Part shown: positions 1 through 54,449 of the stretch, piece after piece
How positions within the stretch are numbered: the stretch's first letter is position 1
Layout of the letters: the number at the start of each line of letters is the position of its first letter
Assembly (NCBI GenBank): GCA_037139695.1
Contig: JBAXFX010000001.1
Coordinates: 1 to 54,449 of the forward strand
DNA length: 54,449 bases
Direction: 5' to 3'
DNA from: Candidatus Moraniibacteriota bacterium
GTDB taxonomy: Bacteria; Patescibacteriota; Minisyncoccia; Moranbacterales; UBA1568
Position numbers and translations under genes: made by a program
The notes under the pieces: model-generated
Seen by the model: the letters and a program-made list of their open reading frames with translations, nothing else
Told to the model about the DNA's origin: nothing
Database searches by the model: none

Positions 1-16
1 TTGGTTGGCGCTCAAA

Positions 17-68
17 CGAAATTTTCGGATTTACAGCTCGACATGAGATTTGAGAGAGATACTGAGAA
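17..68. repeat. Partial copy (one arm) of palindromic repeat family 2, truncated by the window start
   Basis: Hand alignment: 17..68 matches 31478..31529 ('cgaaattttcggattt[a/g]cagctcgacatgagatttgaga[g/t]agatact[g/t]aga') with 3 mismatches in about 50 nt. Both copies lie just 3' of a minus-strand gene stop. Confidence 0.8.
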
Positions 69-151
69 GCAATTTTCCAACGATTGATGGAGTACTGTTA
101 TTTTTCAGAAAGAAATGCCCTCTATATCCTCTTTTATTCATAGAGACTATC

Positions 152-1351
152 CTATTGGCAATCGATGAGATCATCCTGATGCGACTCCGGTTCTCCGTTC
201 GGCTTATTCGCGAGGACCGCCTCAAGCAAATCGACGGATCTGTTCCAATCCCACTCTTTAGCCGTCTTGTATCCGTTCGCGATAAGTTTTTCGCGCAATG
301 AACTATCGTTCATCAGCCGTTCTACGGCTTTTTTTGCACTCGCAACATCACCTTGCTCCACGACCAATGCGTTATATCCATCGATGATATACTCATCATA
401 CCCGGTCACCTTTCCGACCACGACCGCACATCCGCATGCCATCGCTTCCATCGGAGGTCCGAAAAAACCTTCCACCCGACTCATCTTCAAAAAGATATCG
501 CATGAGGAATAAATCCTATTCATTTCACCGTACGGAACGTCCTCAAAATATCGATCGAACCGCCAATCCTTTTTCGGCTGCCCATTATTGCTGATGATCC
601 ATACTTCCACATCCAAATCGGAAACAACCGCGTAAGAATCGTCCATGCCCTTATAAGGAACATTTATCGCTCCTTCAATCAAGACCCTTTGCTTCGAGCA
701 TCTTGACCCTATCGGTTCGGATTTGAAAAAAATATCCGCATCCAGACCGTTCGGAACATAACGGGATTCATGGCCGAATTCCCGTTTGAGCCACGCCTGA
801 ATCCATCTTGCTTCCGTCACATACTCCATCGGTAGAGAATACGTACTAAGAATCAACTCCGTTTTTTTCTTCTCCTCTGGAAAAAATCTGCTTTCGTCGG
901 ATTGAACGAAATACAGTTTTCTCTTAGCTTGTGACATAGCCACGCTGAACGCGGTACTGTAGCCGGTAGCTACCAAGACGTCCATCCGATGAGATTTCAG
1001 GATCTTCTTCGTTATCCTGAACGGCAACACTTCTACCGATTGCCCGGAAAACCACCTGAAATCATTGCTGTTATTCAAGGAAAGTATCTTCACCTTATAT
1101 TTCTTTCGCAGTAATCTGTTCGCATGTTGAAACACTATCGCGATACCGCCGGAAATCCTCGTTCCGGGAATAAGAAAATATATATGCCGGTCATCCACGA
1201 AATCGGAATCCTTGGACTTCGAAGCCCCCAAAGAAAACCGTTTCCATTCGAAATATTCCGATTCGAAAGAAAATCGGCTCTTAAAGGTGATGCTATCAAG
1301 CCAATAAAGAGTCGCTTTCGCCTTTTTTTTCAAAAATTCAGATGTTTTCAT
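152..1351 (-). CDS. Glycosyltransferase family 1 (GT4-type, GT-B fold)
   Basis: 399-aa ORF. C-terminal region 'SRVEGFFGPPMEAMACGCAVVV' is typical of GT1/GT4 retaining transferases. 4-nt overlap with the upstream GT2 gene indicates an operon. Confidence 0.8.
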   Translation of the reverse strand: MKTSEFLKKKAKATLYWLDSITFKSRFSFESEYFEWKRFSLGASKSKDSDFVDDRHIYFLIPGTRISGGIAIVFQHANRLLRKKYKVKILSLNNSNDFRWFSGQSVEVLPFRITKKILKSHRMDVLVATGYSTAFSVAMSQAKRKLYFVQSDESRFFPEEKKKTELILSTYSLPMEYVTEARWIQAWLKREFGHESRYVPNGLDADIFFKSEPIGSRCSKQRVLIEGAINVPYKGMDDSYAVVSDLDVEVWIISNNGQPKKDWRFDRYFEDVPYGEMNRIYSSCDIFLKMSRVEGFFGPPMEAMACGCAVVVGKVTGYDEYIIDGYNALVVEQGDVASAKKAVERLMNDSSLREKLIANGYKTAKEWDWNRSVDLLEAVLANKPNGEPESHQDDLIDCQ

Positions 1352-2493
1352 GACATTTTTAGCAACTTGTACATTTTCCTGATACGGTCCCTCCTTTTCG
1401 AATGTTGCGGAAACAATCCGTTAAAAAGTTTTATGAACGAAACATAACGGGTTCCCAGGATCGTTCGCAATAGCTCCTTTTCTCCCTGCATCGATCGCTC
1501 GGCATGGCCACGCCTTTCCTGATCGATAAAGGATTCGTAATCCTGATTGAGACAGAAATCACGGAAATCCCGACTGGTCTTCAAAAGGAATTCCCTTTCG
1601 AAAAAGTCTAGGTGCGAAAATTCCTCTCTCATCCGATGAAAAAATTCCTTCTTATGGGATTCCGGGACCATGCCTCTGAAAAAGGAAAAGAGGAAATACG
1701 CCAGCAATTCCAAATAATAATGCTCATATCCGGGAATTTCCCTTATCCTCTTCCGTGAAAAGGACTCCTTCGTTTTTTTCATGATCTCAAAGATATCGAA
1801 AACCTTTCGACTGGTCGCATTAGCATCGGTCACGCTCCCTCTCCTGATCACATAATTATAAAAGACATCCTTCACCAGACAGACCTTTCCCGCCTTTACG
1901 ATAGCCAGGATAGTAAAGGGATTATCTTCAAAATACAATCCTTCAAAGAACCTAATCTCATTCCTCATTATCAGGTCTCTGGAGAATATTTTGTTCCAAA
2001 CCACGTTTGTCCGCGACACCATCTTCTTAAGATTCGCTTCCGAGAACGATTCGGTTTCTATCTTCTCCAAGATCAGTGATACCCAGGTCGGCTCATCCGC
2101 ATAAACGCCATCAATGATCTTTCTCACATTTCCAATCGCGACTTCCGCACCATTCCTCTTAGCGGACGAATACAGTCTTTCGAAGAAGTCCGTTTCAACC
2201 CAATCATCCGAATCGACGAAGCCCATGTATTCCCCAGTCGATTTCTCGATACCGAGATTCCTGGCGGCGCTGATGCCCAGGTTCCGAGGATTGGTATAGA
2301 CATGGATCCGCTCATCCAGGGCGGCATATCGCTTCACGATATCCGCCGAACCGTCCATGCCACAATCGTCCACACAGATTATTTCTATATCGCTGAGCGT
2401 TTGGGCGCATATCGAATCCAGACATCGCGCCACGAACTCTTTTACCTCGTAAAAAGGTATTATGATTGAAACTTTCGGCATCCCGGTCCGCAT
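1348..2493 (-). CDS. Glycosyltransferase family 2
   Basis: 381-aa ORF. N-terminal GT-A signature 'VSIIIPFYEV...CLDSICAQTLSDIEIICVDDCGMDGS' and DxD-like 'FVDSDD'. Confidence 0.85.
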   Translation of the reverse strand: MRTGMPKVSIIIPFYEVKEFVARCLDSICAQTLSDIEIICVDDCGMDGSADIVKRYAALDERIHVYTNPRNLGISAARNLGIEKSTGEYMGFVDSDDWVETDFFERLYSSAKRNGAEVAIGNVRKIIDGVYADEPTWVSLILEKIETESFSEANLKKMVSRTNVVWNKIFSRDLIMRNEIRFFEGLYFEDNPFTILAIVKAGKVCLVKDVFYNYVIRRGSVTDANATSRKVFDIFEIMKKTKESFSRKRIREIPGYEHYYLELLAYFLFSFFRGMVPESHKKEFFHRMREEFSHLDFFEREFLLKTSRDFRDFCLNQDYESFIDQERRGHAERSMQGEKELLRTILGTRYVSFIKLFNGLFPQHSKRRDRIRKMYKLLKMS

Positions 2494-2505
2494 ATGTCAG
2501 CAATG

Positions 2506-4338
2506 TTATTTCCTTATTCGTATATTCACGTATGGATCCGAAACGATATAGTCGGTAAACAGATTCTTTTCGCGTATTCTTTTATACGCGGAATCGGCAT
2601 AGTGACTGTTATTGGAATTGATAACACTCCTTTGAAATTCGATTGTAGTCGAACACATGGCCGTAAGTCCGGCGTCATGAATCCTATACCGGACAAGTCG
2701 TTCCCTGATAGGCTTCGCCCTGAATCCCATACCAAGGAGTCTTGCCCAAAAATCCCAATCCTCAGGCACATGCCCATCACCGATCGGCCAGTCCCTATAT
2801 CCCCCGCCCTGCTTCCATGCGTTCCTGGAAAAGACTGCCGTAGTAGGAATGGCATTATGGATGAGTATTTTTTCAAAACTCGTATTTGATACGTCCCAGC
2901 CCCTATCCGAATTTCCAAAAAACTGAAGACTCGAATACAGTATGTCATACTTTTCGCCCTCAAGTATTCTTAGGGCTTTTTCGAAATAAGAGGGCTCCAA
3001 CATATCATCCGCATCGAGACAACATATATATCTGCCACGTGCCTTCCTTATTCCGTAATTCCTGTTGTCTCCGACCAGATGTCGTCCTTCCCGAAAAAAT
3101 ATCCGTGTTTTCGGTTTTCTGAGAGCCTTCAATGTTCTCCTGGTGACACCGTCGGTCGAACCTCCGTCGACAACGATTATTTCGATATTTTCCACAGTTT
3201 GCACGAGGACCGAGTCTATGGCGGACTCGACATATTTTCCGTAATTGAAACAAGGGATGACAACACTTATGACTGGGTCGCCGTCCGGAATCCTCTCATT
3301 GACGACTTTTATTTTCCCCATGCGGAACAAAATATTTTTTTTGAAAAGAAACGCCATCTCGGAACAAAGGTCCCTCGTCCAAAATCCTATCGGGTACTTT
3401 TGTTTGATCCGTATATATAGGCTCCTGGTTTTCCAAAACAGAAAAGCCGTCACTCCTTTCGTTATGAAGGATTTCCCGAACAGGGCGCGGTTTTTTCTCA
3501 CAAACCCCCACCAACGGTCGGCACCGCCGATGCGTACGTTGATCCATGGCTTCTCACCGGTAAAATGAAGAACGGAGGCGTCATAGTGGCAATCGGCCAC
3601 ATCCTGGCTCGTCAATATTCCGTCCGCTACCAGATTCGGATAGTGAGGACCGCCGACCAAACCGGAAAATACGTTATATTTCGCCGGCAAATATCCGATC
3701 ATCCCCCGACAGCTGATATTCAGTATATCTTGATCCTGATAGACGAATAATTCCTTCGCCAGTTCCTCCCATCTTCTTTCCATTCCTGATTCCCTCATCT
3801 TCCCTAAGTCCATCACCATAAATCCGGCATTGAAATACTCCCCTCTCAGCCCGTCGAAATTTTTTTTGAAATATTCGTATGATCGCAGATGCCGATCGAA
3901 ATTATTCTTGTAGTTTACAAAGGGATCCCTTACTGCCGCCAAAAGGCGGCCTTCCAGATCGGTTTCCCATACAGCAGAGATATCTTTCAGAAACAGGATA
4001 TCCGAATCCGCATATATCACCTTGTCAATACCGGTCAAAAGCCCCGGCAAGGAAAGTCTGAAATAAGATGCCTCGGATATCCCCCTCGATACAAAGGCAT
4101 CCTTGAACCTATCATCCATCGCGAGAAATTCGATGTCCGAATCCTTCCCGGCCACATCCACGATGTGTCCCAATTCACGACGGTCACTCTCTGAAACATC
4201 CTTGGCACATACGCAGAATATCGCGTAATCCGCCTTTCCGTATGAACAACGCAAAAGACTGGCAATGGCAACCCCGGCCTGTCTGTAAAAGGCATGATCG
4301 AAACAAAAAACGATGTTCACTTTCCGCGTTACTGACAT
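2506..4338 (-). CDS. Two-domain glycosyltransferase: N-terminal GT8-like fused to C-terminal GT2
   Basis: 610-aa ORF. The N half has GT8-like 'NIVFCFDHAFYRQAGVAIASLL', 'YADSDILF' and 'FNAGFMVMDL'. The C half has GT2 'ISVVIPCFNYGKYVESAIDSVLVQT..IEIIVVDGGSTDG' and 'CLDADD'. Confidence 0.8.
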   Translation of the reverse strand: MSVTRKVNIVFCFDHAFYRQAGVAIASLLRCSYGKADYAIFCVCAKDVSESDRRELGHIVDVAGKDSDIEFLAMDDRFKDAFVSRGISEASYFRLSLPGLLTGIDKVIYADSDILFLKDISAVWETDLEGRLLAAVRDPFVNYKNNFDRHLRSYEYFKKNFDGLRGEYFNAGFMVMDLGKMRESGMERRWEELAKELFVYQDQDILNISCRGMIGYLPAKYNVFSGLVGGPHYPNLVADGILTSQDVADCHYDASVLHFTGEKPWINVRIGGADRWWGFVRKNRALFGKSFITKGVTAFLFWKTRSLYIRIKQKYPIGFWTRDLCSEMAFLFKKNILFRMGKIKVVNERIPDGDPVISVVIPCFNYGKYVESAIDSVLVQTVENIEIIVVDGGSTDGVTRRTLKALRKPKTRIFFREGRHLVGDNRNYGIRKARGRYICCLDADDMLEPSYFEKALRILEGEKYDILYSSLQFFGNSDRGWDVSNTSFEKILIHNAIPTTAVFSRNAWKQGGGYRDWPIGDGHVPEDWDFWARLLGMGFRAKPIRERLVRYRIHDAGLTAMCSTTIEFQRSVINSNNSHYADSAYKRIREKNLFTDYIVSDPYVNIRIRK

Positions 4339-6632
4339 ACGTTTCTTTTGCTCGGCTTTCTTATCTTGTCCGCGAATAACCCAAAGAAATTCTCACTGAC
4401 CGCCTTAAGCTCTCCAAGGCGACTTCGTAATCGTTTCTTTTCGGTCACGGATTCCCCTTGGACGAGAGCTTCTCTGATATTTTCGGAAGAGAACTCGCCT
4501 ATCTCCGCGATCTGTAGCAATTTATTTCGTAGAACGTCGGAAAGACCCCGGGACTTACGTTCATAATAGTCGCTTTTGTGCAGAGCGATGGCCGGAACCC
4601 CCGAGTAGAGGGAAAAAAGCGTGCCGTGATAGCTCGTAGTAATGACCACGTCCGCCGATTCGATCATGTTCCGGAATTCGCTATAACTATCGGCTTTGGG
4701 ATGTCTCTCTCCGATATGTGTTCCCAATGAATCGCAAATGCCGTCGAAACTCCGACTTTCACTCACCCATTTCCCATCCATCATACTGAAGAAAAAAATC
4801 TCGTACTGATCCGGGTCTTCCGAAACGAACCGGTGCAACTTCAGCAACAAGTCCCCATACTCGCCATCGGAAGTCTCCAGATAATCATCCGCCCTGAAAT
4901 TGATGCCGATCCTCCTCTTGCCGGATCCCTTGATGCTATTTTCTTTCGGCCGATCCATTTTCTTTTCGTCGAACAACGCGATAGTATCATCGAAAGAAAA
5001 AGTCAGATTGGGAATCCGTTCCTGCCAAATCGTGTCACGCGTCCCAAAGAGAGGACTGTGCCTGCATATCGAACCCATTTCTTTCTCCTGATCCGGTAAG
5101 AATGGTCCGAGGCCCTGGCCACTGAAAACGATTCTTTCGTAAGGAACACCGAACGAAACGGCCTCCCGTAAAAGCCAGATCTTCTGGTCGTACCAATACT
5201 TATTCAAGTATCCGCCACCATAGTAATGGATAAGGGCCACGTCTTTGGATACAATCGCTTCTGATCGGAAAAATTCCCTTACATTCTTCCTATAGCAAAA
5301 ACCGTCCGGAATCATCGGCGGATTTTCGGTAAAAATAACAACCTTATATCTGATCCCGTATCCCCTGTAGAATTTTTTTGCCACGGCAAGAATACTTTCG
5401 TCTCCAAGATTCCCCCAACCGCCATCTCCTCCGATCAACAGTATGTATTTTCTGATCCTTGCGAATCTCAAGACGCTGTTCATCAGATATCTGAATGTAC
5501 GTTTCTTGGCCAAAAGATACCCCCTACCCTTATTCAGCAAGACTTTCCGTCTGGAAGCCGCTAACATACCTTCAACCGATCGTACGATATCGCCTTTTCC
5601 GAGTTCCCTACCCTTTTTCAAGATTTCTTCCCAAAACGACAACTGATACCCGGTATTTCCCAGATTGATCCTTTCAAGACTTTTCCGGTATCCCTTTTCC
5701 AGAAAAGCGTCCGCCTGACCAAGCCTACCAAACAGATCGAGACTGATCATTGTCCTGACACATTTCTCGCAAGTACAGCAGTTATATTTCTTGTCACGAT
5801 TCTCCCAACAAACCCGCAGGACATTCGCCACGTTTCCCGAAACGTATCGTTCTATTTTTTCGACACGAGTCGACTCCACCCCATCCTGAACGAATCGGAG
5901 GTGGTCCGTCGACCAGAGCTGATCGAGAAAGGGATGGGAACCGTGGGGTTCTATCTCGTTATATGCCAAAGAGGACGGTATGAATATCTTTCCGAATAAG
6001 CCTGAAAGGAGCAGGCCAACGGAACAAAGGAAACTACCTGAAACCGACTCCGCCCAGAAAGCCGACGCTGCCGTATCCGAAAACCCGAACCTGATATTCG
6101 TGACGACGGGAACAAGTCTCTTGCCGTACTCACGTGCGACCTGCCCGGCCTTTTGCACCGTCTCCTCCCAGATAGGATCATCTTCCTTATTCAAACCGAT
6201 ATCGAGTCCTCTCACCAGGATTAGATGGGTTATTTCGTCCTTATTCTTAAGCAGCGTATAAAACGAATCTACTCCTCCGGAAAAGAAGCTCCCGACAAAT
6301 CCGTTACCATCGTTCCTTTCGTCGCCCGCTCCGGCGTGAATCCGTATCCTGTTCAGCTCACTATTACCGAGGACATGACACCCGATGATATCCTCAATGG
6401 AACGGAGCAGTTTCCCGGAGATACTTCCGTCAATAAAGATATCCTCCCCCTTCCACATACAATCAATTAACGTCGCCGCGATGAACGGCTCTGGTCCCAC
6501 GGCAACCTCTTGATCGGGAGAAAAGACACAGAACCACAGCGTCCTGACCTCGGTTTCGCCGTCATACCTGATATCGGCGGAAACTTCCACATATTCCCGT
6601 TCTCGCTTTTCCCGTATGTTCGATATGTTCAT
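4329..6632 (-). CDS. Fusion protein: N-terminal PP-loop (SGGxDS) ATP-pyrophosphatase-like domain plus C-terminal polysaccharide pyruvyl transferase domain
   Basis: 767-aa ORF. The N half has 'FFSGGVDSFYTL' (PP-loop) and a Cys cluster 'NCCTCEKCVRT' reminiscent of QueC/ExsB-type enzymes. The C half has 'LLIGGDGGWGNLGDESIL' and 'ITTSYHGTLFSLYSGVPAIAL', typical of CsaB/PssM-type pyruvyl transferases. Confidence 0.65.
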   Translation of the reverse strand: MNISNIREKREREYVEVSADIRYDGETEVRTLWFCVFSPDQEVAVGPEPFIAATLIDCMWKGEDIFIDGSISGKLLRSIEDIIGCHVLGNSELNRIRIHAGAGDERNDGNGFVGSFFSGGVDSFYTLLKNKDEITHLILVRGLDIGLNKEDDPIWEETVQKAGQVAREYGKRLVPVVTNIRFGFSDTAASAFWAESVSGSFLCSVGLLLSGLFGKIFIPSSLAYNEIEPHGSHPFLDQLWSTDHLRFVQDGVESTRVEKIERYVSGNVANVLRVCWENRDKKYNCCTCEKCVRTMISLDLFGRLGQADAFLEKGYRKSLERINLGNTGYQLSFWEEILKKGRELGKGDIVRSVEGMLAASRRKVLLNKGRGYLLAKKRTFRYLMNSVLRFARIRKYILLIGGDGGWGNLGDESILAVAKKFYRGYGIRYKVVIFTENPPMIPDGFCYRKNVREFFRSEAIVSKDVALIHYYGGGYLNKYWYDQKIWLLREAVSFGVPYERIVFSGQGLGPFLPDQEKEMGSICRHSPLFGTRDTIWQERIPNLTFSFDDTIALFDEKKMDRPKENSIKGSGKRRIGINFRADDYLETSDGEYGDLLLKLHRFVSEDPDQYEIFFFSMMDGKWVSESRSFDGICDSLGTHIGERHPKADSYSEFRNMIESADVVITTSYHGTLFSLYSGVPAIALHKSDYYERKSRGLSDVLRNKLLQIAEIGEFSSENIREALVQGESVTEKKRLRSRLGELKAVSENFFGLFADKIRKPSKRNVCQ

Positions 6633-6823
6633 AAATCTCTCATAAACCGGATCTAGCCCCTGCCCCTTTCAAAAAGAGGCTTCGTCCGTTTATCAAAAAA
6701 TATTCCTCATCCGATCGGTTATCCGTTCCTTCTCCATATTCTATACTATGTATCGGCTCTTTTCCAGCTCTATTTTTTCCAAGGCATGGAGCCAAAAAAC
6801 ACGGCGCATCCAAAAAAATCCGT

Positions 6824-6865
6824 CATGAAAAACGCGAAAGCCCATACCGTTTTCCCGGTATGGGC
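6824..6865 (-). terminator. Rho-independent terminator downstream of ORF 6887..7495
   Basis: 10-bp stem gcccataccg/cggtatgggc (6840..6865) with a 6-nt loop, followed on the minus strand by 'tttcgcgttttt'. Confidence 0.7.
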
Positions 6866-6886
6866 CACGTTTGTCCTGTCGATGTC

Positions 6887-7495
6887 TTATCGCGTCAGGG
6901 CGGGAATCACCCTGTACCGATCCAATAATCTTTCGAATTCCGGCTTGATATTCTTGATCCGAAGCTTATCATAATCAGGCCCGCCATAAACCTCATGTCT
7001 CAACAAAAGATCAAGGAAATCGAACCGCTCCGACGGGTCACATTCTCGGATCCGATCAAGGCTCTGCGATTGGATTCTCGTGACATGCATCTTGGAATCG
7101 TATGCGACGGACCCGGTATTGATCGCGGCTGAACGGATCGACACCGATAGGAATATGGAACATTCCTTGCCCGAGACTTTTTTCAGAAAAGCGATCGCTT
7201 CCTCGGCGATTCCCTTCAACCGGGCATACACCGTCCCTTCGCAGAGTACGACCACTCCGGATCCCAAAAACACGTTTGACCAGGCCATGTTTCCATGCCG
7301 ATTACCAAGCCCTAAGACAGCCTCGGCGGATATCTTCTCCGCCAGGCCCCGACAGAACGATTCATCGTACGGCTCATTCAGGAACGGGCCGTGAACGGTT
7401 TCGAACCCGTCTTCGATATACCCTTTCAGGCCGAGGACGCGGTCGAGCAGTTCCGGAAGTTCCGTCGTGATGACTCCACGTTTTTCATGTATCAT
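6887..7495 (-). CDS. Hypothetical protein (202 aa), no recognised domain
   Basis: Long ORF with a purine-rich 'agagagggg' upstream of the ATG and its own terminator. No motif recognised. Confidence 0.6.
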   Translation of the reverse strand: MIHEKRGVITTELPELLDRVLGLKGYIEDGFETVHGPFLNEPYDESFCRGLAEKISAEAVLGLGNRHGNMAWSNVFLGSGVVVLCEGTVYARLKGIAEEAIAFLKKVSGKECSIFLSVSIRSAAINTGSVAYDSKMHVTRIQSQSLDRIRECDPSERFDFLDLLLRHEVYGGPDYDKLRIKNIKPEFERLLDRYRVIPALTR

Positions 7496-7654
7496 GTTCC
7501 CCTCTCTTTTTTCATTGTTGAAATATTGTTAACAAACACAAAGACGACCCATCATACTTCGCCAATACGGTCCTGTCAATAAAACGCGAGGGAATATCAA
7601 CGGAGGGAGGATAAAAACAATGACCTTCCCTAAAAAATCAGCTATCAGAAAATA

Positions 7655-8749
7655 CTACTTTTCCGCTTCGCCGCGCAGTTCCTCGATAAGTTTCTTTTCT
7701 TTTCCTGAAAGCTTCTTCGGTATGTCTATCGTGACGGTCACGAGGTGATCGCCTTGGCCGTATCCCCGGACATTTTTCAGCCCCTTTCCCTTTATACGGA
7801 ATATTTCCCCAGGCTGGGTACCGGCAGGAATCTTCATATTCACAAAACCGTAGGCCGTTTCGACCTTCACGGTATCTCCGAGAACCGCCTGCGGGAAAGA
7901 AATGGCGAGCTTGGACAGGATGTTCTCCCCACGACGCGCAAACGACGGATGCGATTTCACATGGACATTGACATAGAGGTCTCCAGACTGTCCTCCCGGC
8001 TCACCGGCGGCACCCTTGCCGGAAACCGATATCACCTGCCCGTCGTCGATACCGGCGGGTATCCGAACGGTCACGTCCTCGTCTCCGGTCACACGACCCG
8101 CGCCATGGCACTTCGGGCAGTCCTCCGCGAAACGCTTTCCCTTGCCATGGCACTTCGGGCACGGTACGACCGTCGCGAACGTACCAAGCATGCTCCGAAC
8201 CGTCTGTCGGACCTGCCCGGCCCCGCCACATTCCGAACAGGTAGTTTCCTTCGACCCTCTCTTCCCTCCGGTGCCGTCGCAATCCGAACATACGATCGTC
8301 TTGCGCAACCGCATCGAGCGTTCCGTCCCGTTCACCATGTCCATGAAGGAAATCTCCACATCAACCTGAATATCGGATCCGGCCCGTGGCCCGCGTTGCC
8401 GACCACCCGAGAACCCTCCGCCGAACAGATCCGAAAAGACGTCCTCGAAACCACCGGCGCCACCGCCAAACTGAAAATCATTAAAATCAAAACCGCCGGC
8501 GCCGTTCCCACCGGAAAATCCACCAAAACCGGCCGGACCCTCGGCACTCCCATACTGGTCATATCGTTTCCGCTTTTCCGGATCGGACAGTGTGCCGTAT
8601 GCCTCGTTCGCTTCCTTGAACTTCGCCTCGTTGCCACCCTGCTTGTCCGGATGATGCTTGTGCGCGAGCTTTCGGAATGCCTTCTTGATATCGTCTTGGG
8701 ACGCGTCCTTGGATACGCCGAGTATCGCATAATAGTCCTTGTTTGCCAT
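7655..8749 (-). CDS. dnaJ: Molecular chaperone DnaJ (type I Hsp40)
   Basis: J domain '[32 protein letters not shown]', a G/F-rich linker and four CxxCxGxG zinc-finger repeats ([32 protein letters not shown]). Confidence 0.95.
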
Positions 8750-8805
8750 AGGTCATCGAATGTTTTGGAATCTGATCCCTCCCACTGTACCGCAAAACGA
8801 AAAGA

Positions 8806-8832
8806 TTAGCAATCCAATAAAGAGAGTGCTAA
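8806..8832 (-). promoter_or_regulatory. CIRCE operator (HrcA binding site) upstream of dnaJ
   Basis: TTAGCAATC-N9-GAGTGCTAA versus consensus TTAGCACTC-N9-GAGTGCTAA (1 mismatch). It lies 57-83 nt upstream of the dnaJ ATG. Confidence 0.8.
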
Positions 8833-8847
8833 TACTTCCATTTTTGT

Positions 8848-9153
8848 CACTGGTACCCGATTAGGTTGGTGAAAGTGCTTCTTTTAGGCTAGGATAAAGT
8901 CAGAATCGACGTTTTATATTTTATAAAGTAAAAATGCTTAATTCGCAGTCACAAATCCCCCTCGCTCCCCCTTCCCGAAAGGGGGAGACATATCTTTTTT
9001 CGCTTGTACTGTAATCGATATCTCCCTTTTGCAAAGGGAGTACCGAGTCTTCGAGGGGAGGGATTTGTGCTTGATCGGTCGAAGTCGGCATATCATTTTT
9101 TAGAATACGTCGAGTAAAATATCTTTAAGAAACTACCTAATCGGGAACTAGTG
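8848..9153. repeat. Nested palindromic element, about 306 nt (repeat family 1 arms enclosing a family-3-like module)
   Basis: Terminal arms 8848..8870 'cactggtacccgattaggttggt' and 9131..9153 (reverse complement 'cactagttcccgattaggtagtt') match at 19/23. An inner inverted repeat spans 8950..9069 ('cacaaatcccc...gggagggatttgtg') and encloses two CTCCC/GGGAG hairpins. The right arm recurs at 54398..54449. Confidence 0.8.
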
Positions 9154-9242
9154 CCCCATTTTTGACCCTGTGCAGTCTCATGGACCCGATTACGGAGCAG
9201 TCTTTTGACTCACTGCTGCTTCTACTTCTTCACTTTTCACTA

Positions 9243-10307
9243 TCAGAGTCCATTCTTTCCCTTGTTCACCACATGCTGATCGAAAGTCTCGGAAAAGACC
9301 GTCGCTCCGGTCGAGGGATTGTTCAGGAAGTACAGGTACGTGTTCGGCGTCGGGTTGAGGACGGCTTGGATCGAGGAGAGTCCCGGATTCGAAATCGGTC
9401 CCGGTGGCAACCCCTTGTTCACATACGTATTGTAAGGCGAAGCCACGGAAATATCGGCAAGGGAGTGCTTCACCTTGTTCACGCCAAGAATATACTGGAC
9501 AGTCGCATCGCTCTGAAGTGGCATCCCGACATCCATACGCCGACGGAAAATATCCGCGACGATCTTCCGATCCGCATCCGTCCGCACTTCCATCTCGACG
9601 ATACTCGCCAAGACGAGCGTATCGTACCGTTCCTTCCAAGATACGCCGACCAGGAGCGGTGTTGCCTTCGTGCCGAAACTATCGAGCATTTTTTCCAGGA
9701 TTGCGTCGCTTCCAAGCTTCGGATCGAAAAAGTACGTGTCGGGAAAGAGGAACCCCTCGAGCGTCGCACCGGCAGGGATATCGGCCAAGAAGGGGTACCG
9801 GCTCCGGAGCGCCGAATCCGGGCGCATGACTGCGGACAAAAATGCCGTTCCAGGCAATCCTGCCGCCGTAAGCCGGTCGGCCATATCGGCCGCGGTTATT
9901 CCCTCGGGAAACGTCACTTTGGTACCGGTTTCGAGAGTCTCGCCGTGGACAATTTTCGAGACGATATCCGGTATCGACATAGTCCCGCTCACGGCATAAT
10001 TCCCGGCCTGAAGTTTCGTCCGCAGGTGTTCCCGGAACAGATAGTAGAGGAACGGGAGCTCGGAACCGATAATCCCCTCCTTTCGAAGGTCCGCCGCGAA
10101 TGAAAGAGTGCCCTCACTTTCCCCAAGAGACACGGTAATCGTTTCCTGTCGGGTCCCGCGCGACGTTTTGACTCCGTTTTCCAATGCGAAATATCCCACC
10201 ACGAGCATGATGGCGAGGCCAAAAATAAAAAACGCGACCATTCGCATCAACACCGAAACTATCGGGCGCCCGAAGCGCCCTACCCGGCCTGACTCCTGTT
10301 GTTCCAT
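9243..10307 (-). CDS. mltG: Endolytic murein transglycosylase MltG (YceG family)
   Basis: N-terminal TM segment. YceG motifs 'VTFPEGIT', 'LVLASIVEMEV', 'LQSDATVQY' and 'SPYNTYVNKGLPPGPISNPG'. Confidence 0.9.
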   Translation of the reverse strand: MEQQESGRVGRFGRPIVSVLMRMVAFFIFGLAIMLVVGYFALENGVKTSRGTRQETITVSLGESEGTLSFAADLRKEGIIGSELPFLYYLFREHLRTKLQAGNYAVSGTMSIPDIVSKIVHGETLETGTKVTFPEGITAADMADRLTAAGLPGTAFLSAVMRPDSALRSRYPFLADIPAGATLEGFLFPDTYFFDPKLGSDAILEKMLDSFGTKATPLLVGVSWKERYDTLVLASIVEMEVRTDADRKIVADIFRRRMDVGMPLQSDATVQYILGVNKVKHSLADISVASPYNTYVNKGLPPGPISNPGLSSIQAVLNPTPNTYLYFLNNPSTGATVFSETFDQHVVNKGKNGL

Positions 10308-10337
10308 AGTTATGAAGGATAACTCGCGGTATCTATC

Positions 10338-10967
10338 TCAGATGGACGGGGAATTCTCGATGAGTGGCACGAAAATGAATCCCGGGAACCGCTCGATATA
10401 AAAATCATCCTCCCCGCGCTTCTCGATATACGCGAGCGAATTATAGATCGGGATGACCATTTTGCCCCCGACAGCCAGCTGTCTCTTGTATACCTCCGGA
10501 ATTTCCTCGGCCGACGCGGAAACGAGGATCCGGTCATACGGCGCCCCGTTGGCATACCCCTGACTTCCGTCACCAAGCACGCACTTCACCCGCCCCAGAC
10601 TGACGAACCCGAATTTTTCGATATTCCTTTTCCCGAAGTCGTGCAACTCGGGAATGCGCTCGATTGCGACGACCGACCCGCTCTCCCCGACCGTCGACGC
10701 GATAAGGGCCGACGACCAACCGGAGCCACTCCCCACGTCGAGTACCTTCTGCCCGGCCTTGAGGTCGAGCAGTTCCAACATGACCGCCACCGTCAGAGGC
10801 TGGGATATCGTCTGTCCGTACCCGATCGGCAACGGAATATTCGTTTCCGACTCGGACGAGAACTCCTCGGGAATGAATTCCTCCCGACGGATATTATTGA
10901 ACGCCTCGATCAACGGATCGGACTTGAGGTACCCCTGCATGATCAGCATGTTGATGAGACGGCTCAT
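10338..10967 (-). CDS. pcm: Protein-L-isoaspartate O-methyltransferase
   Basis: 'GYGQTISQPLTVAVMLELLDLKAGQKVLDVGSGSGWSSALIA' is the classic PCMT signature with the SAM motif. Confidence 0.9.
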   Translation of the reverse strand: MSRLINMLIMQGYLKSDPLIEAFNNIRREEFIPEEFSSESETNIPLPIGYGQTISQPLTVAVMLELLDLKAGQKVLDVGSGSGWSSALIASTVGESGSVVAIERIPELHDFGKRNIEKFGFVSLGRVKCVLGDGSQGYANGAPYDRILVSASAEEIPEVYKRQLAVGGKMVIPIYNSLAYIEKRGEDDFYIERFPGFIFVPLIENSPSI

Positions 10968-11027
10968 AGAAGTGCAAAAATAAGAACGAAAATCGGAAAA
11001 TGAAGACTCCGAAAAAAGCTGACGGCA

Positions 11028-11468
11028 TCACTCACCGATGACCTGGATGATCAGGTCTCGCCTGCGCGACCCGTCGAACTCCACCGCGAAGACCGTCTGC
11101 CGGTCGGTCAAGAGCAGGTGCCCACGCTCCACGGGAATTGTCTCGCTCGATCCGAGCATAAGCGCCTTACAATGGGAATGTCCGTTCGACCGTCCATCCG
11201 ATTTGGTACCACGACTCAGCTCGAACAGATCATGCGTATACCGATCGTCGATCGGCGCAACCCGATACAGCACGCGCATAAAATCCTGCAGGAGAAGCGG
11301 CTCGTTGTGGTTGATTATCACGCTCACGGTCGTATGTGGCGAAAAGACCGTCACCTGTCCCTCACGTATGCCGGATTTCTCCACCACCTCGGCGACCCGG
11401 TCCGTGATGTTCACGAACTCGATCTGTGTCTTCGTCTCGAACTCGATCCGCTCCCGGAATATCTTCAT
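11028..11468 (-). CDS. YjbQ/UPF0047 family protein (secondary thiamine-phosphate synthase enzyme)
   Basis: 146 aa. 'VFSPHTTVSVIINHNEP' and 'GHSHCKALMLGSSETIPVERGHLLL' are typical of the family. Confidence 0.8.
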   Translation of the reverse strand: MKIFRERIEFETKTQIEFVNITDRVAEVVEKSGIREGQVTVFSPHTTVSVIINHNEPLLLQDFMRVLYRVAPIDDRYTHDLFELSRGTKSDGRSNGHSHCKALMLGSSETIPVERGHLLLTDRQTVFAVEFDGSRRRDLIIQVIGE

Positions 11469-11513
11469 ATATTTTCGTGTTATATGTTTATCTGAAAAAA
11501 CGTAAGCCGGCCG

Positions 11514-11825
11514 TTATACGCTCGCGAGCGCTTCCTTTAGTTTGTCCTTGGTCTGGATACCGGCGATCTCCTTCACGACCTTTCCGCCCTTGAAAATCTT
11601 GATGGTCGGCACCGACATGACATCGTATGCCTCGGCCGTATCGGGATACGCGTCCACGTCAAGCTTACCGACCTTCGCGCCCGTCACCTCGGTCGCGAGC
11701 GCATCGATAACCGTTCCAAGCATCTGGCACGGCCCACACCACGGCGCGAAGAAATCGACGAGCACCGGCACGTCGCTTCCCAGGACTTCCTTCTCGAAAT
11801 TCTTGTCGGTAAGATTCAGTTCCAT
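11514..11825 (-). CDS. trxA: Thioredoxin
   Basis: 103 aa with the 'FFAPWCGPCQMLG' active site and 'VPTIKIFKGGK'. Confidence 0.95.
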   Translation of the reverse strand: MELNLTDKNFEKEVLGSDVPVLVDFFAPWCGPCQMLGTVIDALATEVTGAKVGKLDVDAYPDTAEAYDVMSVPTIKIFKGGKVVKEIAGIQTKDKLKEALASV

Positions 11826-11967
11826 AGCGATGCTCGGACCGGCGACACCCGTAGCGAGCGGAGGGTGACGGTCATCACCTGATTACGCCTCCATTATATC
11901 GTCATGGTCGGGAAAGGTCAAAATGGATCGGAAACCCGGTAACGGATGGATGAAAACCGAAACGATC

Positions 11968-12008
11968 CGGAAGGAACAAAGGACGGTTGACGCTTGGTCG
12001 ACCGTCCT
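11968..12008 (-). terminator. Rho-independent terminator downstream of lepA
   Basis: 12-bp stem aggacggttgac/gtcgaccgtcct (11980..12008, one G-U) with a 5-nt loop, followed on the minus strand by 'tttgttcctt'. Confidence 0.65.
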
Positions 12009-12038
12009 GAGCCTGGTTCGGAGGCCGTATGGCACCTC

Positions 12039-13991
<1,953 letters not shown>

Positions 13992-14103
13992 GTCAGAAGA
14001 ATCAAAAAATGAAGAACCTTTAGAATAGAGAAAAAAGCAAAAAGAGGCAAACTCACACCAGACCCAATCTTCTCATATGGTCGAGCCCTCGATACCACGT
14101 CAA

Positions 14104-15267
14104 TTATCTATTTCCCTTCGCGCGATTGTGCGTCTTACAAAGCATCTGACAATTCTTTTCCGAAGTCGCGCCGCCCTTGCTCCACGCCGCCACATGATCA
14201 GCATCCATTTCATCCGCCTTCCACATTTTTTCCTTGTTCGCATCATGTCCCATCGCGCACAGCGGACAGTTCGAAACCCCTTTCTTTTCCGCAACGGCGG
14301 TCTGTTTCGCATAGACGGACTTCTTGGTCGCTTCGTCGAAAATCCTGACCTCAAGCAATTTCGTGTCAGTGGAACCACCGAGTACATATTCGAAGACTCC
14401 CTTGCGATTCTTGATATACGGGTCACCGTAGAGCGCGCGCACCTCGTCCGACACTTTCGCGGGGTCGTAGGCATCCTTGTGATACGTCTCGTACAGCCGC
14501 CCCCATTGCAGTCCGCGCATCTCGCTCTCCACATCCGTAAACACGCCCGACACCCAGTCGATCACGGTATTGAAATACGTCTTTACCTCTGCGATGGTCG
14601 TGTCGAATCGATGTCTGCTCATATACTCACCGATTTCTCCGCGGCTCACCCACTCGAGCGCCCGTTCCCAGAAGTCCTGACGATTGGCACTCCCTGATAC
14701 ATATGCGCTCCATTTCTGGATATTGGCGTTTCCGCTATTACTGAATTCTTCCTTGCCGAGCGTGATAAAAGGACCGGAATAAACGGCGTTCAACAATTCC
14801 TGCGTGTTCAGAGGCACGCCCGCAATATTGATCGTCTTGAACCATTCCTTGATTTCGCTCTCTTCCCCTTCACACTCATAGATGAGCAGCTTCGTTTCCA
14901 TAATCAAAGCCCTCTTATCAGCAGCCATACCGGTAAAGTTCTGCGGCAACCCGTTTTCGTCTTTGAAGGCGAATTTATCGTTAACGAATCGTCCGACACT
15001 GGTGATGCGCTGCTGTCCGTCCAATACCTCGTATATCCCTTCACTCACGGTATTGAAATAGATGAGTCCGAGCGGATACCCCTTCAAAATCGACTCGATA
15101 ACCGCGACATCCCGCTTGCCGTCGGCATAGATATAATTTCGCTGATACTCCGGCTGAATAGTAAGCTTGCCGGCCAAACCGAACAGTCCCTTACCCTCAA
15201 GCTCGTTATACACGAACCCGTCGCAGATATCTTTCACGGTGATGTCGGTCCTCAGTGTCGTTTTCAT
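14104..15267 (-). CDS. DUF262 (ParB-like NTPase/nuclease) domain protein with C-terminal HNH nuclease; GmrSD-like type IV restriction candidate
   Basis: 387 aa. DUF262 hallmarks '[11 protein letters not shown]' and 'LDGQQRITS'. C-terminal HNH '[32 protein letters not shown]'. Confidence 0.85.
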
Positions 15268-15279
15268 ACGATATGATCA

Positions 15280-16329
15280 TCAATTATTCGTACCGCCCTT
15301 CCGTTCCTTTTTTACTTTTTTCTCCAACATCGTGATACGTTCCAGATATTCCTTCTCGACCGGAGAAAGGGTCTTGGCCTGATATTTCCGGTATTCCATT
15401 TCGGCTTTTTCCATCGCTTTTTCGTGTGTCACCGTTCCGGCACCGGAGAGGACGCCTTCTCCATACTCGGAAAGCAGTTTGTCCAGTGCCGCGATATGCT
15501 CCGTCATACGCATCGCTTGCCGATTCATGGCGCGCAATTCGGCCAATTCGAAATATGCCGAAACGAACCTGTTCAGTTTCTCCAATTCCTCGGCAGACAG
15601 ATAATTCTTGGCAATCCTGACTTCTTCCAATACGGGCAAATCCCCCGCGAAAGCCGTCAAACCCATGAATTCCTTGCCACTGTCGGCGCGATTGAAAATG
15701 ACTTCCGCCGCCGTCTGTTTATGCGCGCCATAATGCAGTTTGTTCTGTACGATTTTGAAAAACTCTATCGAGTGCAGGGATTTCGGATCATAATCGACGC
15801 TGGTGGCATACAGGTCCAGAACCTGCCGATACAGCATCTTTTCGCTGGACCGTATGTCTCGGATGCGGGACAGCAGCTTTTCCCAATACCGACCGCCACC
15901 GTTGTTTTTCAAGAATTCATCATTCATCGAGAACCCCTGAACGAGATATTCCTTCAATCGTTCGGTCGCCCACACGCGAAATTGCGTGCCTCGCAATGAA
16001 TTCACGCGATAGCCGACGGAAATGATGGCGTCGAGGTTATAGAGCTTCGTCGGTCGATTTATCTCTCTTTCACCCTCTTTTTGAACTACCGAGGATTTCT
16101 CGGATGTTCGATTCTCTTGTAATTCTCCCTCCGAATATATATTTTTCAAATGCAATCCGACATTATCCGCCGAGCAACCGAAAAGCTCCGCCATCTGCTT
16201 TTGCGAAAGCCACACGGTCTCGCCTTCGACACGCACCTCGATGCCAGGGGCACCGTCCGCACCCGTATAGATGATCACTTTGCCGTGATCATCCACGTCC
16301 GATGTTTTTTTCCTATTTTGCGTATTCAT
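15280..16329 (-). CDS. RhuM family virulence/defence-island protein
   Basis: 349 aa. 'VWLSQKQMAELF', 'YNLDAIISVGYRVNSLRGTQFRVWATERLKEYLVQGFSMNDEFLKN' and 'YRQVLDLYATSVDY' match my recollection of the RhuM (PF13310) family. Confidence 0.8.
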   Translation of the reverse strand: MNTQNRKKTSDVDDHGKVIIYTGADGAPGIEVRVEGETVWLSQKQMAELFGCSADNVGLHLKNIYSEGELQENRTSEKSSVVQKEGEREINRPTKLYNLDAIISVGYRVNSLRGTQFRVWATERLKEYLVQGFSMNDEFLKNNGGGRYWEKLLSRIRDIRSSEKMLYRQVLDLYATSVDYDPKSLHSIEFFKIVQNKLHYGAHKQTAAEVIFNRADSGKEFMGLTAFAGDLPVLEEVRIAKNYLSAEELEKLNRFVSAYFELAELRAMNRQAMRMTEHIAALDKLLSEYGEGVLSGAGTVTHEKAMEKAEMEYRKYQAKTLSPVEKEYLERITMLEKKVKKERKGGTNN

Positions 16330-16393
16330 AACCGTTCATCAAAATGACAACAAACCCAGCGCGTCTCGAAAATAGCGAGGGAAGCGTCGGGGT

Positions 16394-17245
16394 TCATGAT
16401 GCAATCAAATCAAAGTTCATATTTTTAAGTTTAGAATCAAAGAATAAAATCTCTTCGCCTTTTTTTGTTCGAAAAGCCGTGTGAGTCAAATTGAATTCAT
16501 AGCTATTTTTAACAAATGCGTAAATGTTTTTTATTTCTGCCGCGTTGTCATAAGAAACTATCCAATGAATTTTTTTTATTTTTTTAATTTCTTGGGACAC
16601 CTTTTTATGATCATCGTTGTTATAAGAATTTTTATAAAGCCGTGGACCTTTTAAGTAATAAGGAGGATCAAAATAGAAAATGGTATTTGCATTATTTGAT
16701 TCTTCTTTTATTTTCTTGATTAATTCCAAAGCGTCCTCATTGAACAGTCTTATATTTTTCCTATGTTTCGCGATGAGCCGTATTCTTTTAATAAGCTCTT
16801 CTTTATTGAAACGGCAATCCATTTTATAATTTCCGCTCTGCTCAAGTCCACCGATAACTCCAGCGTCCATGATGCCCGAACGGTTTGTCCTGTTCAGAAA
16901 TAAAGTCGAGAACCCCAGTTCCAAGATATCGGCGTCATTTTTCCTTTTCTGAATTTCCCTCATTTTCAACCAATTTTCGATATTTACATCCGTTTTTTCT
17001 ATCAAATCACATATTTTATTTGTTCGATTCAAAACAGAGTACCAAAAGGCATAAATGGAACGATCGTAATCATTTATCGTGATTCTATCTACTTTGTCTT
17101 CCAGCAATAAATACAAAGCCACTGAAGCCCCCCCGGCATACGGCTCTACATAATGCCCACGGATATTGTTATCAACGCAAATCTGGGCAATGAACTTTGC
17201 CAGTCTATTTTTTCCGCCAGGATATCTCAGTGGCGAGTAAAACAT
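16394..17245 (-). CDS. Dam-like (D12 class) N6-adenine DNA methyltransferase
   Basis: 283 aa. 'LRYPGGKNRLAKFI', SAM motif 'YVEPYAGGASVAL' and catalytic 'FYFDPPYY'. Strongly AT-rich coding sequence (about 32% GC in one hand-counted line from this patch). Confidence 0.85.
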   Translation of the reverse strand: MFYSPLRYPGGKNRLAKFIAQICVDNNIRGHYVEPYAGGASVALYLLLEDKVDRITINDYDRSIYAFWYSVLNRTNKICDLIEKTDVNIENWLKMREIQKRKNDADILELGFSTLFLNRTNRSGIMDAGVIGGLEQSGNYKMDCRFNKEELIKRIRLIAKHRKNIRLFNEDALELIKKIKEESNNANTIFYFDPPYYLKGPRLYKNSYNNDDHKKVSQEIKKIKKIHWIVSYDNAAEIKNIYAFVKNSYEFNLTHTAFRTKKGEEILFFDSKLKNMNFDLIAS

Positions 17246-17247
17246 AT

Positions 17248-18540
17248 TTATTTTTTCTGGGCTTTAAAATAAGTCTCAAGAATATCTCCTGTGACATATG
17301 ACATATTCATAACATCATTCTTAGAGACTATAACATTCCCATGTGCAAAATTTCCTAACAATGCGTCGAGGTTAAAATTTTTGTTTAAATAATCTGATGT
17401 TATACTTAAGTATCCATCAGTGTTTTTCTCAGCGTATTCTCGTTGGAACAACTTAATTAAATCTTTATATGGATTTTCTTGTTTGGCATTTGTAATATCC
17501 CCCTGCTTATTGTAATAGACCCTCGCCGCAACATCTAAAATTAGACGTAGAGACATCCCTACAATCAATAGAATCTTATCATCATCTCGTCCCTTTTTGT
17601 GGATTTTATCAATAGCAAGATACAAATCATTTACAGGACCCTTCTCAAGTTCAAGAATTCTCCCAAAAAGAATCTCGCTTCTTTTTGTTGCTGGTGTTTT
17701 TTGAAGTTTAATAAATTTATCCGTTCGCTCCTTACCGATCGAAATCTCTTCAAGATTTCCTTTTTTTGGATTTTTGAATATCTCACGAATTTGCTCGTCA
17801 TTATCAATTATTGATTTCAATTTTCCTCGGTTCTTTCGAGTAGATATTTCCTTCTTTTTTAAAGCATTCTGTGTTGCTTCAAAAATTTTCACAAGTTGTT
17901 CAGCGGAGTATTTGCTATACAGTTTACCTGATTTAAAATCAATTCCTATATCTTTGAGGTTTTTTTCATTCAAAACCTCGTCCTTTACAAATCTTTTATT
18001 TAAGATTTTATTTCCTTTTATAAATCCTGTCTGTTCATTAATCGCCACAAAAATAGATTTCGCTTCTTTTTTGAAATTCAACAAAAAATAATCTCTCTCA
18101 AGTTCTCCCCACGACCCATTATCGACATGTTTTCTTTCAATACTGGTAATAGCAGTATTTTCATCGCAAACATTACATGGAAGAGTGGTTTGATTCCTTA
18201 AAAATTCTGGTTCATATTCCCGAAACAACTTTCCGACGTACTTAGAATACTTGTCATCGTTCTGTATAACTTTCAGTAAAGCAACCCTCCTGTTGCCATC
18301 ATAAACCACGTACTTTCCATCCTTTTTAACAACTATTGGCAACTCTGAATAATCATAATACTCGCCCATTTTTTTCACCAGCCTTTGTATATTCCATTTG
18401 TTATCTGTATCTTGTATAATGCGATCGATTATCTCTTCATCCGTTTTTTCGGCGTCAATAGGATCTCTCGGATTCTCTGTCCAGAGATATAAATCTTTTA
18501 TAGGAATGCGTAAAATCTTTTGCATCATAACTCTAAGCAT
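17248..18540 (-). CDS. ParB/Srx-fold N-terminal domain protein with an uncharacterised C-terminal region of about 330 aa
   Basis: 430 aa. 'LRIPIKDLYLWTENPRDP' followed about 58 aa later by 'VVYDGNRRVALLKV', the ParB-type NPR...G-x-R-R arrangement. The start overlaps the stop of the upstream MTase by 1 nt (TAATG), and its stop is 2 nt from the Dam-like ATG. AT-rich. Confidence 0.6.
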   Translation of the reverse strand: MLRVMMQKILRIPIKDLYLWTENPRDPIDAEKTDEEIIDRIIQDTDNKWNIQRLVKKMGEYYDYSELPIVVKKDGKYVVYDGNRRVALLKVIQNDDKYSKYVGKLFREYEPEFLRNQTTLPCNVCDENTAITSIERKHVDNGSWGELERDYFLLNFKKEAKSIFVAINEQTGFIKGNKILNKRFVKDEVLNEKNLKDIGIDFKSGKLYSKYSAEQLVKIFEATQNALKKKEISTRKNRGKLKSIIDNDEQIREIFKNPKKGNLEEISIGKERTDKFIKLQKTPATKRSEILFGRILELEKGPVNDLYLAIDKIHKKGRDDDKILLIVGMSLRLILDVAARVYYNKQGDITNAKQENPYKDLIKLFQREYAEKNTDGYLSITSDYLNKNFNLDALLGNFAHGNVIVSKNDVMNMSYVTGDILETYFKAQKK

Positions 18541-19682
18541 TATCTCTTATGCCGAATAAAGATCCGCTTGAACGTCTCACTTCCATTTAGATAAGAGCCA
18601 CGCCCATAAACACCTTTTTGATCCTGATCAACACCTCGATTCGAGCCGATAATCTCGAACTGTTCTGGAGAATACTTATCAAGGAAGCTGATCGGGACTC
18701 CCATGACACCAGGGTAGTCACTTGGGATGGAGTCCGTAAACGAAACTTCAATGGCATCATAATTATCGTATGTGTCATATGTTGCTTTTCCCTTGATTTC
18801 TTTGTGCCTGCTATATTTCAAATTCTCTTCCATGGTCATGAGTGGCAACGGCTGATGGCGCCTTCCGTGGTCGAGTCGAGTGAACCAGCATGAGTTTCCG
18901 AGTCTCGTGTAGTCACCAACATACCCCAATCGGGCCGCTTTCTGCCTATCGCTCTCCGCGATTTCTGCACCATTCGGCACGGCGAAAACCATATCACTCC
19001 CATTCCCCGTCGCACCAAGCCACAGCTTGTTTTCCTTGATTTTTGGAAACACTTCCTTGTAGGTGATCGCGTTCATGTTGCCGATAATCACGAACTTCTT
19101 ATCGTACTCAAACAATTGCTTCACGTATTCACGGAAGAGCGAAAATGGCGGGTTCGTCACCACGATATCGGCTTGTTTCAATAATTCCACGCACTCCGGG
19201 CTCCTGAAATCGCCGTCTTCCTCGAGCGGTGCCCATTCATTATGCTTGTTCGCCTTCAACTGTTCGGCAATGTCTTTCAAATTATATTCACCATCGCCGT
19301 CGAAATCGCGCGCTTCGTTGATGATAAATCTGTTGGCGGTTATTTTCGGTCTCCCTTTTGGTTCTGCTGGTTTACTCAAAACTTTCTCTTCATACCCTTG
19401 GAAAAGGGACGCCTGTAATGCCAGTTCCGTACCGGCAATCGGCGACGGCTTAAAACTCGTCGTAATGAGCCGCTTCAATCCAAGCTTGTTGAAATTGATC
19501 ACGAAAAAACGGAAGAAATTGCTTTCGTAGGGATCGTCACAGTTGGAATACACCGTCTTGCCCCGAAACGCGTCGGGGTCGAAATCCAAATACGCCCCGA
19601 TTTCCTTTTGGATATCGTTGAATTGCGTATAAAACTCATCGTTTTTCGCCCGTTTCGCATTCGTGAGATTGCTGTTCGCCAT
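18540..19682 (-). CDS. EcoRI-family N6-adenine DNA methyltransferase
   Basis: 380 aa. The N-terminus 'NAKRAKNDEFYTQFNDIQKEI...KTVYSNCDDPYESNFFRFFVINFNKLGLKRL' closely resembles M.EcoRI as I recall it. Catalytic 'IVVTNPPFSLFREY'. Confidence 0.85.
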   Translation of the reverse strand: MANSNLTNAKRAKNDEFYTQFNDIQKEIGAYLDFDPDAFRGKTVYSNCDDPYESNFFRFFVINFNKLGLKRLITTSFKPSPIAGTELALQASLFQGYEEKVLSKPAEPKGRPKITANRFIINEARDFDGDGEYNLKDIAEQLKANKHNEWAPLEEDGDFRSPECVELLKQADIVVTNPPFSLFREYVKQLFEYDKKFVIIGNMNAITYKEVFPKIKENKLWLGATGNGSDMVFAVPNGAEIAESDRQKAARLGYVGDYTRLGNSCWFTRLDHGRRHQPLPLMTMEENLKYSRHKEIKGKATYDTYDNYDAIEVSFTDSIPSDYPGVMGVPISFLDKYSPEQFEIIGSNRGVDQDQKGVYGRGSYLNGSETFKRIFIRHKR

Positions 19683-19861
19683 AGCCGCCTTCAGGGTACC
19701 GGATCAGAATATATACGACAAACGTTTTTCCGCCTCGTCTCCATATTCAAACAATATCCTGTTTAAGCCAAAAAGACAAGAACCCTCCCAAAAATAAAAT
19801 GACTCTTTGTTGTATTTTGACCCCATAAAATTTCGAGTACGAAATCACGAGGCATGCTTTT

Positions 19862-19900
19862 AATTGTTCACTTCTCCGCTCCCTGACTTTCGACTTCCGA
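19862..19900. repeat. Short degenerate heptamer-periodic tract immediately 3' of murJ
   Basis: 'ttcactt|ctccgct|ccctgac|tttcgac|ttccgat' has 7-nt periodicity, in the same style as the tracts at 36451, 38793 and 39793. Confidence 0.35.
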
Positions 19901-21568
19901 TCACCACTCCCCTTTCTCCGGATGACCCTCGACCGACGGGACGACTTCCGGATTGCGGCGGACCTTGGACAGGATGAACTTCCAGAGCGAGCGTAGTTCG
20001 CTTATCTTAAACCAGTTGCCGAGGAGCAGGAAAGTCCCGAGACCGAGAAGGGTTCCGAAACTGAGCTGGAGGAACACTTTGAGGAACGTGTCGAGTGGCG
20101 ACATCGTAAAAAACGAGAACAGCGTTTTCGAAAGCTGGGCAACGATGCCGGCCAGAATCGCCGACAGAAAGATGAGCGCATTCTCGCGGAAGAACTGCGC
20201 GTCGTCCCATCCTTCGATCCGCTTCCGAAGCGCGAGCAGGAGAAAGAGAAAATTTGCCGCGCTCCCAAGCGAGAACGCCATAGCAAGCGCATCGGTGCCG
20301 TATCGCGGGAGGAGAAATATCGCCGACCCGACATAGATAGCCTCGCCGAGGATCGCGTAGAGAAAGGGCGTCTTCGAATCCTGTATCGCGTAGAACGCCC
20401 GAGCGAAGAGCGGTATAAGCGCCTGAGCGAAGAGACTGACGGAAAGCCATCCGAGTACACCGAACGTTGCCCTCGTATCGTCCCAGTCGAACCGGCCGCT
20501 CCCAAGGACGACCCGGACAACCTGTGCCCGGAAGACGACGAACAGCATGGCGACCGGAACGACGAAAAAGAGGATGCGCCTCGTCGTACGGGAGAGCGTT
20601 TCGAAAAACTCCCCGTTACGCTTCTCGGTCGCGGAGAACGAAAGTGTCGGGAAGGCGGCAAGCGAGAACGAGACCGCAAAGAGTCCGATCGGAATCGCCT
20701 CGATGTTCGAGGCAAGCGAAAAGATCGCGAGGCTCCCGGACGCGAGCATGGAGGCGAAGACCGTCGTTAAAAAAAGACTCAACTGGTTCGCCGCGATGCC
20801 AAGAGTGCGCGGGATCATAAGCATCACGACGCGCCGGACCGGCCCATCGAACCGAAGCGGGTGACGGAAAAGCGCAGGGAAAAACTTCCGGCTCCGCACC
20901 GATGGGATCTGCACCGACATGTGCAACAACGCGCCAAGCGCGACTCCCCACGCGAGCCCGGAAATACCGAATATCGGCACGAAAACAGTGATGCCGAGAA
21001 TGATACCGGCATTATAGATGATCGGTGCGAGCGAATAGGCCGTGAAACAACGGAAGGTGAGCAGCATCCCACCGAAGACCGCGCTTGCCCCGAGAAACAA
21101 CGGGGAAAGCAGCATGATCCGGGTCAGTTCGACGGTCATCGCGCGTTTCTCGTCGGAAAAACCGGGCGCGAGTACCGTCACGATGGCCGGTGCCGCGATA
21201 ATCGCGATGATCGAGACCGCGCCGAGCACGAGCAGTATCCACTCCAGGACGCCGGCCGCCAGATCAAGCGCCTCTTTCTTCTTCTCTTTCGAGATGAATT
21301 CCGTGAAGACCGGAACGAACGCCGCCGACAGCGCACCCATCACGAGCAGATTATAGAGGGTATCCGGGATGCGAAACGCGGCATAGTACGCGTCGAGCGT
21401 GTCGCCGGCACCGAAATGGCCGGCAAGGAGCCGGTCGCGGACAAACCCGAGCAGCCGACTCGCGATGCCGGCGGCCGCGATGACGAATGCCGCACCACCG
21501 ACCGTTTCCGACTGTGCATTTGCCAGGTTCCGCAGGAAGGCGAATTTCTTCTTCAGGAAAGACATCAT
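19901..21568 (-). CDS. murJ: Lipid II flippase MurJ
   Basis: Polytopic membrane protein. 'ASRLLGFVRDRLLAGHFGAGDTLDAYYAAFRIPDTLYNLL' is the MurJ/MviN N-terminal signature. The start is placed at MMSFLKK (21568) to avoid overlapping the upstream stop; the ORF extends to 21631. Confidence 0.9.
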   Translation of the reverse strand: MMSFLKKKFAFLRNLANAQSETVGGAAFVIAAAGIASRLLGFVRDRLLAGHFGAGDTLDAYYAAFRIPDTLYNLLVMGALSAAFVPVFTEFISKEKKKEALDLAAGVLEWILLVLGAVSIIAIIAAPAIVTVLAPGFSDEKRAMTVELTRIMLLSPLFLGASAVFGGMLLTFRCFTAYSLAPIIYNAGIILGITVFVPIFGISGLAWGVALGALLHMSVQIPSVRSRKFFPALFRHPLRFDGPVRRVVMLMIPRTLGIAANQLSLFLTTVFASMLASGSLAIFSLASNIEAIPIGLFAVSFSLAAFPTLSFSATEKRNGEFFETLSRTTRRILFFVVPVAMLFVVFRAQVVRVVLGSGRFDWDDTRATFGVLGWLSVSLFAQALIPLFARAFYAIQDSKTPFLYAILGEAIYVGSAIFLLPRYGTDALAMAFSLGSAANFLFLLLALRKRIEGWDDAQFFRENALIFLSAILAGIVAQLSKTLFSFFTMSPLDTFLKVFLQLSFGTLLGLGTFLLLGNWFKISELRSLWKFILSKVRRNPEVVPSVEGHPEKGEW

Positions 21569-21575
21569 AGGTTCA

Positions 21576-24047
21576 TCATTTCGTGGAAAGCACCGCACCG
21601 TAATAGGCATCCGTCGACAAGGTCGCATCAAACGAAAATCCCTGCCGGTCCCGATTCACCCCGTCGGAATGCCAATCGGCATTAAACCGGTCCGGAAAAG
21701 AAAACCTGGAATGAAGCGTACTCCCGTCGGTTCCCGACTGTTTCTGAAAAAGAATCGAATACGACGACGGATCGGCAGGTTGTGGCGAGACCCTGAACGG
21801 GAGACGGTACGTATATTCGACCGTCACGCTCTCCCCCGGGCTCACATAGACCCAGTTCCCGAACACCGTCTTCCCGGTCTCTTCCGAGATGCGCGTACCG
21901 CCCGGATCGACCGTTGTCGTGGACTCTTCCTTCACCACGTCATCGTCACGCTTGAACCCGAGTGCGTCATAGTCGAGCGGAGCCTTCGGAAACTCGTACG
22001 TCTGTCCGGACGCCGAGACAAGCTCGGAACCCTTGGGAACGTATACACGCATATAGTCCGAATTCACCTTGTTGAACCAATCATATGGCATGCCTCCCCC
22101 GGTATGTTTCCTGGTTATCCGAACCGTGTCAAGGACGGAGCCGTCCGATTGTACGACAGCCTGATGCTCGATCGTCTCGCGTATCACGGCGTCGGTCTTG
22201 TATCCATTGAGGTTGGTATGGACCACGCTCAGGTAATCACGTGGCGTATCGAGCATCCTCCCCGACCAGCCGGCCTGATCGATCAGCTTTTCCACGTCCG
22301 CGTTCCGGGAATACAGCAAGATATCCTTCTCGTTGAGTGCCTGGGAAAACGTATTGGCAAGCGAAACCAACATGGACGCGCTCCGGAGCGAGAACAACCG
22401 CTCGAGCAGGACGGGCGCGAGGTCGGAAAGGATTCTCTTCGGTTGGTTGAGAGTATGGTCGTAGTTCTCTTCGACTTCCGCCTGAATCGCCTGTGAAAAA
22501 TTATCCGCGTCGATCGTCACGCCGTAATCCGGCATCTCGATAGGACCCGTTAACACAAGCAGGTCCCGAAGCACGTTCGGCGTAAGCGTGACGATACCGT
22601 CCACGGTCGGACCACCGGTCTTCTCATAGAAGAACATCGCTTTCTCCGCCGAGGTCGGAAAATCCGGCCACCAATTGCTGTCATGGAGGCTCCAGCCCGC
22701 ACTCACCTTCTGTATCGGCGCCGGCGGAACGATATTCTCCTTCAGCTGCCCGTCCGGATTGAAAATCCCATCAACAAAGAGCTTCCCGATGTGACCGTTA
22801 TCCACTTTCAAAAGGCCGTAGCTTCCGATGAACCCGCCGGTCGGTCGAAGTTCGGCGTTGTTCTGAAAGAGGAACAGATACACGCGCGGTCCGTTCGCGC
22901 CCAGGAGTTCCCGGACCAGATGGGAATTTCCGTTGAAACCCTCGAGCACTGTCGCGATCACAGGCAATTTCTCGCGAATGGAAAGGAAGGTCGCCCGCTT
23001 GTCTTCCGGCACATCCTCGGGGCGGACCCGGGCGAACGCCCCTTGTGCCGCCACGACTTCTTTTTCCGCCGTCGACGATCCCTGCTCCGCCTTGTCGATA
23101 AGATCAAGAAATGATACGTTGCCACTTTTGACGGCATCGGTCGGCGATGCAGGCAGAAGCTCGAGTATCCCGCTCATGGCGACCCCTGCCGCGGAAAGAT
23201 GCTTGGCGCCCTCGAGCAACCCCTGATCGGAAGCGACTGAAGAAAGTCCCGGGATAAATCGTGCCGCCTTCGCAAGTTCATTGCCTACAGCACCAAGCGA
23301 GTCCGATGCCGCAGAGAATGTCTTGTACGCCTCGGAAAAATTTTTCGACGAGCCGGAAAAGTTTGCGCTCGTCAGATCGTTCATCGCCTGGGACGCGAGC
23401 GACGCGCCCTCGATACTTTCCCCGAGCACCTCGCCCTTGATGACGGTCAGGCGATATGCCCCGAAGGCGCCGCCGCCAAGCACGAGTACGATCGCAAAGA
23501 CAATCGCCGTCCGACGGATAAGCGTATCGGAAACAGCTATCGGTATGGGTTGAAACCGAAAGAAAGTCGGCATCGAAAATTTCGCGTCCCGAAACGAGTC
23601 GTATGCGTCCGACAATCGTCGGAAGAACCCTCCCTTCGCCGACATCGTGGAGTTCGATTGTCTTTCCTGTTCCGGTTCCGGCTCGCATGTCTCGATAGCC
23701 GGTTCCTCATCCGTTACCGTATCCCACGGTTCTTCTTGGCCGTCCCGACTTTCTTCTTCTACGAAAACGGAAGGTCGCCCATCGAGCTCGGCATGAAACA
23801 GCGGTCGATAAATCCGCTCAGCGTTCGGGAGTCGTGTACTGAATTCCTGTTCGGCCGGCGTATCAAACCGCTCAATCACCTCTGATTTCTCGAACACGGG
23901 AGTCTCATCCATGACAACCTCCCCATAGCCCTCTTTGCGAGGTGAGCCGACGGCATCGATCCGCTCCCAATCCAAAGCACCCGACCGGTTGGTCGGTCGG
24001 ACATCGAACATCTGCGGGATAATATGCTTTCTCGATTTCGATTCCAT
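21576..24047 (-). CDS. DUF4012 domain membrane protein with a long acidic, disordered N-terminal region
   Basis: 823 aa. A TM segment around residues 185-205. 'YLFLFQNNAELRPTGGFIGSYG' matches the DUF4012 hallmark as I recall it. Confidence 0.7.
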   Translation of the reverse strand: MESKSRKHIIPQMFDVRPTNRSGALDWERIDAVGSPRKEGYGEVVMDETPVFEKSEVIERFDTPAEQEFSTRLPNAERIYRPLFHAELDGRPSVFVEEESRDGQEEPWDTVTDEEPAIETCEPEPEQERQSNSTMSAKGGFFRRLSDAYDSFRDAKFSMPTFFRFQPIPIAVSDTLIRRTAIVFAIVLVLGGGAFGAYRLTVIKGEVLGESIEGASLASQAMNDLTSANFSGSSKNFSEAYKTFSAASDSLGAVGNELAKAARFIPGLSSVASDQGLLEGAKHLSAAGVAMSGILELLPASPTDAVKSGNVSFLDLIDKAEQGSSTAEKEVVAAQGAFARVRPEDVPEDKRATFLSIREKLPVIATVLEGFNGNSHLVRELLGANGPRVYLFLFQNNAELRPTGGFIGSYGLLKVDNGHIGKLFVDGIFNPDGQLKENIVPPAPIQKVSAGWSLHDSNWWPDFPTSAEKAMFFYEKTGGPTVDGIVTLTPNVLRDLLVLTGPIEMPDYGVTIDADNFSQAIQAEVEENYDHTLNQPKRILSDLAPVLLERLFSLRSASMLVSLANTFSQALNEKDILLYSRNADVEKLIDQAGWSGRMLDTPRDYLSVVHTNLNGYKTDAVIRETIEHQAVVQSDGSVLDTVRITRKHTGGGMPYDWFNKVNSDYMRVYVPKGSELVSASGQTYEFPKAPLDYDALGFKRDDDVVKEESTTTVDPGGTRISEETGKTVFGNWVYVSPGESVTVEYTYRLPFRVSPQPADPSSYSILFQKQSGTDGSTLHSRFSFPDRFNADWHSDGVNRDRQGFSFDATLSTDAYYGAVLSTK

Positions 24048-24074
24048 GAACGGGTTTCTGTTTTCGTATCCGCA

Positions 24075-25193
24075 CTATCCTTCACACACCCGACGGTACG
24101 CGTCATATGTGGTGTCAGCCATGTCCCGCCATCGGAACATCGCCGCGCGTTCCCTTCCCTTCTTTGCCAGTTCCGAGACGAGACCGGGATCAGTCAGAAC
24201 AACTCCGACCTTTTTTGCAAAATCGTCCGGATCGTCCGGATCGAAAGAGAGAGCGGCATCACCGAGTATCTCCGGCAACGATCCGCGCTCGGCCGCAATG
24301 ACCGGAATCCCGAACCGCATCGCCTCGAGCGGAGGAAGTCCGAAACCTTCGTAGAGCGACGGAAAAAGATATCCCGCAGCGCTACGATACAAGCCCGCCA
24401 GCTCCGCATCCGGAACAAACCCGGTAAAGACGATGTTCCGTATTCCGGCCGACTCCACCGCACGCCTGAGCCGACCGTAGAAATAATCATCCTTGCCGAC
24501 CAACACGAACATGACCTCCCGGAATCGCACCGCCAAGGGAATGAACGCCTCGAGATTCTTGTGCGGGTAGGCGTTCCCCACGTACAGGAAGTATGGTTCC
24601 AGTATACCATGTTCCTCGGATACGGAGGAGCCGTCTGAGCCGTCGGCATCCGCCCCGAAATCGCACCCTTCGTATGCGACAATCGTCTTTCCCTTCGCCG
24701 ACGGAAACGCATCAAGGATATCGTGCTCCGTAAAATTCGAAACGGTCAGGATTGCGCGGGCTTTCCGGATCGCCGTGGCGATGGCCAAACGGTAGGCGGC
24801 ATACTTCAACCGATACGTATACCGGCTCCTCGTCGTGTTTCGGACCGTCGGAAAACGGAGCAGGATAAGATCGTGAATGGTCACGACGAACGGCCGATTG
24901 TAGAGAATCGGGACGTTGAAGTGCGGAAAATGAACCAGGTCGAGTCCATACTTCCCGAGAAGAAACGGGAGGAGCGCCTGTTCCCTGATGGAATACCACG
25001 GATAATCAGCCAGCACCTTTCGGAACTTTTTGTTTCCGGGAACATACGAATCGAAGTTCTCCTTCCGCAAAAACACAAAGAACTCATCACCCGGGTCGGC
25101 GACCTGTTCAAGATACCCGACGAGCTTTTCCGTATAGCGCCCCAGACCCTTGCCGATCGGCCCGTAGAAGCGCGCGTCGATGCCGATTCTCAT
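24075..25193 (-). CDS. Glycosyltransferase family 1 (GT4-type)
   Basis: 372 aa. 'FPSLYEGFGLPPLEAMRFGIPVIAAERGSLPEI' is the E-x7-E region. Confidence 0.85.
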   Translation of the reverse strand: MRIGIDARFYGPIGKGLGRYTEKLVGYLEQVADPGDEFFVFLRKENFDSYVPGNKKFRKVLADYPWYSIREQALLPFLLGKYGLDLVHFPHFNVPILYNRPFVVTIHDLILLRFPTVRNTTRSRYTYRLKYAAYRLAIATAIRKARAILTVSNFTEHDILDAFPSAKGKTIVAYEGCDFGADADGSDGSSVSEEHGILEPYFLYVGNAYPHKNLEAFIPLAVRFREVMFVLVGKDDYFYGRLRRAVESAGIRNIVFTGFVPDAELAGLYRSAAGYLFPSLYEGFGLPPLEAMRFGIPVIAAERGSLPEILGDAALSFDPDDPDDFAKKVGVVLTDPGLVSELAKKGRERAAMFRWRDMADTTYDAYRRVCEG

Positions 25194-25930
25194 TTCTTTT
25201 TCACGCTCACTTTCGCCTTCGGTTTCTCCTTCACCTTTCCGGCAGACGATTCCCCGTCACGTTCCAGGAAAAAGAGGACGAGTGCCTGCGTCGCGAGTGC
25301 CTCGAGCAGTCCCGGATCCTCTATCCGGTTCACGGACTTCGGGAAGAGAAGAAACGCGACATATTTCCCGATCATCCCCGGGGAACGGACGATGATGCAT
25401 CCGTTCTCCTCGGATATCTTCTTTTTCGACGAAATCAGCTTCTCGACCGGTATGGCGATACAGGCCGAAACCCTTCCGTTCCGGATCTCCTTCTCCACCG
25501 CGCCTTGCTCCGTGTCGATGATACGGATCAAAAACGCAGCCGACTTGCAGGACATGAGGACGGAACGTTCGAATGTCCGATAGACTTTCTTCGTCTCGCC
25601 ACGACGGAAATATCCGGCCGCCTCCGGCAGGGAAAGGACGAGTCCTTTCATAAGATCGAGCTTCCGATTCGTCTCACCGATATACGAATACGATTCCGAG
25701 AGGTCCTTCGTGATATCCGACTTCTCCCGCTGGAGGCGGAGTTTTTCCCTGACCTGACGAAGCAGGGATTTCTCCTTCAGGAAAAATATCATAAATCCCA
25801 CCCAACCGAGCAGAAAGATGATAACCGTTTCCGCCAGCTCTTCGGGCACCCCGAACACGCTCCCCGAAACGGCCAACGGGGTAGCGGATGCGACTATGAA
25901 GAGCATGAAAAATATCCAATACATCGCCAA
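25190..25930 (-). CDS. Hypothetical membrane protein (two N-terminal TM segments, coiled segment, Lys-rich tail)
   Basis: 246-aa ORF with a 4-nt overlap with the downstream GT1 gene, abutting the galU stop. Hydrophobic N-terminus 'YWIFFMLFIVASATPLAV'. Confidence 0.6.
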   Translation of the reverse strand: MAMYWIFFMLFIVASATPLAVSGSVFGVPEELAETVIIFLLGWVGFMIFFLKEKSLLRQVREKLRLQREKSDITKDLSESYSYIGETNRKLDLMKGLVLSLPEAAGYFRRGETKKVYRTFERSVLMSCKSAAFLIRIIDTEQGAVEKEIRNGRVSACIAIPVEKLISSKKKISEENGCIIVRSPGMIGKYVAFLLFPKSVNRIEDPGLLEALATQALVLFFLERDGESSAGKVKEKPKAKVSVKKK

Positions 25931-26818
25931 TCAGGTTAACGGAAGCCGCTTCAGGTAGGCCCGGAGCCGTTCCCCGACTTCGGGGTGCTTGAGCCCGTAA
26001 TGGATGGTCGCCTTGAGGAAATTGAACTTATCACCGGTATCGAGCCATTCCCCCTCGAGCATGCGCGCGTGGATCGGTAGTCCCTTCTCGAGCATGATAT
26101 CGAACGCGTCCGCAAGACGGATCTCGCCCGACTTCCCGGTCTCCATTTTCGACAATACGTCGAATACCTCGCGGGTGATGACGTACTTGCCTACCGCGAC
26201 CGCCCGGCTCGGCGCTTCTTCCGGCGTCGGCTTCTCCACCATCTTCTTCACAAGGATATCGCGCGTGCCGACCGGGTCACCCGCGACCACGCCGAATTTC
26301 GAGACGTCTTCCAACGCGACCTCCGCCGCGCCGATGATCGGCGTCCGGTACTGCTCATACGCGTCCATCACCTGCTTGGCAGCCGGCACCTCGCTGTCGT
26401 ACAGGCAATCCCCAAAAAAAACGAGTACCGGTTCGTCGTCATCCACAAGGTGCGCCGCCTGCAAGAGCGCATGTCCGTCCCCTAAGGGAGCCGATTGTCG
26501 GACATAGGAAAACTTCGCCAGCCCGGAAATCGAGCGGACCTTTTCGAGAAGATCGTGCTTGTGCTTTTCCACGAGCGTGTCCTCGAGCTCGTAGGAAACA
26601 TCAAAATGGTCCTCGATGGCACGTTTCCCGCGACCGGTCACGAAGATGATTTCCTTGATGCCGGATGCGACCGCTTCCTCGGCAAGGTACTGCACCACCG
26701 GCTTGTCCACGACCGGGAGCATCTCCTTCGGCTGCGCCTTCGTCGCCGGGAGAAACCTCGTCCCGAATCCCGCGACGAGAAAAATAGCCTTCTTGATCTT
26801 CATCGGTTCCCTACTCAT
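25931..26818 (-). CDS. galU: UTP--glucose-1-phosphate uridylyltransferase
   Basis: 'KAIFLVAGFGTRFLPATKAQPKEMLPVVDKPVVQY' and 'VRQSAPLGDGHAL'. Confidence 0.9.
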   Translation of the reverse strand: MSREPMKIKKAIFLVAGFGTRFLPATKAQPKEMLPVVDKPVVQYLAEEAVASGIKEIIFVTGRGKRAIEDHFDVSYELEDTLVEKHKHDLLEKVRSISGLAKFSYVRQSAPLGDGHALLQAAHLVDDDEPVLVFFGDCLYDSEVPAAKQVMDAYEQYRTPIIGAAEVALEDVSKFGVVAGDPVGTRDILVKKMVEKPTPEEAPSRAVAVGKYVITREVFDVLSKMETGKSGEIRLADAFDIMLEKGLPIHARMLEGEWLDTGDKFNFLKATIHYGLKHPEVGERLRAYLKRLPLT

Positions 26819-26921
26819 AACGGATACGCTTTAACGGATAACAGGGGCAATACCAGACACCTCTTTTTCAGCCCGGCTTCTCATACACAGTATACCATCC
26901 CCGTAAAATATCGGGAAAATC

Positions 26922-27719
26922 CTATCTCGCAAGCGAAACAAGCCGCTTGAACTCGGTATTGAATTCGGCGACGGCCTCGTTCACGATCGGATGGAACCGG
27001 CTCCGAAAATTCTTCTCTTTGGCATAGACCGACGCTTCCAGGAGCGAATCATGCGTCCCCGCGTCGAAATACGCCCCGGTGATTGTCCGAACATCGAGCT
27101 CACCCCGTTCGAGATACGCACGATGCATGTCCACGATCTCGAGCTCGCCGCGCTCGGACGGTTTCACCCGTTTCGCGATCTCGGACGATTTCCCATCATA
27201 GAGGTATATGCCGGGTATGGCGAAATTACTTTTCGGATGTCGCGGCTTTTCCTCGATCGAGATCACTTTCCCGGTCCCGGCATCGAATTCGACGACTCCG
27301 TAGCGCTCCGGATCCGGCACTTCCTTGGCAAACACCCGTCCGCCGGATACGAAACTCCCGATCGCCTCCGAAAAATCATCCTCAAAGATATTATCTCCCA
27401 AGATAAGCGCCGACGGTCCACCATCAAGAAAATCCTCGCCGAGAATGAACGCTTCCGGCAGCCCGTTCGGCCGCTTCTGCACCACGAATGAGATATTCAC
27501 CCCGTGCCCGTGAAACATCGACCCAAGCAGATTCAGATAGCTTCCCGAATAGTCCGGCGACACGATGATGAGGATATCGCGGATTCCCGCCTGGATGAGC
27601 GTATTGAGCGGATAGAAAATCATCGGCCGGTCATAGACCGGAAGGAGCTGCTTGGTAAGGACCGCGGTCAGCGGCAGGAGCCGCGTACCGGTGCCCCCGG
27701 CGAGAATAATGCCTTTCAT
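26922..27719 (-). CDS. rfbA: Glucose-1-phosphate thymidylyltransferase (short form) / sugar nucleotidyltransferase
   Basis: 'MKGIILAGGTGTRLLPLTAVLTKQLLPVYDRPMIFYPL' and 'GLPEAF'. rfbB, rfbC and rfbD lie nearby. Confidence 0.8.
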   Translation of the reverse strand: MKGIILAGGTGTRLLPLTAVLTKQLLPVYDRPMIFYPLNTLIQAGIRDILIIVSPDYSGSYLNLLGSMFHGHGVNISFVVQKRPNGLPEAFILGEDFLDGGPSALILGDNIFEDDFSEAIGSFVSGGRVFAKEVPDPERYGVVEFDAGTGKVISIEEKPRHPKSNFAIPGIYLYDGKSSEIAKRVKPSERGELEIVDMHRAYLERGELDVRTITGAYFDAGTHDSLLEASVYAKEKNFRSRFHPIVNEAVAEFNTEFKRLVSLAR

Positions 27720-27766
27720 ACAATGATGGATCAGGAATTATGGGCGTAGAACTAAAAACATACGGA

Positions 27767-29014
27767 CTATCTACGGTAGATCGGAAATGACTTGCAGAGC
27801 GTCTTCACCTCCTTGCGGATGGCGCCGAGGACCCGTTTCTTCCCGCCGGAACGGAGTGCCCGGTCGATCCACCCGGCGATTTGTCGCATCTCTCCCTCTT
27901 TCATACCGCGGGTCGTCACGGCCGGCACGCCGATGCGGATGCCCGACGGGTCAAGCGGACCGCGCGGATCGTCCGGCAACACATTCTTGTTCACGGTGAT
28001 ACCCGAAAGGTCGAGCCACGCTTCCGCTTCCTTGCCAGTCACGTTCCGACTCTTCACGGTGTCGATGAGGAGCATGTGATTCTCGGTCTTGCCGAAGACG
28101 ATCTCGTATCCGAGCGAGACGAATTCCGCTTCGAGTACCTTGGCATTATCAAGTATCTGACGCGCATAGACCCGAAATTCCGGCAAGAGCGCCTCACCGA
28201 ACGCCACCGCCTTGGCGAGCACCATATGCATGTGCGGACCGCCCTGCACACCGGGGAACACCGCCTTGTCTATCGCCTTCGCGAATGGTTCCTTGCACAA
28301 GATGAGTCCCCCACGAGGACCGCGGAGCGTCTTGTGCGTGGTCGCGGTAACGATGTCGAAATGCGGCACCGGATTCGGAAGCGCCTTACCCGCGATCATC
28401 CCCGCGATATGTGCCATGTCCATCATGGAAATCGCTCCGACCTTTTTCGCGATCGCGGTGAAGCGTTCGTAATCGAGCTGACGCGTGTACGACGAAAACC
28501 CGGCGAGCATGAGTTTGGGCCGTTCCGCCTCCGCGAGCGCCTCAAGCTTGTCATAGTCGATCGTGCCGTCAGCCTCCGTCTTGTACCGCACGAAACGATA
28601 CACCTTTGCCGGGAGCGTGACCGGATGCCCGTGTGTCAAATGTCCCCCGTGCGAGAGATCCATCCCGAGCACGGTGTCGCCGGGAGCGAGGAGCGCCGCG
28701 TACGCCGCGAGGTTGGCCGAAGCTCCGGAAAGCGGCTGCACGTTCGCATGTTCCGCCCCGAAAAGTTCCTTCACCCGGTCGATGGCGAGTGTCTCGATGA
28801 TATCGGTGAATTCCTGCCCGCCGTAATAGCGCTTGCCAGGATACCCTTCGGAATACTTGTTCGTGAAGACCGATCCGAGTGCGTCGAGCACCGCGGGAGA
28901 GACGGTGTTCTCCGACGCGATAAGCTCGAGTCCCTGTTCCTCGCGCTTCATCTCCCCTCGAAGCGCATCATACGCCACCTTGTCGGATTCCTTCAATGAT
29001 CGATAGGTATTCAT
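27767..29014 (-). CDS. glyA: Serine hydroxymethyltransferase
   Basis: 'LELIASENTVSPAVLDALGSVFTNKYSEGYPGKRYYGG' and the PLP site 'VTATTHKTLRGPRGG'. Confidence 0.95.
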   Translation of the reverse strand: MNTYRSLKESDKVAYDALRGEMKREEQGLELIASENTVSPAVLDALGSVFTNKYSEGYPGKRYYGGQEFTDIIETLAIDRVKELFGAEHANVQPLSGASANLAAYAALLAPGDTVLGMDLSHGGHLTHGHPVTLPAKVYRFVRYKTEADGTIDYDKLEALAEAERPKLMLAGFSSYTRQLDYERFTAIAKKVGAISMMDMAHIAGMIAGKALPNPVPHFDIVTATTHKTLRGPRGGLILCKEPFAKAIDKAVFPGVQGGPHMHMVLAKAVAFGEALLPEFRVYARQILDNAKVLEAEFVSLGYEIVFGKTENHMLLIDTVKSRNVTGKEAEAWLDLSGITVNKNVLPDDPRGPLDPSGIRIGVPAVTTRGMKEGEMRQIAGWIDRALRSGGKKRVLGAIRKEVKTLCKSFPIYRR

Positions 29015-29107
29015 AAGTTCTATATTATTCGTTATGAGAGTCTTTGTTGAATAATTTATGAAAAGTGCTTTATATAAGCCAAAAAACTGATTTATTCAAC
29101 AACACCG

Positions 29108-30013
29108 TTATAAGATGACATTTTGCTCGGCAAAATCAGTAAGCGCGTCACGGAGATTCCGAAGTTTCGGTCGTTTGGTATTACGCAAGGTCGAGTCCTT
29201 GGGCCGTCGCGCCGGTCGCGGGAACGCGTCGCCAGGTACCGCGGTTACCTCCGCCTTGATACCGGAAATCGTGAAATATTCCACGAGCGCCCCATACCAT
29301 GTGGCCGAACCCTCATTAACCAGATGGTACACCCCGGACGGAGCGCTATCAAGCACGAGCGCATACGTCGCGGCAGCCAGATCCGGCGCAAAAGTAAAGC
29401 AGCCATTCTCATCGTCCACTGCCGAAACTACTCCTCGTTCCTTCGCAACGGCCGCCATCTTCGCAAAAAAACTCTCCTTCCCACCAGCTGACAATGCCGG
29501 CGCACCGAAAAGTTTTGAGAGACGAATAATATAATACATCCCGCCGACCGCTGCAACGGACCGCTCCCCGCCCAACTTACTTTCGCCATACTTCGAAACT
29601 GGGCACGGCTTGGCATCCTCGGCATACCCATCGCTGTGTTGTTCCCCGTCAAAAACATAATCTGTCGAATAGTGCACAAAAACCGCACCGATTTCTTTTG
29701 CAACTACTGCAAGCTCGCCCGGCACTTCAGCGTTCAGTCGCCAGGCCTTCTTCGCTTCCGCCACGTCCGATTCACAGAGGTCTACGGCATTATACCCAAC
29801 GGCATTGATAATGATGTCCGGCGCAAGCGTGGCAATCTTCTCGCGCGCGGCAGCCAGATCCGTCACATCAATCTCGCTAAAATCCCATCCCGTCACATCG
29901 TGTCCGCCCTCGACAAAGACGCGAACCAGCTCTTGCCCTAGCATCCCCTTCGCCCCAAGTATGAGTATTCTTTTCTGCATATCATTCATGTTTATCCGTT
30001 CGTTCGTTTCCAC
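29108..30013 (-). CDS. rfbD: dTDP-4-dehydrorhamnose reductase
   Basis: 'ILILGAKGMLGQEL', 'IINAVGYNAVDLCE' and 'VHYSTDYVFDG'. Confidence 0.85.
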   Translation of the reverse strand: METNERINMNDMQKRILILGAKGMLGQELVRVFVEGGHDVTGWDFSEIDVTDLAAAREKIATLAPDIIINAVGYNAVDLCESDVAEAKKAWRLNAEVPGELAVVAKEIGAVFVHYSTDYVFDGEQHSDGYAEDAKPCPVSKYGESKLGGERSVAAVGGMYYIIRLSKLFGAPALSAGGKESFFAKMAAVAKERGVVSAVDDENGCFTFAPDLAAATYALVLDSAPSGVYHLVNEGSATWYGALVEYFTISGIKAEVTAVPGDAFPRPARRPKDSTLRNTKRPKLRNLRDALTDFAEQNVIL

Positions 30014-30555
30014 TGCTCGTAGAGCGTGAATGCCGCGAGAAAGAACCCCGTCTGCACCCGTTCCGATCCGATATAGTTTCGGATGTCATCGGGCGACATT
30101 CGGGAGGTCACGATATCTTCCGAACCATCGAGCTCCGGCTCCCCTTCGGTAAGGTCGCGTGCGAGAAAGATATGCCCCCGCTCATCGGTCAGGCCGGCGC
30201 TCGGATACACGATGCCGAGTTCTTCCCACCTTTCCGCGACGATTCCGGTCTCCTCCCGCAATTCCCGTTTGGCGGCTTCCACTGGTTCCTCGCCTTTTTC
30301 TATCATTCCGGCGGGAAATTCATACAGCCTTCGCCCGATGACGTATCTCATCTGTTGTGCGAGCACGAGGTTCCCCTGGGCGTCTTCCGCGACGATGACC
30401 GCCGCCCTGGCGCGCTCTACCACGAAATATTCTCCGGGCTTCCCGTCCGGACGGATGACCGTATCCTTGCGCACCGAAAACCAGGGATTCTTGTACGCCT
30501 GTTCCGATCCGGTCGTGGTCCATCCTTCGATTCCGTTCATAGCCTGTTCATGCAT
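29992..30555 (-). CDS. NUDIX hydrolase (ADP-ribose pyrophosphatase-like)
   Basis: Nudix box 'GMIEKGEEPVEAAKRELREETGI'. Overlaps both neighbouring genes. Confidence 0.85.
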   Translation of the reverse strand: MHEQAMNGIEGWTTTGSEQAYKNPWFSVRKDTVIRPDGKPGEYFVVERARAAVIVAEDAQGNLVLAQQMRYVIGRRLYEFPAGMIEKGEEPVEAAKRELREETGIVAERWEELGIVYPSAGLTDERGHIFLARDLTEGEPELDGSEDIVTSRMSPDDIRNYIGSERVQTGFFLAAFTLYEQWKRTNG

Positions 30556-31240
30556 TGATTATCCCGTCGAGATATTCCCTGATACGAAGTTGCTCCGCAA
30601 ACGTATTCTCCGCCTCGATGCTCACGTATTCCGGAAGATACTTTACATATTGCTTCACGTACTCATATTCCCGCAGATCGATCATATAATGGCTCCCCAC
30701 GCCGAGACGTTTCCGCTTCGACCGGTTCCGCAGAGATTTCATCGGGGACAGATGACAACATCCGATCGTGGAAACGCCCGACCGGAGATGACGGAGCAGT
30801 TTCAGGAACGCGCCCGGGGAACGAAACAGATTTCGGTAATGATGTTGCGTATCCAGACAGATCCCAGCATACTCGCCGACGATGCCATCGGGAAACGGGT
30901 GAAAATGATTCTCCACGAAAATCTTGTGCCGGTATTTCTCATATACTGGAACCAGACGCGGATGATCGTGAATATTGTACGCCACCGGATGATAAGTCGT
31001 TTCAAGATAAATGAGTTCGTCTTCGCCCATGTCGTCCCGAAGATGGATATGCGGGATACGAAGTCCGTCGATACCCTCGAGTAACGCGTACAGTTCATCA
31101 CGCTCCGACTTCTTCAGGAACGTCGGAAAAAGCGCGATTTCCTTAATCCCGAACCGTTTCATTTCTTCGACCTTGCCCCGCCAATCCGAAGCTGGCGTTG
31201 TCGTCAATCCGAGCAGTATCTTTTTCGGTTTCTGTTCCAT
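30548..31240 (-). CDS. Hypothetical protein (230 aa, His-rich; possibly a TIM-barrel-type metal enzyme)
   Basis: Clean ORF overlapping the NUDIX start. No confidently recognised motif. Confidence 0.55.
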   Translation of the reverse strand: MEQKPKKILLGLTTTPASDWRGKVEEMKRFGIKEIALFPTFLKKSERDELYALLEGIDGLRIPHIHLRDDMGEDELIYLETTYHPVAYNIHDHPRLVPVYEKYRHKIFVENHFHPFPDGIVGEYAGICLDTQHHYRNLFRSPGAFLKLLRHLRSGVSTIGCCHLSPMKSLRNRSKRKRLGVGSHYMIDLREYEYVKQYVKYLPEYVSIEAENTFAEQLRIREYLDGIINA

Positions 31241-31267
31241 CAGCGATCAGATAACAGTTAACTCTCC

Positions 31268-31325
31268 CACCCCTCAGTCTCGAGGACTCGACAGCTCCCC
31301 TCTGGCAGGGGAGCAGGAAGTCGAA
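31268..31325. repeat. Repeat family 3 module (hairpin GCTCCCC-loop-GGGGAGC), intergenic copy
   Basis: Hand alignment to 45028..45085 gives about 45/53 identical. Four of the eight mismatches fall in the hairpin loop while both stem arms are identical. A related module occurs in reverse orientation at 8950..9069. Confidence 0.8.
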
Positions 31326-31335
31326 GATACCAGAG

Positions 31336-31529
31336 TCTTAGTATCTATCTCAAATCTCAACGCCTATATAAGGCAAAAAATCCGCTTGCCGGCTGAAATC
31401 CGAAAATTTCGGCTGCAAACCATTCAAAAATCGTCAGGTTACAATAGTAGCCCTCCTCATTTTTCATTGTTTTCGCGCGAAATTTTCGGATTTGCAGCTC
31501 GACATGAGATTTGAGATAGATACTTAGAG
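31336..31529. repeat. Repeat family 2: long imperfect palindromic element (about 190 nt)
   Basis: Left arm 'tcttagtatctatctcaaatctca' (31336..31359) plus 'gctgaaatccgaaaatttcg' (31392..31411) is the reverse complement of right arm 31478..31529. The right arm recurs at 17..68. Confidence 0.8.
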
Positions 31530-31546
31530 TATTTTCTTTTCTTTTT

Positions 31547-32575
31547 TCACTTTACACTTTTCGCTTCCTTTTCTTTCCCATACTGCTTCCCATAATATTC
31601 CCTGTACGCCCCGCTCTTCACGTCTTTCCACCACTCCTCATGCGTCTTGAACCATTCGACCGTCTGCCGGAGCCCCTCGTCGAGCGTGACGGACGGCTCC
31701 CAGCCGAGTTCGTTCCTGATTTTCGAGAAATCGATCGCATACCGACGGTCGTGTCCGGGCCGATCCTTCACGTATTCGATCTTCTCTTCACCGAAGCCAA
31801 GAATGTCGAGCAATGTCCGCACGATGGCGAGATTCTCCCTCTCACCGTTCCCGCCGACGCAATAGGTTTCCCCGATCCGTCCCGTACGGAGCACGAGATC
31901 TATCGCCCGGCAATGATCCTCCACATGGAGCCAGTCGCGGACCTGTTTTCCATCACCGTATACCGGCACGTTCTTCCCTTCCAACAGGTTCGTGATCGCT
32001 AGCGGGATGAGTTTTTCCGGGAAGTGATAGGGGCCGTAATTGTTCGAACAGTTGGAAATCGTCACCGGCAGACCGTAGGTATGGAAGTAGGCGCGAACAA
32101 GATGGTCCGAACCGGCCTTTGACGCGCTGTACGGACTGCGCGGATCGTACGGGGTCACCTCCGAGAACGGCGCATCGTTCGGCCCGAGCGCGCCGAACAC
32201 CTCGTCCGTCGAGACATGATGGAACCGCTTCCCGCGATGGTTTCGCGCCGCGTCCAACAAGACCTGCGTCCCGATCACGTTCGTCCTTACGAATGCCGCC
32301 GGCTCCATGATGGACCGGTCCACGTGCGACTCGGCCACGAAATGGACGGCCGTGTCGCATTCGGCCATGAGTGGCTCCACCGCCTTCGGATCGGCGATAT
32401 CCCCCTTCACGAACCGCAGCCGCGGATTCCTTTCGGCCTCTTTCAGATTTTCCAGATTCCCCGCATACGTGAGGAGATCGAGCACGACCACTGAATCGTT
32501 CGGGTGTTCCCGCAACACGTGATGCACGAAATTCGACCCGATAAACCCCGCCCCGCCGGTGACAAGCAGTTTCAT
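31547..32575 (-). CDS. rfbB: dTDP-glucose 4,6-dehydratase
   Basis: 'MKLLVTGGAGFIGSNFV', 'SPYSASKAGSDHLVRAY' (YxxxK) and 'NCSNNYGPYHFPEKLIP'. Confidence 0.95.
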   Translation of the reverse strand: MKLLVTGGAGFIGSNFVHHVLREHPNDSVVVLDLLTYAGNLENLKEAERNPRLRFVKGDIADPKAVEPLMAECDTAVHFVAESHVDRSIMEPAAFVRTNVIGTQVLLDAARNHRGKRFHHVSTDEVFGALGPNDAPFSEVTPYDPRSPYSASKAGSDHLVRAYFHTYGLPVTISNCSNNYGPYHFPEKLIPLAITNLLEGKNVPVYGDGKQVRDWLHVEDHCRAIDLVLRTGRIGETYCVGGNGERENLAIVRTLLDILGFGEEKIEYVKDRPGHDRRYAIDFSKIRNELGWEPSVTLDEGLRQTVEWFKTHEEWWKDVKSGAYREYYGKQYGKEKEAKSVK

Positions 32576-32631
32576 AGTAATTTCCTCTTTACGATTCTAT
32601 ATCCATTATTCCTCAGCAATTTCGTCGTTTC

Positions 32632-33606
32632 TTACAATATACCATCAATATTAAACTCACCATGAAGCTCCGCTTCAGTTCCATTAAAGCATATTCCGCC
32701 AGAAAATGAATCTGTAACCCACATTTCCCTGAAATAAAAAGGTAATTTTGACTCTAAACAAATGATCCTCCTTGCTGCCCACTTCGCAACGAGCACTTGT
32801 TTCAAAATTAGAAATTCTTGATCGACACCAGTAATTTTTCCATTCTTTCCAATATGTCCAATAAAATTATTTCTTACTATATAGACGCGCTCGACGATTT
32901 TTTCAAAATTTTCGTCAGAATATCCTTTCTCAATTATTTTCTTTTTTGCTTTACTTGATTTTTCGGATTCTAACAATAATTCTATGACGAGATAAAATTG
33001 CATAAATGCCGATTCCATCAGGCCGTATTCCGCATCTTCCATCGCAAGTAATTTCATTCCGATACTGTAATATCTTATCGCGAGCAAGACTAATGGATTT
33101 GCAATTTTATTTTCGAAATTTGTAATCAATTGAGTTGTGGCACTTCTTTCCTCGATTTCAAATGAAACGCATCTCCTGACCGGAATCCTATTTGCTGACA
33201 TCAAAGGCACTGTCAATCCTGCCCCAAAATCAGCCACGTATAAAATTTCCTGATATGAGAAGTTTACATCCAACGCAAACGACAGTTCATCTATTGCCTC
33301 GATTAATTCATGAATATCATATACTTTCAATTCCTTGGATCTTGAAAAATCTTTAGAATAAATAAGCCTGCTCGAAAGTTCTGATTCGAACCATCTCATT
33401 CCAAAAATGAAAGGATATAATATCGATTTACTTTCTATTGTACCTTGGCGATGCTTCTCATTCAGGTATTCAATTGTCTGCGGAACCATGATTGATTTTG
33501 CGACCGGCACAACGAAAGCACCTCGAATTTCATTTATCGATTCTAACTGATTTGAATACCAAATATTCCATGTTCGAGAAAATCTATCAGACATAAATTT
33601 CAGCAT
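32632..33606 (-). CDS. Hypothetical protein (324 aa), AT-rich orphan; weak HEPN-like R-x5-H motif
   Basis: About 32% GC in one hand-counted line, versus GC-rich rfbB/rfbC flanks. The predicted helical C-terminal half contains 'VYIVRNNFIGHIG' (R-x5-H). Confidence 0.55.
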   Translation of the reverse strand: MLKFMSDRFSRTWNIWYSNQLESINEIRGAFVVPVAKSIMVPQTIEYLNEKHRQGTIESKSILYPFIFGMRWFESELSSRLIYSKDFSRSKELKVYDIHELIEAIDELSFALDVNFSYQEILYVADFGAGLTVPLMSANRIPVRRCVSFEIEERSATTQLITNFENKIANPLVLLAIRYYSIGMKLLAMEDAEYGLMESAFMQFYLVIELLLESEKSSKAKKKIIEKGYSDENFEKIVERVYIVRNNFIGHIGKNGKITGVDQEFLILKQVLVAKWAARRIICLESKLPFYFREMWVTDSFSGGICFNGTEAELHGEFNIDGIL

Positions 33607-33743
33607 TCATCTTAAACAATGCTTCTGCAATTGCGATCCAAGACGAGTTACCAAAGAGAATTCATGGAGACACTAAGTACCAAAATGACGTTCATTATCA
33701 CCCACCATGATATACCAACCTTGAGCAAAATGTCTGTGCAAGA

Positions 33744-34319
33744 CTACACCAAAAATTTCAACTCATCCCACCGCGTCGGGTCGGATTGCAAGGATGTGAG
33801 CGTTGGGTGATGTTGATCTTTCTCGGAAACGGTCAATCCTTCGTGAAGCGGCCAGTCGATGCCGAGCGCCGGATCGTCCCAGAAGATGCCGCGATCATGT
33901 TCCTTCGAGTAGACATTCGTACACTTGTACGAGAAAATCGTATCCGGTTTCGTGGTGAGCATGGCGTGTGCGAAGCCTTCGGGAATATAGAACTGCCGAT
34001 GATTCTCCTCTGAAAGCGTCACCGCGACATGTTTCCCGAAGGTCGGCGAATCGCGACGGATATCCACCGCCACGTCAAACACTTCTCCCGCGATGACGGC
34101 GACGAGTTTCCCCTGCGTGTATGGGATCGTCTGATAGTGGAGTCCACGCAAGGTGCCCGCCGGTTTGGAGAACGAGATATTGTCCTGCACGAAATCGGGC
34201 AGGCCGAGATCGCGATACCGCTCCAAACGATAGGTCTCCTCGAAATAGCCTCGCTCATCCCCGAACACGTCGGGCTCGATGATGATGACTCCCGGGATAT
34301 CGGTCTCGATTATATTCAT
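33744..34319 (-). CDS. rfbC: dTDP-4-dehydrorhamnose 3,5-epimerase
   Basis: 'FGDERGYFEETY', 'QDNISFSKPAGTLRGLHYQ', 'KLVAVIAGEVFDVAVDIR' and 'IPEGFAHAM'. Confidence 0.95.
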   Translation of the reverse strand: MNIIETDIPGVIIIEPDVFGDERGYFEETYRLERYRDLGLPDFVQDNISFSKPAGTLRGLHYQTIPYTQGKLVAVIAGEVFDVAVDIRRDSPTFGKHVAVTLSEENHRQFYIPEGFAHAMLTTKPDTIFSYKCTNVYSKEHDRGIFWDDPALGIDWPLHEGLTVSEKDQHHPTLTSLQSDPTRWDELKFLV

Positions 34320-34379
34320 ATATCATCGGCATTCGACTTATCGTTCCCTGTCACTATACCAAGAAAGCCGACCATGGGC

Positions 34380-34418
34380 CAGAAAAAACGAAAATCGGCC
34401 CGTATGCTCGAGCCGATT
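34380..34418 (-). terminator. Rho-independent terminator downstream of the KH-domain gene
   Basis: 7-bp stem aatcggc/gccgatt (34393..34418), followed on the minus strand by 'ttttcgttttttc'. Confidence 0.6.
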
Positions 34419-34455
34419 CTCCGTTATCCGATCGCCGTTGACCGCTATCTGCCGT

Positions 34456-34863
34456 TTACAGCCTGATATCGTTCATCACGTCGTCGAGCGTGCGCTTCGC
34501 CGCCTCGGGCTTCGGGGCCTCGTGCGCGATCGGCGCGACCTCGTCGACCGAAACCTCCGTCTCCGGAGCCTCGGCCGCCGGCTCCTCGCGACGGTGTCCG
34601 CGGATCGAACCTTCCGGCTCGTTGATTTTGAGATTCACACGGGCGTTATTCTTGGCACCGATCACGCGCAGGAGCGTTCGCAACGACTTCGCCGTCATGC
34701 CCTCGCGACCGATCACCATACCCATATCCTCGGGATGCACGTCGAGCGTGATAAGTACGCCCATCTCATCCACCTTGCGCGATACCTTCACCTCCTCCGG
34801 ATGATCCACGAGCGCCTTCACGACATACTCGATAAACTCCTGGTCCTTATTGCTTTCCGTCAT
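34456..34863 (-). CDS. KH-domain RNA-binding protein (KhpA/UPF0109-like) with a C-terminal low-complexity tail of about 55 aa
   Basis: 'IEYVVKALVDHPEEVKV...LITLDVHPEDMGMVIGREGMTAKSLRTLL' includes the GxxG-type KH loop 'IGREG'. Confidence 0.8.
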   Translation of the reverse strand: MTESNKDQEFIEYVVKALVDHPEEVKVSRKVDEMGVLITLDVHPEDMGMVIGREGMTAKSLRTLLRVIGAKNNARVNLKINEPEGSIRGHRREEPAAEAPETEVSVDEVAPIAHEAPKPEAAKRTLDDVMNDIRL

Positions 34864-34949
34864 ACTCGTTCCTTTTACGCGGGATTACAAAACCAAATCC
34901 GTCCCGATTCAAGTATACCTATCCGCCCCGATAACTGTCAACGCGAGCG

Positions 34950-36287
34950 TCAATCATCCGTTCCCCACTCCGCAGGCGGAGTAAACGGCTTGGCGCGCCA
35001 CGTGGCGGACTGCCGGCAAAGCAGCATCCCGGCGTCTTCCGGATTCCGCAGGAGTGCTTCCGAAATTTTCTCCATCCGGAGGCCTTGCGACCCCTTGACC
35101 AAGACGAGGTCCCCCTCGCGAAGCAGGTCTTTCACGACTGCGGCAACCGAGTCCGAATCCGGAAACAACAGCACATTCCCGCGCGACATCCCTCGTGCAA
35201 GCAGTTCTTCGCCGAGCGAACGCATGTGACGACCGACGAGAATAGCGAGTTCTACCTCTGCCGAAAAGATACCATCCGCAAGACCGCGATGTTCCTCCTC
35301 GGAAATCGCCCCCAGCTCGAGCATATCGCCGAGCGCGACAATTTTCCGACGCGCGGGAATTTCGGCAAGCGTCGAGAGTGCCGCAGAAACCGAGGCTGGC
35401 GAGGCATTGTACGTATCGTCAAGAAGCCCGATACCGTCATGACCGGAAAGGAATCGGAGCCGACCGGGAAGTGGCGCGAACGCCTCGAGACACTTCGCGA
35501 TGTCGACCAGGTTCATGCCGACCGCGATACCGACCGCGGCACCGGCAAGCGCGTCGGAAATATGATGCCGTGCGATCACGCCCGGCAACCGGACCGGAAT
35601 CGATTTCCCGGCATAGTTCAGCTTGAAACTCGAACCGATGCCACCGTCCGTATCCTGCAGCGTAACATTGTCCGCGCGAACCGTAGCGCTAGGCGAAAAT
35701 CCATACGACAAGATGACGGCCTTCGTTTTCTTTCCCATCCCGAGCACGCGATCATCGTCCGCATTGAGAATCGCGAATCCGTCCGCGGGAAGCGAAGCGA
35801 TCAACCGCCCTTTTTCCTTGGCGATGTTGGCAATGGATCCGAAGTACTCGAGATGACTCTCCCCGACGACCGTCGCCACACCAATCTTCACCAGAGCGAT
35901 CGAAAGGAGTGCCTCCATGTCTCCGGGGCGGTCGATCCCCAACTCGAGCACCAATGCCTCGGGATAGCGTGTCGGCAGCACAACGAGGTATAAAAATTTC
36001 ACGATGGCGGACAAGAGTCTGGTCGCCGCGCTCCCACCAGCCCCGATTCCAAGGATGGTAAGTGGCACACCGATCTCATTGTTGTAATTCCCTTCACTCT
36101 TCCGGGTCCGCATCGAACCGGAGAGCACGAACGCCACCGCCTCCTTGGCGGAACTCTTGCCGACCGATCCGGTCACGCCGATAACCAGAGGCTTGTATTT
36201 CCGAAGTGCCACACGCGCCATAAAACCAAGCAACCTCTCGGCTACCAACAATTTCATGCTTTTCCCATCGTTTCGGTTCATAGGCAT
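34950..36287 (-). CDS. murF: UDP-N-acetylmuramoyl-tripeptide--D-alanyl-D-alanine ligase
   Basis: P-loop 'VIGVTGSVGKSSAKE', 'LELGIDRPGDM' and 'DDTYNASPASV'. The true start may be M11 (36257). Confidence 0.9.
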   Translation of the reverse strand: MPMNRNDGKSMKLLVAERLLGFMARVALRKYKPLVIGVTGSVGKSSAKEAVAFVLSGSMRTRKSEGNYNNEIGVPLTILGIGAGGSAATRLLSAIVKFLYLVVLPTRYPEALVLELGIDRPGDMEALLSIALVKIGVATVVGESHLEYFGSIANIAKEKGRLIASLPADGFAILNADDDRVLGMGKKTKAVILSYGFSPSATVRADNVTLQDTDGGIGSSFKLNYAGKSIPVRLPGVIARHHISDALAGAAVGIAVGMNLVDIAKCLEAFAPLPGRLRFLSGHDGIGLLDDTYNASPASVSAALSTLAEIPARRKIVALGDMLELGAISEEEHRGLADGIFSAEVELAILVGRHMRSLGEELLARGMSRGNVLLFPDSDSVAAVVKDLLREGDLVLVKGSQGLRMEKISEALLRNPEDAGMLLCRQSATWRAKPFTPPAEWGTDD

Positions 36288-36450
36288 TCGGACAGTATAC
36301 CCTGTTTTTCGATCGAAATCGACTATCTCACTCTTTTATACCTTATATAAAGCAATAAAATTTCGTGAAATTCATTTCAGCCGGTTTCTGTGGGCGGGCA
36401 CAAGGACCCGCCACTACGCTGGGAAATATTGATTGTTCTCTGCCTTTTAT

Positions 36451-36486
36451 TCCCTGCTCCCTGTTGATTGTTGACTGCTGACCGTC
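36451..36486. repeat. Degenerate heptamer-periodic tract immediately 3' of ftsI
   Basis: 'tccctgc|tccctgt|tgattgt|tgactgc|tgaccgt' has 7-nt periodicity. Confidence 0.4.
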
Positions 36487-38328
36487 CTACTTCTCCCCCG
36501 GAATCGGTTCCGTAGGAGAAACCTTCGCATAGGCGAGCAGGAATTTCATCATCTCCCCGAACATCGGTGCCGCACTGGATTCCGCCCATTCCACATTCTT
36601 CGGATTATCCACCTTGGTCAGCATGACAAACTTCGGATCACCGACTGGAGCATACCCGACGAAGGAACCGATGGACAGTCCGTCCTGATATCCTCCGCCA
36701 CCCTGTTTCGCGACCTGCGCCGTCCCCGTCTTGCCACCGACCCGGTATCCGGGCACGGCCGCATGTTTCCCGTGTCCACGCAAGACGACGTCCTCAAGCA
36801 TCCGTCCCATCTTTGTCGCCGTATCCTCGCTGACAACCCGTCGAATCTCTTCCGGTAGCACGACCTGTTCGTGCCCGTCCTCATATACGTACTTTTTCAC
36901 GATCTGCGGCTTCATGAGAATGCCTTTGTTTGCCATGGCCTCGTACGCGGCGATCAGCTGGATCGGCGTCGCCGTGATTCCCTGACCGAACGAGGCGGTA
37001 TAGAACTGGATGTCACGCTTCGGATTGACCAGGTTCCTTAAATCGCCGGAAAGCTCGGCCGGCAGGTCGATATCCGTCTTCGAACCGAATCCGAACTGAG
37101 ACAACCGTTCCGCGAACCGGGCATTCCCGACCAGGTTCTCCACATGGATAGCCCCCGTGTTGATGGAATTATCGAGCACCCCGTACATATCGGTCTTCCC
37201 GTATGACTTCTGCTCGGCATTGTGCAACACATACCCCGCGACACTCACAGACCCCGGATCGACGAATGCCGTCTCCGGCGCGACTTTCCCCTCATCAATA
37301 CCGATTGCCATCGTGATCGGCTTCATCGTCGACCCCGGCTCATAGTTCATGCTCACCGTCGGATTCATGAAACGCGAGTAATCGTTCTCCTTGGCATAAT
37401 CGTTCGGATCGAAACCCGGATTCGATGCCATCGCCAGAATCCGACCGGTCGCGGCTTCCATAACGACGATGCTCCCCCCGTCACCGGCATATTTTTGCAC
37501 CGAATCCTGCAAAACGTTTTCCGCCTCGTGCTGGATGACCTGATCGATGGTCAGGACGATATCCGGCCCCTTCGTCGCCGGCACCATGACCCGGTCGTCC
37601 GTCGAGATCCACCGGCCCGCCGCGTCACGCATCTGATCGACCTGTCCCGGTTTTCCCTGAAGTTCCTTATTAAGCCATGACTCGAGTCCGTATCGTCCCA
37701 CGTCACCTTGCCCCGGATCCCCGGGACTTGTGAACCCGATGACCTGCGCGGCCAGGTTTCCACCCGGATAGTATCGGTCCTTCTCCTTCTCCAGATATAC
37801 GCCCGGCAATCCGAGCTGCGTCACTTTGGCCGCCTCGTCGTCGGACAGTTTATGTTTGATCGGTGCGAACTGATTGTCGAGGTTCTGACACTTGGCCCGG
37901 ATCTCATCCGCAGGAACCCCGATAATCCCGGAAAGCGACGCGGCCGTCGAGGGTACGTTCGTCACTTCGCGTGGCACGAGATAGAGCAGTGGAAACTCCT
38001 GGTTCACGGCCGCCGGATAGACCGAGTCTCCCTCACTGAAATAAATCTCACCGCGATCGGGAACCAGCGTCGTAGAGACGGACTGCTGATTTTCGGCGAC
38101 CGCCTTCCATTTTTCCGCATCGACCACCTGCAACAGTACCAGCCGGGCCGTGACGGATATACCGATAAAAAATACGAAAAAGAGAAGGGCTCTCACCCTT
38201 CCTGATACCGGTATCCCCCGTTTTATCCGTTGACCGGCCGATGCCGGAACGGAACTGTTTTTTTTCACGGTCATACGCGAACGGATAGCTTCCGGCCAAA
38301 CGAACCGGCACGCCGGAACACCTCTCAA
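36487..38328 (-). CDS. ftsI: Penicillin-binding protein 2 / FtsI-type peptidoglycan D,D-transpeptidase
   Basis: N-terminal TM segment and dimerisation domain. Transpeptidase motifs 'GSTMKP' (SxxK), 'SINTG' (SxN) and 'KTGTA' (KTG). The start may be M19 (38274). Confidence 0.9.
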   Translation of the reverse strand: MRGVPACRFVWPEAIRSRMTVKKNSSVPASAGQRIKRGIPVSGRVRALLFFVFFIGISVTARLVLLQVVDAEKWKAVAENQQSVSTTLVPDRGEIYFSEGDSVYPAAVNQEFPLLYLVPREVTNVPSTAASLSGIIGVPADEIRAKCQNLDNQFAPIKHKLSDDEAAKVTQLGLPGVYLEKEKDRYYPGGNLAAQVIGFTSPGDPGQGDVGRYGLESWLNKELQGKPGQVDQMRDAAGRWISTDDRVMVPATKGPDIVLTIDQVIQHEAENVLQDSVQKYAGDGGSIVVMEAATGRILAMASNPGFDPNDYAKENDYSRFMNPTVSMNYEPGSTMKPITMAIGIDEGKVAPETAFVDPGSVSVAGYVLHNAEQKSYGKTDMYGVLDNSINTGAIHVENLVGNARFAERLSQFGFGSKTDIDLPAELSGDLRNLVNPKRDIQFYTASFGQGITATPIQLIAAYEAMANKGILMKPQIVKKYVYEDGHEQVVLPEEIRRVVSEDTATKMGRMLEDVVLRGHGKHAAVPGYRVGGKTGTAQVAKQGGGGYQDGLSIGSFVGYAPVGDPKFVMLTKVDNPKNVEWAESSAAPMFGEMMKFLLAYAKVSPTEPIPGEK

Positions 38329-38792
38329 CGAAGCGCGACGGCGCCACGCCCTCCGACCGTCTTCAGATCCGACACGCTATCCATCGATCGCCCCTTCGCG
38401 GAATCCTCGATGCGGGAAAGAGACATGGCCTGCGCTTCGGAAATCTTCAGTTTCCGATTTTCTTCCTTGAGTTGGGAAATATCGGACTCGACCTTCCGCA
38501 CCTCGTACCCCTGGGTCGCACCCCGATTGAGCGCGTAGACATAGGCGATACTCGAAAGGAAAAAGACGAACAAGGCGACGAGCGCCGCCGGGTGCACCGC
38601 ACCGGAAAAAACGGACGCCTTACGGCACGTATACTGCTGTTCCGACACGCGATAGTCCTTTTTCATATAATTTTTCCCCTGTTTATGTTTGTTTTTTTGA
38701 CCAACTCTTCTCCTAGCCATCCTTCGTTCCCGACCCTGTTCCCGTTCCCGGCTTTCACCCCGTACAGCCTCGAAGACTCGGCCACGGGACAT
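38325..38792 (-). CDS. ftsL: FtsL-like cell-division protein (single TM plus coiled coil), basic N-terminal extension
   Basis: Sits between rsmH and ftsI. TM segment 'AALVALFVFFLSSIAYVY' followed by the coiled segment 'VESDISQLKEENRKLKISEAQ'. The start is uncertain (M1, M25 or M43). Confidence 0.6.
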   Translation of the reverse strand: MSRGRVFEAVRGESREREQGRERRMARRRVGQKNKHKQGKNYMKKDYRVSEQQYTCRKASVFSGAVHPAALVALFVFFLSSIAYVYALNRGATQGYEVRKVESDISQLKEENRKLKISEAQAMSLSRIEDSAKGRSMDSVSDLKTVGGRGAVALR

Positions 38793-38832
38793 GCTTTCGA
38801 CTTTTTACTTTTGACTTTACGACTCTTGACTA
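38793..38832. repeat. Degenerate heptamer-periodic tract between rsmH and ftsL
   Basis: 'tttcgac|tttttac|ttttgac|tttacgac|tcttgac', repeated NNNNGAC units. Confidence 0.4.
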
Positions 38833-39792
38833 TTAGATTTTCTCCACCACCCGAAGCTTTGCGCTCCGTGCCCGTGGATTCTTAGCAATCTCCGTTTCTC
38901 CCGGGATAATGAATTTCGGCGAGAGCGTCCGTACGAGAGGTACCCGTCCGCAGACACATTTCGGAAACTCCGCCGGACATACGCATCCCTTTGCCATCTC
39001 CGCGAACAGTCGTTTCACAAGCGCATCCTCGCCGGAATGAAACGTGATGACCGCCATCCTTCCACTCTTCCGGAGCAGCGTCGCCCCTTCGCGAATGAAC
39101 GTCTCGATCACTGACAGCTCCCCGTTCACCGCTATCCGTATCGCCTGAAAGACCTTTGTCGCCGGATGGATATTCATCTTCCGCCGTTCGACGTCCGAGT
39201 AGCACCCGGCGACCGTTTCCGCAAGCTCCGCGGTCCGAGTGAACGGTTTCTCGTCGCGCCGTTCGACGATCGCCCGTGCGATCTTCCACGCTTTCGGTTC
39301 GTCACCGTACTCGCGGAACAGCTTCGCAAGGGCCTCATCGTCCCAGCCGTTGACGATATCGGTCGCGGTCGTCTCCGTCCGCATGTCGAGCCGCATATCA
39401 AGCGGTCCGTCCGACCGGAAGGAGAACCCGCGTTCCGGATCATCCATCTGGTCCGAAGAGAACCCGAAGTCCGCCAGTATCGCATCCACACCCTCTATTC
39501 CAAGCAACCGGAGCGCTTCCGTCATCCGCGAGAAATTCTCCCCGACCACGACAAGCGACTCCTTCCCCATCGCTTCGCGTAGCAAGGCATCCGATTCCGC
39601 GAACTGTCGGAAACGCCCGATCGCCCTCTCATCGGCGTCGAACGCGACTACCCTCCCACCGGGGAGCACCTGTGAGAGCATTGCCCTCGTATGCCCGCCG
39701 CCCCCGAGCGTCGCATCCACCGCCACGTCACCCTTTTGAAGGTTCAGTATTTCCACAGCCTCTTTCAGGAGTACCGGGATATGCCTCGTCAT
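38833..39792 (-). CDS. rsmH: 16S rRNA (cytosine1402-N4)-methyltransferase RsmH
   Basis: 'HIPVLLKEAVEIL', 'DATLGGGGHT', 'DFGFSSDQMDDPERGFSF' and 'ITFHSGEDALVK'. The start is set at MTRH; the 12-codon upstream extension of the ORF (to 39828) is encoded by the repeat tract. Confidence 0.9.
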   Translation of the reverse strand: MTRHIPVLLKEAVEILNLQKGDVAVDATLGGGGHTRAMLSQVLPGGRVVAFDADERAIGRFRQFAESDALLREAMGKESLVVVGENFSRMTEALRLLGIEGVDAILADFGFSSDQMDDPERGFSFRSDGPLDMRLDMRTETTATDIVNGWDDEALAKLFREYGDEPKAWKIARAIVERRDEKPFTRTAELAETVAGCYSDVERRKMNIHPATKVFQAIRIAVNGELSVIETFIREGATLLRKSGRMAVITFHSGEDALVKRLFAEMAKGCVCPAEFPKCVCGRVPLVRTLSPKFIIPGETEIAKNPRARSAKLRVVEKI

Positions 39793-39886
39793 AACTTCAA
39801 CCCACAACCGACAACTCACCACCCACAACCGAAACGGACCGATTCGTTCCGCATGTTGTCAGTCGTCAGTCGTAAGTTGAATGTTA
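39793..39886. repeat. Imperfect inverted pair of heptamer-periodic tracts between mraZ and rsmH
   Basis: The left 'caacccacaaccgacaactcaccacccacaacc' is roughly the reverse complement of the right 'gttgtcagtcgtcagtcgtaagttgaatg', around a small central hairpin. The reverse complement of the left tract shares 'gtgagttgt.ggttg' with the lepA insertion. Confidence 0.45.
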
Positions 39887-40321
39887 TTAGTAGATTCCCA
39901 ACTTCCCCAATTCTTCCGCAACTTCACTCGCATTTTTCTCCGCCTCCGACTTGTACGACTTCCACGAATCTTCGTCCCAAAGCTCCAGCCGATTGAAAAG
40001 TCCGACGACAATCACGTTCTTCCCGAGTCCGGCATACTCCTTGAGATAATCCGGGATAAGCACGCGACCTTGACCATCGAGCTCCACATCCGTCGCGCCC
40101 GCGAGCTGCAACCGGACAAAACTCCGCTTCCCGGCTTCACCGACCGGCATCGCACCAAGCTTTCCCGCAAGCTCTTCCCACACTTTCATCGGATACACGA
40201 AGAGCGAACGGTCCAGACCGCGGGTGACGACTACCCGGTTGCCGAGCTCCCCACGGAACTTCGACGGCAGCGCCAGGCGCCGCTTCGGGTCAATGCTGTG
40301 CGAGTATTCTCCGATGAACAT
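39887..40321 (-). CDS. mraZ: Transcriptional regulator MraZ
   Basis: 'MFIGEYSHSIDPKRRLALPSKFR' plus a second SpoVT/AbrB-like repeat 'VELDGQGRVLIP'. The ATG at 40321 matches the canonical MraZ N-terminus; the ORF track extends to a GTG at 40342. Confidence 0.9.
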   Translation of the reverse strand: MFIGEYSHSIDPKRRLALPSKFRGELGNRVVVTRGLDRSLFVYPMKVWEELAGKLGAMPVGEAGKRSFVRLQLAGATDVELDGQGRVLIPDYLKEYAGLGKNVIVVGLFNRLELWDEDSWKSYKSEAEKNASEVAEELGKLGIY

Positions 40322-40361
40322 AAATTCACCACTCTTCCCCACTTATTGGTACTTCAGTGCC

Positions 40362-40391
40362 ATTTTACTCCACTCCTCCATACCATGTCAA
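40362..40391 (-). promoter_or_regulatory. Candidate sigma70-type promoter of the dcw (mraZ) operon, overlapped by AGTG boxes
   Basis: On the minus strand: TTGACA (40391..40386), an 18-nt spacer, then TAAAAT (40367..40362), about 40 nt upstream of the mraZ ATG. 'AGTG' boxes at 10- and 21-nt spacing flank and overlap it (possible MraZ operator). Confidence 0.5.
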
Positions 40392-40689
40392 CACTCCGGT
40401 GCACTTTCATAAAAATACCTTGTATAAAACAAAAAACGGCTTATAAAAGCCGCCCTCACGAACCGGGATATCCATCGTTCCTCAAATATCGGATTTCCTA
40501 TCCTGTTCACTCCCAAGCAATCGGGAATCCAAACATGATGAGATGTTCGCTGGCACCCGATGTCGGCTCAGTCGACTACTCCTGAAAGTTCAAGAAAGAA
40601 TCGGGAACCTTATGGGATATCGCAACCTGTTCATGATCTATGCCTTACGCCTCACAAGAATCGATGTGCTTTTCAAAAATTGACCATAC

Positions 40690-40725
40690 CAGAAAAATAG
40701 CCTCCCGGAATCCATGGGAGGCTAT
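40690..40725 (-). terminator. Rho-independent terminator downstream of ORF 40747..42135
   Basis: 10-bp stem atagcctccc/gggaggctat (40697..40725), followed on the minus strand by 'ttttt'. Confidence 0.7.
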
Positions 40726-40746
40726 GACTTTTCTTACGGAAAACGG

Positions 40747-42018
40747 TCAGTCATGATATCGGCTTACTTGATCCGCAATCGTTTCAGTGAATCCCGCGCC
40801 GCCGCGACGGATTGTCAGAATGCCGAAAGCTCCGGCTGGAGCGATCGGATATTGGGAAAGCGACATGCGATGGGACAATAATGCGATATCATCATTCAGG
40901 ACCAATGCATAATCCGCTTCGGTCTTCCGTATACCGTGAGACAGGATTTCCATCCGTGTCTCGAAAGGGATTCTCCTCGACGGGACCAACAGATGCAGGC
41001 AATATCCCTCACGGTGCGGACTCATCCAATCCTGATCACTCCACACATATCCGAGATCAAGCTCCGTCGCCCATTCGGTCGTGACGCGTTTCATCCGTAC
41101 GTACTGCTCGAGCGGATTCGAAAACGCGAATGCGGTTTCTCTTCTCGATTCGGCGAGCATCTTCAGATTGACGACATACGCTATGCTGGCATATTCCCCG
41201 GGAATGACGGAATCGTAATAGACGTTCCAGGACCGTCCGCCGATTTGGGAATGATGGCGATGCCGTATAGGAATATCCTGGTCGACCTCCAGCGTCTGGA
41301 GCAGCCTGCCCATCGTGTTCCCTTTCCTGATCGCGCTCACTTTCTCATATAGCTTTCGGAGAGCGATTACGGCCGGATCAGTCGCGCTGAGACGGAATTC
41401 CGAAATCAGCGAACCGTCCGTCCTCAAACCTGCCAGAATCTCGCTCATCCCCGTCGGTCGCAATTCACCATCCGTTCCCAATCCGATCCCGACAAGCACG
41501 CTGTCGACTGGCAAACGTGAGATGGCATACAGAAGGGCGAAATCGGCCAGAGGAGTCAGTACCGTCGGGTCTTTCCTGCCACGCGCGAAGACATCACCAC
41601 CGACATCGACCGCGACGATCAGGTCATACCCTTCGGTTTCGATCAGCCGTTCCAAATCCAGGATCAATTTCTCTGTTCCAAACCGGATGGAAAGATCGAA
41701 ATATTTTCCGACACCGATACCGACCTCCTTATAAAACTTCGGTGCGGATGCGTCGACAAATCGGATCGGAACGGGCGTAGGCGCATGGATGAACCGCTTC
41801 ATGTCGCCTCGTATCGTATTGATCGCTCTTTCGATCCTCCCTTGGTACGTATGGACCGCCATCGGGCTCAATACGCCGGCGACATCGGTCTCGATTCCGC
41901 TAGAGAGAAGATGCACCGCAACCGAACCGACACTGAACATATCATTCCCGCTACCGATACCTATCGCCAACGCCTTTCGGTACCTCTTTCCGCTTTCCCT
42001 GAACCATTTTTTCAGCAT
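40747..42018 (-). CDS. Hypothetical protein, possibly DUF1152-like
   Basis: The ORF runs to 42135; the likely start is MLKKWF (42018). Motifs 'AIGIGSGNDMFS' and 'VAVDVGGDVFARGRKDPTVLTPLADFALL' resemble what I recall of DUF1152. Low certainty. Confidence 0.5.
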   Translation of the reverse strand: MLKKWFRESGKRYRKALAIGIGSGNDMFSVGSVAVHLLSSGIETDVAGVLSPMAVHTYQGRIERAINTIRGDMKRFIHAPTPVPIRFVDASAPKFYKEVGIGVGKYFDLSIRFGTEKLILDLERLIETEGYDLIVAVDVGGDVFARGRKDPTVLTPLADFALLYAISRLPVDSVLVGIGLGTDGELRPTGMSEILAGLRTDGSLISEFRLSATDPAVIALRKLYEKVSAIRKGNTMGRLLQTLEVDQDIPIRHRHHSQIGGRSWNVYYDSVIPGEYASIAYVVNLKMLAESRRETAFAFSNPLEQYVRMKRVTTEWATELDLGYVWSDQDWMSPHREGYCLHLLVPSRRIPFETRMEILSHGIRKTEADYALVLNDDIALLSHRMSLSQYPIAPAGAFGILTIRRGGAGFTETIADQVSRYHD

Positions 42019-42232
42019 GACACCTCCGCTTGTATTCGTATCGGTTGTTAAAGACCGTGTCTGATTGATATCATATCGACTATTTAATGTCAAACATACA
42101 CTTTTAATCGAAAAAGGACGGACAATGGAAGCCAACCGTTCGAAAGCAGGTTCATCAACCAGATATCGGATCGGATATGACGTCCCCCATCGTATACATG
42201 CGAGGAGTTCCTCTTCGACGATTCAGAAAAAT

Positions 42233-42994
42233 CTACCTTCTTTCGGCAAATATGATCTCGATCGCGGCCAGATGCTCCGGCGTGTTTACATTGAGACCTT
42301 CCAGCGGATCGGGAAGAGGGATAGCACAGATATTTTTCCCCTCCTCCATGGCCATACCGATCAAGTCGGTGATATAGAATTCCTTGGAGGCGTTGTCACT
42401 TCCCAGACGCTCGACGTGTCTCCAAAGCCACGAGGACTCGAAACAATACACGCTCGTGTTCACCTCACGGATGGCGCGTTCAGTCTCGGTCGCGTCCTTA
42501 TATTCGACGATCCGCTCCACGGACCCGTCCGGTTTTCGGATGATGCGACCATAATGAAGCAGGTGCTCGTGGATGCCGGAAAAATCCGGCACGACGACGG
42601 TTCCCAAAGTGATCGTCTCTCCGCGTTTCTCGTGATGGGCAAGTATGGTCCGAATCGTTTCCGAGGAAATGAGTGGCTGATCCCCGGCGATCACGACCAC
42701 ATGCGATATATCCGTCCGGTCGCGAAACAACGGCGCCGCACATGCGACGGCATGCCCTGTTCCGAGCTGTTCCTTCTGTTCGACACAGGTCACCCGCGAA
42801 TCGAAATGCTCCGCGATCTTCTCCCCGTGAAATCCGATGATGATAACCGGCTTCGTTTCCGGCAGGGCCTGTTCGGCGGCTTCGACGATATGCTCGACGA
42901 TCGGTTTCCCGGCAATCGGAATCATCGTTTTCGGAATGTCCGTCATGTTCATCCTCGTCCCCTTTCCGCCTGCCATGATAATAACCTGGTTCAT
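42233..42994 (-). CDS. Sugar-1-phosphate nucleotidyltransferase (GlmU N-terminal domain-like, no acetyltransferase domain)
   Basis: 'VIIMAGGKGTRM...PKTMIPIAGKPIVEHIV' and 'QLGTGHAV'. At 253 aa it has no left-handed beta-helix repeats. Confidence 0.8.
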   Translation of the reverse strand: MNQVIIMAGGKGTRMNMTDIPKTMIPIAGKPIVEHIVEAAEQALPETKPVIIIGFHGEKIAEHFDSRVTCVEQKEQLGTGHAVACAAPLFRDRTDISHVVVIAGDQPLISSETIRTILAHHEKRGETITLGTVVVPDFSGIHEHLLHYGRIIRKPDGSVERIVEYKDATETERAIREVNTSVYCFESSWLWRHVERLGSDNASKEFYITDLIGMAMEEGKNICAIPLPDPLEGLNVNTPEHLAAIEIIFAERR

Positions 42995-43145
42995 AGACTC
43001 TCTGAATAGCCTTCCTGATTATAGTCTTTCACCGATTCAAAAACTCCCATAAAAAAGCCGGTACCCTATTCCCGGCATCCTTCGGCGACTATAGCATATC
43101 TTTCCATCCGTTTCCAGGGCCTGAAAAAAGCTCTCTGACAGAAAA

Positions 43146-44297
43146 TTAATGTACCACGACCGGCGTACCGATATCCGCCCACTCATAGACGTGCCCGGCC
43201 GGACCGACTCCGAGCCGAACACAACCATGTGAGACCGGAACACCGAGATGGTTCGCTCCTTCCTTGTACCCACCGGGCCACTCCGGGAGCTCGTGAATGC
43301 CGAACTTCCCATCCGGAACGAGCGCCATCCAGTACGGCATATAGAGTCCGTACGCCGCCGACCAGGCGCGCGGGGTCTTGTTGCGTATGGCATATTCCCC
43401 CTTTGGCGTTTCCATGCCCGGCTTGCCCGAAGAGACGGGATAGGCATCGAGCGCGACGCCGTTCTCAAAGATCGTCATAATCTGAATCGCCAGGTCGATA
43501 TCGATATACTTCCCCTCCGGCCTGAGCGCATGAGCATATTTCTTCGCCTGTGCGGCACGCAAGGCGATGTCCTTTTCCCACGTGACCGGCCGTTCGGCGA
43601 TCGTCGTGAACGAGGCCTTGCCAAGTTCGTGGTATGCGCTATCCGGTTCGTCGCGCCATTTGACGAAAACCGATAGGGTATAGGAAGTCTCTGACTGGAT
43701 CTTTCCTTTCGGAAGGATGCGAAATTCGGTCTTCTCCGGATTATTCTCGTACGCGACCTCGATCCCGGGCGACACGCGAAAATCGACGTAGAAATCCTTC
43801 ACGGACCGGTCGAACGCGACAACAATCGGATCCTCGATATCGAGCGCGATATCTTTCGTGCCACTGGCGGGCGATGTAGACACGATGGCAGGATATCCGG
43901 AAACCTGAAAGGAGAACGCGGATGCCGGAACGGTCTTCATCGCTCCGATCTTCACTTCCCCGATCAAAACACGATACTGCCCACCCGGAGTCCATCGTCC
44001 GACGGGTATGACCGAAACGCTGGTCTGATTACTATTCCACACGGTCCGAAACGGCACATCCGGCGAGACCGATATTTTCCCGTCGAGGCTACCGGGATCG
44101 ACCGGCTCCGAGAAACCGATCATGAACGCGTCGGACGGGTTCATTGGTCCGTTATCGATCGAGGACGCATGAACCGTGCCGAACAACCGCCTCGTGTCGA
44201 TCAGCTGTCTCGTTCCGAAGACGAGAAAATACGCCGGGATAAGCCCGGCCAGCACTGCCACAAAAAAGGAGAGGGTCTTGAAAGTCGTGTGCGACAT
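43146..44297 (-). CDS. L,D-transpeptidase (YkuD domain) with an N-terminal TM anchor and Ig-like region
   Basis: The C-terminal catalytic motif 'LGVPVSHGCVRLG' (HxCxR-type YkuD active site) and N-terminal hydrophobic 'LSFFVAVLAGLIPAYFLVF'. Confidence 0.85.
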   Translation of the reverse strand: MSHTTFKTLSFFVAVLAGLIPAYFLVFGTRQLIDTRRLFGTVHASSIDNGPMNPSDAFMIGFSEPVDPGSLDGKISVSPDVPFRTVWNSNQTSVSVIPVGRWTPGGQYRVLIGEVKIGAMKTVPASAFSFQVSGYPAIVSTSPASGTKDIALDIEDPIVVAFDRSVKDFYVDFRVSPGIEVAYENNPEKTEFRILPKGKIQSETSYTLSVFVKWRDEPDSAYHELGKASFTTIAERPVTWEKDIALRAAQAKKYAHALRPEGKYIDIDLAIQIMTIFENGVALDAYPVSSGKPGMETPKGEYAIRNKTPRAWSAAYGLYMPYWMALVPDGKFGIHELPEWPGGYKEGANHLGVPVSHGCVRLGVGPAGHVYEWADIGTPVVVH

Positions 44298-44424
44298 GAC
44301 GGGGTCGTATCAGAAAATGACAGCCGGCTCGAACTGGCCGGTCATGGGCAAGGTTATCATACAGGCATGAATGACCCAGATTTCCGCATCTTTCAGGCCC
44401 GCTTCCAACATCGGCTGTTCCATA

Positions 44425-44727
44425 TCAGGACTCCTCCAAAATAATCCGCCCTCCGAACCCACCACACTCCTCGCGTTTTTTCGACTGTATAGCCTCGACC
44501 TCTTCCCGGGAAAATCCCTCATACGAGACGATCGCGTCGATGACCTCGAGTACGTCGGCCACCTCGCCGATATTTCGGTCCCGAATCAGCTCCTCCGTTT
44601 CTTCCCGGAGTTTTTCATAGAGCTTCGTCACATATTCCCCGTCGTTGCCGATATGAAACGCACACGCCTCCCCCTTCGCACCGATGATTTCCGGAATCCG
44701 GTCACGGACCAGCTTGTCGCATATCAT
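44425..44727 (-). CDS. MazG-like / phosphoribosyl-ATP pyrophosphohydrolase-like all-alpha NTP pyrophosphatase
   Basis: 'CDKLVRDRIPEII...KLREETEELI...EVADVLEVIDAI' fits the family pattern. The start is set at MICDKL; the ORF extends to 44769. Confidence 0.65.
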   Translation of the reverse strand: MICDKLVRDRIPEIIGAKGEACAFHIGNDGEYVTKLYEKLREETEELIRDRNIGEVADVLEVIDAIVSYEGFSREEVEAIQSKKREECGGFGGRIILEES

Positions 44728-44786
44728 AACGATGATTTCAGATGATACGATCAGTATATCACGACCCAACAGACAAAGAATACCAA

Positions 44787-45896
44787 CTACAGGATCAGCA
44801 TCGAGTCGCCGAAGGAATAGAAGGCGTAACCTTCACGGATCGCCTCCTCATAGAGGGAGACGAGACTACGCTTGGAACCTTTGTCCAAAAGGAACGCGTC
44901 GACGAGCAGCATAAGCGAACTCTTTGGCAAATGGAAGTTTGTGACGAGAATATCCGCAGAATGGAAATGATGCGGTGGGAAGATGAAGATATCGGTCTCG
45001 CCGGAAAACGGATGGAACCGCGTTTCGCACCCCTCAGTCTCAAAGTCTCGACAGCTCCCCTTTCCAAGGGGAGCAGGAAACGAAACGACCGACTCGAGCG
45101 TCCGGAGCGCGGTCGTGCCGACGGCGACGACGGGGCAACCTTCGGCTTTCGCACGGTTCAAGGCAACTGCAGCCCCTTTGGATACGGTAATGCGTTCGCG
45201 ATGCAGTGTTTTTTTCTTAAAATGCTCCTCACGAAGCGGTGCAAACGTACCCAGTCCCACGTCGAGTCCGATCTTCACGGTTTCGATTCCTTTCCCAGCA
45301 AACGATGTGCATACCGCATCCGTAAAATGAAGCGAGGCCGTCGGGGCCGCGACCGACGCGCCAGATCGAGCAAAGACGGTTTGATACCGCCGTCTGAGTT
45401 CCACTTCATCTCGTTTCGCATCCTTGTCTTCTAGATAGTGTGGGATCGGCGTTTCGCCATACGTATCGAGCAACGCGTCCAAAGATCGATCCGCATGCAA
45501 CCGAACATAAAACCGATTCTCGTCCTGCAAAACAACTTCAAAAAAACTCCCATCAGGAAAGGATAGTTTCATTCCCGGAATGCATTTCCGGTCGACTAAA
45601 ACGGGGATATTTCCCGTCGCATCAACCATCTCGTTCGCGAGCACGAAAACTTCGATCTTCCCGCCAGTCTCCTTGGTTAACATAAGTCTGGCCGGCACGA
45701 CCCAGGTCTCGTTCAAAACGACCGTCGCCCCAACAGGAAGATACTTCGCCAGATTCGCGAACGTATCGTGAATCACCGTATCACTCGCGGTATCATACAC
45801 AAAGAGCCGAGCCGAATCACGCGGTTCAACGCCCTGTTTCCGTATCAGCTCCGGAGGGAGGTGATAGTCGTATATTCCCAGATCCTCGTATTCCAT
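44787..45896 (-). CDS. queA: S-adenosylmethionine:tRNA ribosyltransferase-isomerase QueA, carrying an in-frame repeat-derived insertion
   Basis: 'YDYHLPPELI', 'VGTTALRTLES', 'LVTNFHLPKSSLMLLV' and 'FYSFGDSMLI'. The start is set at MEYEDL (45896); the ORF extends to 45998. Confidence 0.9.
   Translation of the reverse strand: MEYEDLGIYDYHLPPELIRKQGVEPRDSARLFVYDTASDTVIHDTFANLAKYLPVGATVVLNETWVVPARLMLTKETGGKIEVFVLANEMVDATGNIPVLVDRKCIPGMKLSFPDGSFFEVVLQDENRFYVRLHADRSLDALLDTYGETPIPHYLEDKDAKRDEVELRRRYQTVFARSGASVAAPTASLHFTDAVCTSFAGKGIETVKIGLDVGLGTFAPLREEHFKKKTLHRERITVSKGAAVALNRAKAEGCPVVAVGTTALRTLESVVSFPAPLGKGSCRDFETEGCETRFHPFSGETDIFIFPPHHFHSADILVTNFHLPKSSLMLLVDAFLLDKGSKRSLVSLYEEAIREGYAFYSFGDSMLIL
45028..45085. 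repeat. Repeat family 3 module located in frame inside queA
   Basis: About 45/53 nt identical to intergenic 31268..31320, with identical hairpin stem arms gctcccc/ggggagc. It encodes 'FPAPLGKGSCRDFETEGC' in the loop between 'RTLES' and the 'G.TDIFI' region, which is about 16 aa shorter in B. subtilis QueA as I recall it. Confidence 0.8.
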
Positions 45897-46036
45897 ATTC
45901 GATCGATACTGCCCCAGCCCGAACGTTGACAGTCTATGCATTCGCCCACAAGACGTCAATGCGGATGAAATCGACGAAAGATCGGCGCCGGTTGCCAATT
46001 TCCGAATATTCAGCTACCCTGATTCGTAGGCTCCAT

Positions 46037-46112
46037 GCCGATGTAGCTCAGTTGGTAGAGCAACGCACTCGTAACGCGTAGGTCGTCGGTTCAAATCCGA
46101 CCATCGGCTCCA
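46037..46112 (+). tRNA. tRNA-Thr (anticodon CGU)
   Basis: Hand-folded cloverleaf. Acceptor GCCGATG/CATCGGC, D arm GCTC-AGTTGGTA-GAGC, anticodon loop CTCGTAA (CGT), T arm GTCGG-TTCAAAT-CCGAC, and an encoded CCA. There is one A-C mismatch at the base of the anticodon stem. Confidence 0.9.
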
Positions 46113-46203
46113 TGTCAGAGAGCATAGACCATTGAACAGATGATAGGGGGCCGACAAACGGAGGGCGAAGAAAAATGCAAGAATGAGACCATACAGAAAG
46201 AAA

Positions 46204-46237
46204 ATACCCCGCCCTTCGCGAAAGGCGGGGTATTTTT
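46204..46237. terminator. Bidirectional Rho-independent terminator between tRNA-Thr and the DsbA-like gene
   Basis: Stem ataccccgcc/ggcggggtat, flanked by an A-run on the left and a T-run on the right. Confidence 0.75.
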
Positions 46238-46254
46238 ATACCTCATCGATATAC

Positions 46255-47331
46255 TTATTGCGCCAGCCCGGCATCAATCGCGGCCTTCAGATCGGAATAC
46301 TGGATGGCTCCGGCATAGAACTGATCGTTGACGAAGATGCCCGGAGTTCCGGCGATGCCGAACGAAGCCGCCTCGGCGGCATCGGCCGCCACCTTGTCGG
46401 AATACTTCTTGGCATCGAGGCAGGCATTGAAATCAGCCGCCTTGAGTCCGAGTGTTCTCGCATAGTCTTTGAACTTCTGCGTTCCGGTCGTTGCGCCCCA
46501 CTCGGCTTGCTTCGCAAAGAGCATATCCTCGTACGTCGCGAACTTTCCCTGTTCGTTCGCACATTCACTCGCGAGCGAGGCATTCTCGGCCTGCGCATGG
46601 AACGCGAGCGGGAGTTGCTTGTACACGAACTCGACCTTGTCGCCGTATTCCGTAAGCATCTTCTTCACGGACGGATAGAAGGCCTTGCTGTACGGGCACT
46701 GGAAATCGGAATACTCGACGACCTTGACCTTCGCGTCCGACGGTCCGGTAACGATGGCGCCGTCGCCGATTTCCGGAACGGTGAGATACTTGCCCGGCGC
46801 CAATCCGAGACGTGCGGTATCGAGCACGTAGGATCCGTCCTTCTGGGTGAAGATCTCGGCCGCCGCGTTATAAAAATCAGTGCTTGCGATCTTGTCGGCA
46901 AAGATAAACGCCGGAAGCGTCTTTACGCCGAACTCGAACACGAGCGCCTTTCCCTCATCGGACGATGCCTCGACCGGAGTCGCTTCCATGGTCGGCAGGA
47001 TGCGCCGGAACCAGACGAGCGCCTCGTCCGGCGAACACTTCGTGCACGCGCTGTCGGTAATCACCTTCACCCCGACTTTTGGATCGGTATACGCGACCCA
47101 GGTCTTGCCGGCCGCCTCGAGAATATTGCTCTCACGCACGGCCCGCGGAGAGAATCCCTCGCGCGTCACGAGCTGTGCGATGTCAACGAACAGGCTTCCG
47201 GCGAACAATCCGACGACCAGAATCAGGATCGCGGACAGGTTCTTGATCTTCGTTTCCTTCGCGTCCGTTTCAGGAACAGCCTCTTCCGCCTCGGCAACGC
47301 CTTCTTTCACCTCGATCTCGTTCTCGTTCAT
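46255..47331 (-). CDS. Membrane-anchored DsbA-like thioredoxin-fold protein with a monothiol CxxS site
   Basis: 358 aa. TM segment 'LSAILILVVGLFAGSLFV'. The DsbA-type region 'VVEYSDFQCPYSKAFYP' has Ser where the second Cys is expected, and the C-terminus has 'GIAGTPGIFVND'. Confidence 0.75.
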   Translation of the reverse strand: MNENEIEVKEGVAEAEEAVPETDAKETKIKNLSAILILVVGLFAGSLFVDIAQLVTREGFSPRAVRESNILEAAGKTWVAYTDPKVGVKVITDSACTKCSPDEALVWFRRILPTMEATPVEASSDEGKALVFEFGVKTLPAFIFADKIASTDFYNAAAEIFTQKDGSYVLDTARLGLAPGKYLTVPEIGDGAIVTGPSDAKVKVVEYSDFQCPYSKAFYPSVKKMLTEYGDKVEFVYKQLPLAFHAQAENASLASECANEQGKFATYEDMLFAKQAEWGATTGTQKFKDYARTLGLKAADFNACLDAKKYSDKVAADAAEAASFGIAGTPGIFVNDQFYAGAIQYSDLKAAIDAGLAQ

Positions 47332-47391
47332 AGCATTCCATTCATTACTTATCCCCTCCTCCCTCCGGTGTATTATCCTTCCGCACGACAG

Positions 47392-47832
47392 CTACTGGCA
47401 CGACCCGCCCGAAGGCGTGGCCGCTGGATCCTCCGCTCCCGTCGCGATGGCCGCGTTCTTCTCGGCGACCCTTCGCGCCACCTCGTTCAAATCGTACGTG
47501 GCCCCCTTTCCCTTCAGGGTGTAGTCCTGGTATCCGATCGTGACGGACCCGTTCGCCGCGGTCTTCACGCCGAACCCGAGCACGAGTCCCACCGCGAACA
47601 GCACGAGCAGACGCTCCTTTACGGTCATCCGACCGACGACCGATGCGACATAGGTGCGGGCCGACAGAGCCGAGCGTTTCAGTCGTCCGAGCGCCACCTC
47701 CGCGATAGAGGCCGCTTTCTCCCGGATTTTCGCGATCATTTCTTTCGAGTCTTCAATCATAGCGTCATGGATTACTTGTTTCGGCCCTGTATAATACCAT
47801 GAGCCGAAAACCGCAACAATTGACAATTCCAT
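47392..47832 (-). CDS. Hypothetical small membrane protein
   Basis: ORF with TM segment 'LLVLFAVGLVLGFGV'. The start is uncertain (47832 or 47760). Confidence 0.5.
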   Translation of the reverse strand: MELSIVAVFGSWYYTGPKQVIHDAMIEDSKEMIAKIREKAASIAEVALGRLKRSALSARTYVASVVGRMTVKERLLVLFAVGLVLGFGVKTAANGSVTIGYQDYTLKGKGATYDLNEVARRVAEKNAAIATGAEDPAATPSGGSCQ

Positions 47833-47909
47833 CGAATTCAGCTATAATCGTGTCATCGTTATTTAACCGAGTTATTCGTCTTTCCTCACCATTTTCCACG
47901 GAGGCAATC

Positions 47910-48137
47910 ATGAGTATTGACCAAAGTCCGCTTCACGCCACAGACGAAGCTAAAGAAAATAATCGCGGATCACGTCGTCCCTACAGAGAACGCGTCAGCA
48001 GCGGTTATTGTCCAGCTCCATATCTGAATTTCCTCCAAAAAAACACCGCCATCTGCGCCAAGCCAGGTTGCCCCGGTTACGGATGCAAAAAGTGCGGATC
48101 CTGTGATTTATGTACAGGACAACAAAAGAAAGTCTGA
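47910..48137 (+). CDS. Cys-rich microprotein (75 aa)
   Basis: An ATG at 47910 preceded by 'ggagg' with a 6-nt spacer, and a terminator directly after the stop. C-terminal cluster 'CAKPGCPGYGCKKCGSCDLC'. Confidence 0.6.
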   Translation: MSIDQSPLHATDEAKENNRGSRRPYRERVSSGYCPAPYLNFLQKNTAICAKPGCPGYGCKKCGSCDLCTGQQKKV

Positions 48138-48141
48138 TGAT

Positions 48142-48171
48142 AAGAAAAAAGCAGCCCGACAAGAGGCTGCT
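48142..48171. terminator. Bidirectional Rho-independent terminator shared by convergent genes (47910..48137 and engB)
   Basis: Stem agcagcc/ggctgct (48150..48171) with an 8-nt loop, an A-run upstream and 'ttctttttc' downstream. Confidence 0.7.
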
Positions 48172-48179
48172 TTCTTTTT

Positions 48180-48758
48180 CTATGCGACGATTCCGGAGAG
48201 AGCTTCAAGCAGTTCCGACCGGCCTTCCCCGGTCTTCGAGGAATACCGGACAACCGTGCAGTCCGGAAATTCCCGCGCCGCCTCGCGAACATGGTTCGCA
48301 ATATCGTTGCGGCGACCCTTGTCGGCCTTATTGGCAAGAAGCAGGATAGTCCGCCCGGCGTCCCGAAGCACCGCAATCGTTTCCCGGTCCGACTCCTGCA
48401 GTCCTATTTCGGCATCGATAACGACCACGGCGAGGTCGAGTCGCACTTCCGGCGCGCCGGCAAACCAAGAAAGGTGTTTCGCGATCTTCTCCATCTGCGA
48501 TTTTGCAAGTCGGGCATACCCGTATCCCGGCGTATCCGCCAGGTGCCAACGTTCGTCGACAAGGAAATAATTCGCCTCGGTGGTCCGGCCGGGCCGAGAG
48601 CTTGAACGTGCCATGCCTTTGCGTCGGACGAGCGCGTTGATAACGCTCGATTTTCCCACGTTCGAACGGCCAAAAAACGCCACTGTCGGCCGTTCCGGCG
48701 TCGGCAACCCTTCGGATCCCGTGACCCCTTTCAAAAATTTCACATCGCGTATTTCCAT
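48180..48758 (-). CDS. engB: Ribosome-biogenesis GTPase EngB/YihA
   Basis: G1 'GRSNVGKSSVINAL', G3 'DTPGYGY' and G4 'NKADK'. Confidence 0.9.
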   Translation of the reverse strand: MEIRDVKFLKGVTGSEGLPTPERPTVAFFGRSNVGKSSVINALVRRKGMARSSSRPGRTTEANYFLVDERWHLADTPGYGYARLAKSQMEKIAKHLSWFAGAPEVRLDLAVVVIDAEIGLQESDRETIAVLRDAGRTILLLANKADKGRRNDIANHVREAAREFPDCTVVRYSSKTGEGRSELLEALSGIVA

Positions 48759-48818
48759 AGACGTGTCTGTCTCTCCTGTATAGCATGGCCAAGGCTGAAG
48801 GGAAAGCGGTGGCGGTTC

Positions 48819-48847
48819 TTGACATCTTCAGGCTTTTCTTTCATCAT
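48819..48847 (+). promoter_or_regulatory. Candidate promoter for the plus-strand orphan genes
   Basis: TTGACA (48819..48824), a 17-nt spacer, then CATCAT (48842..48847), about 55 nt upstream of the ATG at 48902. Confidence 0.35.
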
Positions 48848-48901
48848 ACGCCTTGAAAGAGTGGATCATCATTTCATTAACACATCCGGGAGGAACGAAT
48901 C

Positions 48902-49108
48902 ATGTTAAGAATAAAACACGAGCCTGTCTCTTTGGCGGAAAATATGCCGAACGATGCGCCGACACAACAACCAAATACATCGGCTGTTTCCGAATCGGCA
49001 CCACCGGAATCCGGAAAAGCGATCGTCGCGAAGTCGCCTTATGAATACGGCTTCCTCGTCAAGCCGACCGAAGATCCGTTTCGCGGGGAAAATGACCTCA
49101 TCGATTAA
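48902..49108 (+). CDS. Hypothetical small protein (68 aa)
   Basis: ATG preceded by 'gggagg' with an 8-nt spacer. No recognised motif. Confidence 0.5.
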   Translation: MLRIKHEPVSLAENMPNDAPTQQPNTSAVSESAPPESGKAIVAKSPYEYGFLVKPTEDPFRGENDLID

Positions 49109-49129
49109 ACGTAAATGCCGGAGAATCCT

Positions 49130-49510
49130 ATGCATCAAGAGTGGCTTACACGGATTTCAAGGGAGGCCTTTCTGAAATCGTTGCACCGGGCCGGTTTCAA
49201 AGGAGCATCCGCAGACAGCATCGATACCCGACCATACCGCTACCGGAAAGACGGAATATTTCTTGCCGCAGGATTCTTCCAGCCGAGGCCGCGGGATGGA
49301 CGATGCGATATGTATATCGTCCATGCGACGAGTCGGAGCGGATCCTCGCCCGTCATCCGGATACGTCATGATGAGTATCGGACATGGGAGCTCTCACTGA
49401 CGCCGATTCCGGATTCGGTCGTGTGGTTCCTTGGGGATATTGTCTGCAAAAGCATCCGATCGTTCACGGCACTATGCGAATGCATGAAGGGCTACCTCCT
49501 GAGCGCCTGA
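49130..49510 (+). CDS. Hypothetical protein (126 aa)
   Basis: ATG at 49130 preceded by 'ggaga' (the ORF track starts at 49115). Followed by a strong terminator. No recognised motif. Confidence 0.55.
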   Translation: MHQEWLTRISREAFLKSLHRAGFKGASADSIDTRPYRYRKDGIFLAAGFFQPRPRDGRCDMYIVHATSRSGSSPVIRIRHDEYRTWELSLTPIPDSVVWFLGDIVCKSIRSFTALCECMKGYLLSA

Positions 49511-49522
49511 ACGGACCGATAA

Positions 49523-49582
49523 ATGCCGTCGCCACGATTCACGCACCTTGTGCATGAACGAGCGACGGCATATTTTTATTTT
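49523..49582 (+). terminator. Rho-independent terminator
   Basis: Outer 10-bp stem atgccgtcgc/gcgacggcat with an inner stem tcacgcac/gtgcatga, followed by 'atttttatttt'. Confidence 0.7.
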
Positions 49583-49678
49583 CGCCGTTCCGGCATTGGA
49601 ACTCGTAAAAAACCGAGTCTTCGAAAAAGGTTTCTTTTTTACTTTAATGAAGCCATTATTACGTATTGCCGGTCGCCA

Positions 49679-49706
49679 TTGACTTTTCTCATAGAAATGC
49701 TATTCT
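49679..49706 (+). promoter_or_regulatory. Candidate sigma70-type promoter
   Basis: TTGACT (49679..49684), a 16-nt spacer, then TATTCT (49701..49706), about 50 nt upstream of the ATG at 49759. Confidence 0.4.
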
Positions 49707-49758
49707 ATCAGATACGTTTTTTTACATACCATAACCGTCAACACAACCGGAGTGAACC

Positions 49759-50082
49759 ATGCAAATGGAAAAGGTTATCTTACCGCATTTCAATCCGCCG
49801 ACAGACACGCCGTCGGTCGTGCCCATGAACGATCTCACGGGCGTCGGTAGCATTATCGATTTGTCGAGACTGAATCCGGGCGAATTCCTGAATCAGTTCA
49901 GACACCTCCTCTCACCGCCAGATCCGTTCTTGATCATCGGTCTCGTCGGGACGACCGTCATTCACATGATGATCGGTTCCATGAGCATCGCGATCAATGC
50001 GACCAAAATCATCCTCGACTGCATAGCGATGCAGCTGCAAGACGATGGGAATGACGACGACGAAACGTTCCTGCTTACGTGA
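49759..50082 (+). CDS. Hypothetical small membrane protein (107 aa)
   Basis: 'ggag' RBS 6 nt upstream of the ATG. Hydrophobic segment 'FLIIGLVGTTVIHMMIGSMSIAI' and an acidic C-terminus. Confidence 0.5.
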   Translation: MQMEKVILPHFNPPTDTPSVVPMNDLTGVGSIIDLSRLNPGEFLNQFRHLLSPPDPFLIIGLVGTTVIHMMIGSMSIAINATKIILDCIAMQLQDDGNDDDETFLLT

Positions 50083-50143
50083 GGTGAGACTGTTTGAAAT
50101 CGGAATTATTAATTTTTACTAACACACAACAAGGAGCGGAATC

Positions 50144-50734
50144 ATGGCCACAGCAGAAGTATCGGATGCCAAAACATACCAATTTGTTATAAGCAAACAG
50201 ATTGAGAAGATAAAAACAAATCTTTCGAACGCGCTTCTTGAGCTCGAGAATGCGGATAACCCGGAAGACGCCGGGGTCGCGAGCTTCTTTCTCGCCATCA
50301 TTCCGTACGAAGACGCGCTCGCGGGATACATCGCCTGGAGAGACCTGACGCGTTGTGGAGATCCGTCGAGCATGAAATCCTTCCAAAATTTCATCCGTCT
50401 TACGGTTTCGAATAGGACCGTTAAAATCATCAAACGGACGCAGAACGATAAGGTATTCTATCAAGCTCGAGTGGAAGGAAATCCGACAAACGGTTGGGAT
50501 GAGGACACCATTCTCAATATCCTGAATGACCTCCATGACCATGTCGAATTAGAGGAGCCTATCGAGATTGAAACGATTCGGAATTTGCTGAACGACAGGG
50601 CGCGAAATTTCGTTGATCTCGACACTATTCAGAATGCGCTCAACAGATATCTCATAAAAGAGCGAAAAATCCGTATCAGATTCGACTCATCGATATCATT
50701 GGACGAGATTATGACATCTGTCCATGTCCAGTGA
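50144..50734 (+). CDS. Hypothetical protein (196 aa)
   Basis: 'aaggag' RBS 7 nt upstream of the ATG, and a terminator after the stop. No recognised motif. Confidence 0.6.
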   Translation: MATAEVSDAKTYQFVISKQIEKIKTNLSNALLELENADNPEDAGVASFFLAIIPYEDALAGYIAWRDLTRCGDPSSMKSFQNFIRLTVSNRTVKIIKRTQNDKVFYQARVEGNPTNGWDEDTILNILNDLHDHVELEEPIEIETIRNLLNDRARNFVDLDTIQNALNRYLIKERKIRIRFDSSISLDEIMTSVHVQ

Positions 50735-50752
50735 AATCCAATGAATCAAAAG

Positions 50753-50781
50753 AAGCCAGCCCGCTAAGGACTGGCTTTTTC
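50753..50781 (+). terminator. Rho-independent terminator
   Basis: 7-bp stem aagccag/ctggctt followed by a T-run. Confidence 0.65.
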
Positions 50782-50823
50782 ATATTCTTCCTTCAGAATC
50801 AACCTCCAAGTTGTCTGCCGTAG

Positions 50824-50856
50824 AGGAGTTCGACTCCGTACCGGAGTCGAACTCCT
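50824..50856. other. Perfect 15-bp inverted repeat with a 3-nt spacer
   Basis: aggagttcgactccg-tac-cggagtcgaactcct lies between convergent genes. No adjacent U-run on either strand. Confidence 0.8.
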
Positions 50857-50914
50857 TATCCTCCATTCCCTATTCCTGATTCTTTCTTCCTCATTCTTGA
50901 TTTCTCAAGAAAGG

Positions 50915-52027
50915 CTAGTTCCCACAGGCGGTACCGGACGATGCCGAACCGGCCGTCGCGGATCCCTCGCCGAAGCCGGCGGCAGGAGCAACCGTGGCAA
51001 GCGCTTTCTGACATTCCGCAGGGGCGGTTTCGAACGCGGCACAAATAGTCTTAAGAAGCGACGCCGGATCGCGCTGCGAATCGGTCGTAACGCCATTGAT
51101 CACCAATGTCGGCGATCCCTGTACGCCGTAGGTATCATTGTCCGCCTTGTCCGCATTGAAGGGCGGGAAGCTTCCCTGGTACGTGCTCTCGTCGGCGAAA
51201 TCCTTGGTCACGTCGAACTGCGTATCGGCCTGCTTCATACAGGCGGTGTTCTTCGCCACATCAACGCCCGCCGTCTTCAGGCATGCGGCCTCGGTCCCCT
51301 GCCCTTTCTTCAGGAAGCAACCGAGATACGTCGTAAGCTTTGTCGGCTCAAGTGTGCGGATACAGTACTGACGGAGGTTCTCATCGAGTTCCTTGCGGTC
51401 GCCCGTCGCCTTGTTGTTGTGCATCGAATAGGACACGAACTCGAGATTGAAATTGATCTTGTTCCCAAGCGTTGCGAGTACCGGCAGGATGCCCTTCTCG
51501 ATCTGCGTCCCATACGGGCAATAGCTCATCACGAAAAGCTTCACGTCCGGCTTCGCGGTCTTAGGGACGTCCTTCGGAGCGGCTGCTACGGCTGCTTCTT
51601 TCGCTTTGGCGATGGCGGCGTCATCGATTGCCTGCGGGAAGAATTTTGTCCCGTCCAGAGACAGATACATGGGATAGTCCTTCTTCTGGATGGTCACGAC
51701 TATCTTATAGAGACCGCCTTCCAGGGTCGGATCAGCCAAGGAAACGTCTATCGAGGCCGGGACGCCCAATCCGTCCCTCACGAACGATTCCGCCTTCGTC
51801 TTGGCATCCGCCGGACTGATGGTCGTGATTCCGAACAGTTTCTTTCCGAAAGCGGTCTTCGAAGCAAAGAGGTACCCACCACCTGCCAAGAGGAACACCG
51901 CCAATACGGCGACCACGGCCGCTATCACCCGCTTCTCCGGCAATTTCAGTTTCGGTGTTTTTTCCGGGACACCGCCTACCGACTTTTCCACCAATTTCTC
52001 CTCCGAGATTTTTTCTATCGTATCCAT
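50915..52027 (-). CDS. Membrane-anchored thioredoxin-fold (DsbA/glutaredoxin-like) protein with a monothiol CPYG site
   Basis: 370 aa. TM segment 'VIAAVVAVLAVFLLAGGGYLF'. 'LFVMSYCPYGTQIE' has Gly where the second Cys is expected. C-terminal 'GVQGSPTLVINGV'. Confidence 0.65.
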   Translation of the reverse strand: MDTIEKISEEKLVEKSVGGVPEKTPKLKLPEKRVIAAVVAVLAVFLLAGGGYLFASKTAFGKKLFGITTISPADAKTKAESFVRDGLGVPASIDVSLADPTLEGGLYKIVVTIQKKDYPMYLSLDGTKFFPQAIDDAAIAKAKEAAVAAAPKDVPKTAKPDVKLFVMSYCPYGTQIEKGILPVLATLGNKINFNLEFVSYSMHNNKATGDRKELDENLRQYCIRTLEPTKLTTYLGCFLKKGQGTEAACLKTAGVDVAKNTACMKQADTQFDVTKDFADESTYQGSFPPFNADKADNDTYGVQGSPTLVINGVTTDSQRDPASLLKTICAAFETAPAECQKALATVAPAAGFGEGSATAGSASSGTACGN

Positions 52028-52122
52028 AAAAACTTCTTTATCACATTAGTTCTGCCAGTATATCAGATTCCAAGAAAACGCAACAGATTTACTTTATCAC
52101 GCTCACATACCGAAGAAAACGG

Positions 52123-52320
52123 CTATATGAAAGGACTCGGATTCGGCTCAGGTTCTTTTGCTGAAGCTGGAGCCGGACCGACGGATTCCGACGGTTCCGA
52201 ACCAATCGGCGGAGCCTCATTCATTTCCGAATTCGGTTCTTCGCATTCTCCATCCTTCCCGCAACAGCCACATCCATGACCGTCATCCCGCTTTTTCTTA
52301 CCGAAGAGATCCCACGACAT
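52123..52320 (-). CDS. Cys-rich microprotein (65 aa)
   Basis: ORF between the thioredoxin-fold gene and the GT-C gene. 'GHGCGCCGKDGEC' is followed by a Pro/Glu/Ser-rich tail. Coding status is uncertain. Confidence 0.4.
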   Translation of the reverse strand: MSWDLFGKKKRDDGHGCGCCGKDGECEEPNSEMNEAPPIGSEPSESVGPAPASAKEPEPNPSPFI

Positions 52321-52428
52321 ATCGTTTCGATTATCCGTTTAGCGACCATTACTCTACGCCTCCTCCGCTTATCCAAGTATACCACATACATAATCTGCCA
52401 CTATGCCCGGTCCAATTCAAGGTTTCCG

Positions 52429-53541
52429 CTATCCCGCCCAATAATTATTCACGAAGAGGATGATATCAAGCGCCAAAAACAGCGTTGACGCAAGCATCCA
52501 TCCCGCCCGGACGGTCCGGCCTTTCATACCGGCAAGCAGGATGAAAAGCGGGAACATCACCAGGCTGTACCGGCCGACACTCATCAGCGTTCCGGACGTG
52601 AACGCGGCGATCAGGGTCGTGGACATAAAGACCGCATACCAGGGAGACAGTCTTCTCCATACCGCAACGACCGCGGAAATGATGAGGACAGCAAGAAAGA
52701 TGTCGATGCACATGTTCGTGATCGACGGATGAGAGAAAAGCGAAAAATGCTCCCGGTTGATCGTGAACGCCCGGCCCCAATTCCTTTGTATCCTGAAAAA
52801 AAGAAGCGGATCGCCGAACTTCAGATAGTCATACCCCAGAAAAAGAACGCTCCCGATCGGCGCGAAAAAAACAGGCCAAAATACTCCCCACGTCTTCGGA
52901 TGGACCAGGTTCTTCCAGCCGAGGCTCTCCCCTATCTTCCAAAAGATCGGCAACGCCAGAAATACCCCGTTGCTGTGCGTCAGCGCTCCAAGAAACGCGA
53001 TACCGGCAGCAAGCATAAAATTTTTCCGGAAGGCATAATAGAACGTGACGATGGTCAAAAAGAGGAAGATCGACTCGGTATAGATGACGTTGAAGAAGAA
53101 TGCCGTCGGAAAAATAAGCATGAGTACGATCGGCAGTTCCGGATCGATGTCCGGATGGAATTCCTTCACGAACCGGTAGAAATACGTGCAGGCTGCGATC
53201 AGGAAGGCCATACTCAAGAGCCAGCCGGTCAGCACGAAATTGCCGGCAAGGATCGTCCCGAGCATCCTTATCAGTACCGGATAGAGTGGAAAGAAGACGA
53301 CATTTGCCAGGGTGTTGTCGGTCTTCAGGTAGTACCCGTTGTTGACGATGTCGAGGTACCAGTACGAATCCCAGCGGTTATGCATGTCGACCAGACCGGA
53401 AGACGTCGGCACCGGAAAGTTTTCCGGCCTGATCCACGTATAAGCCGTATCCGGCATCAGGTTGAACCGGTTGAGTGCGACGTATCCGAACGCGTTCACC
53501 ACGAACAACCATACAAGCACCATCAGTATCACTCTTTTCAT
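52429..53541 (-). CDS. Integral-membrane GT-C glycosyltransferase (PIG-V / mannosyltransferase-like)
   Basis: 370 aa and polytopic. 'RWDSYWYLDIVNNGY' resembles the PIG-V-like/GT76 family motif. Confidence 0.7.
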   Translation of the reverse strand: MKRVILMVLVWLFVVNAFGYVALNRFNLMPDTAYTWIRPENFPVPTSSGLVDMHNRWDSYWYLDIVNNGYYLKTDNTLANVVFFPLYPVLIRMLGTILAGNFVLTGWLLSMAFLIAACTYFYRFVKEFHPDIDPELPIVLMLIFPTAFFFNVIYTESIFLFLTIVTFYYAFRKNFMLAAGIAFLGALTHSNGVFLALPIFWKIGESLGWKNLVHPKTWGVFWPVFFAPIGSVLFLGYDYLKFGDPLLFFRIQRNWGRAFTINREHFSLFSHPSITNMCIDIFLAVLIISAVVAVWRRLSPWYAVFMSTTLIAAFTSGTLMSVGRYSLVMFPLFILLAGMKGRTVRAGWMLASTLFLALDIILFVNNYWAG

Positions 53542-53714
53542 AGTCCGTATCGGATCCCTATTAAGCCCGCCACTCCCGAATCGAATACCTTCGTTCCGAG
53601 ATTATAGCACGGGACCGATTTGGACGACGATACTATCGCCGTCGCGGAAGAGTCCCTCTCTTCACTAGTTCACTGCTGAAAACCGCCCTAATAGGTACGA
53701 ATCTCCCGAATTTC

Positions 53715-53743
53715 TTGACATTTTTAGAATAATTCTGTTTAAT
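53715..53743 (+). promoter_or_regulatory. Candidate sigma70-type promoter
   Basis: TTGACA (53715..53720), a 17-nt spacer, then TTTAAT (53738..53743), 45 nt upstream of the ATG at 53788. Confidence 0.55.
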
Positions 53744-53787
53744 CAAAACGATCAGCCCGCATCTTACCAACCATCCGAGGAACCGTC

Positions 53788-54063
53788 ATGGATACTGAAG
53801 AAGTGATAAAAAAGCAGAGGCACAATCTCGAAGAACTCAACGAGCTTACTCCCGGCCTCGGCGACACGATCGAGAAAAAACTTGCCGGACATAAGTACTG
53901 GTGGGAATTCCGGGATGTGGAAAGATATATTCTCATGCAACTTGAAAAACTTAACCTTACGCCTTCCGATATTTTCATCAATGGAAACCGAAATCTGGAA
54001 GAGATCTTCGTCGATGAGTCGGAAAAATATCAGCGTATCAGCATCGCTAACTTCGTTATCTGA
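53788..54063 (+). CDS. Hypothetical small protein (91 aa)
   Basis: Promoter, 'gagga' RBS and downstream terminator all fit the plus strand. The overlapping minus-strand ORF 53764..54162 lacks such signals. Confidence 0.6.
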   Translation: MDTEEVIKKQRHNLEELNELTPGLGDTIEKKLAGHKYWWEFRDVERYILMQLEKLNLTPSDIFINGNRNLEEIFVDESEKYQRISIANFVI

Positions 54064-54090
54064 TCCGATCTGATCGATAACGATAATCAA

Positions 54091-54125
54091 AAGCCTTCGT
54101 TCGAGGAATGAACGAGGGCTTTTTA
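54091..54125 (+). terminator. Rho-independent terminator
   Basis: 12-bp stem aagccttcgttc/gaacgagggctt (one G-U) with a 7-nt loop, followed by 'tttta'. Confidence 0.75.
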
Positions 54126-54397
54126 TACGACCAAGAATCCGATCGCCACAGAAAGCGACCATCGAACCGCGTCCTTAACTTTATACCACTCACAGAAGCT
54201 GATTACGCGTTTTATTGTGTCCTGTCTTCCTGCCCGTATTGCCATGCCTGTCCATACCGCTACGTCAGCCCGGCCGGCCTGATGGCAGTCATGGCGACGG
54301 GCGAAACGTTACGGGCTGAAAAAGCGTTGCTCGCCCGAATCACTTCGTAAAACGTCGCAGGCAGGCAGGTGCGAGGGAATGAATATACCTATTCAGG

Positions 54398-54449
54398 CAC
54401 CGGTTCCCGATGAGGTGGTTTCTTAAAGATATCTTACTCGACATATTCT
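54398..54449. repeat. Repeat family 1 arm, truncated by the window end
   Basis: 46/52 nt identical (hand count) to the reverse complement of 9102..9153. Confidence 0.85.

Follow-up and report, generated by a model that had tools for sequence, protein, structure and literature searches.

The palindromic element at positions 8846–9155 of the window (the whole 54,449-nt stretch analysed, contig C1 of a Candidatus Moraniibacteriota genome of 1.2 Mb, 106 contigs and 53% G+C, here G000) is very probably a MITE whose family descends from an IS256/Mutator-type insertion sequence (IS) of Candidatus Moranbacteria and relies on it for mobilisation in trans. The element is 310 bp long and is bounded by 23-bp terminal inverted repeats (TIRs), GTCACTGGTACCCGATTAGGTTG at 8846–8868 (+ strand) and, at 9133–9155 (− strand), a right repeat whose reverse complement is GGCACTAGTTCCCGATTAGGTAG (family consensus GGCACTGGTTCCCGATGAGGTGG); they run GG/GT...CC and match each other at 19 of 23 positions. 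Both ends are directly abutted by a perfect 8-bp direct repeat, CCATTTTT, at 8838–8845 and identically at 9156–9163, which represents the target-site duplication (TSD). A preliminary description of this DNA had given the element as 8848–9153, which recognised a real element but missed two outer bases on each side, and its figure of 19/23 for the terminal inverted arms is that of the TIRs. The right end of a second copy (TIR and right arm) lies inverted at 54396–54449 (+ strand), where it is cut off by the contig end. The 46/52 identity described earlier between 9102–9153 and the reverse complement of 54398–54449 was recovered, and becomes 48/54 for 9102–9155 against 54396–54449 once the outer CC is included.

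Within these boundaries, the left arm (8846–8940, + strand) comprises the TIR and a 5′ leader and is homologous to the first ~90 nt of the autonomous IS, while the right arm (9070–9132, + strand) is MITE-specific and is lacking from the IS interior. The inner 120-nt palindrome at 8950–9069 is present as previously outlined, with perfect 10-nt outer arms (CACAAATCCC and GGGATTTGTG), and represents a 48-nt two-hairpin unit doubled in inverted orientation; the right half of the palindrome occupies 9021–9069. The two CTCCC...GGGAG hairpins noted earlier were located at 8965–8987 (H1, CTCCCCCTT-CCCGA-AAGGGGGAG, + strand, kept in 10/10 aligned copies) and at 9022–9040 (H2, CTCCCTTT-TGC-AAAGGGAG, + strand, from folding and copy alignment). 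Single-strand folding of the element gave −104 kcal/mol for the + strand (z = −5.5 relative to dinucleotide shuffles) and −95 kcal/mol for the − strand (z = −5.4), and its palindromic structure therefore exceeds chance. The element was correctly described as lacking coding capacity, as its reading frames reach just 52–56 aa and none is conserved. An Rfam scan of 8600–9400 at permissive thresholds, a check that had been proposed, gave no matching family and only chance-level scores (best E = 1.4–9.7, 11–19 bits, for families with gathering scores of 42–90 bits).

The element belongs to a dispersed family, as had been supposed from its second copy arm. It matches 63 places in G000 (56 by script BLAST), and a search with the consensus GGCACTGGTTCCCGATGAGGTGG identified 34 TIR ends with ≤4 mismatches, which are of two types (~16 left and 19–21 right ends); the right arm alone gave 21 matches, and the MITE is present at about 20 sites. 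Copies range from 309 to ~390 bp and form three length classes, of 309–310 bp (the form in the window), 329–334 bp (with an additional 34-nt hairpin) and ~390 bp (with the 34-nt hairpin and a 66-nt two-hairpin module). The copy at C33:1825–2134 has an inner 306 nt identical to that of the window copy, and the sole difference across the full 310 bp is base 2 of the left TIR (T at C1, G at C33), suggesting recent transposition despite the absence of a transposase gene from the assembly. The TIRs of the C2 copy are perfect, and TIR variants co-vary between the left and right ends of each copy (GGTTCCCGAT, GGTAGTCGAT and GGTAGGAGAT), as anticipated where recognition of both ends by a protein is required. 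All 31 scorable MITE ends in G000 fall outside crude gene calls, against a coding share of ~84% for the genome. Many ends lie ≤200 nt from a contig end, that of the window included, indicating that the family helps to fragment the G000 assembly. Further copies were found in G003, G005 and several metagenomes. Matches to a 21-mer of the TIR in Myxococcota and Prevotellaceae genomes were discarded, as they lacked the arm sequences and their number fits our estimate of about two chance matches in 596 Gb. The interval C2:7027–9165, in which a left end and a full MITE stand 1.8 kb apart, was considered as an autonomous copy and rejected, its ORFs of 125 and 245 aa being unlike a transposase.

Duplicated targets accompany many of these copies, in agreement with the genome-wide copy and TSD check that the preliminary description had suggested. 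Perfect 8-bp TSDs flank four of the seven complete copies in G000 (C1, CCATTTTT; C33, CAACTTTC; C29, CAATTTCT; C34, CGAAAGTC) and a fifth, at C64, has a TSD matching at 7/8 positions, while a matching TSD was looked for and not found at the complete copies C2 and C25a. A scan of metagenome contigs with the TIR retrieved 56 loci and 28 TIR-bounded elements, 17 of which have perfect 8-bp TSDs and ~8 of which have no matching TSD; recombination between copies may explain the absent TSDs. The 8-nt targets are 76% A+T compared with 47% for the genome (53 non-redundant ends), with a roughly palindromic pattern, TT-nAAWWTYn, and the window TSD fits this AT-rich preference. Five MITE ends in G000 adjoin one 12-mer, TGCTTATAAAGA (C18:18325–18336, C25:65–76, C35:182–193, C49:12–23 and C58:180–191), which is part of another repeat, ...TCTTTATAAGCATCCTTCATATTCCAACCCCTCCTGTCCTCCCCTTAGGATAAGGGGAGAGAACGT; this repeat either holds a preferred target or travels with the MITE as a composite.

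An autonomous IS with the same TIRs as the MITE was found in the sister genome G005 (CAITOC01 bin-413) at L035:328–1597 (1,270 bp), and copies of 1,266–1,270 bp are hosted by two sister genomes (G005 and G001) and five metagenome contigs. The copies in G001, L095 and L131, like the one on L035, have MITE-type TIRs, the ~90-nt left end and the 8-bp TSD; that of G001, at 84% identity, carries its own co-varying TIRs, GGCACTGGTAGGAGATCAGGTGG, at both ends, and the 1,266-bp metagenome copy on L095 is flanked by a perfect 8-bp TSD, TCAAAGTC. When the full IS was compared with G000 by BLAST, its positions 1–93 matched the left arms of the MITE copies (C1:8848–8934 aligns to IS positions 5–92 at 75% identity), and at its right end just the terminal ~26 nt matched MITE ends. 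The sequence common to IS and MITE is thus the TIRs and ~90 nt of the left end, a stretch that precedes the transposase start as its leader, and nothing further. The IS interior gave 0 blastn matches in the G000 assembly, and no IS transposase was detected there by tblastn with E up to 10, so the case for mobilisation in the lineage of G000 rests on the sister genomes. The IS leader also contains a hairpin followed by a T7 run (L035:380–402 in G005 and L080:57–80 in G001), AGCAC-AGATTC-GTGCT-TTTTTTT in the former and AGCGC-AGAAAC-GCGCT-TTTTTTT in the latter, with compensatory stem changes; this putative terminator, which has decayed in the left arm of the MITE, may shield the transposase gene from outside transcription.

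The single long frame of the L035 copy encodes a zinc ribbon (CxxC...CxxC) together with a DDE domain. It scores 47.7 bits with the Pfam model Transposase_mut (PF00872), for which the cut-off is 21, has IS256 (NF033543) as its best NCBIfam match (E = 2.5e-20; 72.7 bits, below the cut-off of 150), and can be aligned with the transposase of ISCth4 (6xg8) over the D, D and NTxExxN motifs. On these profile and motif matches the transposase is of the IS256/Mutator type, and its score below the NCBIfam cut-off makes the parent IS a divergent relative at the superfamily level. In three IS copies (L035:433–460 in G005, L080 in G001 and L057 in G005 C73), a single ATG is present, with CCC AAA AAA A after it, and the zinc-ribbon/DDE frame lies one base off this ATG across the A7 run, without a canonical start. 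To express the transposase, ribosomes would have to slip by −1 on A-AAA-AAG, or transcriptional slippage would have to add one A.

The parent IS and its MITE resemble IS256 and ISCth4 in their 23–26-bp TIRs starting with GG, in the 8-bp TSD, in the ~1.27-kb length of the IS and in the transposase matches to Transposase_mut and to the ISCth4 motifs. They differ in that the window element has no transposase, and in that the transposase of the parent is divergent, with a weak similarity to ISCth4, an IS1/IS1595-like N-terminal zinc ribbon and an ATG out of frame across A7. The TIR GGCACTGGTTCCCGATGAGGTGG also lacks TGTAAA, a motif reported at a subterminal position in IS256 members (PMC7780238). 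Members of the IS256 family generate TSDs of 8–9 bp (PMC3189936) and transpose by a copy-out/paste-in mechanism (PMC7780238). By analogy with that family, we infer that the IS transposase, with its N-terminal zinc ribbon and DDE catalytic core, would bind the TIRs common to MITE and IS and would move the MITE in trans by copy-out/paste-in into AT-rich TTnAAWWTYn sites, with 8 bp duplicated. The interior of the MITE is not derived from the IS, and its nested palindrome is produced by the doublet of the 48-nt unit. At this locus the MITE inserted into the interval separating dnaJ from the YceG gene, at a distance of 13 nt on the upstream side of CIRCE. The window element is accordingly a genuine MITE, as the MITE-like non-autonomous element of the preliminary description had anticipated; its family, with TIRs, 8-bp TSDs, many copies and a parent IS with the same ends, is new but of a familiar type, and the element is ordinary selfish DNA.

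The inner palindrome has a dispersal of its own. The 48-nt unit consists of TCTCCCTTTnnnAAAGGGAG-TACCGAGTCTTCGAGGGGAGGGATTTGTG, and the left half of the window doublet is a shorter variant of it. Doublets without MITE arms occur at C21:4463–4581 and C9:6067–6186, and solo units at ~10 further sites in G000. The unit is also common in the congeners G001, G006, G007 and G008, all four without MITE arms, indicating that it is more widespread than the MITE and probably older. The inner palindrome is thus a separate, independently dispersed repeat that is carried in the MITE and stands outside the symmetry of the MITE itself. On C27, an inverted pair of units (1633–1688 and 2091–2136) brackets a 118-aa gene matching Pfam DUF559 (E = 2.4e-34). 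Three small DUF559 (Vsr-like endonuclease) genes are present in G000, each adjoining short two-hairpin repeat units (C27:1633–2136, with the inverted pair around the gene; C28:9016–9419; C51:3012–3564), an arrangement that looks like a minimal mobile cassette whose ends spread alone too. A variable point inside the unit, between ...GTCTTCGAG and GGGAGGGATT, is empty in the window copy, is occupied by the 66-nt module in ~12 copies and holds an unrelated ~33-nt hairpin in G003; the solo unit at C60 has half of the 66-nt module at this point. These observations would fit a three-layer nest, in which an IS256-type MITE carries a doublet of a DUF559-endonuclease-associated repeat family with an internal insertion hot spot, although we regard this extended scheme as speculative and rather unlikely. 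If true, it would imply an undescribed hairpin-targeted insertion mechanism in CPR, possibly driven by DUF559, which acts inside other transposons without the usual transposon footprints. A 56-nt 'queA' repeat of similar style was compared with the inner unit and is a separate family, as none of its 37 BLAST matches coincides with the unit.

The MITE lies upstream of a solitary dnaJ (7655–8749, − strand; Pfam DnaJ, DnaJ_CXXCXGXG and DnaJ_C), its left end being 96 nt upstream of the dnaJ ATG, and the stop codon of a YceG/MltG-family gene (9243–10307, − strand; PF02618, E = 1.4e-70) is 87 nt beyond its right end. The CIRCE operator of dnaJ, TTAGCAATC-N9-GAGTGCTAA (8806–8832, − strand), is outside the element and invariant in nine congeneric genomes; the preliminary description was right that the element abuts it, at a distance of 13 nt. 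A candidate dnaJ core promoter was identified at 8784–8812 (− strand), with a −35 TTGCTA (8812–8807) that lies within the proximal arm of CIRCE, followed by a spacer of 17 nt and a −10 TACAGT (8789–8784). It scores 8/12, with the threshold of the consensus scan being 9/12, and the pattern TTGC(T/C)A-17-TAnnnT is kept in 9/9 genomes. Comparison of the dnaJ upstream region in relatives, another of the checks proposed at the outset, showed that conservation in a nine-genome alignment begins exactly at the distal CIRCE arm and runs through GGATTGCTAATCTTTTCGTTTTGCGGTACAGTG, with nothing conserved upstream of CIRCE. We interpret this block as the probable dnaJ core promoter with its −35 inside CIRCE, an arrangement in which, across the genus, CIRCE appears at or upstream of the −35 instead of downstream of the promoter.

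As the MITE is ~33 nt upstream of the candidate −35 and the conserved block is wholly downstream of the insertion, the dnaJ operator and promoter, and with them dnaJ control, are probably intact, and the overlap with the dnaJ promoter region proposed earlier probably does not exist. All eight congeners have dnaJ and CIRCE and none has the MITE upstream of dnaJ; G003 retains YceG–dnaJ synteny with an intergenic gap of ~145 nt. Two independent assemblies with an identical DnaJ both carry the MITE, and in both the contig breaks inside the element; no empty-site allele was found among assemblies encoding identical DnaJ. We found no sign of a role for the MITE in dnaJ control, and the copy at this locus is most likely without function.

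An exapted regulatory insertion, in which dnaJ control is provided or altered by the MITE, for instance by way of an outward promoter, a terminator against YceG read-through or a changed geometry of the HrcA operator, is nevertheless suggested by the short distance to CIRCE and by the strong folding of both strands, although we consider it improbable. IS256-family ends can form hybrid promoters (PMC7780238), and the T at base 2 of the left TIR, a G-to-T change that recurs at the dnaJ-locus copy in two further, independent assemblies, makes GTGACA at the junction. However, GTGACA has no −10 at a spacing of 16–18 nt and gave no scan match, so a hybrid or outward promoter at this end was rejected, and no junction-promoter halves were recognisable in the Moranbacteria IS and MITE ends. 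The consensus scan also returned no promoter for either strand of the element and just one weak terminator-like hairpin (+ strand), which is antisense to dnaJ. The nine-genome conserved sequence, with the −35/−10 candidate, is wholly downstream of the insertion, and other MITE copies adjoin unrelated genes. A bias of left ends towards gene starts was noted in G000, where 12/15 face the 5′ end of a gene, but it is absent from the sister genomes (6/12) and the idea was dropped.

Still less probable is a structured ncRNA gene family, that is, a discrete RNA with functional nested hairpins for which mobility is secondary. The fold z of ~−5.5, the retention of hairpins across copies with 8 pairs showing compensatory changes and the origin of the left arm from the leader/promoter side of the IS would all suit such an RNA. 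Most of the compensatory pairs, however, are in the TIRs, where they are expected from transposase binding, or in an optional hairpin, H0; the interior is modular, with its optional 34-nt and 66-nt modules, unlike a constrained RNA; Rfam offers no match; and the TSDs and the IS partner fully account for the dispersal. Least credible, to the point of being nearly negligible, is the reading of the element as a REPIN/REP repeat moved by a RAYT, or as a degenerate, internally deleted IS copy and not a true MITE family, which is already contradicted for the outer element. The REPIN, a REP doublet mobilised by a RAYT transposase, is resembled by the inner 120-nt core, in which a short palindromic unit, also found singly, is doubled in inverted orientation, and G000 encodes two Y1 (RAYT-like) proteins. 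REP and REPIN sequences, however, are not known to generate TSDs or to carry 23-bp DDE-type TIRs, both of which the outer element has; the 48-nt unit brackets a DUF559 gene, not a RAYT; and RAYT was rejected as a mobiliser of the inner doublet, as both Y1 genes are tied to other palindromes (GGAGCTAAGCTCC... and AAGGTTGGACCTT...), by which they are flanked and interrupted. A single deletion product of the IS is at odds with a MITE interior unlike the IS coding region and with the lack of IS interior matches in G000, and the ~20 copies, which fall into three length classes, point to a family that propagates. The MITE derived from an IS256/Mutator-type IS remains the reading that we favour. The two Y1 genes themselves are found at C31:6426–7576 and C40:1447–2288 (open frames of 267 and 247 aa); their flanking palindromes are GGAGCTAAGCTCCTGTATACAGGAGCTTAGCTCC (~16 copies) and AAGGTTGGACCTTGGGTCTCAAGGTCCAACCTT (~7 copies), and each gene carries its own repeat copy in frame within the coding sequence.

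Among other known short repeats, pneumococcal BOX and Neisseria Correia/NEMIS elements are short, non-coding, multi-copy and intergenic, contain varying numbers of hairpin modules, frequently lie close to promoters and can fold as RNA. The window family is likewise short and intergenic with modular hairpins, but differs in having an identified parent IS and an 8-bp TSD. Correia elements duplicate TA, and we know of no transposase for them; nor, to our knowledge, has any TIR, TSD or parent IS been defined for BOX elements. A Cardinium MITE is reported to proliferate in a genome that is small, rich in repeats and also host to IS256-family elements (PMC9769881), which resembles the spread of the window family in a small genome; its sequences and host phylum are unrelated, and the passages on it do not link the MITE to IS256.

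Transposon biology in CPR has been little described, and a search of the full-text literature for CPR and MITEs combined found nothing related. The family described here shows that active spread of repeats is tolerable even for a very small genome, as long as insertions stay within AT-rich intergenic sites, and provides a defined set of TIRs, TSDs and transposase that is now usable for annotating Moranbacteria genomes. For annotators, it carries the caution that the element adjoining CIRCE appears not to be part of heat-shock regulation, and it points to the DUF559-associated hairpin repeat riding inside the MITE.

A second and far more abundant MITE family was also observed in the genome, with ends GTATCTATCTCAAATCTCA, a length of ~180–240 bp and flanking TTA/TAA (TNA) triplets. 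Its ~160 ends correspond to roughly 80 copies in 1.2 Mb, two of which are in the window (1–62 and 31341–31523). About 50 nt of this family is present at a large share of contig ends, which makes it the main cause of assembly fragmentation, and the two MITE families together account for the 106-contig assembly of a 1.2-Mb genome. The families also overlap directly, as the second-family copy at C34:7513–7718 is inserted into the left arm of an IS256-type MITE.

Follow-up and report, generated by a model that had tools for sequence, protein, structure and literature searches.

The five-gene locus situated between lepA and murJ in a Candidatus Moraniibacteriota MAG is probably a composite, nested defence island built on the frame of a mobile two-gene restriction-modification (R-M) module. 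Its parts are known and their nested arrangement is little described: a PD-lambda-5-like gene pair and a RhuM gene lie between the methyltransferase gene (M) and the nuclease gene (R) of the module. Throughout, the window denotes the whole stretch of 54,449 nt that was analysed. An earlier note on this DNA had described five co-oriented genes between the two flanking genes, all of which were found again, on the minus strand, where it had placed them:

MurJ flank: 19901-21631
murJ-to-M spacer: 19683..19900, minus strand, 218 nt; marks the left edge of the island and presumably contains the promoter
g5 (M): 18540..19682, minus strand, 380 aa; first gene of the outer R-M pair
g4 (A): 17248..18540, minus strand, 430 aa as ORF; the likely true start at 18528 gives 426 aa, as in the NCBI call
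g3 (B): 16394..17245, minus strand, 283 aa; D12-class (Dam-like) N6-adenine methyltransferase
B-RhuM spacer: 16330..16393, minus strand, 64 nt
g2 (RhuM): 15280..16329, minus strand, 349 aa; PADLOC PDC-S05, in the slot position adjoining R
RhuM-R junction: 15268..15279, minus strand, 12 nt upstream of R
g1 (R): 14104..15267, minus strand, 387 aa; DUF262 plus zinc-finger HNH nuclease, last gene of the outer pair
R-lepA spacer and lepA nt 1-200: 13792..14103, minus strand; identity to locus L082 declines here
LepA flank: 12039-13991

Since the intergenic spacers within the island are short (about 11, 2, 64 and 12 nt), the five genes are probably co-transcribed from upstream of M. Promoter and terminator scans of the island, the murJ-to-M spacer included, gave matches at chance level only. 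Pfam matches bear out the families proposed in the earlier note (DUF262-HNH, RhuM, Dam-like MTase and EcoRI-family MTase), and its tally of two MTase families and two ParB-superfamily proteins is correct. The identical five-gene layout is also present in one independent ENA contig.

The outer methyltransferase-nuclease pair

The g5 product is an EcoRI-family (gamma-class) N6-adenine DNA methyltransferase with a visible NPPF motif, which covers the whole Pfam EcoRI_methylase profile (9e-121) and matches the PADLOC model MTase_II PDLC03297 over its full length (4e-101). The g1 product combines Pfam GmrSD_N (DUF262, 8e-22) and HNH (8e-7) domains, and its residues 8-386 align with positions 7-371 of 372 of PADLOC REase_II PDLC03418 (1.5e-81); the Type II REase name belongs to the model and is no evidence of activity. 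A profile built from 55 relatives of R matches HNH 4h9d (5e-7), McrA 6ghc (1e-3) and the DUF262 domain of BrxU 7p9k (1e-3). Residues Q42, R43, D83, G84, R87, H358 and C334 are invariant, Q85 and Q86 nearly so, and the conserved nucleotide-hydrolysis motif DGQQR of the DUF262 domain suggests an involvement of NTP, a departure from orthodox Type II behaviour. The C-terminus is a PF01844 HNH domain in 54/55 family members, and GmrSD_C (DUF1524) was not among the families matched by the 55 members at E<=0.001. Some R homologues are annotated as McrA by JGI.

Homologues of R are abundant (more than 8000 at E<=1e-10, counted as clusters at 90% identity; the best 120 of these are at least 80% identical to R of the window). 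The 80 genome loci surveyed, almost all from metagenome assemblies and with R homologues 76-83% identical, span Patescibacteria, Chloroflexota, Bacteroidota, Proteobacteria and Omnitrophota, together with one record titled Pacearchaeota. In 73/80 of them, R is preceded by a co-oriented EcoRI-family MTase gene, with a gap of <=20 nt in 41 of the 73 paired loci. Such pairing is still present at 36-43% R identity, and it was also seen in a Flavobacterium phage and on plasmids. In the 79 loci compared, no conserved feature was apparent past the R stop codon. Mean pairwise identity over 63 loci is 80% for R and 59% for M, and the pairwise distances of the two proteins correlate (Spearman 0.40). That R is the more conserved partner is the reverse of what is expected of orthodox Type II systems, and for this reason R may not read a sequence by itself.

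Judged by these comparisons, g5 and g1 are a conserved and very widespread putative R-M pair, here split by two inserts. The view that the island lacks a recognisable restriction endonuclease does not hold, given the full-length match of g1 to PDLC03418 and the g5-type MTase partner in 73/80 genomes. The literature searched yielded no member of the M-R family whose recognition site or cleavage activity has been characterised, and to speak of restriction is therefore to rely on the pairing of the genes and on the Type II REase label of a PADLOC model. In the mechanism we propose, M would mark host DNA as an m6A methyltransferase, and R would cut unmarked incoming DNA with its NTPase-like DUF262 domain and HNH nuclease. 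The first cargo between the two is the PD-lambda-5-like pair of a ParB-fold protein (g4) and a Dam-like m6A methyltransferase (g3), and the second is RhuM (g2), all in the same orientation. Nesting may pay in that the cargo would be co-transferred with an addictive R-M pair and would be hard to delete without harming M or R.

Age of the layers and exchange of the cargo

The island consists of three modules of different ages. Identity between the window and its relative L082 is 95.1% for M, 99.6% for A, 99.8% for B, 96.7% for RhuM, 94.4% for R and 80% for lepA, with GC3 values in the same order of 0.57, 0.30, 0.37, 0.59, 0.65 and 0.75. Divergence thus falls into tiers of about 20% for the host flanks, about 5% for M, RhuM and R, and about 0.3% for g4 and g3, whose GC is far lower (0.33-0.35, vs 0.47-0.51 for g5, g2 and g1 and 0.57-0.60 for the flanks). 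The exact five-gene set was found only in the close relatives L082, L084 and L085 (island 96% identical), and the earlier treatment of the five genes as one unit has to be given up in view of these two observations. The 96% identity tract shared with L082 begins 5 nt upstream of the M start, the murJ-to-M spacer itself being unalignable. At the other end, high identity continues in the BLAST alignment through about the first 200 nt of lepA; by segment, identity is 78% in the R-lepA spacer (101 of 112 nt aligned), 90% in lepA nt 1-200 and 80% in the remainder of lepA.

The murJ-lepA site is variable, and the island is accessory, as the earlier note had implied: as a synteny comparison proposed in the earlier note revealed, relatives with 92% identical MurJ and LepA lack the island. 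Depending on the relative, the site holds three XRE-like ORFs, a membrane ORF, an M homologue, or a B remnant with an IS3-like transposase. In agreement with the earlier note, neither integrase nor transposase was detected within about 4 kb on either side of the island, and no repeats bracketing it were found; the IS3-like transposase lies nearby only in the degraded relative L104. The island likely arrived by homologous recombination via the conserved flanks.

Cargo in the M-to-R slot is variable and rapidly exchanged. Co-oriented cargo separates M and R in 12/73 loci, where it measures 0.9-3.3 kb, and additionally in L109, L111 and L119. In the 12 loci it includes a CBASS cyclase with Cap15 and Fic, an Old/AriA-like ATPase with DUF2130, PIN_8, Schlafen/AlbA_2, a C5 MTase with a GHKL protein matching REase_II (a second R-M system), T5orf172 with DUF3800, a PD-T7-1/5-like protein, and Bro-N/PDC-S13. 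The 302-aa cargo ORF of L071 has no Pfam match, yet PADLOC PD-T7-1/5 models match it; cargo ORFs of 159 aa (L030) and of 109, 144 and 137 aa (L077, L079) gave no Pfam match, and the DUF2130 and DUF3800 proteins no PADLOC match. Across unrelated contexts and phyla the cargo is always co-oriented and mostly tightly spaced. Over 10,017 nt from a point 27 nt upstream of R, the near-isogenic loci L082 and L083 share 99.95% identity, yet they carry different cargo; their differences are confined to the cargo and the adjoining M sequence. When the window or L082 is compared with the alternative-cargo loci L083 and L086, identity likewise sets in again 27 nt ahead of the R start codon, which places the right-hand breakpoint of the exchange at the 12-nt junction plus the last 15 nt of RhuM.

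The two nested modules

The A-B pair is an independent cassette, also found outside M-R, within a different R-M system (L113) and next to a Schlafen-like helicase (L115). Residues 2-277 of g3 match positions 4-277 of 291 of PADLOC PD-Lambda-5_B (8.2e-117); the protein also matches Pfam MethyltransfD12 (5e-20) and shows the motifs DPPY and EPYAGG in its translation. The g4 protein has no Pfam match, and 22 of the 23 PADLOC families that it hits at E<=0.01 are PD-Lambda-5_A models. The best of these matches (2e-16) is limited to residues 12-96, the longest (4e-10) spans 75% of its model, and the similarity is mostly N-terminal (first 100-310 residues). The ParB-fold label given to g4 in the earlier note was apt, since its AF2 model (pLDDT 83) has a predicted ParB/sulfiredoxin-like N-terminal domain, with Foldseek matches to ParB (6sdk, 7bnk) and Srx at probabilities of 0.9-0.99; a DGNRR motif is invariant among relatives. 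The C-terminal domain is helical, with HEPN-like Foldseek matches only at E>1. BLAST-level relatives of g4 were absent from the phage and plasmid collections searched. The two genes adjoin in the same orientation, and B always comes after A in relatives. In E. coli, the two-gene unit PD-lambda-5 gives broad phage protection and was described as a compacted R-M and Abi system (Vassallo et al. 2022, PMC9519451).

RhuM is regarded as a single-gene defence module and proposed toxin. The g2 protein covers positions 2-248 of 252 of Pfam Virulence_RhuM PF13310 (1.2e-99) and matches PADLOC PDC-S05 over its full length (6.6e-140), and RhuM immediately upstream of R recurs in L006, L013, L072, L083/L086 and L109. 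One PDC-S05 representative on its own lowered the plating efficiency of T7 and T5 about 1000-fold in E. coli, and also protected against T4 (10.1101/2024.09.26.614923). RhuM-like genes inside R-M operons have been reported for PrrC-containing loci (Anantharaman et al. 2013, PMC3710099), whereas PrrC is absent from the two-gene M-R pair that acts as host operon here. The position of RhuM next to R is that of Bro-N/PDC-S13 proteins in other loci. In L111, a clear Bro-N 5' remnant follows B where the window has its 64-nt spacer. Read from the ATG overlapping the B stop codon, this spacer translates as MNPDASLAIFETRWV, which resembles Bro-N N-termini (IAIFEGKxIRxxW) loosely only. On this weak likeness, the spacer may be a decayed remnant of the 5' end of a Bro-N gene that was displaced.

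Alternative readings and known systems

That the five genes form a single novel defence system, as the earlier note implied, is scarcely credible. Tight packing in one orientation and the recurrence of all five genes in L082, L084 and L085 would be in keeping with it, but these three are close relatives, the components occur elsewhere in many other combinations, the layers differ in age and base composition, and a near-isogenic contig keeps R and carries different cargo; the comparative data contradict such a system. Every module, moreover, matches an existing PADLOC model: g4 and g3 match both PD-lambda-5 components and g2 is PDC-S05/RhuM, contrary to the statement that no named system was to be recognised. 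The earlier note had made its reading depend on the locus not being classified as already named systems; since it is so classified, that reading fails. Integration on a smaller scale, with the two m6A methyltransferases and the two ParB/DUF262-fold proteins of M-A-B-R cooperating and RhuM optional, is unlikely. A junction of M stop, 10-11 nt and A start is common to four divergent lineages (window/L082, L020, L109 and L111), and the g4 homologues examined at >=72% identity all lie within M...R, so that M-A-B-R could be functionally integrated. In the same sense, the stop codon of B and the start codon of R overlap as ATGA in L020, L109 retains an R 5' remnant after B as a scar of this arrangement, both modules consist of an m6A MTase and a ParB-fold protein, and hhalign sets DGNRR and DGQQR in register, at only 9% probability. 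Against this stand the A-B pairs without M-R in L113 and L115, and the roughly 98% of sampled loci that have M-R without A-B. Between window and L082, the divergence of A-B is also only about a tenth of that of M and R, and its GC3 differs greatly from theirs, which argues that A-B moves independently.

A further possibility concerns R itself, which might be a modification-dependent Type IV nuclease (GmrSD/BrxU-like) acting independently of M, in which case the MTase would have a different role, for instance in epigenetic marking or in shielding against other nucleases. A DUF262 domain with DGQQR is a hallmark of the GmrSD, BrxU and SspE family, the profile of R weakly matches that of BrxU, the McrA label of some homologues points the same way, and strong conservation would suit a nuclease of relaxed sequence specificity. 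We nevertheless consider it quite unlikely: in 73/80 loci an EcoRI-family MTase gene stands next to R, mostly no more than 20 nt away, as is typical of a cognate pair, this pairing persists to 36% R identity, on plasmids and in a phage, the C-terminal domain is a canonical HNH and not DUF1524, and PADLOC places the family among Type II REase models. It is highly unlikely that the nesting arose by chance at a generic insertion hotspot, with defence genes accumulating at murJ-lepA and the split of M...R having no wider meaning. The gap is indeed variable among relatives and defence islands are common, but M-R cargo occurs in unrelated contexts and phyla (12/73 loci plus the three further ones), with its constant orientation and usually tight spacing, and varies in population variants in which R and the flank stay 99.95% identical.

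The composite, nested island favoured here has partial counterparts among known systems. Type II R-M systems likewise have separate, adjacent and co-oriented MTase and nuclease genes, whereas three genes intervene in the window; M belongs to the M.EcoRI (gamma-class, NPPF) family, and M and R match PADLOC RM_type_II models at full length. An HNH active site occurs in several Type II enzymes. Orthodox Type II enzymes, however, have no DUF262 nucleotide-hydrolysis domain (DGQQR) such as that of R, nor is the nuclease expected to be better conserved than its MTase, as it is here (80% vs 59%). R resembles GmrSD, BrxU and SspE in having DUF262 with DGQQR at its N-terminus and a His-Me-type nuclease at its C-terminus, and NTP-stimulated cleavage may be expected of R by analogy. 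Those enzymes are DUF262 plus DUF1524 nucleases, Type IV or phosphorothioate-sensing, and stand alone, whereas R has a PF01844 HNH domain, is coupled to a cognate-looking MTase (73/80 loci) and, at 387 aa, is much shorter than BrxU 7p9k (587 aa). The inner pair shares with PD-lambda-5 the two-gene A-B order, the D12-class MTase and the N-terminal ParB-like region of g4; the original lies on an E. coli prophage, and the pair described here comes from a Patescibacteria genome and lies inside another R-M operon. The text on 'guilt by embedding' names only Hma, BREX, DISARM and Type I R-M as hosts (Payne et al. 2024, 10.1101/2024.01.29.577857). Here too, unrelated co-oriented defence modules lie between the genes of another defence system, but they occupy the one slot of a Type II-like host system of two genes, and exchange between near-isogenic genomes and 5'-remnant scars are seen in addition.

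The findings thus extend 'guilt by embedding' to two-gene R-M systems and bear on how this locus, and probably many similar ones, should be read, in that M and R, when split, can pass for two orphan genes and the cargo between them for components of a new system. The M-to-R slot of a very common pair is a compact place to seek new defence genes, and the R family, abundant and more conserved than its own MTase, is a good target for biochemistry. In Patescibacteria, the near-isogenic variants indicate that defence cargo turns over at strain level with no integrase associated. It is tempting, if rather doubtful, to regard the pair as a distinct R-M class, in which a variable MTase would guide or license a highly conserved, NTP-dependent R that does not itself recognise the sequence, as in Type I and Type III systems, and the single M-to-R junction would act as a general docking slot. 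If true, this docking slot would spread defence cassettes across phyla, stabilised by the addictive pair.

Composition of the island between lepA and murJ

The five open reading frames reported in the earlier note between lepA and murJ were confirmed at their coordinates, all on the minus strand, and Pfam returned the families proposed there for g1, g2, g3 and g5, together with LepA and MurJ for the flanks. Its further claim, that these genes form an unrecognised five-gene system, was not supported, since the parts match modules already named in PADLOC.

Genes of the island, with Pfam and PADLOC matches
14104-15267, minus strand: g1 (R), DUF262 (GmrSD_N) + HNH; REase_II PDLC03418 over its full length, E = 1.5e-81
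15280-16329, minus strand: g2, RhuM; PDC-S05, E = 7e-140
16394-17245, minus strand: g3 (B), D12-class MTase; PD-Lambda-5_B over its full length, E = 8e-117
17248-18540, minus strand: g4 (A), no Pfam family; PD-Lambda-5_A, 22 models, mostly over the N-terminal 100-310 residues, best E = 2e-16
18540-19682, minus strand: g5 (M), EcoRI-family MTase; MTase_II PDLC03297, E = 4e-101

The locus is a composite of three modules: a restriction-modification (R-M) pair, a PD-lambda-5-like pair and RhuM/PDC-S05, the latter two probably nested as cargo within the R-M pair, whose chromosomal site is variable. The window appears to span an entire contig (54,449 nt) of a Candidatus Moraniibacteriota MAG. GC content across the island and its flanks is a mosaic, with 0.57-0.60 in the flanks, 0.47-0.51 in g5, g2 and g1, and 0.33-0.35 in g4 and g3. 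An independent ENA contig has a layout identical to that of the island, and the LepA encoded by ENA contig L001 is 100% identical to that of the window, for which an exact look-up returned no record.

PD-lambda-5 is an E. coli system found by experimental selection and conferring broad protection; its authors termed it a compacted R-M and Abi system, and its cloning required a host without mrr, m6A being toxic where Mrr is present (PMC9519451). RhuM-like genes had earlier been observed within R-M operons, with a proposed role as toxins (PMC3710099), and with one PDC-S05 (RhuM-domain) representative T7 and T5 plated about 1000-fold less efficiently (10.1101/2024.09.26.614923). The R-M pair is known from sequence models only; the literature on PF13651/EcoRI_methylase yielded mentions in methods sections, and no specificity for this MTase family was found in it.

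Pairing of M and R and the genes between them

Homologues of R form more than 8000 clusters at 90% identity, 447 of them at E<=1e-30; identity is at least 80% for the best 120, which represent many phyla. Of 80 genome loci whose R is 76-83% identical, 73 have an EcoRI-family MTase upstream of R in the same orientation, and a contig end truncates most of the remaining seven. The apparent M-to-R gap is at most 20 nt in 41 loci, where the genes are directly adjacent, 59-221 nt in 20, and 0.86-3.3 kb in the 12 that hold cargo. In most of the intermediate class the alignment of M ends early (about query residue 346-355), and the real gap is probably small, because M was a longer C-terminal variant where checked. 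The pairing is kept in relatives of R at 36-43% identity, on small plasmids and Enterococcus megaplasmids, and in Flavobacterium phage laban6-1, where the two genes form an insert. This recurrence argues that the M and R of the window are one pair, split by 3.27 kb.

The recurrent '...AAGAAAAAATAAT-ATG' at the R junction (ATAATATGA stands there in 27 of 79 loci) was considered as a possible motif for site-specific recombination. No evidence of a recombination site was found, and a simpler reading of the string is the Lys-rich M tail followed by a stop and a start that lie close together and may be translationally coupled.

Cargo between M and R in comparison contigs (all ORFs in the orientation of M and R)
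L046: CBASS cyclase, Cap15-like and Fic
L057: Old/AriA-like AAA_15 ATPase and DUF2130 (the latter at L057:8737-9999)
L016: PIN_8
L030: Schlafen/AlbA_2 protein, unknown ORF and Bro-N
L040: C5 MTase and a GHKL ATPase matching REase_II
L079: T5orf172 and DUF3800
L071: PD-T7-1/5-like protein
L007, L024, L077 (also L030): Bro-N protein of about 282 aa
L006: RhuM
L020: A and B
L119: NUMOD4/HNH_3 homing-endonuclease-like ORF

The interval between M and R recurrently houses defence cargo, and the site directly upstream of R is repeatedly held by RhuM or Bro-N proteins; that of L007, the sole Bro-N protein scanned against PADLOC, matches PDC-S13. Hma, BREX, DISARM and Type I R-M are already known to harbour embedded defence genes.

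The pair in L119 (L119:625-5548) is a distant one, its R being 36% identical, and a classical GmrSD gene (GmrSD_N + GmrSD_C) lies about 240 nt downstream of R, beyond a 76-aa ORF. DUF2130-like genes, recognisable by an N-terminal CPxCGKxFKxDEAGFAD, directly follow R in L031, L035, L048 and L079, and an association of DUF2130 with the M-R pair is possible. The M-cargo-R locus of L030 (DAOSDI010000028.1), whose R is 79% identical to g1, belongs to a MAG titled Candidatus Pacearchaeota archaeon, reflecting either inter-domain transfer or a binning error.

The A-B cassette occurs both inside this pair and elsewhere.

Contexts of the A-B cassette, with identity to g4
L020, 75%: M-A-B-R
L109, 79%: M-A-B-NYN-RhuM-R
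L111, 72%: M-A-B-MerR-DUF4325-R
L113, 71%: A-B flanked by the N6_Mtase/Eco57I-type and S-subunit genes of a different R-M system
L115, 65%: A-B preceded by a Schlafen-like helicase

The window, L082 (a relative with the same five genes), L020, L109 and L111 share a junction in which M ends in '...HKKK*' and the start codon of A comes after a spacer of 10-11 nt. In L020 the stop codon of B overlaps the start codon of R (ATGA). After B, L109 has R's first 16 codons as a truncated copy, then NYN, RhuM and a complete R, while L111 has a 5′ remnant of Bro-N there. Such junctions preserve traces of past events; the B-to-R slot has therefore been refilled repeatedly. The spacer between B and RhuM (L082:4064-4085; window 16330-16393) has about 20 extra nucleotides in L082 that resemble a local duplication of 'ATGAACGG', the remainder being 97% identical.

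Divergence layers, exchange of cargo and arrival

Nucleotide identity between the window and L082, with GC3
M: 95.1%, GC3 0.57
A: 99.6%, GC3 0.30
B: 99.8%, GC3 0.37
RhuM: 96.7%, GC3 0.59
R: 94.4%, GC3 0.65
lepA beyond its first 200 nt: 80%, GC3 0.75 (whole lepA gene)

These differences define three layers: the host, an older frame of M, RhuM and R that is partly ameliorated, and an A-B cassette of low GC that arrived recently. Exchange of cargo is also seen between near-isogenic genomes. L082 and L083, from one sample series, share 99.95% identity across a 10,017-nt stretch that begins 27 nt upstream of R, yet the cargo of L083 and L086, unlike that of L082, consists of a weakly HEPN-like ORF, T5orf172 and a RhuM 40% identical to g2. 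The 3′ part of M in L083/L086 is only 95% identical to L082, so the M sequence adjoining the cargo has been exchanged along with it; the contigs end before the left boundary of the exchanged segment is reached. We found no description in the literature of the two-gene M-R pair as a recurrent cargo carrier, nor of strain-level cargo exchange within it and the scars left behind.

The island is accessory and its chromosomal site variable: relatives anchored on MurJ differ in what lies between murJ and lepA. Three XRE-type HTH ORFs stand there in L088 and L089 (MurJ 92% identical), an opposite-strand membrane ORF in L090 (81%), and in L091 (80%) an M homologue at which the contig ends; L104 (58%, over the C-terminal 84 residues only) has a truncated B beside an IS3-like transposase. 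In L088 (11928-13301) and L089, the closest island-free relatives, the consecutive XRE/Cro-type ORFs measure 130, 114 and 134 aa. L104 (431-2989) resembles the island in a decayed state: its truncated g3-type D12 MTase, with 85% nucleotide identity to g3, directly follows murJ and precedes transposase ORFs of 329 and 109 aa.

No integrase accompanying the island, no flanking repeats or att sites at it, and no conserved terminal sequence past the stop codon of R were found; no tRNA or other RNA was found near it, the window's sole tRNA being at 46037, and promoter and terminator scans of the island gave matches at chance level. By BLAST, a tract 96% identical to L082 begins 5 nt upstream of M and ends about 200 nt into lepA; within it, identity falls past the R stop codon, to 78% in the spacer and 90% over lepA nt 1-200. 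Because this tract decays only inside lepA, we infer that the island arrived by homologous recombination through conserved flanks.

Two observations concern the flanking genes themselves. The GTPase domain of LepA contains a low-complexity insertion specific to the lineage (window 13680-13830, about residues 55-105); the protein has 650 aa in the window and 623-628 aa in relatives, its length varies between contigs, and the segment is unalignable between relatives, breaking BLAST alignments. The longest MurJ ORF, which is 576 aa long and starts at a TTG, shares 56 nt with the end of the DUF4012 gene (window 21576-21631), and the later start (555 aa) used by the gene caller on the ENA contig is probably correct.

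Predicted properties of A and R

The comparative loci are almost all metagenome assemblies, and enzymatic roles are predicted from sequence. For A, Pfam at E<=1 gave nothing real and tblastn against phages and plasmids no match. Its AlphaFold model (pLDDT 83) predicts an N-terminal ParB/sulfiredoxin fold, within which DGNRR is invariant, and a helical C-terminal domain. HEPN was rejected for the latter (Foldseek E>1, no Rx4-6H motif), as was ClpC for g4, a chance match of the sequence profile to solved structures. Homology between the g4 and R families was not established by sequence profile (hhalign, 9% probability).

R had no phmmer match among solved structures, triosephosphate isomerase was discarded as a chance match of a shallow profile, and the AlphaFold model, with a mean pLDDT of 59 owing to a shallow alignment, was set aside as a fold-search query. 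Only the deeper profile (A3; 55 diverse relatives) matches canonical HNH nucleases (4h9d at 5e-7, McrA, Cas9 HNH) and gives a weak match to the BrxU DUF262 domain (7p9k, 1e-3). Q42, R43, D83, G84, R87, C334 and H358 are invariant and Q85, Q86, C337, D357, N372, C377 and N381 nearly so, which fits a nucleotide-hydrolysing DUF262 domain joined to a zinc-finger HNH. R is much shorter than BrxU (387 against 587 aa in 7p9k) and, unlike it, has no DUF1524.

Across 63 loci picked by R similarity, which caps the possible divergence of R, mean pairwise identity is 80% for R (minimum 73%) and 59% for M (minimum 43%), variation in M being concentrated at about residues 101-140, 221-260 and 341-380. Orthodox Type II nucleases usually diverge faster than their MTases, so that more alike MTases would be expected beside nucleases this similar; the conservation of R appears to be undescribed. 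A Marinilabiliaceae MAG (L038:6499-9856) has one R gene after three intact EcoRI-family MTase genes in tandem, whose mutual identity is 73-77%, and several specificities may there serve one nuclease. As a lead rather than a result, this arrangement and the conservation of R would both fit a nuclease that carries no sequence specificity itself.

Follow-up and report, generated by a model that had tools for sequence, protein, structure and literature searches.

PD-lambda-5 is an anti-phage system of E. coli that has been described as 'ParB/HEPN, methyltransferase' (Vassallo et al., 2022; PMC9519451), and PADLOC and DefenseFinder carry it as a two-gene system. As a two-gene clone, the system from E. 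coli ECOR7 protected E. coli against most phages tested, in a host that required deletion of mrr (PMC9519451); this requirement suggests that the methylase of PD-lambda-5 is active. Defence genes can also be recognized by their residence inside other defence systems, and the 'guilt by embedding' study of such cases covered BREX, DISARM, type I restriction-modification (RM) and Hma hosts (Payne et al., bioRxiv 2024). Our literature search found no experiment on the ParB-like subfamily analyzed below, or on any defence system of Patescibacteria or DPANN archaea. Here, we analyzed a locus of Candidatus Moraniibacteriota (Patescibacteria), and consider it likely that a PD-lambda-5-type gene pair, acting by the mechanism proposed below, and a RhuM gene are nested in the junction between the modification (M) and restriction (R) genes of a type II RM operon.

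A type II restriction-modification operon as the scaffold of the island

The window, i.e., the whole 54,449-nt stretch of DNA that was analyzed, carries a 5.8-kb island between murJ and lepA, made up of five genes that all lie on the minus strand and are spaced by 2-64 nt. The sole sizeable non-coding gap upstream of the island is the 218-nt intergenic region from murJ to the first island gene (19683..19900, minus strand), and the promoter of the five genes presumably lies there, although a consensus scan of 13900-20000 gave no promoter match above background. Scans of the same interval for terminators and repeats gave background-level matches only, and neither an integrase nor att-like sites nor flanking repeats in direct or inverted orientation were found there; the lone tRNA of the window is at 46037. 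No promoter, terminator or mobility repeat stands out, so that co-transcription of the island genes and the mode of their insertion are inferred.

The first gene of the string (18540..19682, minus strand) encodes a 380-aa N6-adenine DNA methyltransferase (MTase) of the EcoRI family with an NPPF motif (Pfam PF13651, 8.9e-121; PADLOC MTase_II, 3.9e-101). The last gene (14104..15267, minus strand) encodes a 387-aa protein in which a DUF262 domain of the ParB fold (DGQQR) is combined with an HNH nuclease domain (PADLOC REase_II PDLC03418, 1.5e-81, full length; Pfam GmrSD_N, 7.7e-22, and HNH, 7.7e-07), and is presumably the R subunit. In 64 of 74 informative related metagenome loci the EcoRI-family MTase gene is directly upstream of the DUF262-HNH gene, abutting it or overlapping it by 4 nt, and no ParB-like gene is present. 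The window keeps the same order, M then R on one strand, at a distance of 3.27 kb with three genes between. Judged by sequence comparison, the EcoRI-family MTase belongs with the predicted DUF262-HNH nuclease in a common type II RM operon, and this operon is the scaffold of the island. An earlier note on this DNA had remarked that a classical restriction enzyme was lacking, which is true within 16394-19682 only, given that the DUF262-HNH nuclease is encoded at 14104-15267 in the same gene string.

More than 8000 homologues of the DUF262-HNH nuclease are found, about 80% identical across phyla, and our search returned no solved or characterized relative. Some sources label these homologues 'McrA', and on the strength of such labels a modification-dependent activity of the nuclease is conceivable.

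The ParB-like and Dam-like gene pair

Two of the three genes between M and R encode a ParB-like protein (17248..18528, with the ORF extending to 18540, minus strand) and a Dam-like MTase (16394..17245, minus strand). The stop codon of M had been read as overlapping the start of the ParB-like gene by 1 nt. The TAATG on which this was based does occur on the minus strand, at 18538-18542, but its ATG is probably not the start codon. The NCBI call for the same contig is a protein of 426 aa (P0001), homologues measure 419-431 aa, and the junction, which reads 'TAA TGCTTAGAGTT ATG ATG CAA' in the window, reads 'TAA TTTTGAGATT ATG AAA CAA' in the related loci L001 and L006. On this evidence the ATG at 18528, 11 nt past the MTase stop, is the likelier start, in which case the genes would still be operon-tight with no 1-nt overlap. 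At the other end of the 430-aa ORF the stop codon is followed by 'AT' and then by the Dam-like ATG, i.e., TAAATATG, so that the 2-nt spacer reported earlier is there; the same junction is kept in L001 and L009, giving three different contexts when the window is counted.

The Dam-like protein is a 283-aa N6-adenine DNA MTase of the D12 class with a DPPY motif, as judged by PADLOC, Pfam and TIGR models. It matches PADLOC PD-Lambda-5_B (PDLC04018) at 8.2e-117, with residues 2-277 on profile positions 4-277 of 291, comparable to the 1.5e-119 that the same model gives for a canonical plasmid-borne copy; it also matches Pfam PF02086 (5e-20) and TIGR00571 (2e-17), and the motifs EPYAGGASV and FDPPYY are intact.

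The assignment of the ParB-like protein was drawn from PADLOC, hhalign and Foldseek. Pfam (E<=0.1) and NCBIfam gave no match to the 430-aa protein, and a PDB sequence search with its family profile gave nothing meaningful. By comparison with defence models, 22 PADLOC PD-Lambda-5_A models match it (2e-16 to 1e-3), some of them over residues 5-313, and hhalign against 32 canonical PD-lambda-5_A proteins gave a probability of 97.8% (E 7e-13, 168 columns, residues 9-182). The predicted homology to PD-lambda-5_A is statistically solid only over residues ~9-182, and hhalign of the C-terminal halves was weak (E 0.02, 2% probability). A tblastn search of phage and plasmid collections with the 430-aa protein was empty, and canonical PD-lambda-5 loci were instead located by way of the Dam-like gene. 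Two loci considered in this way, in a Streptococcus prophage and in Citrobacter phiNP, were set aside as AAA-ATPase and Dam pairs that have no ParB-like gene.

The structure check proposed in the earlier note recovered the ParB-type N-domain: in the AlphaFold model of the 430-aa protein (pLDDT 84), this domain resembles ParB/Noc CTP-binding domains (Foldseek probability about 1.0). The C-terminal domain is modelled as a helical bundle (pLDDT 90, pTM 0.87) whose top PDB matches in Foldseek are HepT/HEPN toxins, weakly (E 0.6-3, TM 0.45-0.48); a domain-only structure search left the HEPN match below significance, and the canonical HEPN Rx4-6H motif is absent from the protein. Across the ParB-like family LWxENPR, DGNRR, PCNxC, RKH, R328, R336 and H396 are invariant. 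By eye, a SLRxxLD...YxHG motif pair is common to this family and to canonical PD-lambda-5_A, at similar spacing, i.e., 68 vs 74 residues from R to H and 30 vs 32 from H to the C-terminus.

Three other identities for the ParB-like protein were rejected. A partition-type ParB, the outcome that the earlier note had set against its proposal, would belong to a ParABS system; no ParA is found nearby, the constant partner is the Dam-like MTase, there is no Pfam ParBc match, and only the N-domain resembles ParB structures, the C-terminus being a different helical bundle. A GmrSD-like type IV enzyme was discarded on finding no GmrSD_N or GmrSD_C match (Pfam, E<=0.1). Kinship between the two ParB-fold proteins of the island was dismissed when hhalign of the 430-aa protein with the DUF262-HNH nuclease gave 0.6% probability, i.e., no similarity.

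The pairing itself is widely conserved. Of 79 species-level genomes, which represent many phyla and include DPANN archaea, 77 have the ParB-like and Dam-like genes as neighbours, at most 2-3 genes apart; in 57 of the 79 the Dam gene is directly downstream on the same strand, with a gap of at most 20 nt in 56. These results suggest that the ParB-like protein and the Dam-like MTase are a separate two-gene module of the PD-lambda-5 kind, and the proposal that an unconventional defence module is built around a ParB-fold protein is borne out to the extent that both proteins match PD-lambda-5 models (PD-Lambda-5_B at 8e-117). In the mechanism that we infer, for which the E. coli system and other ParB/DUF262 defence proteins serve as models, host DNA would be marked by the Dam-like enzyme at a motif specific to this enzyme, the ParB-like protein would engage DNA through its NTP-binding ParB domain, in which GNRR is intact, together with the adjoining domain and its conserved Cys/His residues, and the helical C-terminal domain with its conserved R and H residues might then act against invaders that do not carry the mark.

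The pair might instead have no immune role, which we regard as very unlikely. In one form of this reading it would be a selfish or regulatory cassette, in which an orphan Dam-like methylase is combined with a ParB-family regulator that binds DNA and adjusts how the operon around it is methylated or expressed; in another, it would be what is left of an anti-restriction methylase module from a phage or plasmid. ParB-family proteins can be regulators, as has been proposed for DndB (literature summarized in PMC10853773); relatives of the pair, and of the Dam-like gene, are present in prophages and plasmids, and the 430-aa protein matches, at its N-terminus, PHROG families of unknown function. Against such a role, the pair matches an experimentally validated defence system and its enzyme-like motifs are invariant; AAA_15/OLD-type ATPases accompany it in 22 of 79 loci, and RM, Fic, RhuM and Abi genes are also among its company; and the window is free of phage or plasmid genes.

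The pair also differs from its surroundings in composition. The switch at the junction of M and the ParB-like gene, first noticed by eye, is seen as a fall in GC from 47% to 33-35%, with lepA and murJ, as host genes, at about 58%, and its other edge is at the Dam stop. Gene by gene, the GC content is 0.346 for the Dam-like gene and 0.330 for the 430-aa ORF vs 0.472 for the EcoRI-family MTase and 0.58-0.59 for lepA and murJ; GC3 is 0.37 and 0.30 vs 0.57 and 0.74-0.75, respectively. The edges of the embedded pair are thus marked by a compositional break, and because the pair is AT-richer than its own flanks in 70 of 72 genomes (Wilcoxon p 2e-13), this break is a trait of the family: the pair has a separate evolutionary history, with an AT bias wherever it is found. 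Of the suggestion that the cassette is phage-derived, the foreign character is upheld by these 70 genomes, but no phage genes surround the module here.

The M-R junction as a site of embedded and exchanged genes

The third gene between M and R (15280..16329, minus strand) encodes a 349-aa RhuM-family protein (PADLOC PDC-S05, 6.6e-140; Pfam PF13310, 1.2e-99), a second embedded candidate defence gene that is found at the same position in L006, L093, L102 and L178. Among the 74 loci the M-R junction is empty in 64 and filled in 10; its other occupants include the PADLOC candidates PDC-S13, S22, S45, S46 and S57, AbiU and HEPN_AbiU2, and several have no match in PADLOC or Pfam. The ParB-like/Dam pair, for its part, occurs with different hosts. 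The M-ParB-Dam-R string recurs in L001/L007 at another chromosomal site and, together with RhuM, in L006; in L009 the pair is between type III mod and res, in L008 it follows an Eco57I-like MTase, and in several genomes it is directly upstream of type I hsdR. From these gene neighbourhoods, the pair and the RhuM gene appear as two independent modules embedded in the M-R junction.

The same data bear on the reading in which the locus is one restriction-like system of three genes, with a ParB-fold nuclease and two protective methylases, as the earlier note had implied in describing a methylase sandwich. The trio is tightly packed and recurs in L001/L007, L006 and L093, but in each of these the DUF262-HNH gene is also downstream. 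In addition, the EcoRI-family MTase pairs with the DUF262-HNH nuclease, with no ParB-like gene, in the 64 loci described above, just 2 of 63 other genomes with the ParB-like/Dam pair have this MTase upstream of it, and L102 swaps out the pair while keeping M and R. A single three-gene unit is therefore highly improbable; the locus shows the nesting of one known system within a second one, and to take it for a new 'methylase sandwich' is a tempting misreading that can now be corrected.

Comparison with close relatives showed how the island has moved. A block of 5.9 kb (13795..19687), comprising the five genes and the first ~200 nt of lepA, is 96.0% identical in DNA to L093/L095, whereas the remaining lepA is 79.7% and murJ 70.6% identical. 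These sequence identities indicate that the island was exchanged recently and horizontally between relatives. Within the island, 16397..18651 is a variable cassette slot: in L102, at the same lepA locus, similarity to the window ends at 18651, while still inside the MTase gene at its 3' end, and returns at 16397, at the Dam stop, and the slot holds unrelated AT-rich genes, namely a 222-aa ORF, an ORF with a RNQLAH motif and a T5orf172/PDC-S57 gene, with M and R retained. A transposon or integron-like insertion was rejected, because no flanking repeats, att-like sites or integrase are found in 13900-20000, and exchange by homologous recombination is preferred on the same grounds. We also considered that a hypervariable C-terminal MTase segment travels with the cassette, and discarded this idea because the window variant is also present in loci with other cargo.

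The pair is joined tightly to M and R of its host operon (10-11 nt, with an ATGA overlap in L001), and the conservation of these junctions could reflect more than passive embedding. PrrC is an anticodon nuclease that is held inactive within the EcoprrI type I system and is released upon anti-restriction. Similarly, the pair might be wired to the host RM system as a guard, for example as a back-up effector that is freed when a phage anti-restriction protein disables RM. In the clade of at least 65% identity, in which three unrelated RM types serve as hosts, the pair always follows the host MTase by 1-11 nt and precedes the restriction gene; the M-ParB-Dam-R string was passed on as one block (identities of the window to L001 are 80% for R, 75.5% for Dam, 75% for ParB and 64% for M); and the modelled C-terminal domain gives HEPN-like fold matches, as in PrrC-type effectors. 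Even so, we hold this guard role to be unlikely, since roughly five in six family loci have no RM gene as an immediate neighbour, PD-lambda-5 is protective as two genes by themselves in E. coli, and the pair has its own methylase, which would be superfluous for a pure guard. A broader form, in which the M-R junction of small type II/III RM operons is a dedicated, recombination-exchanged cargo slot with the pair wired to the host RM system, is similarly doubtful; it would explain the conserved tight junctions across three RM types, and the pair would then be either a second methylation-marked layer or a guard triggered upon RM neutralization. We retain the nesting of independent modules as the preferred reading.

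Comparison with known systems

The genomes that carry the pair place PD-lambda-5-type modules in Patescibacteria and DPANN archaea. The nesting adds two-gene type II operons, along with the type III operons of relatives, to the hosts of embedded defence genes, which widens the search space of 'guilt by embedding' beyond type I, BREX and DISARM, and new defence genes might be sought cheaply among the slot occupants with no PADLOC or Pfam match. The A protein, compact at 426 aa and with a confidently predicted fold (pLDDT 84), may be a convenient subject for work on how the ParB-fold component of PD-lambda-5 acts.

Relative to the usual PF13651 and PDLC03418 operon, both host genes in the window are full-length with their catalytic motifs (NPPF; DGQQR and HNH), the difference being that M and R are separated by embedded genes. 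As in the 'guilt by embedding' cases such as PrrC in EcoprrI, defence or candidate genes separate the modification gene of another system from its restriction gene; unlike those cases, the host is a two-gene type II operon, or a type III operon in relatives, and a complete methylase-containing system is found inside another methylase-containing system. The 430-aa protein shares with DUF262 nucleases of the GmrSD/BrxU/SspE type a ParB-fold NTP-binding N-domain, a C-terminal effector domain and a defence context related to DNA modification, but its putative effector domain is an all-helical bundle instead of a His-Me finger, and it has a methylase partner.

PD-lambda-5 itself is the closest match. 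The window genes are likewise co-directional, with A upstream of B and B a full-length D12 match, and the A protein has the ParB-type N-domain with LWxENPR and GNRR, then the conserved C...RH...W...R..F region, and a similar C-terminal SLRxxLD...YxHG pair. In contrast, A in the window is ~90-100 aa shorter (426 vs about 500-530 aa), homology of its C-terminal half is not demonstrable, and it has no Pfam match, whereas some canonical PD-lambda-5_A proteins match PF02195; in addition, the host is a CPR bacterium in which the pair is nested in a type II RM operon, not in a prophage hotspot.

Gene order and composition between murJ and lepA

On the minus strand, between 12 and 22 kb of the window, seven genes run from murJ through to lepA. 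The first in gene order, murJ (19901-21631), is followed by an EcoRI-family methyltransferase gene, here M (18540-19682; Pfam EcoRI_methylase, 8.9e-121), an ORF of 430 aa encoding a ParB-like protein, A (17248-18540; 22 PADLOC PD-Lambda-5_A models, best 2e-16), and a Dam-like methyltransferase gene, B (16394-17245; D12 class, PF02086; full-length match to PADLOC PD-Lambda-5_B, 8.2e-117). Then come a RhuM-family gene (15280-16329; PADLOC candidate PDC-S05, 6.6e-140), a DUF262-HNH nuclease gene, R (14104-15267; end-to-end match to PADLOC REase_II PDLC03418, 1.5e-81, with Pfam GmrSD_N and HNH), and, as the last of the seven, lepA (12039-13991). The earlier note had described 16394-19682 as a module with no classical nuclease, which is right inside that interval only, as the gene at 14104-15267 carries both the REase_II and the HNH match.

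The junction of the ParB-like and Dam-like genes reads TAAATATG. At the junction of M with the ParB-like gene, the TAATG that had been taken for a translational overlap is present, but its ATG is unlikely to be the start codon, since the NCBI annotation of this same contig, from a Candidatus Moraniibacteriota MAG, gives a protein of 426 aa (P0001), homologues measure 419-431 aa, and the corresponding junction reads 'TAA TTTTGAGATT ATG AAA CAA' in two relatives and 'TAA TGCTTAGAGTT ATG ATG CAA' in the window. Judged from these sequences, the gene most likely starts at ATG 18528, 11 nt past the stop of M, a spacing that is still operon-tight.

The compositional break proposed for this region is real and sharp. 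GC is 0.33 in the ParB-like gene and 0.35 in the Dam-like gene (GC3 0.30 and 0.37), against 0.47 in M (GC3 0.57), 0.49 in the RhuM gene (0.59), 0.51 in R (0.65), 0.58 in lepA (0.75) and 0.59 in murJ (0.74). Relative to 5 kb on each side, the pair is AT-richer in 70 of 72 genomes (Wilcoxon p 2e-13), with a median excess of 6.6 points and an excess of more than 10 points in 20 genomes; two comparison loci, L001 and L004, likewise have an inner pair with more AT than the outer restriction-modification (RM) genes around it. Thus, the break is a trait of the module wherever it is found and is not peculiar to this locus, and its AT bias is what accessory genes that are often transferred would be expected to show. 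Further lower-GC stretches (0.41-0.49) at 1-7000 and 31500-34300 of the window hold glycosyltransferase, pyruvyl-transferase and dTDP-rhamnose gene clusters, and a 324-aa ORF at 32632-33606 (GC about 0.41) is without a Pfam match.

Gene partnerships and exchange of the cassette

To describe what accompanies the ParB-like protein, we used 79 species-level genomes encoding a relative, from Patescibacteria, Bacteroidota, Proteobacteria, Actinobacteria, Spirochaetes and DPANN archaea. A Dam-like gene lies no more than two or three genes away in 77 of them; it follows directly, in the same orientation, in 57 (gap of at most 20 nt in 56) and convergent in 13, and an AAA_15 ATPase accompanies the pair in 22. 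An EcoRI-family methyltransferase is the upstream neighbour of the ParB-like gene in only 2 of 63 loci. For the DUF262-HNH protein, which has more than 8000 homologues, the EcoRI-family methyltransferase gene is directly upstream in 64 of 74 informative metagenome loci, most often at a distance of -4 to +4 nt; in the remaining 10 the two are apart, one locus having a gap there and the others inserted genes. The EcoRI-family methyltransferase is therefore the partner of the DUF262-HNH nuclease, not of the ParB-like protein.

A relative with the same lepA locus, L102, presents a cassette swap: its M, RhuM and R genes are 84-87% identical in DNA to those of the window, and the stretch corresponding to 16397-18651 is replaced by different AT-rich genes. 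The replacement (L102:487-2528) comprises an ORF of 222 aa, a split ORF whose RNQLAH motif is of the HEPN-type Rx4H form, and a gene of the T5orf172/PDC-S57 kind; its first three ORFs gave no PADLOC match. The pairing statistics and this swap both contradict the reading of methyltransferase, ParB-fold protein and methyltransferase as one system, which we consider very improbable; the earlier note was largely correct in observation and partly so in interpretation, but its three-gene unit does not stand.

Several features of these families were seen alongside. The best 120 of the more than 8000 DUF262-HNH homologues, which come from Patescibacteria, Chloroflexi, Cloacimonadota and Bacteroidota, have an identity of at least 80%; the methyltransferase partner diverges faster (64% between the same two genomes), and about 30 of its residues, ahead of a conserved C-terminal 'RIFIRHKK', are hypervariable. 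The AAA_15 (OLD/Gabija-like) ATPase gene lies between the two genes of the pair, upstream of them or convergent with them (L005/L014, L013, L016, L020, L021-L024, L049-L054 and others), PADLOC PDC-M38A resembles a ParB-AAA_15 fusion, and some prophages have an AAA ATPase and Dam pair without the ParB-like gene. In one genome, among loci L006-L085, the downstream neighbour of the pair is a DpnI-family gene; because DpnI cuts methylated GATC, this suggests that the Dam-like enzyme there does not methylate GATC.

On a larger scale, the window and the relatives L093/L095 share 96% DNA identity over the block 13795-19687, compared with 79.7% for the adjoining lepA and 70.6% for murJ, and one breakpoint falls inside lepA, at its 5' end. 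This difference in identity indicates that the whole five-gene island was exchanged recently between diverged Moraniibacteriota relatives. Since no repeats, integrase or nearby tRNA were found in the flanks of the cassette, homologous recombination through the conserved RM genes would be the likeliest vehicle. The 650-aa LepA of the window has a low-complexity insertion in its GTPase domain (about 13693-13795) that is missing from the 626-aa L093 protein, and the 655-aa LepA of L102 has a different, repeat-rich insertion at the same place.

The ParB-like protein and its kinship with PD-lambda-5

The 430-aa protein has no match in Pfam or NCBIfam. Its homologues, every one annotated as hypothetical, number 1290 at E<=1e-3 in the 90% clusters; at 50% identity there are 951 clusters, 151 of them with E<=1e-30. 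Invariant residues in the N-domain form LWxENPR and DGNRR motifs, which are the ParB-type arginine motif known from ParB CTPases; the segment PCNxC...RKH...W is invariant too, as are R328, R336 and H396 towards the C-terminus. AlphaFold models the protein with confidence (pLDDT 84), and the N-domain of the model matches ParB and Noc CTP-binding domains and sulfiredoxin in Foldseek with probability about 1.0. Modelled alone, the C-terminal 140 residues (pLDDT 90, pTM 0.87) have HEPN toxins (HepT) as best PDB matches, which are weak (E 0.6 or worse, TM 0.45-0.48), and the Rx4-6H signature was not found in this domain.

PD-lambda-5 is listed by its authors as 'ParB/HEPN, methyltransferase', and broad protection was reported, with a cloning host that required mrr deletion (PMC9519451). 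We built a reference profile from the canonical pair of a Vibrio plasmid (A 7e-190, B 1.5e-119). The ParB-like family matches the canonical PD-lambda-5_A profile over residues 9-182 (97.8% probability, E 7e-13), and both families have an SLRxxLD helix and a YxHG loop at nearly equal spacing; between the C-terminal halves, the profile comparison gave no significant similarity (E 0.02). Membership of the PD-lambda-5 kind is therefore solid for B and the N-terminal half of A, and tentative for the C-terminal domain. That the pair is a non-immune regulatory or selfish cassette is unlikely, given its match to a validated defence system and its associations with AAA_15, Abi and RM genes.

Nesting of the pair in restriction-modification operons

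The string M-ParB-Dam-R recurs in a further Patescibacteria genome, beside dnaG and rpoD (L001/L007), where RhuM is absent and Dam overlaps R through ATGA, and at L006 together with RhuM and an NYN gene. Within the clade of ParB-like proteins of at least 65% identity, the pair lies between type III mod and res (L009) or follows an Eco57I-like methyltransferase, with Fic and a T5orf172-ResIII helicase behind it (L008); in more distant members, it immediately precedes type I hsdR or follows type I S subunits. The M-R slot holds other cargo elsewhere: PADLOC candidates PDC-S22 (KilA-N), PDC-S13 (Bro-N), PDC-S45 (trypsin-like), PDC-S46 and PDC-S57 (T5orf172), as well as AbiU/AIPR, HEPN_AbiU2, RhuM and several ORFs without a match. 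ORFs of 193-279 aa between M and DUF262-HNH (L114:1985-2824, L167:2739-4213, L173:1891-2493 and L092:3536-4117) gave no Pfam or PADLOC match and are candidates for unknown defence genes.

Both methyltransferases have intact catalytic motifs (NPPF, DPPY), the HNH nuclease has DGQQR and HNH motifs, and the ParB-fold protein has a conserved NTP-binding-type motif. The five genes may share one transcript that starts in the 218 nt preceding M, where a consensus scan found no promoter. M and R would work as an ordinary type II RM system, and the embedded pair would form an independent second layer marked by methylation, in which A may sense unmarked DNA via its ParB and adjoining domains and then act via its R/H-bearing helical domain, by DNA nicking, nucleotide hydrolysis or RNA cleavage. 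The tight junctions conserved in three RM types could instead mean that the pair guards, and is wired to, its host RM system; we regard this as improbable, since in most of the family neither adjacent gene is an RM gene, and PD-lambda-5 of E. coli functions as a two-gene clone.

With the pair in its filled M-R slot, the locus is a PD-lambda-5-type member whose nesting follows a known theme, and it is also useful because its ParB-like component is a compact one. The filled slot is the pattern of genetic embedding of defence genes, which has been reported for BREX, DISARM, type I RM and Hma (bioRxiv 10.1101/2024.01.29.577857). Whereas those are the hosts of that study, the host here is a two-gene type II operon, and the main value of the locus is that it reveals small RM operons as embedding hosts.

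Follow-up and report, generated by a model that had tools for sequence, protein, structure and literature searches.

The window analysed here, that is, the whole stretch of 54,449 nucleotides, comes from a genome of Candidatus Moranbacteria (CPR) and carries a chromosomal defence island. Within this island, gene A occupies positions 17248 to 18540 of the minus strand as a 430-codon ATG-to-stop open reading frame, which encodes a predicted ParB-fold protein of the PD-λ-5_A type. The initial annotation had given exactly these coordinates, but the gene is read from the minus strand; the plus strand of the same interval is full of stops. Both motifs that had been quoted for the protein are present in its translation, IPIKDLYLWTENPRDP at residues 12–27 and YDGNRRVALLK at residues 80–90.

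The open reading frame is genuine and not a chance product, because it extends over 1.3 kb in DNA of 34% GC and has 1,290 homologues at E ≤ 1e-3 in a first search, almost all of them full length; for homologues clustered at 50%, 968 representatives are found at the same threshold. Its true start lies probably at position 18528 or 18525 (Met5 or Met6), which would yield a protein of 425–426 residues, since the homologues begin with ‘MKQEI’, a stretch that aligns with Met5/Met6, and since the database copy of the protein counts 426 residues. Such a start would be placed at least 11 nt past the stop of the upstream gene.

Sequence models say little about this protein. Pfam provides no match for it even at E ≤ 10, NCBIfam nothing meaningful at E ≤ 1 (ASFV_P17 at 0.27), and a Pfam scan of 49 family members at E ≤ 1 returned scattered noise, with no ParBc, DUF262, HEPN or HTH. 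By tblastn, A had no counterpart in the collections of phages and plasmids. A phmmer hit in the PDB, PucA-LH2-gamma (7zcu_S, E 2.8e-5, residues 54–85), was not reproduced by the family profile and is regarded as spurious. The earlier view that only some 90 residues are interpretable is borne out as far as Pfam is concerned, but not by conservation, as the invariant residues in the family alignments span the entire length, the N-terminus and beyond. The description of the remainder as rich in Lys, Glu and Asn is roughly right: the middle region contains 15% K, 10.6% E and 8.3% N.

Directly downstream, gene B (16394 to 17245, minus strand) starts 2 nt beyond the stop of A and encodes a predicted D12-class (Dam-like) N6-adenine DNA methyltransferase of 283 residues (MethyltransfD12, PF02086, 5.2e-20). 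Upstream, at positions 18540 to 19682 of the minus strand, follows an EcoRI-family adenine methyltransferase (PF13651, 8.9e-121), a putative outer modification gene that does not form part of the A–B pair. The other side of the island is taken by a RhuM-family gene at 15280 to 16329 (minus strand; PF13310, 1.2e-99; PADLOC PDC-S05, 6.6e-140) and by a putative outer nuclease gene at 14104 to 15267 (minus strand), whose product combines GmrSD_N (DUF262; PF03235, 7.7e-22) with HNH (PF01844, 7.7e-07) and matches the PADLOC model REase_II at 1.5e-81. A low-GC A–B cassette together with RhuM is therefore nested between the EcoRI-like methylase and the DUF262-HNH gene.

Which of these genes belong together? 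Gene A had been singled out because it sits between two methylases, and it is indeed flanked by one on either side (PF13651 and PF02086). As an argument this placement is misleading, however, as the D12 enzyme is the sole partner: in 80 loci, which come from at least 10 phyla and include DPANN archaea, A has a B-type methylase as its neighbour 78 times, and the two exceptions without an adjacent methylase are contigs that end just past A. Across these 80 loci A and B mostly overlap or sit no more than 6 nt apart, their identities co-vary (Spearman 0.57, p 5e-8), and in some loci they are arranged convergently, as is typical of R-M pairs. The linkage of A and B is essentially obligate. About 22 of the 80 loci add a gene for an ABC-type ATPase, so that something which these ATPase-bearing loci need could be missing from the two-gene form.

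The EcoRI-family methyltransferase accompanies A only in the loci L001 and L002, and RhuM is present in the former and missing in the latter. Plasmid homologues of the DUF262-HNH protein, at 61–72% identity, are directly preceded by an EcoRI-family methyltransferase, and on many plasmids this outer pair occurs alone with its genes 9 nt apart. The upstream EcoRI-like methylase belongs with the DUF262-HNH gene, as on the plasmids, and not with A. A single operon-level system made up of the M.EcoRI-like gene, A, B and the DUF262-HNH gene, in which A depends on the outer genes, has been considered as well. Both in L002 and in the window the four genes abut or overlap on a single strand (RhuM aside), and the block is 64–80% identical in three genomes with unrelated flanks, and therefore moves as a unit. 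Nevertheless, such a system appears highly improbable given the plasmid-borne outer pairs and the 77 of 80 loci with A and B but without the outer genes. The base composition also differs, with a GC content of 0.29–0.34 in the inner pair against 0.38–0.50 in the outer genes, and apart from the DGxR motif no relationship can be detected between the ParB-fold domain of A and that of the DUF262-HNH protein (hhalign E 0.11 over 20 residues only).

Composition and gene order indicate that A and B were acquired horizontally by this genome. The cassette has 34% GC compared to approximately 57% in the host, and the island is missing at the murJ–lepA slot of close relatives. Neither direct repeats nor a tRNA were found at the flanks as signatures of integration, and a scan of the island for promoters and terminators performed no better than on shuffled sequences.

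Comparison with known defence systems shows that the protein is no orphan. Among the 23 PADLOC models matched by A, 22 are PD-Lambda-5_A (best 2.2e-16) and none is an REase model; PHROG 9592 is common to A (1.2e-17) and its E. coli counterpart (2.4e-210); and an hhalign comparison of the two family profiles gives 98% probability and E 3e-13 over residues 4–223. As the PADLOC models for A are matched with just 58 bits, mostly in the N-terminal third, automated callers with coverage cut-offs might miss this gene. Gene B is matched over its full length by PD-Lambda-5_B (PDLC04018, 8.2e-117), contains the DPPY motif, and aligns with E. coli PD-λ-5B at 45% identity (E 1e-84). On these sequence comparisons we regard A and B as a divergent PD-λ-5-type pair, a new member of a known family.

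PD-λ-5 is a two-gene anti-phage system from E. coli ECOR7, described by Vassallo et al. (2022, Nat Microbiol; PMC9519451) and listed as a family in PADLOC and DefenseFinder. It protects against nine of ten phages, the broadest range in that screen, and was termed a compact RM+Abi system by its authors, who labelled the A protein ‘ParB/HEPN’ (PMC9519451). The system required a Δmrr host, which implies that its methylase is active in vivo (PMC9519451). We located the prototype locus of 2,460 bp in a P2 prophage hotspot, matching the coordinates in the table of Vassallo et al. The literature that we found on PD-λ-5 consists of surveys, with no mechanistic paper among it.

Both systems share the A–B operon, the D12 adenine methylase, the ParB/Srx N-domain and a homologous middle domain, and both are carried on horizontally acquired DNA. 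Their A proteins likewise end in a helical region, in which a helix with R-x3-[DE] is followed some 70 residues on by a Y/A-x-H-(G)N motif. Yet the A proteins are only 29% identical over about 90 residues (BLAST), and the one described here is shorter by some 70 residues (430 versus 501). While the prototype resides in a prophage hotspot, the host of the present pair is a CPR bacterium, in whose chromosomal island it is nested within a methylase/nuclease pair.

How is the A protein built? Residues 1–100 (18241 to 18540, minus strand) were assigned to a ParB/Srx domain of the ParB-CTPase fold from an AF2 model, Foldseek searches and conservation. The model has a pLDDT of 83.7, and Foldseek matches it to the PDB entries 6sdk, 7bnr, 7ol9, 7nfu and 6ky4, that is, ParB/Noc CTPases and sulfiredoxin, with probabilities of 0.97–1.0; for the sulfiredoxin 6ky4 the TMt is 0.56 at an rmsd of 4.6. 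The top viral matches in BFVD are all ParB/Srx/GmrSD_N proteins. Recognizable motifs are ENPR (residues 22–25), a conserved loop MGxYYDxSELP (58–68) and the Box II GxxR within D81-G-N-R-R85. The last of these is a nucleotide-binding P motif, whose change from R to A abolishes NTP binding across the ParB-CTPase fold (PMC12704722). In an alignment of 210 sequences G82 is conserved in 98%, N83 in 100%, R84 in 95% and R85 in 100%, so that the arginine pair whose conservation the initial annotation had proposed to check is retained almost throughout. The structural model confirms the ParB/Srx fold that had been proposed from the sequence, and the phosphate-binding motif GxxR is intact. Profile models do not reach this domain: not one of the 49 family members matches ParBc (PF02195) or GmrSD_N even at E ≤ 1, and the E. 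coli prototype arrives at ParBc by HHpred only (96.4%).

The relationship to ParB, Noc and KorB extends from the N-domain fold with its invariant Box II GxxR and a conserved loop at Box I (the C motif) to the overall layout of N-domain, central domain, linker and C-terminal domain. Could A then be a partition or nucleoid ParB of the ParABS, Noc or KorB type that acts in DNA segregation? Its best structural matches are N-domains of precisely these proteins. The surroundings speak against it, as A is obligately partnered by a DNA methylase, no parA neighbour is present in the window, and the setting is a chromosomal defence island; we give such a role next to no credence. A canonical partition ParB was also rejected on the protein itself, which has no ParA partner, no HTH or ParBc match in Pfam (49 members), and no ENxxR Box III in the alignment. 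Moreover, its C-terminal domain seems to carry invariants of a catalytic type and does not look like a simple dimerisation domain. Orphan ParB-like NTP binders have been surveyed recently (PNAS 2025), with the result that nucleotide specificity is unpredictable from sequence (PMC12704722).

Another group with a ParB/Srx fold in defence tied to the DNA-modification status are the DUF262 proteins of the GmrSD, BrxU, SspE and DndB type, which are ParB-fold NTPases of Type IV restriction and of the Dnd and Ssp systems. While GmrSD-type enzymes attack modified DNA, A is encoded with a methylase of its own. A GmrSD/DUF262 Type IV enzyme was discarded as a candidate, as A has no DUF262 match in Pfam, no DGQQR and no DUF1524 or HNH.

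The C-terminal 330 or so residues had been called unrecognisable, but they do not form a single region of that kind: they comprise a middle domain common to the E. coli prototype, a short disordered linker and a helical domain of about 140 residues. Residues 101–278 (17707 to 18240, minus strand) form the predicted α/β middle domain, defined by AF2, conservation and hhalign. Its pLDDT is mostly 84–97, its homology with the corresponding part of E. coli PD-λ-5A extends to roughly residue 223 (hhalign), and its conserved residues in the 210 sequences are C122, C125, R136-K137-H138, W144, T234-R235 and R238; no sequence match in Pfam or the PDB was found for it. It is followed by a Lys-rich linker of variable length at residues 279–289 (17674 to 17706, minus strand), which AF2 models with low confidence (pLDDT below 50 for residues 279–287) and which is rich in indels in the family alignment.

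The helical C-terminal domain, residues 290–430 (17251 to 17673, minus strand), is a HEPN-like candidate based on conservation and on an AF2 model of this domain alone. Since the search with the full-length fold had diluted its signal, the domain was modelled again on its own, which gave a pLDDT of 88.9 and a pTM of 0.86. Conserved residues are F292, N304, Y307, R332-x3-[DE]336-x3-R340, H400 and S414. Among the 210 sequences R332, D/E336 and H400 are each conserved in 99%; R340 is invariant in a 49-sequence alignment and present as R in 70% and as K in 4% of the larger set. This enzyme-like invariant pattern of R332, D/E336, R340 and H400 is catalytic-looking and may represent a putative active site.

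The best PDB fold matches of this domain are the HEPN-MNT toxins 8xeh, 6m6w, 7bxo and 5yep, all of them non-significant (E 0.8–3.6, probability at most 0.28, TM 0.33–0.47). The protein keeps the invariant His and the acidic-x3-basic motif of the HEPN superfamily, but not the arginine of Rx4-6H: positions −4 to −6 from H400 are G/A, L and L. The missing arginine lowers HEPN membership without excluding it, because HEPN families that lack this Arg and keep the His, namely c2405 and Parep1/8, are documented (PMC3710099). The second motif, Ex3[KR], is a described HEPN feature (PMC3710099) and is fitted by [DE]336-x3-R340. When the C-domains of the present and the E. coli clade are compared alone, hhalign yields a non-significant E of 0.06, although the R-helix and the His motif of one clade are aligned with those of the other. 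Cross-clade HMM searches give 19 and 11 matches at E ≤ 0.1, individually non-significant, versus none in reversed and shuffled controls, and one protein (P0172) is a mosaic of an N-terminal part of the present type and a C-domain of the E. coli type. For the prototype, the HHpred support that Vassallo et al. report for HEPN amounts to DUF4145 at 35.6% and RiboL-PSP at 8%. HEPN is thus a hypothesis for the C-domain of A, as it is for the E. coli prototype, and the label is weak for both clades. By description, A can be compared above all with the ParB–HEPN fusions (Saro_3948) and with the MAE_28990 operons that combine ParB and a DNA methylase (Anantharaman et al. 2013), since in A an all-helical module of about 140 residues ends a ParB protein encoded beside a DNA methylase. 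As regards the outcomes that the initial annotation named as contrary to its view, a ParB/Srx fold is predicted after all, and the C-terminal region does not fall into an unrelated characterised family.

If the C-domain were a HEPN-type RNase, A might act as a latent toxin in a guard or Abi mechanism similar to PrrC, restrained by B or by methylation of the chromosome. Release would follow inhibition or titration of the methylase by a phage, or the arrival of large amounts of unmethylated phage DNA; the cell would then be killed while the phage DNA stays uncut. This would fit the non-significant top matches to HEPN RNase toxins, the conserved His and the Ex3[KR]-like motif, the description of the prototype as ‘RM+Abi’ and its comparison with PrrC in the literature, and the cataloguing of operons with ParB, HEPN and a DNA methylase as conflict systems in 2013. 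However, HEPN membership is unproven with the catalytic Arg missing, the accessible part of the text on the prototype is silent on Abi action, and a simple toxin needs no NTP-binding ParB module resembling a DNA clamp, which makes a guard of this kind unlikely.

The other model is offered by Type II R-M systems, in which a methylase is likewise tightly linked to a putative effector, with a convergent arrangement as seen in some of our loci; the methylase of the prototype is active in vivo, too. In contrast to these systems, A contains no known restriction nuclease domain but a predicted ParB NTP-binding module: searches of Pfam, NCBIfam and PDB sequences recovered no recognised nuclease domain of the PD-(D/E)xK, HNH, GIY-YIG or PLD type. 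Clones resembling R-M systems were dropped from the screen of Vassallo et al. on the basis of an escape-plaque phenotype, and none is listed for PD-λ-5 (PMC9519451).

The absence of a canonical nuclease motif could also mean that A is not an effector at all, but a ParB-fold regulator of methylase expression or activity akin to DndB or a C protein, which would leave the methylase as the functional element of an epigenetic or anti-restriction module. DndB and KorB are ParB-fold proteins that act as regulators, and A lies upstream of B and is translationally coupled to it. If the methylase were a regulated orphan, the broad anti-phage defence by the prototype pair would be left unexplained, though. 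In addition, the conservation of the C-domain (R, D/E and H at 99% each) is typical of enzymes, a three-domain protein of 430 residues is large for a controller, and convergent A and B genes in some loci have separate promoters. A regulatory role therefore seems a rather poor prospect.

Taking these observations together, we consider A and B a divergent, horizontally acquired anti-phage system of the PD-λ-5 type with A as a restriction-like effector, an explanation that we would hold as a whole with a probability of roughly 0.6. The naming of A as the prime candidate for the activity of the island is supported to the extent that A makes a credible effector for such an island. B would methylate a short motif in the host DNA at adenine N6 and thereby mark it as self. 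A would be an NTP-gated DNA-binding protein of the ParB type, in which nucleotide binding would fall to the N-domain, DNA binding to the middle domain, and dimerisation, catalysis or both to the C-domain. It might engage DNA that lacks the mark of B and act on it as a restriction-like effector, with a nuclease activity residing either in the HEPN-like C-domain (R332/[DE]336/R340/H400) or in the ParB domain itself. An abortive-infection arm could also result, in line with the ‘compact RM+Abi’ idea for the prototype.

A more specific version of the restriction-like effector is attractive, although we offer it tentatively and would sooner expect it to fail than to hold: A could represent a new class of restriction effectors, in which an NTP-gated ParB clamp is loaded onto DNA, scans for sites without the m6A mark of B and licenses an Arg-less HEPN-like domain (R332/[DE]336/R340/H400) to cut nucleic acid. 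The residues of A most worth mutating are R85, C122/C125, H138, R332, D/E336 and H400.

The locus also has a more general lesson to offer. It is one defence system nested inside another, and because defence systems nest, pairing genes by their immediate neighbours, as in the phrase ‘between two methylases’, can mislead. At the level of the family, PD-λ-5 reaches beyond enterobacterial prophages to Patescibacteria, Bacteroidota, Actinobacteria, Spirochaetes and DPANN archaea. Should the ParB domain work as an NTP switch and sense the methylation status, the recently recognised diversity of the ParB-CTPase fold would be linked to the discrimination of self and non-self. And if A does represent a new class of effectors, R-M logic would here be built wholly from a ParB switch and a HEPN-like nuclease, with a modular three-gene version that includes the ABC-type ATPase and with C-domains swapped between clades, and the pair would be among the few compact innate systems of ultra-small cells (CPR, DPANN).

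Gene A occupies positions 17248-18540 of the minus strand as an open reading frame of 430 codons from ATG to stop, and the plus strand across this interval is riddled with stops. Because its homologues open with 'MKQEI' at a point aligned to Met5/Met6, and the entry in the database has 426 aa, the actual start probably lies at 18528 or 18525, shortly past the TAA of the upstream gene (18540-18542). Downstream, 2 nt separate its stop from the ATG of gene B. A is a genuine gene. An initial search retrieved 1,290 homologues at E<=1e-3, nearly all of 410-450 aa and aligning end to end, and an exhaustive profile search placed the family at 968 clusters at 50% identity. The peptides quoted in the initial annotation are residues 12-27 and 80-90 of the translation. 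The same annotation considered everything beyond a ParB-like N-domain unrecognisable. Pfam and NCBIfam indeed give no match to A, even at permissive thresholds, but conservation spans the full length and the remainder contains two conserved domains.

PADLOC matches A to 22 models of PD-Lambda-5_A (the best at 2.2e-16) and its neighbour B, a D12 methylase of 283 aa (16394-17245, minus strand), to PD-Lambda-5_B over its full length (8.2e-117). Vassallo et al. 2022 (PMC9519451) validated 21 systems, PD-λ-5 among them, and list it in their tables as 'ParB/HEPN, methyltransferase' from ECOR7. We found the prototype locus in an E. coli genome, in the P2 prophage hotspot, where it is flanked by the replication endonuclease and portal genes; it encodes a hypothetical protein of 501 aa and a DNA adenine methylase of 294 aa and spans 2,460 bp, in agreement with the coordinates of the published table. 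B is 45% identical to the E. coli methylase over its full length (E 1e-84) and has an intact DPPY motif. For A, the BLAST match to its E. coli counterpart is restricted to residues 6-94 (29%, E 6e-6); comparing profiles of the relatives of A (the target clade, 49 sequences) and of the prototype (the E. coli clade, 40 sequences) extends this to residues 4-223 with 98% probability (E 3e-13). Both A proteins also match PHROG 9592. This analysis establishes the family membership of the pair: A-B is a divergent member of the known and experimentally validated PD-λ-5, and not a new kind of system.

How tightly are the two genes bound to each other? A pattern scan with one genome per species gave 80 loci from Patescibacteria, Bacteroidota, Alpha-, Beta- and Gammaproteobacteria, Actinobacteria, Spirochaetes, Fibrobacteres and others, together with two DPANN archaea. 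A B-type methylase adjoins A in 78 of them, and the remaining two are contigs ending right past A. B lies on the same strand directly 3' of A in 57 loci, mostly with an overlap or a gap of <=6 nt; it is convergent in 13, and in another 7 a 1.5-kb gene separates the two. The identities of A and B to the window proteins correlate (Spearman 0.57, p 5e-8). The methylase linkage of A is essentially obligate. A role as a partition ParB was rejected on gene context.

In about 22 of the 80 loci an ABC-type ATPase (AAA_15/AAA_21) stands beside the pair, compared with which the window carries the minimal two-gene form. The ATPase is an ABC/OLD-like protein of ~520-560 aa, for example in locus L010 (7314-8888) and further in L008, L009, L014, L016-19, L032, L034, L038-41, L046, L049, L054, L056, L057, L060, L070 and L071; its gene either separates A from B, precedes A, or follows B where B is convergent. 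No description of such a three-gene variant of PD-λ-5-like systems was found in the literature consulted. In a Woesebacteria MAG (L026, 7286-8151) B is broken into two ORFs of 126 and 187 aa next to an intact A of 436 aa. Either the assembly carries a frameshift here or A has survived with a broken methylase, and the latter, if true, would bear on the toxicity of A without B.

In an AlphaFold2 model (pLDDT 83.7), A begins with a ParB/Srx domain (residues 1 to ~100), continues through an alpha/beta middle domain that is well ordered (~101-278) and a disordered linker (279-287), and ends in a helical C-domain (290-430). Foldseek relates A to ParB and Noc CTPase structures and to sulfiredoxin in the PDB (probability 0.97-1.0), bearing out the earlier ParB call for the N-terminus, and the top matches among viral models are all ParB/Srx or GmrSD_N proteins. 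Among 210 full-length members of the target clade, the ParB domain conserves N23 (97%), R25 (97%), G82 (98%), N83 (100%), R84 (95%) and R85 (100%), and the middle domain C122 (99%), C125 (90%), H138 (95%), W144 (99%) and R235 (96%). G82-x-x-R85 is the Box II P motif, whose arginine is needed for NTP binding throughout the ParB-CTPase fold, with CTP, ATP or GTP bound unpredictably (PMC12704722). The analysis shows A to have the ParB fold, its phosphate-binding motif intact. A phmmer search of PDB sequences unexpectedly matched residues 54-85 (~18286-18381) to PucA-LH2-gamma (7zcu_S, E 2.8e-5); the match was lost with the family profile and is probably compositional.

The C-domain is conserved in the same 210 members at F292 (98%), N304 (95%), Y307 (97%), R332 (99%), D/E336 (99%), R340 (70%), H400 (99%) and S414 (95%). 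It is enzyme-like in sequence, and its invariant R, D/E, R, H, S pattern suggests catalysis rather than dimerisation alone; that A is a regulator seems improbable. Modelled alone, the domain folds with confidence (pLDDT 88.9, pTM 0.86), and the PDB structures nearest to it are HEPN toxins from HEPN-MNT pairs (8xeh, 6m6w, 7bxo, 5yep), all below significance (E 0.8-3.6, probability <=0.28, TM 0.33-0.47). Against a HEPN assignment, the canonical arginine of Rx4-6H is absent, positions -4 to -6 of H400 being G/A, L and L. In its favour, D/E336-x3-R340 agrees with the HEPN 'Ex3[KR]' motif, and HEPN families with the histidine but without the arginine are documented; ParB-HEPN fusions and operons of ParB, HEPN and DNA methylase were catalogued in 2013 (PMC3710099). 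The HEPN label of the prototype was based on HHpred probabilities of 35.6% for DUF4145 and 8% for RiboL-PSP (PMC9519451). We put forward 'HEPN-like' as a hypothesis for this domain.

Do both clades share it? In hhalign the two C-domains align at E 0.06 with MSLRL/VMLRV and KYAHGN/QYVHN in register, and cross-clade HMM searches give 19 and 11 matches at E<=0.1, falling in the correct part of the protein, compared with zero for reversed and shuffled controls. This hints at a common C-domain. One family member, P0172 (441 aa; Box II GNCR), is a mosaic of target-clade N-terminal and middle domains (profile E 1.3e-87) and an E. coli-clade C-domain (E 7e-10), which suggests that the C-domains are equivalent, exchangeable modules shuffled between the clades.

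We propose that B would place an m6A mark on host DNA, and that A would act as an NTP-gated ParB-type DNA-binding protein engaging DNA without this mark. A would also be the effector, its HEPN-like or its ParB domain supplying the nuclease activity, and the outcome may be restriction joined with abortive infection, in line with what was proposed for the PD-λ-5 prototype. A PrrC-like guard, with A purely an RNase toxin freed on disturbed methylation, is a less probable alternative, though ahead of a regulator.

The cassette sits in an island bounded by lepA (12039-13991) and murJ (19901-21631), all on the minus strand: an EcoRI-family methylase (18540-19682), A, B, RhuM (15280-16329; PF13310 1.2e-99, PADLOC candidate PDC-S05 6.6e-140) and a GmrSD_N (DUF262)-HNH gene (14104-15267; PADLOC REase_II 1.5e-81). 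The initial annotation drew on the position of A between two methylases; this pairing logic fails for the upstream one, which instead partners the DUF262-HNH gene. We found homologues of the latter on 57 plasmids. An EcoRI-family methylase directly precedes it, 9 nt away, on those of Moraxella and Enterococcus, and the genes are likewise adjacent in Pseudarthrobacter. Since they neighbour each other there without A-B, the outer genes are a pair of their own with A-B and RhuM nested between them, and functional integration of A with this pair is very unlikely. The recurrent plasmid pair is seen, for instance, at L082 2283-4676 and L083 2310-4664. A DUF262-HNH enzyme of GmrSD-like (Type IV) architecture does not usually come with its own methylase, and PADLOC scores the window protein as a Type II REase. 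L001 and L002, both Patescibacteria MAGs, carry the nested block as well, between unrelated flanks, and its four genes are contiguous in L002. RhuM, present in L001 (47% identity) and missing from L002, is therefore an independently mobile passenger.

GC is ~0.57 in the host, 0.45-0.50 in the remaining island genes and 0.34 in A-B. For the cassette at window positions 16394-18540 and its equivalents in the four closest loci checked (L001-L004) it ranges from 0.29 to 0.34, well below the neighbours in each, also inside the shared five-gene block, which points to a distinct, probably recent origin of the cassette. In the window, L001 and L002 this low-GC cassette splits the outer pair, placing one defence system inside another. 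The host is a Candidatus Moranbacteria, its LepA being 89-92% identical to Moranbacteria MAG proteins. As close relatives carry nothing in the murJ-lepA slot but a Lactamase_B-fold gene, joined in one of them by a small unannotated ORF, the island is a strain-specific insertion; flanking repeats and a tRNA were looked for at the island and none were found. The Lactamase_B-fold gene (L084/L085 6970-7593; L086 8312-8908; slot at window ~13992-19900) has in one relative a weak Pfam match to Anti-Pycsar_Apyc1. This position may thus vary in content between genomes and take up defence or counter-defence genes.

New in detail are the nesting of the cassette and the variants with an ATPase, and none of these findings on A-B contradicts current understanding. 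They are of interest also because the family extends to CPR bacteria and DPANN archaea.

Follow-up and report, generated by a model that had tools for sequence, protein, structure and literature searches.

How a palindromic repeat can come to lie in frame inside a protein-coding gene, and what kind of repeat it is, are questions raised by the queA gene of a Candidatus Moraniibacteriota bacterium (assembly GCA_037139695.1, contig JBAXFX010000001.1, 54,449 nt; this whole stretch is referred to here as the window). A segment of this gene closely resembles an intergenic sequence some distance away. We consider it likely that the queA segment is a solo copy of a mobile two-hairpin repeat; that the repeat module serves as substrate of a cassette encoding a DUF559 endonuclease is inferred, and from association only.

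Two copies of one module in the window

A first-pass annotation of the window had claimed that a module in queA is about 85% identical to an intergenic copy, with identical hairpin arms and four of eight mismatches in the loop, and each of these statements was borne out. A repeat search of the window paired positions 45025-45079 with 31265-31319 in a gapless 55-nt alignment of 85% identity, and blastn-short within the window returned 52 nt at 86.5% (E = 1.75e-8). The arms GCTCCCC/GGGGAGC are the same in both copies, and of the mismatches one is at the left end, hairpin 1 has three in its inner part and loop, and the remaining four fall in the hairpin 2 loop region. The pattern CCCCTCAGTCTC-N5-CTCGACAGCTCCCCT is matched in the window by these two copies alone and in none of 100 shuffles, so that the similarity is significant by shuffling as well as by blastn. 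Against a profile of Moranbacteria copies, nhmmer scored the queA copy at 59.9 bits (E = 4e-17) and the intergenic copy at 64.4 bits. The two are homologous, and the similarity between them ends at the module boundaries.

The intergenic copy, placed between genes by its codon-score context, stands upstream of a minus-strand gene without a Pfam match, 24 nt from its ATG (31240), and downstream of a dTDP-glucose dehydratase-like gene (Pfam; 31547-32575). Its position is a probable 5' leader, with one weak promoter-like site just upstream. A terminator scan found no terminator-like site in 31150-31650, and the Moranbacteria-type module ends in AGGAA rather than in a T-run. Around the queA copy, an inverted flank, CGTTTCG/CGAAACG, folds well (z = -3); it was treated as chance, since the orthologous insert in locus L003 has no such flank.

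Table 1. Positions of the queA gene, the module copies and their parts in the window
Feature	Position	Strand	Description	Basis
queA	44787..45896	-	S-adenosylmethionine:tRNA ribosyltransferase-isomerase, 369 aa, host of the insert	PDB, Pfam and NCBI matches
Solo module copy inside queA	45024..45080	+	antisense to the gene; TCGCACCCCTCA, hairpin 1, A, hairpin 2, AGGAA	repeat search, blastn, nhmmer, translation
Hairpin 1 of queA copy	45037-45052	+	decayed; GTCTCA-AAGT-CTCGAC	
Hairpin 2 of queA copy	45054-45074	+	GCTCCCCT-TTCCA-AGGGGAGC	
Intergenic solo module	31264..31320	+	better preserved than the queA copy	blastn, nhmmer, codon-score context
Hairpin 1 of intergenic copy	31277-31292	+	GTCTCG-AGGA-CTCGAC	
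Hairpin 2 of intergenic copy	31294-31314	+		
Palindromic doublet	8950..9069	.	120 nt, diverged subfamily, two inverted modules	nhmmer, L006 counterpart, fold z-scores
Short module of doublet			CCCCCTCG + hairpin CTCCCCCTT..AAGGGGGAG	
Longer, inverted module of doublet	9022-9066	reverse	CCCTCCCCTCGAAGACTCGGTA + hairpin CTCCCTTTGCAAAAGGGAG	

The first-pass annotation had also placed a third, reverse-oriented relative at the site of the doublet. This was only partly right: nhmmer does find a weak minus-strand match there (9022-9055, E = 0.012), but the sequence belongs to a diverged subfamily and consists of two modules, not one. Their CCCCTC ends face outward, no gene lies between them, and the doublet has fold z-scores of -4.0 and -6.0 and a clear counterpart at 6392-6433 of locus L006.

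The insert in QueA

The product of the host gene matches the NCBI MAG protein P0001 at 100% and aligns over its whole length with the solved QueAs 1wdi, 1vky and 1yy3 (E = 1e-57 to 1e-63); PF02547 is precomputed for all homologues. Because queA is on the minus strand and the module on the plus strand, the module is antisense to the gene. The insert is in frame, as had been claimed, encoding the 18 residues F273-C290 (FPAPLGKGSCRDFETEGC(E)) and leaving the 369-aa frame intact, and it follows the RTLES helix and precedes the TDIFI strand. Exactly at this position 1wdi and 1vky show a gap of 13-18 residues, in agreement with the extra loop length that had been annotated relative to B. subtilis and E. 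coli QueA. Had the closest orthologues that lack the repeat carried the same peptide, insertion would have been refuted; in four Moranbacteria QueAs that are equally close relatives (P0006, P0007, P0011 and P0013) the peptide is absent. In an AlphaFold2 model (mean pLDDT 79.7), the insert is predicted as low-confidence coil, residues 275-289 having pLDDT < 50 between a helix at 261-270 and a strand at 297-301.

Module architecture and hairpin covariation

Across its copies the module has a fixed length of ~56 nt, and consists of (CTCC)CACCCCTCA, hairpin 1, AG, hairpin 2 and AGG. Its single-stranded parts are conserved, with CACCCCTCA as the conserved 5' part, and five of its six reading frames have no stop codon. 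Compensatory changes were found in hairpin 1, a 6-bp stem in which all six pairs vary on both sides among copies, giving 80 both-side-change cells against 28 +/- 4 in shuffles (none of 500 shuffles reached 80) and at most 12 in slid controls; hairpin 1 had been left free (N16) in the pattern used to search for copies. The hairpin with the arms GCTCCCC/GGGGAGC that the first-pass annotation had singled out, i.e. hairpin 2 (GCTCCCCT-loop-AGGGGAGC), is by contrast essentially invariant and does not covary. The flanks of 125 unique copies hold zero information content, with no target-site duplication and no target motif, and the solo modules among them have no terminal inverted repeats; nor does the module bear a GTAG or CGTC tag. 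In a search of the window with Rfam 15 only tRNA-Thr passed its gathering score, and for module and cassette nothing better than E = 1.2 was returned when matches up to E = 10 were admitted. Some Firmicutes-type copies are followed by a T-run, which gives them a terminator-like look.

Independent insertions in queA and in other genes

What decides in favour of an inserted repeat is evidence from the DNA of queA genes themselves. In the queA genes of L001 and L002 the module sits at a different site (site 1, after NEI/NEM) and in sense orientation, the inserts reading NPSVSQTRQLPLERGA and PLSLEDSTAPLGKGG and so corresponding to the two remaining plus-strand frames of the copy in the window; in these two genes the modules are arranged in the same bracket as around DUF559 genes (see below), with an 18-20 nt spacer and no gene between them. 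In L003 the module in queA is antisense, at site 3. One QueA loop thus holds three orientation and frame versions of the module in different lineages, and the antisense version derives from two hairpin-1 subfamilies, SCR..ETEG and SSRVFEGEG; at least three to four independent insertions are therefore required. The closest QueA with an insert in the opposite orientation is P0002.

A search for further copies recovered 28 stretches in species-representative genomes and >118 in metagenomes, with >140 further copies in other genomes, other genes and other frames and on both strands. Identity at the DNA level thus extends across sites, strands and frames. Among 80 classifiable copies 55 are intergenic and 25 (31%) intragenic, the latter being used in three sense frames and one antisense frame, and copies occur in both orientations relative to genes. 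The module lies in frame, with the host frame kept, in at least 15 unrelated housekeeping genes, and hosts confirmed by Pfam are PheT, LeuRS, ValRS, MnmA, TatD, UvrA, UvrB, MutY-like, DinB, DnaX, AlkD-like, GT4, FemAB and Wzy_C proteins and a reverse transcriptase; in PheT, MnmA, TatD, UvrA/B, LeuRS, ValRS, DnaX, DinB and others, Pfam domains are matched on both sides of the insert. The suggestion of the first-pass annotation that queA carries a palindromic repeat of the kind known from Rickettsia is supported by these hosts, as well as by the L001 and L002 inserts at another site, strand and frame, and every check that the annotation had put forward turned out in its favour.

Presence and absence at orthologous sites is also observed: the atpE-atpF spacer holds a module in L016 and L041 and is empty in L004 and L150, and MnmA holds one in L030 and none in L102 and L068. 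The flanks of such filled and empty pairs are only 70-84% identical and the adjacent sequence has also changed, so that the junctions are blurred and not base-exact. Among the species-representative genomes, some module-bearing contigs are labelled Clostridia, Bacteroidaceae or Marinamargulisbacteria, the binning being taken as labelled. A scan of viral contigs gave no match to the module and hence no sign of a phage vector. In the literature searched, coverage of which was incomplete, the module is not described, and no paper ties MITE-, REP- or RPE-like repeats to Patescibacteria, or DUF559 to repeats.

A DUF559 gene bracketed by modules

DUF559, a small endonuclease domain, is very widespread and has, to our knowledge, not been assigned a role. 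When open reading frames within 2 kb of module copies were clustered, only DUF559 was recurrent, and there was no recurrent transposase. In all 11 independent DUF559 (Vsr-like endonuclease) genes examined, modules lie on both sides, as an inverted pair at nine loci and as direct repeats at two. Six of these loci had been picked by DUF559 protein homology alone and the others were module-selected; the flanking holds for 6/6 of the former and for every DUF559 gene among the latter. Between most of the loci the host neighbours are unlike. In the Firmicutes-type loci L088, L045 and L106 the flanking repeats are direct, not inverted, while in L150 and L153 the cassette occupies the same place, upstream of tatD, and some cassette copies have therefore been vertically inherited rather than recently moved. 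Several DUF559 copies may occur in one genome, with two cassettes in the MAG JAAXTX01 and two within a single 82-kb contig. No DUF559 gene occurs in the window, which is why the first-pass annotation did not mention one; this absence is established for the window only.

The gene encodes ~115 aa and matches PF04480 at E = 1e-29 to 1e-38 (100-129 bits, cut-off 20.6). Its product resembles PDB 3hrl, an uncharacterised but close solved relative, at E = 2.5e-21, and has marginal similarity to 3r3p (E = 0.25). More distant DUF559 genes (L157, L159 and L160) are accompanied by diverged modules, and the type of repeat seems to change along with the gene. There is precedent for Vsr-like nucleases as free-standing homing endonucleases (Dassa et al. 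2009, PMC2677866), and the clade grouping is given in PMC3424549.

Proposed mechanism and alternatives

The likely reading is that the module spreads at the DNA level as a short interspersed repeat through Moranbacteria genomes, and that one copy inserted, antisense, into the stretch of queA encoding the surface loop that joins the RTLES helix to the TDIFI strand. Selection would keep only in-frame copies in permissive loops, and queA would have stayed intact because five of the six frames are stop-free and only such copies survive. The module may serve a small selfish cassette as its terminal repeat or as the substrate that is recognised. When complete, this cassette would consist of the ~115-aa DUF559 (Vsr-like PD-(D/E)xK) endonuclease gene between two inverted modules, with gene-less doublets and solo modules as its putative non-autonomous derivatives. 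Spread could then proceed via nuclease-induced breaks or nicks and copy-repair, without a classical transposase. The covarying hairpin suggests that a folded form, either single-stranded or cruciform, is recognised. How the module moves is nevertheless inferred, no cleavage or mobility having been observed, and a role of DUF559 in mobility, including cleavage of the empty target, rests on association only. Solo copies show no target-site duplication, terminal inverted repeat or target motif that would point to an insertion chemistry.

In a wider form of the proposal, DUF559 would drive a bacterial repeat system of a new class, spreading doublets and singlets, some of them in frame within essential genes, throughout the candidate phyla radiation (CPR), with a sister subfamily in gut Firmicutes; this may be so, although we offer it tentatively and with some doubt.

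A different mover cannot be set aside altogether. The module might be a MITE or REP/REPIN moved by a DDE or HUH tyrosine transposase (RAYT, IS200/IS605-like) encoded elsewhere, DUF559 being a bystander or a gene that homes into repeats, which we regard as unlikely. Covarying hairpins such as hairpin 1 are typical of elements recognised as folded single strands (IS200/IS605, REPs), and inverted doublets exist in L006, L021 and L028 as well as in the window, but the solo copies lack the terminal inverted repeats, target duplication, conserved flank and GTAG/CGTC tag that such elements would bring. The direct repeats at L088, L045 and L106 would also fit a nuclease gene homing into pre-existing repeats. 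A tblastn search of 1.24 Mb of module-bearing loci with RAYT and IS200 TnpA queries that may be imperfect gave nothing credible, its best match (E = 0.06) being antisense inside a hydrogenase-like gene. This search, like the clustering of neighbouring reading frames, covered genome fragments only, and a single distant transposase gene is not excluded. REPINs with a flanked-gene arrangement are known (PMC3337134).

It is improbable, for other reasons, that the module is a structured RNA kept by the host, whether cis-regulatory element, small RNA or mRNA stabiliser, with the intragenic copies incidental. Strong covariation in hairpin 1, invariance of hairpin 2, conservation of the single-stranded parts, the terminator-like T-run after some Firmicutes-type copies and the probable leader position of the intergenic window copy, with its promoter-like site, all speak for such an RNA. 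A host RNA would not, however, readily account for copies in both orientations to genes and in four frames inside unrelated ORFs; no Rfam match appears even at E = 10, the window scan shows no terminator-like site and the Moranbacteria-type module runs into AGGAA without a T-run, and both the presence and absence at orthologous sites and the constant bracket around the nuclease gene are better fitted by a mobile element. That a queA fragment or conserved QueA loop was merely copied to the intergenic site, without any repeat family, is hardly tenable, since although the window has just two good copies, one of them inside queA, the reading is refuted by the modules in other queA genes, the genome and metagenome counts (>140 copies, in other genes and frames and on both strands) and the intragenic census, the similarity stops at the module ends, and close QueA orthologues lack the peptide.

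Relation to known repeat systems

A close functional parallel to the proposed mobile module is provided by Rickettsia palindromic elements (RPEs; Ogata et al. 2000, in the summary of PMC10969869). Both are palindromic repeats scattered over the reduced genome of a bacterium, with copies between genes as well as in-frame copies in many unrelated housekeeping genes at positions that the protein fold tolerates, and the module, like the RPEs, is inferred to be translated as part of its host protein. It thereby has what defines an RPE-like functional class, i.e. many interspersed copies, in frame in intact unrelated genes, at fold-tolerant positions. RPEs are, however, ~100-150 bp long and described as having one conserved peptide frame each, and no gene is associated with them, whereas the module measures ~56 nt, forms two hairpins, occurs in four frames, is tied to DUF559 and is hosted by Patescibacteria, a related subfamily being present in MAGs that bear the label Clostridia. 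We know of no sequence resemblance between the module and RPEs. Size and composition make homology to RPE families unlikely, and the module is for this reason not filed as a member.

REP/REPIN-RAYT systems (PMC3337134, PMC3116915, PMC3733652) share with the module family short imperfect palindromes occurring as singlets and inverted doublets, a presumed mover gene that is itself flanked by the repeat, and a repeat type that appears to change with the gene, as at L157, L159 and L160. They differ in that the associated protein here is a Vsr-like PD-(D/E)xK nuclease and not an HUH tyrosine transposase, in that DUF559 is present in several copies per genome, and in that about a third of module copies are intragenic, so that the module is not an extragenic element. 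Membership would call for a GTAG or CGTC tag beside an extragenic palindrome of 20-40 nt and for a HUH tyrosine transposase gene flanked by the repeats; the module has no such tag, its conserved 5' part being CACCCCTCA, the flanked gene is DUF559, and no Y1 transposase was found in the 1.24 Mb of genome fragments.

The Vsr-like homing endonucleases (I-Bth0305I, PDB 3r3p) likewise involve a small Vsr-fold nuclease gene as a selfish insert, but those genes home to one specific gene and are housed in group I introns or between the two halves of a split intein, whereas the DUF559 gene is flanked by copies of a repeat that occurs genome-wide. Hairpins upstream of the endonuclease ORFs are marked in Dassa et al. 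2009 (PMC2677866). Intragenic MITEs such as ERIC, Correia and the Anabaena MITEs (PMC10969869) are small non-coding repeats with occasional in-frame fusions to host ORFs. They stem from IS transposases and bear target-site duplications as well as terminal inverted repeats; the module showed no sign of any of these traits, although its doublets do form inverted pairs. Neither an intrinsic terminator (no terminator-like site in 31150-31650) nor a known RNA family (Rfam 15) describes it.

Implications for CPR genomes and proteins

With the module family, a phylum distant from Rickettsia provides a second large case in which repeats within essential genes are translated, as inferred here from preserved frames. 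Among the host proteins are aminoacyl-tRNA synthetases, enzymes that modify tRNA and proteins of DNA repair and replication, and the family bears on the origin of new protein loops and on the decorated look of CPR proteins. For genome analysis, such inserts mean inflated alignments, broken assemblies (many contigs with DUF559 stay below 2 kb) and spurious hypothetical ORFs. The bracket around DUF559 genes provides a testable hypothesis for a very common domain of unknown function, and suggests a way for repeats to move without a classical transposase. If DUF559 is indeed the engine, many odd low-complexity loops in CPR proteins would be explained, and the system would correspond to REP/RAYT with a PD-(D/E)xK nuclease as its basis.

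That the window QueA contains the module as a translated loop of 18 residues, for which disorder is predicted, is an inference from the preserved frame, without peptide data. The predicted junction-spanning peptides of the insert include ...ESVVSFPAPLGK and GSCRDFETEGCETR.

The repeat module in queA and between genes

The first-pass annotation had aligned a stretch of queA by hand with an intergenic stretch at about 85% identity, and this resemblance holds: the repeat search (family D4) aligned the two copies over 55 nt without gaps at 85% identity, short-word BLAST within the window gave E = 1.75e-8, and the pattern CCCCTCAGTCTC-N5-CTCGACAGCTCCCCT has only two matches in the window, both of them module copies, and recurred in 0 of 100 shuffles. 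Of the eight mismatches, four lie in the hairpin 2 loop region, as then described, another three in inner hairpin 1 and the last at the left end. As queA is on the minus strand, the module is antisense to it; the frame is kept and the peptide FPAPLGKGSCRDFETEGC is encoded precisely where solved QueA structures have a gap of 13–18 residues, which bears out the extra loop residues also claimed at first pass. In the AlphaFold2 prediction for the window QueA (mean pLDDT 79.7), residues 275–289, within the module-encoded F273–C290, are coil with pLDDT below 50, between helix 261–270 (RTLES) and strand 297–301 (TDIFI). The product is 100% identical to an NCBI protein of a Candidatus Moraniibacteriota MAG, in which the contig concerned is the entire window. 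Hairpin 1 of the queA copy has decayed (GTCTCA-AAGT-CTCGAC), and the consensus is better matched by the intergenic copy. No special context for queA is apparent from its neighbouring genes. Just upstream of the intergenic module is a lone promoter-like match which, if real, would place this module in the 5′ leader of the gene at 30548–31240.

Features of the window (nt; strand where reported)
Feature	Position	Strand	Remarks
queA	44787–45896	minus	369-aa product
Module in queA	45025–45079		aligned part
Neighbours of queA	46037–46112		tRNA-Thr
			DsbA-like thioredoxin
			small ORF without Pfam match
			YkuD transpeptidase
Intergenic module	31265–31319		aligned part
Neighbours of intergenic module			dTDP-glucose dehydratase-like gene; gene without Pfam match
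Promoter-like match	31353–31324	minus	TTGAGA-18-TATCTT with upstream TG
AT-richer palindrome	31323–31541		about 220 nt, imperfect
Its arms	31323–31359/31505–31541		81%
	31396–31429/31460–31493		79%
Further copy of one arm	17–67		94%; 44–67 also listed
Third repeat family	9102–9155/54396–54449		54-nt inverted repeat, 89% identity
Palindromic doublet	8950–9069		CCCCTC ends outward

QueA orthologues

Among 36 aligned Moranbacteria QueA proteins, which have several variable sites, four that are equally close to the window protein (P0006, P0007, P0011 and P0013) lack the peptide and have a short loop where the window copy sits. Other QueAs carry peptides that are alternative reading frames of module DNA: NPSVSQTRQLPLERGA in P0110 and PLSLEDSTAPLGKGG in P0067 at a different site, after NEI/NEM, and ...LPSERGAGNEE (P0002 and P0019) or TPQSRRLDSSP (P0044) in the window copy's own loop. 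The underlying queA DNA contains a module 91–97% identical, in sense orientation, at site 1 of L001 (P0110) and L002 (P0067), and an antisense module at site 3 of L003 (P0003), as in the window. Judged from these sequences, the insert is repeat DNA and not a feature of QueA. Because the site-3 insert is patchily distributed on a neighbour-joining tree, frames and orientations differ, and two hairpin-1 subfamilies (SCR..ETEG and SSRVFEGEG) have given rise to the antisense version, this one loop of about 10 residues has been struck independently at least three to four times.

Anatomy and distribution of the module

A strict pattern searched in one genome per species yielded 28 stretches, about 15 of them in Moranbacteria MAGs with several per MAG; the remainder form a distinct subfamily in MAGs labelled Clostridia, Oscillospiraceae, Bacteroidaceae and Marinamargulisbacteria (labels unverified). 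At least 118 stretches were found in metagenomes with the pattern CACCCCTCA-N16-AGCTCCCCT, which left hairpin 1 unconstrained, and none in the viral contigs scanned. The consensus of about 125 unique copies, of almost constant length (about 56 nt), reads 5′ to 3′ (CTCC)CACCCCTCA, hairpin 1 (6-bp stem, 4-nt loop), AG, hairpin 2 (GCTCCCCT, loop of 3–5 nt, AGGGGAGC) and AGG(AA). The flanks of these copies hold zero information: neither a target motif nor a target duplication was seen, and terminal inverted repeats were likewise absent.

From the identical arms of hairpin 2, selection on the structure, or its recent origin, had been suggested at first pass. Compensatory changes are found in the other hairpin, hairpin 1, where pairing is kept despite variation (GTCGGC/GCCGAC, GTCACG/CGTGAC, CCCGCC/GGCGGG, GTCATG/CATGAC). 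All six pairs change on both sides in 61 distinct copies, giving 80 covarying cells against 28 ± 4 when shuffled (0 of 500 shuffles reach 80) and at most 12 in slid controls; this hairpin is under structural constraint. In the window subtype (xxxTCG-NNGA-CTCxxx) pairing is confined to the closing G–C and the outer three pairs, the latter with covariation (GTC/GAC, CCC/GGG, CCT/AGG, CCG/CGG). Hairpin 2 is 98% paired and invariant, which is uninformative either way because its 5′ arm was set by the search pattern.

Contigs labelled Clostridia/Oscillospiraceae (again unverified) and human-gut metagenomes carry a sister subfamily, ATCCCTCAGTC..GACAGCTCCCTTTACACAAGGGAGCC, in many cases with a T-run after it (a subset of L009–L031; L088, L045, L098, L106). 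It co-occurs with another hairpin repeat, CCTCCCCTGCAAGGGGAGGTGG...GGAGGGGTG, and in these contigs DUF559 has the repeats on its two sides in direct orientation. Tandem modules occur in L005 (5133–5293), L046 (~3018–3073) and L131 (~1573–1717; reverse-strand coordinates), the last with three modules at a period of 72 nt (24 codons), and two stand in tandem at a UvrA N-terminus.

Insertion in frame

Evidence that the module is mobile comes from orthologous sites, which occur both with and without it. The atpE–atpF spacer has it in L016 and L041 and lacks it in L004 and L150, with flanks 80–84% identical, and the MnmA of L030 contains it (GLNWISG-NSPLSLADSTAPLGKRSRKREEWGN-KKMNV) whereas that of L102 and L068 does not (GLNWIAG-AAPE-KTKLS). 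The chemistry of insertion cannot be read from such pairs because further change blurs the junctions.

The module is stop-free in five of six frames, the stop of the single closed frame coming from a conserved TCA. With a codon-usage log-odds score trained on window genes, which recovered known cases, 25 of 80 classifiable unique copies were called intragenic, all with the frame kept: 19 in sense over three frames and six antisense, every one of the latter in the PAPLxxGSxRVxExEG frame. About one third of surviving copies are thus genic, far below the 78% or more that coding density would predict (binomial p = 5.6e-21), and most genic insertions have therefore been removed. Pfam domains lie on both sides of the inserts and confirm the host identities: QueA, PheT, LeuRS, ValRS, MnmA, TatD, UvrA (with the module twice in tandem), UvrB, a glycosylase resembling MutY, DinB, DnaX, an AlkD-like protein, a GT4 glycosyltransferase, FemAB, Wzy_C and a reverse transcriptase. 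Frame preservation is, on this count, a property of the module family. Since no intragenic copy breaks the frame, the queA insert is most likely translated rather than removed, an inference made without peptide data. The LeuRS of L141 (3453–6951) has, besides the module, a NUDIX domain after its editing domain (Pfam E = 3e-13).

A DUF559 gene bracketed by modules

Clustering of ORFs within 2 kb of module copies gave one recurrent small gene, DUF559 (PF04480, E = 1e-29 to 1e-38). Among solved structures it is closest to the uncharacterised 3hrl, and its match to the intron homing endonuclease 3r3p is marginal. At the module-selected loci every DUF559 gene has modules on both sides, starting about 5–210 nt away. 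They form an inverted pair with CACCCCTCA ends toward the gene in L023 and in three Moranbacteria loci, L016, L041 and L008, and are direct composite repeats in L106 and L088/L045. For an unbiased test, a DUF559 protein search returned 1324 homologues, the named ones among the best matches being CPR lineages, and six loci were taken on protein alone; all six have the bracket, canonical in L150, L152 and L153, with diverged or short modules around the more distant genes of L157, L159 and L160. The upstream module, [hairpin 2-(hairpin 1)-TGAGGGGTG], ends about 10–40 nt before the start codon, and the downstream one, [CACCCCTCA-(hairpin 1)-hairpin 2], starts about 5–20 nt past the stop. Counting duplicates once, 11 of 11 independent loci are bracketed. 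Host neighbours are unlike in most of them (TP_methylase, ABC transporter, PolA, trigger factor), and L150 and L153 share a cassette position upstream of tatD.

In L001 and L002, the queA insert is 114 nt long and repeats the bracket arrangement around a spacer of merely 18–20 nt, and so reads as a gene-less cassette translated in frame. The window has no DUF559 gene, and the arrangement of its 8950–9069 palindrome is opposite to the bracket.

Two different DUF559 genes (P0150 and P0237) share one 82-kb contig, and MAG JAAXTX01 holds at least two cassettes (L020, L152). Of the 22 contigs that carry P0126, 19 are shorter than 2 kb, and very short contigs hold many of the homologues P0121–P0240, suggesting that the cassette causes breaks in metagenome assemblies.

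Mechanism and relation to known systems

The data establish that the module is repetitive DNA found in several orientations and frames, with frames kept, and that DUF559 genes are bracketed by it. We infer that the nuclease recognises the module, probably in folded form, that breaks or nicks followed by copy-repair would spread the cassette, gene-less doublets and singlets, and that selection would retain solely in-frame copies in permissive loops. The tie between RAYTs and REPINs rests on the same argument, a gene flanked by genome-dispersed repeats (PMC3337134), and Vsr-like nucleases are documented as free-standing homing endonucleases (PMC2677866; clade grouping in PMC3424549). The data also allow that DUF559 just homes into repeats already present. 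Movement by a distant transposase finds no support among the clustered ORFs within 2 kb of module copies, where no recurrent transposase was seen, but cannot be excluded because the search covered genome fragments only. If spread by the DUF559 nuclease is true, this would be a new class of repeat–nuclease system.

Rickettsia RPEs (PMC10969869) are functionally the same phenomenon in a different phylum, whereas the module is far shorter, uses four frames and has an associated nuclease gene. The defining criteria of a MITE are not satisfied, as terminal inverted repeats and target duplication are both lacking, nor are those of REP/RAYT, as the module has no GTAG or CGTC tag, is not extragenic and came with no HUH transposase in the genome fragments searched. 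It matches no Rfam family, and the searchable literature yielded no account of such repeats in Patescibacteria and no link between DUF559 and repeats.

Other repeat families

A second, AT-richer palindromic family directly abuts the intergenic module, and one of its arms appears again at the window start. A third family has one copy beside the 8950–9069 palindrome and the other at the extreme contig end, so that the contig may end within it. The peptides IPRQARNDS, LPARIATRIVAGGRGN, CFACARNDKRE and SFASVQDDKRN recur across proteins and sites (QueA site 2, after HYLEE; QueA site 3; L030 MnmA at residues about 140–150) and look like in-frame translations of yet another widespread repeat.
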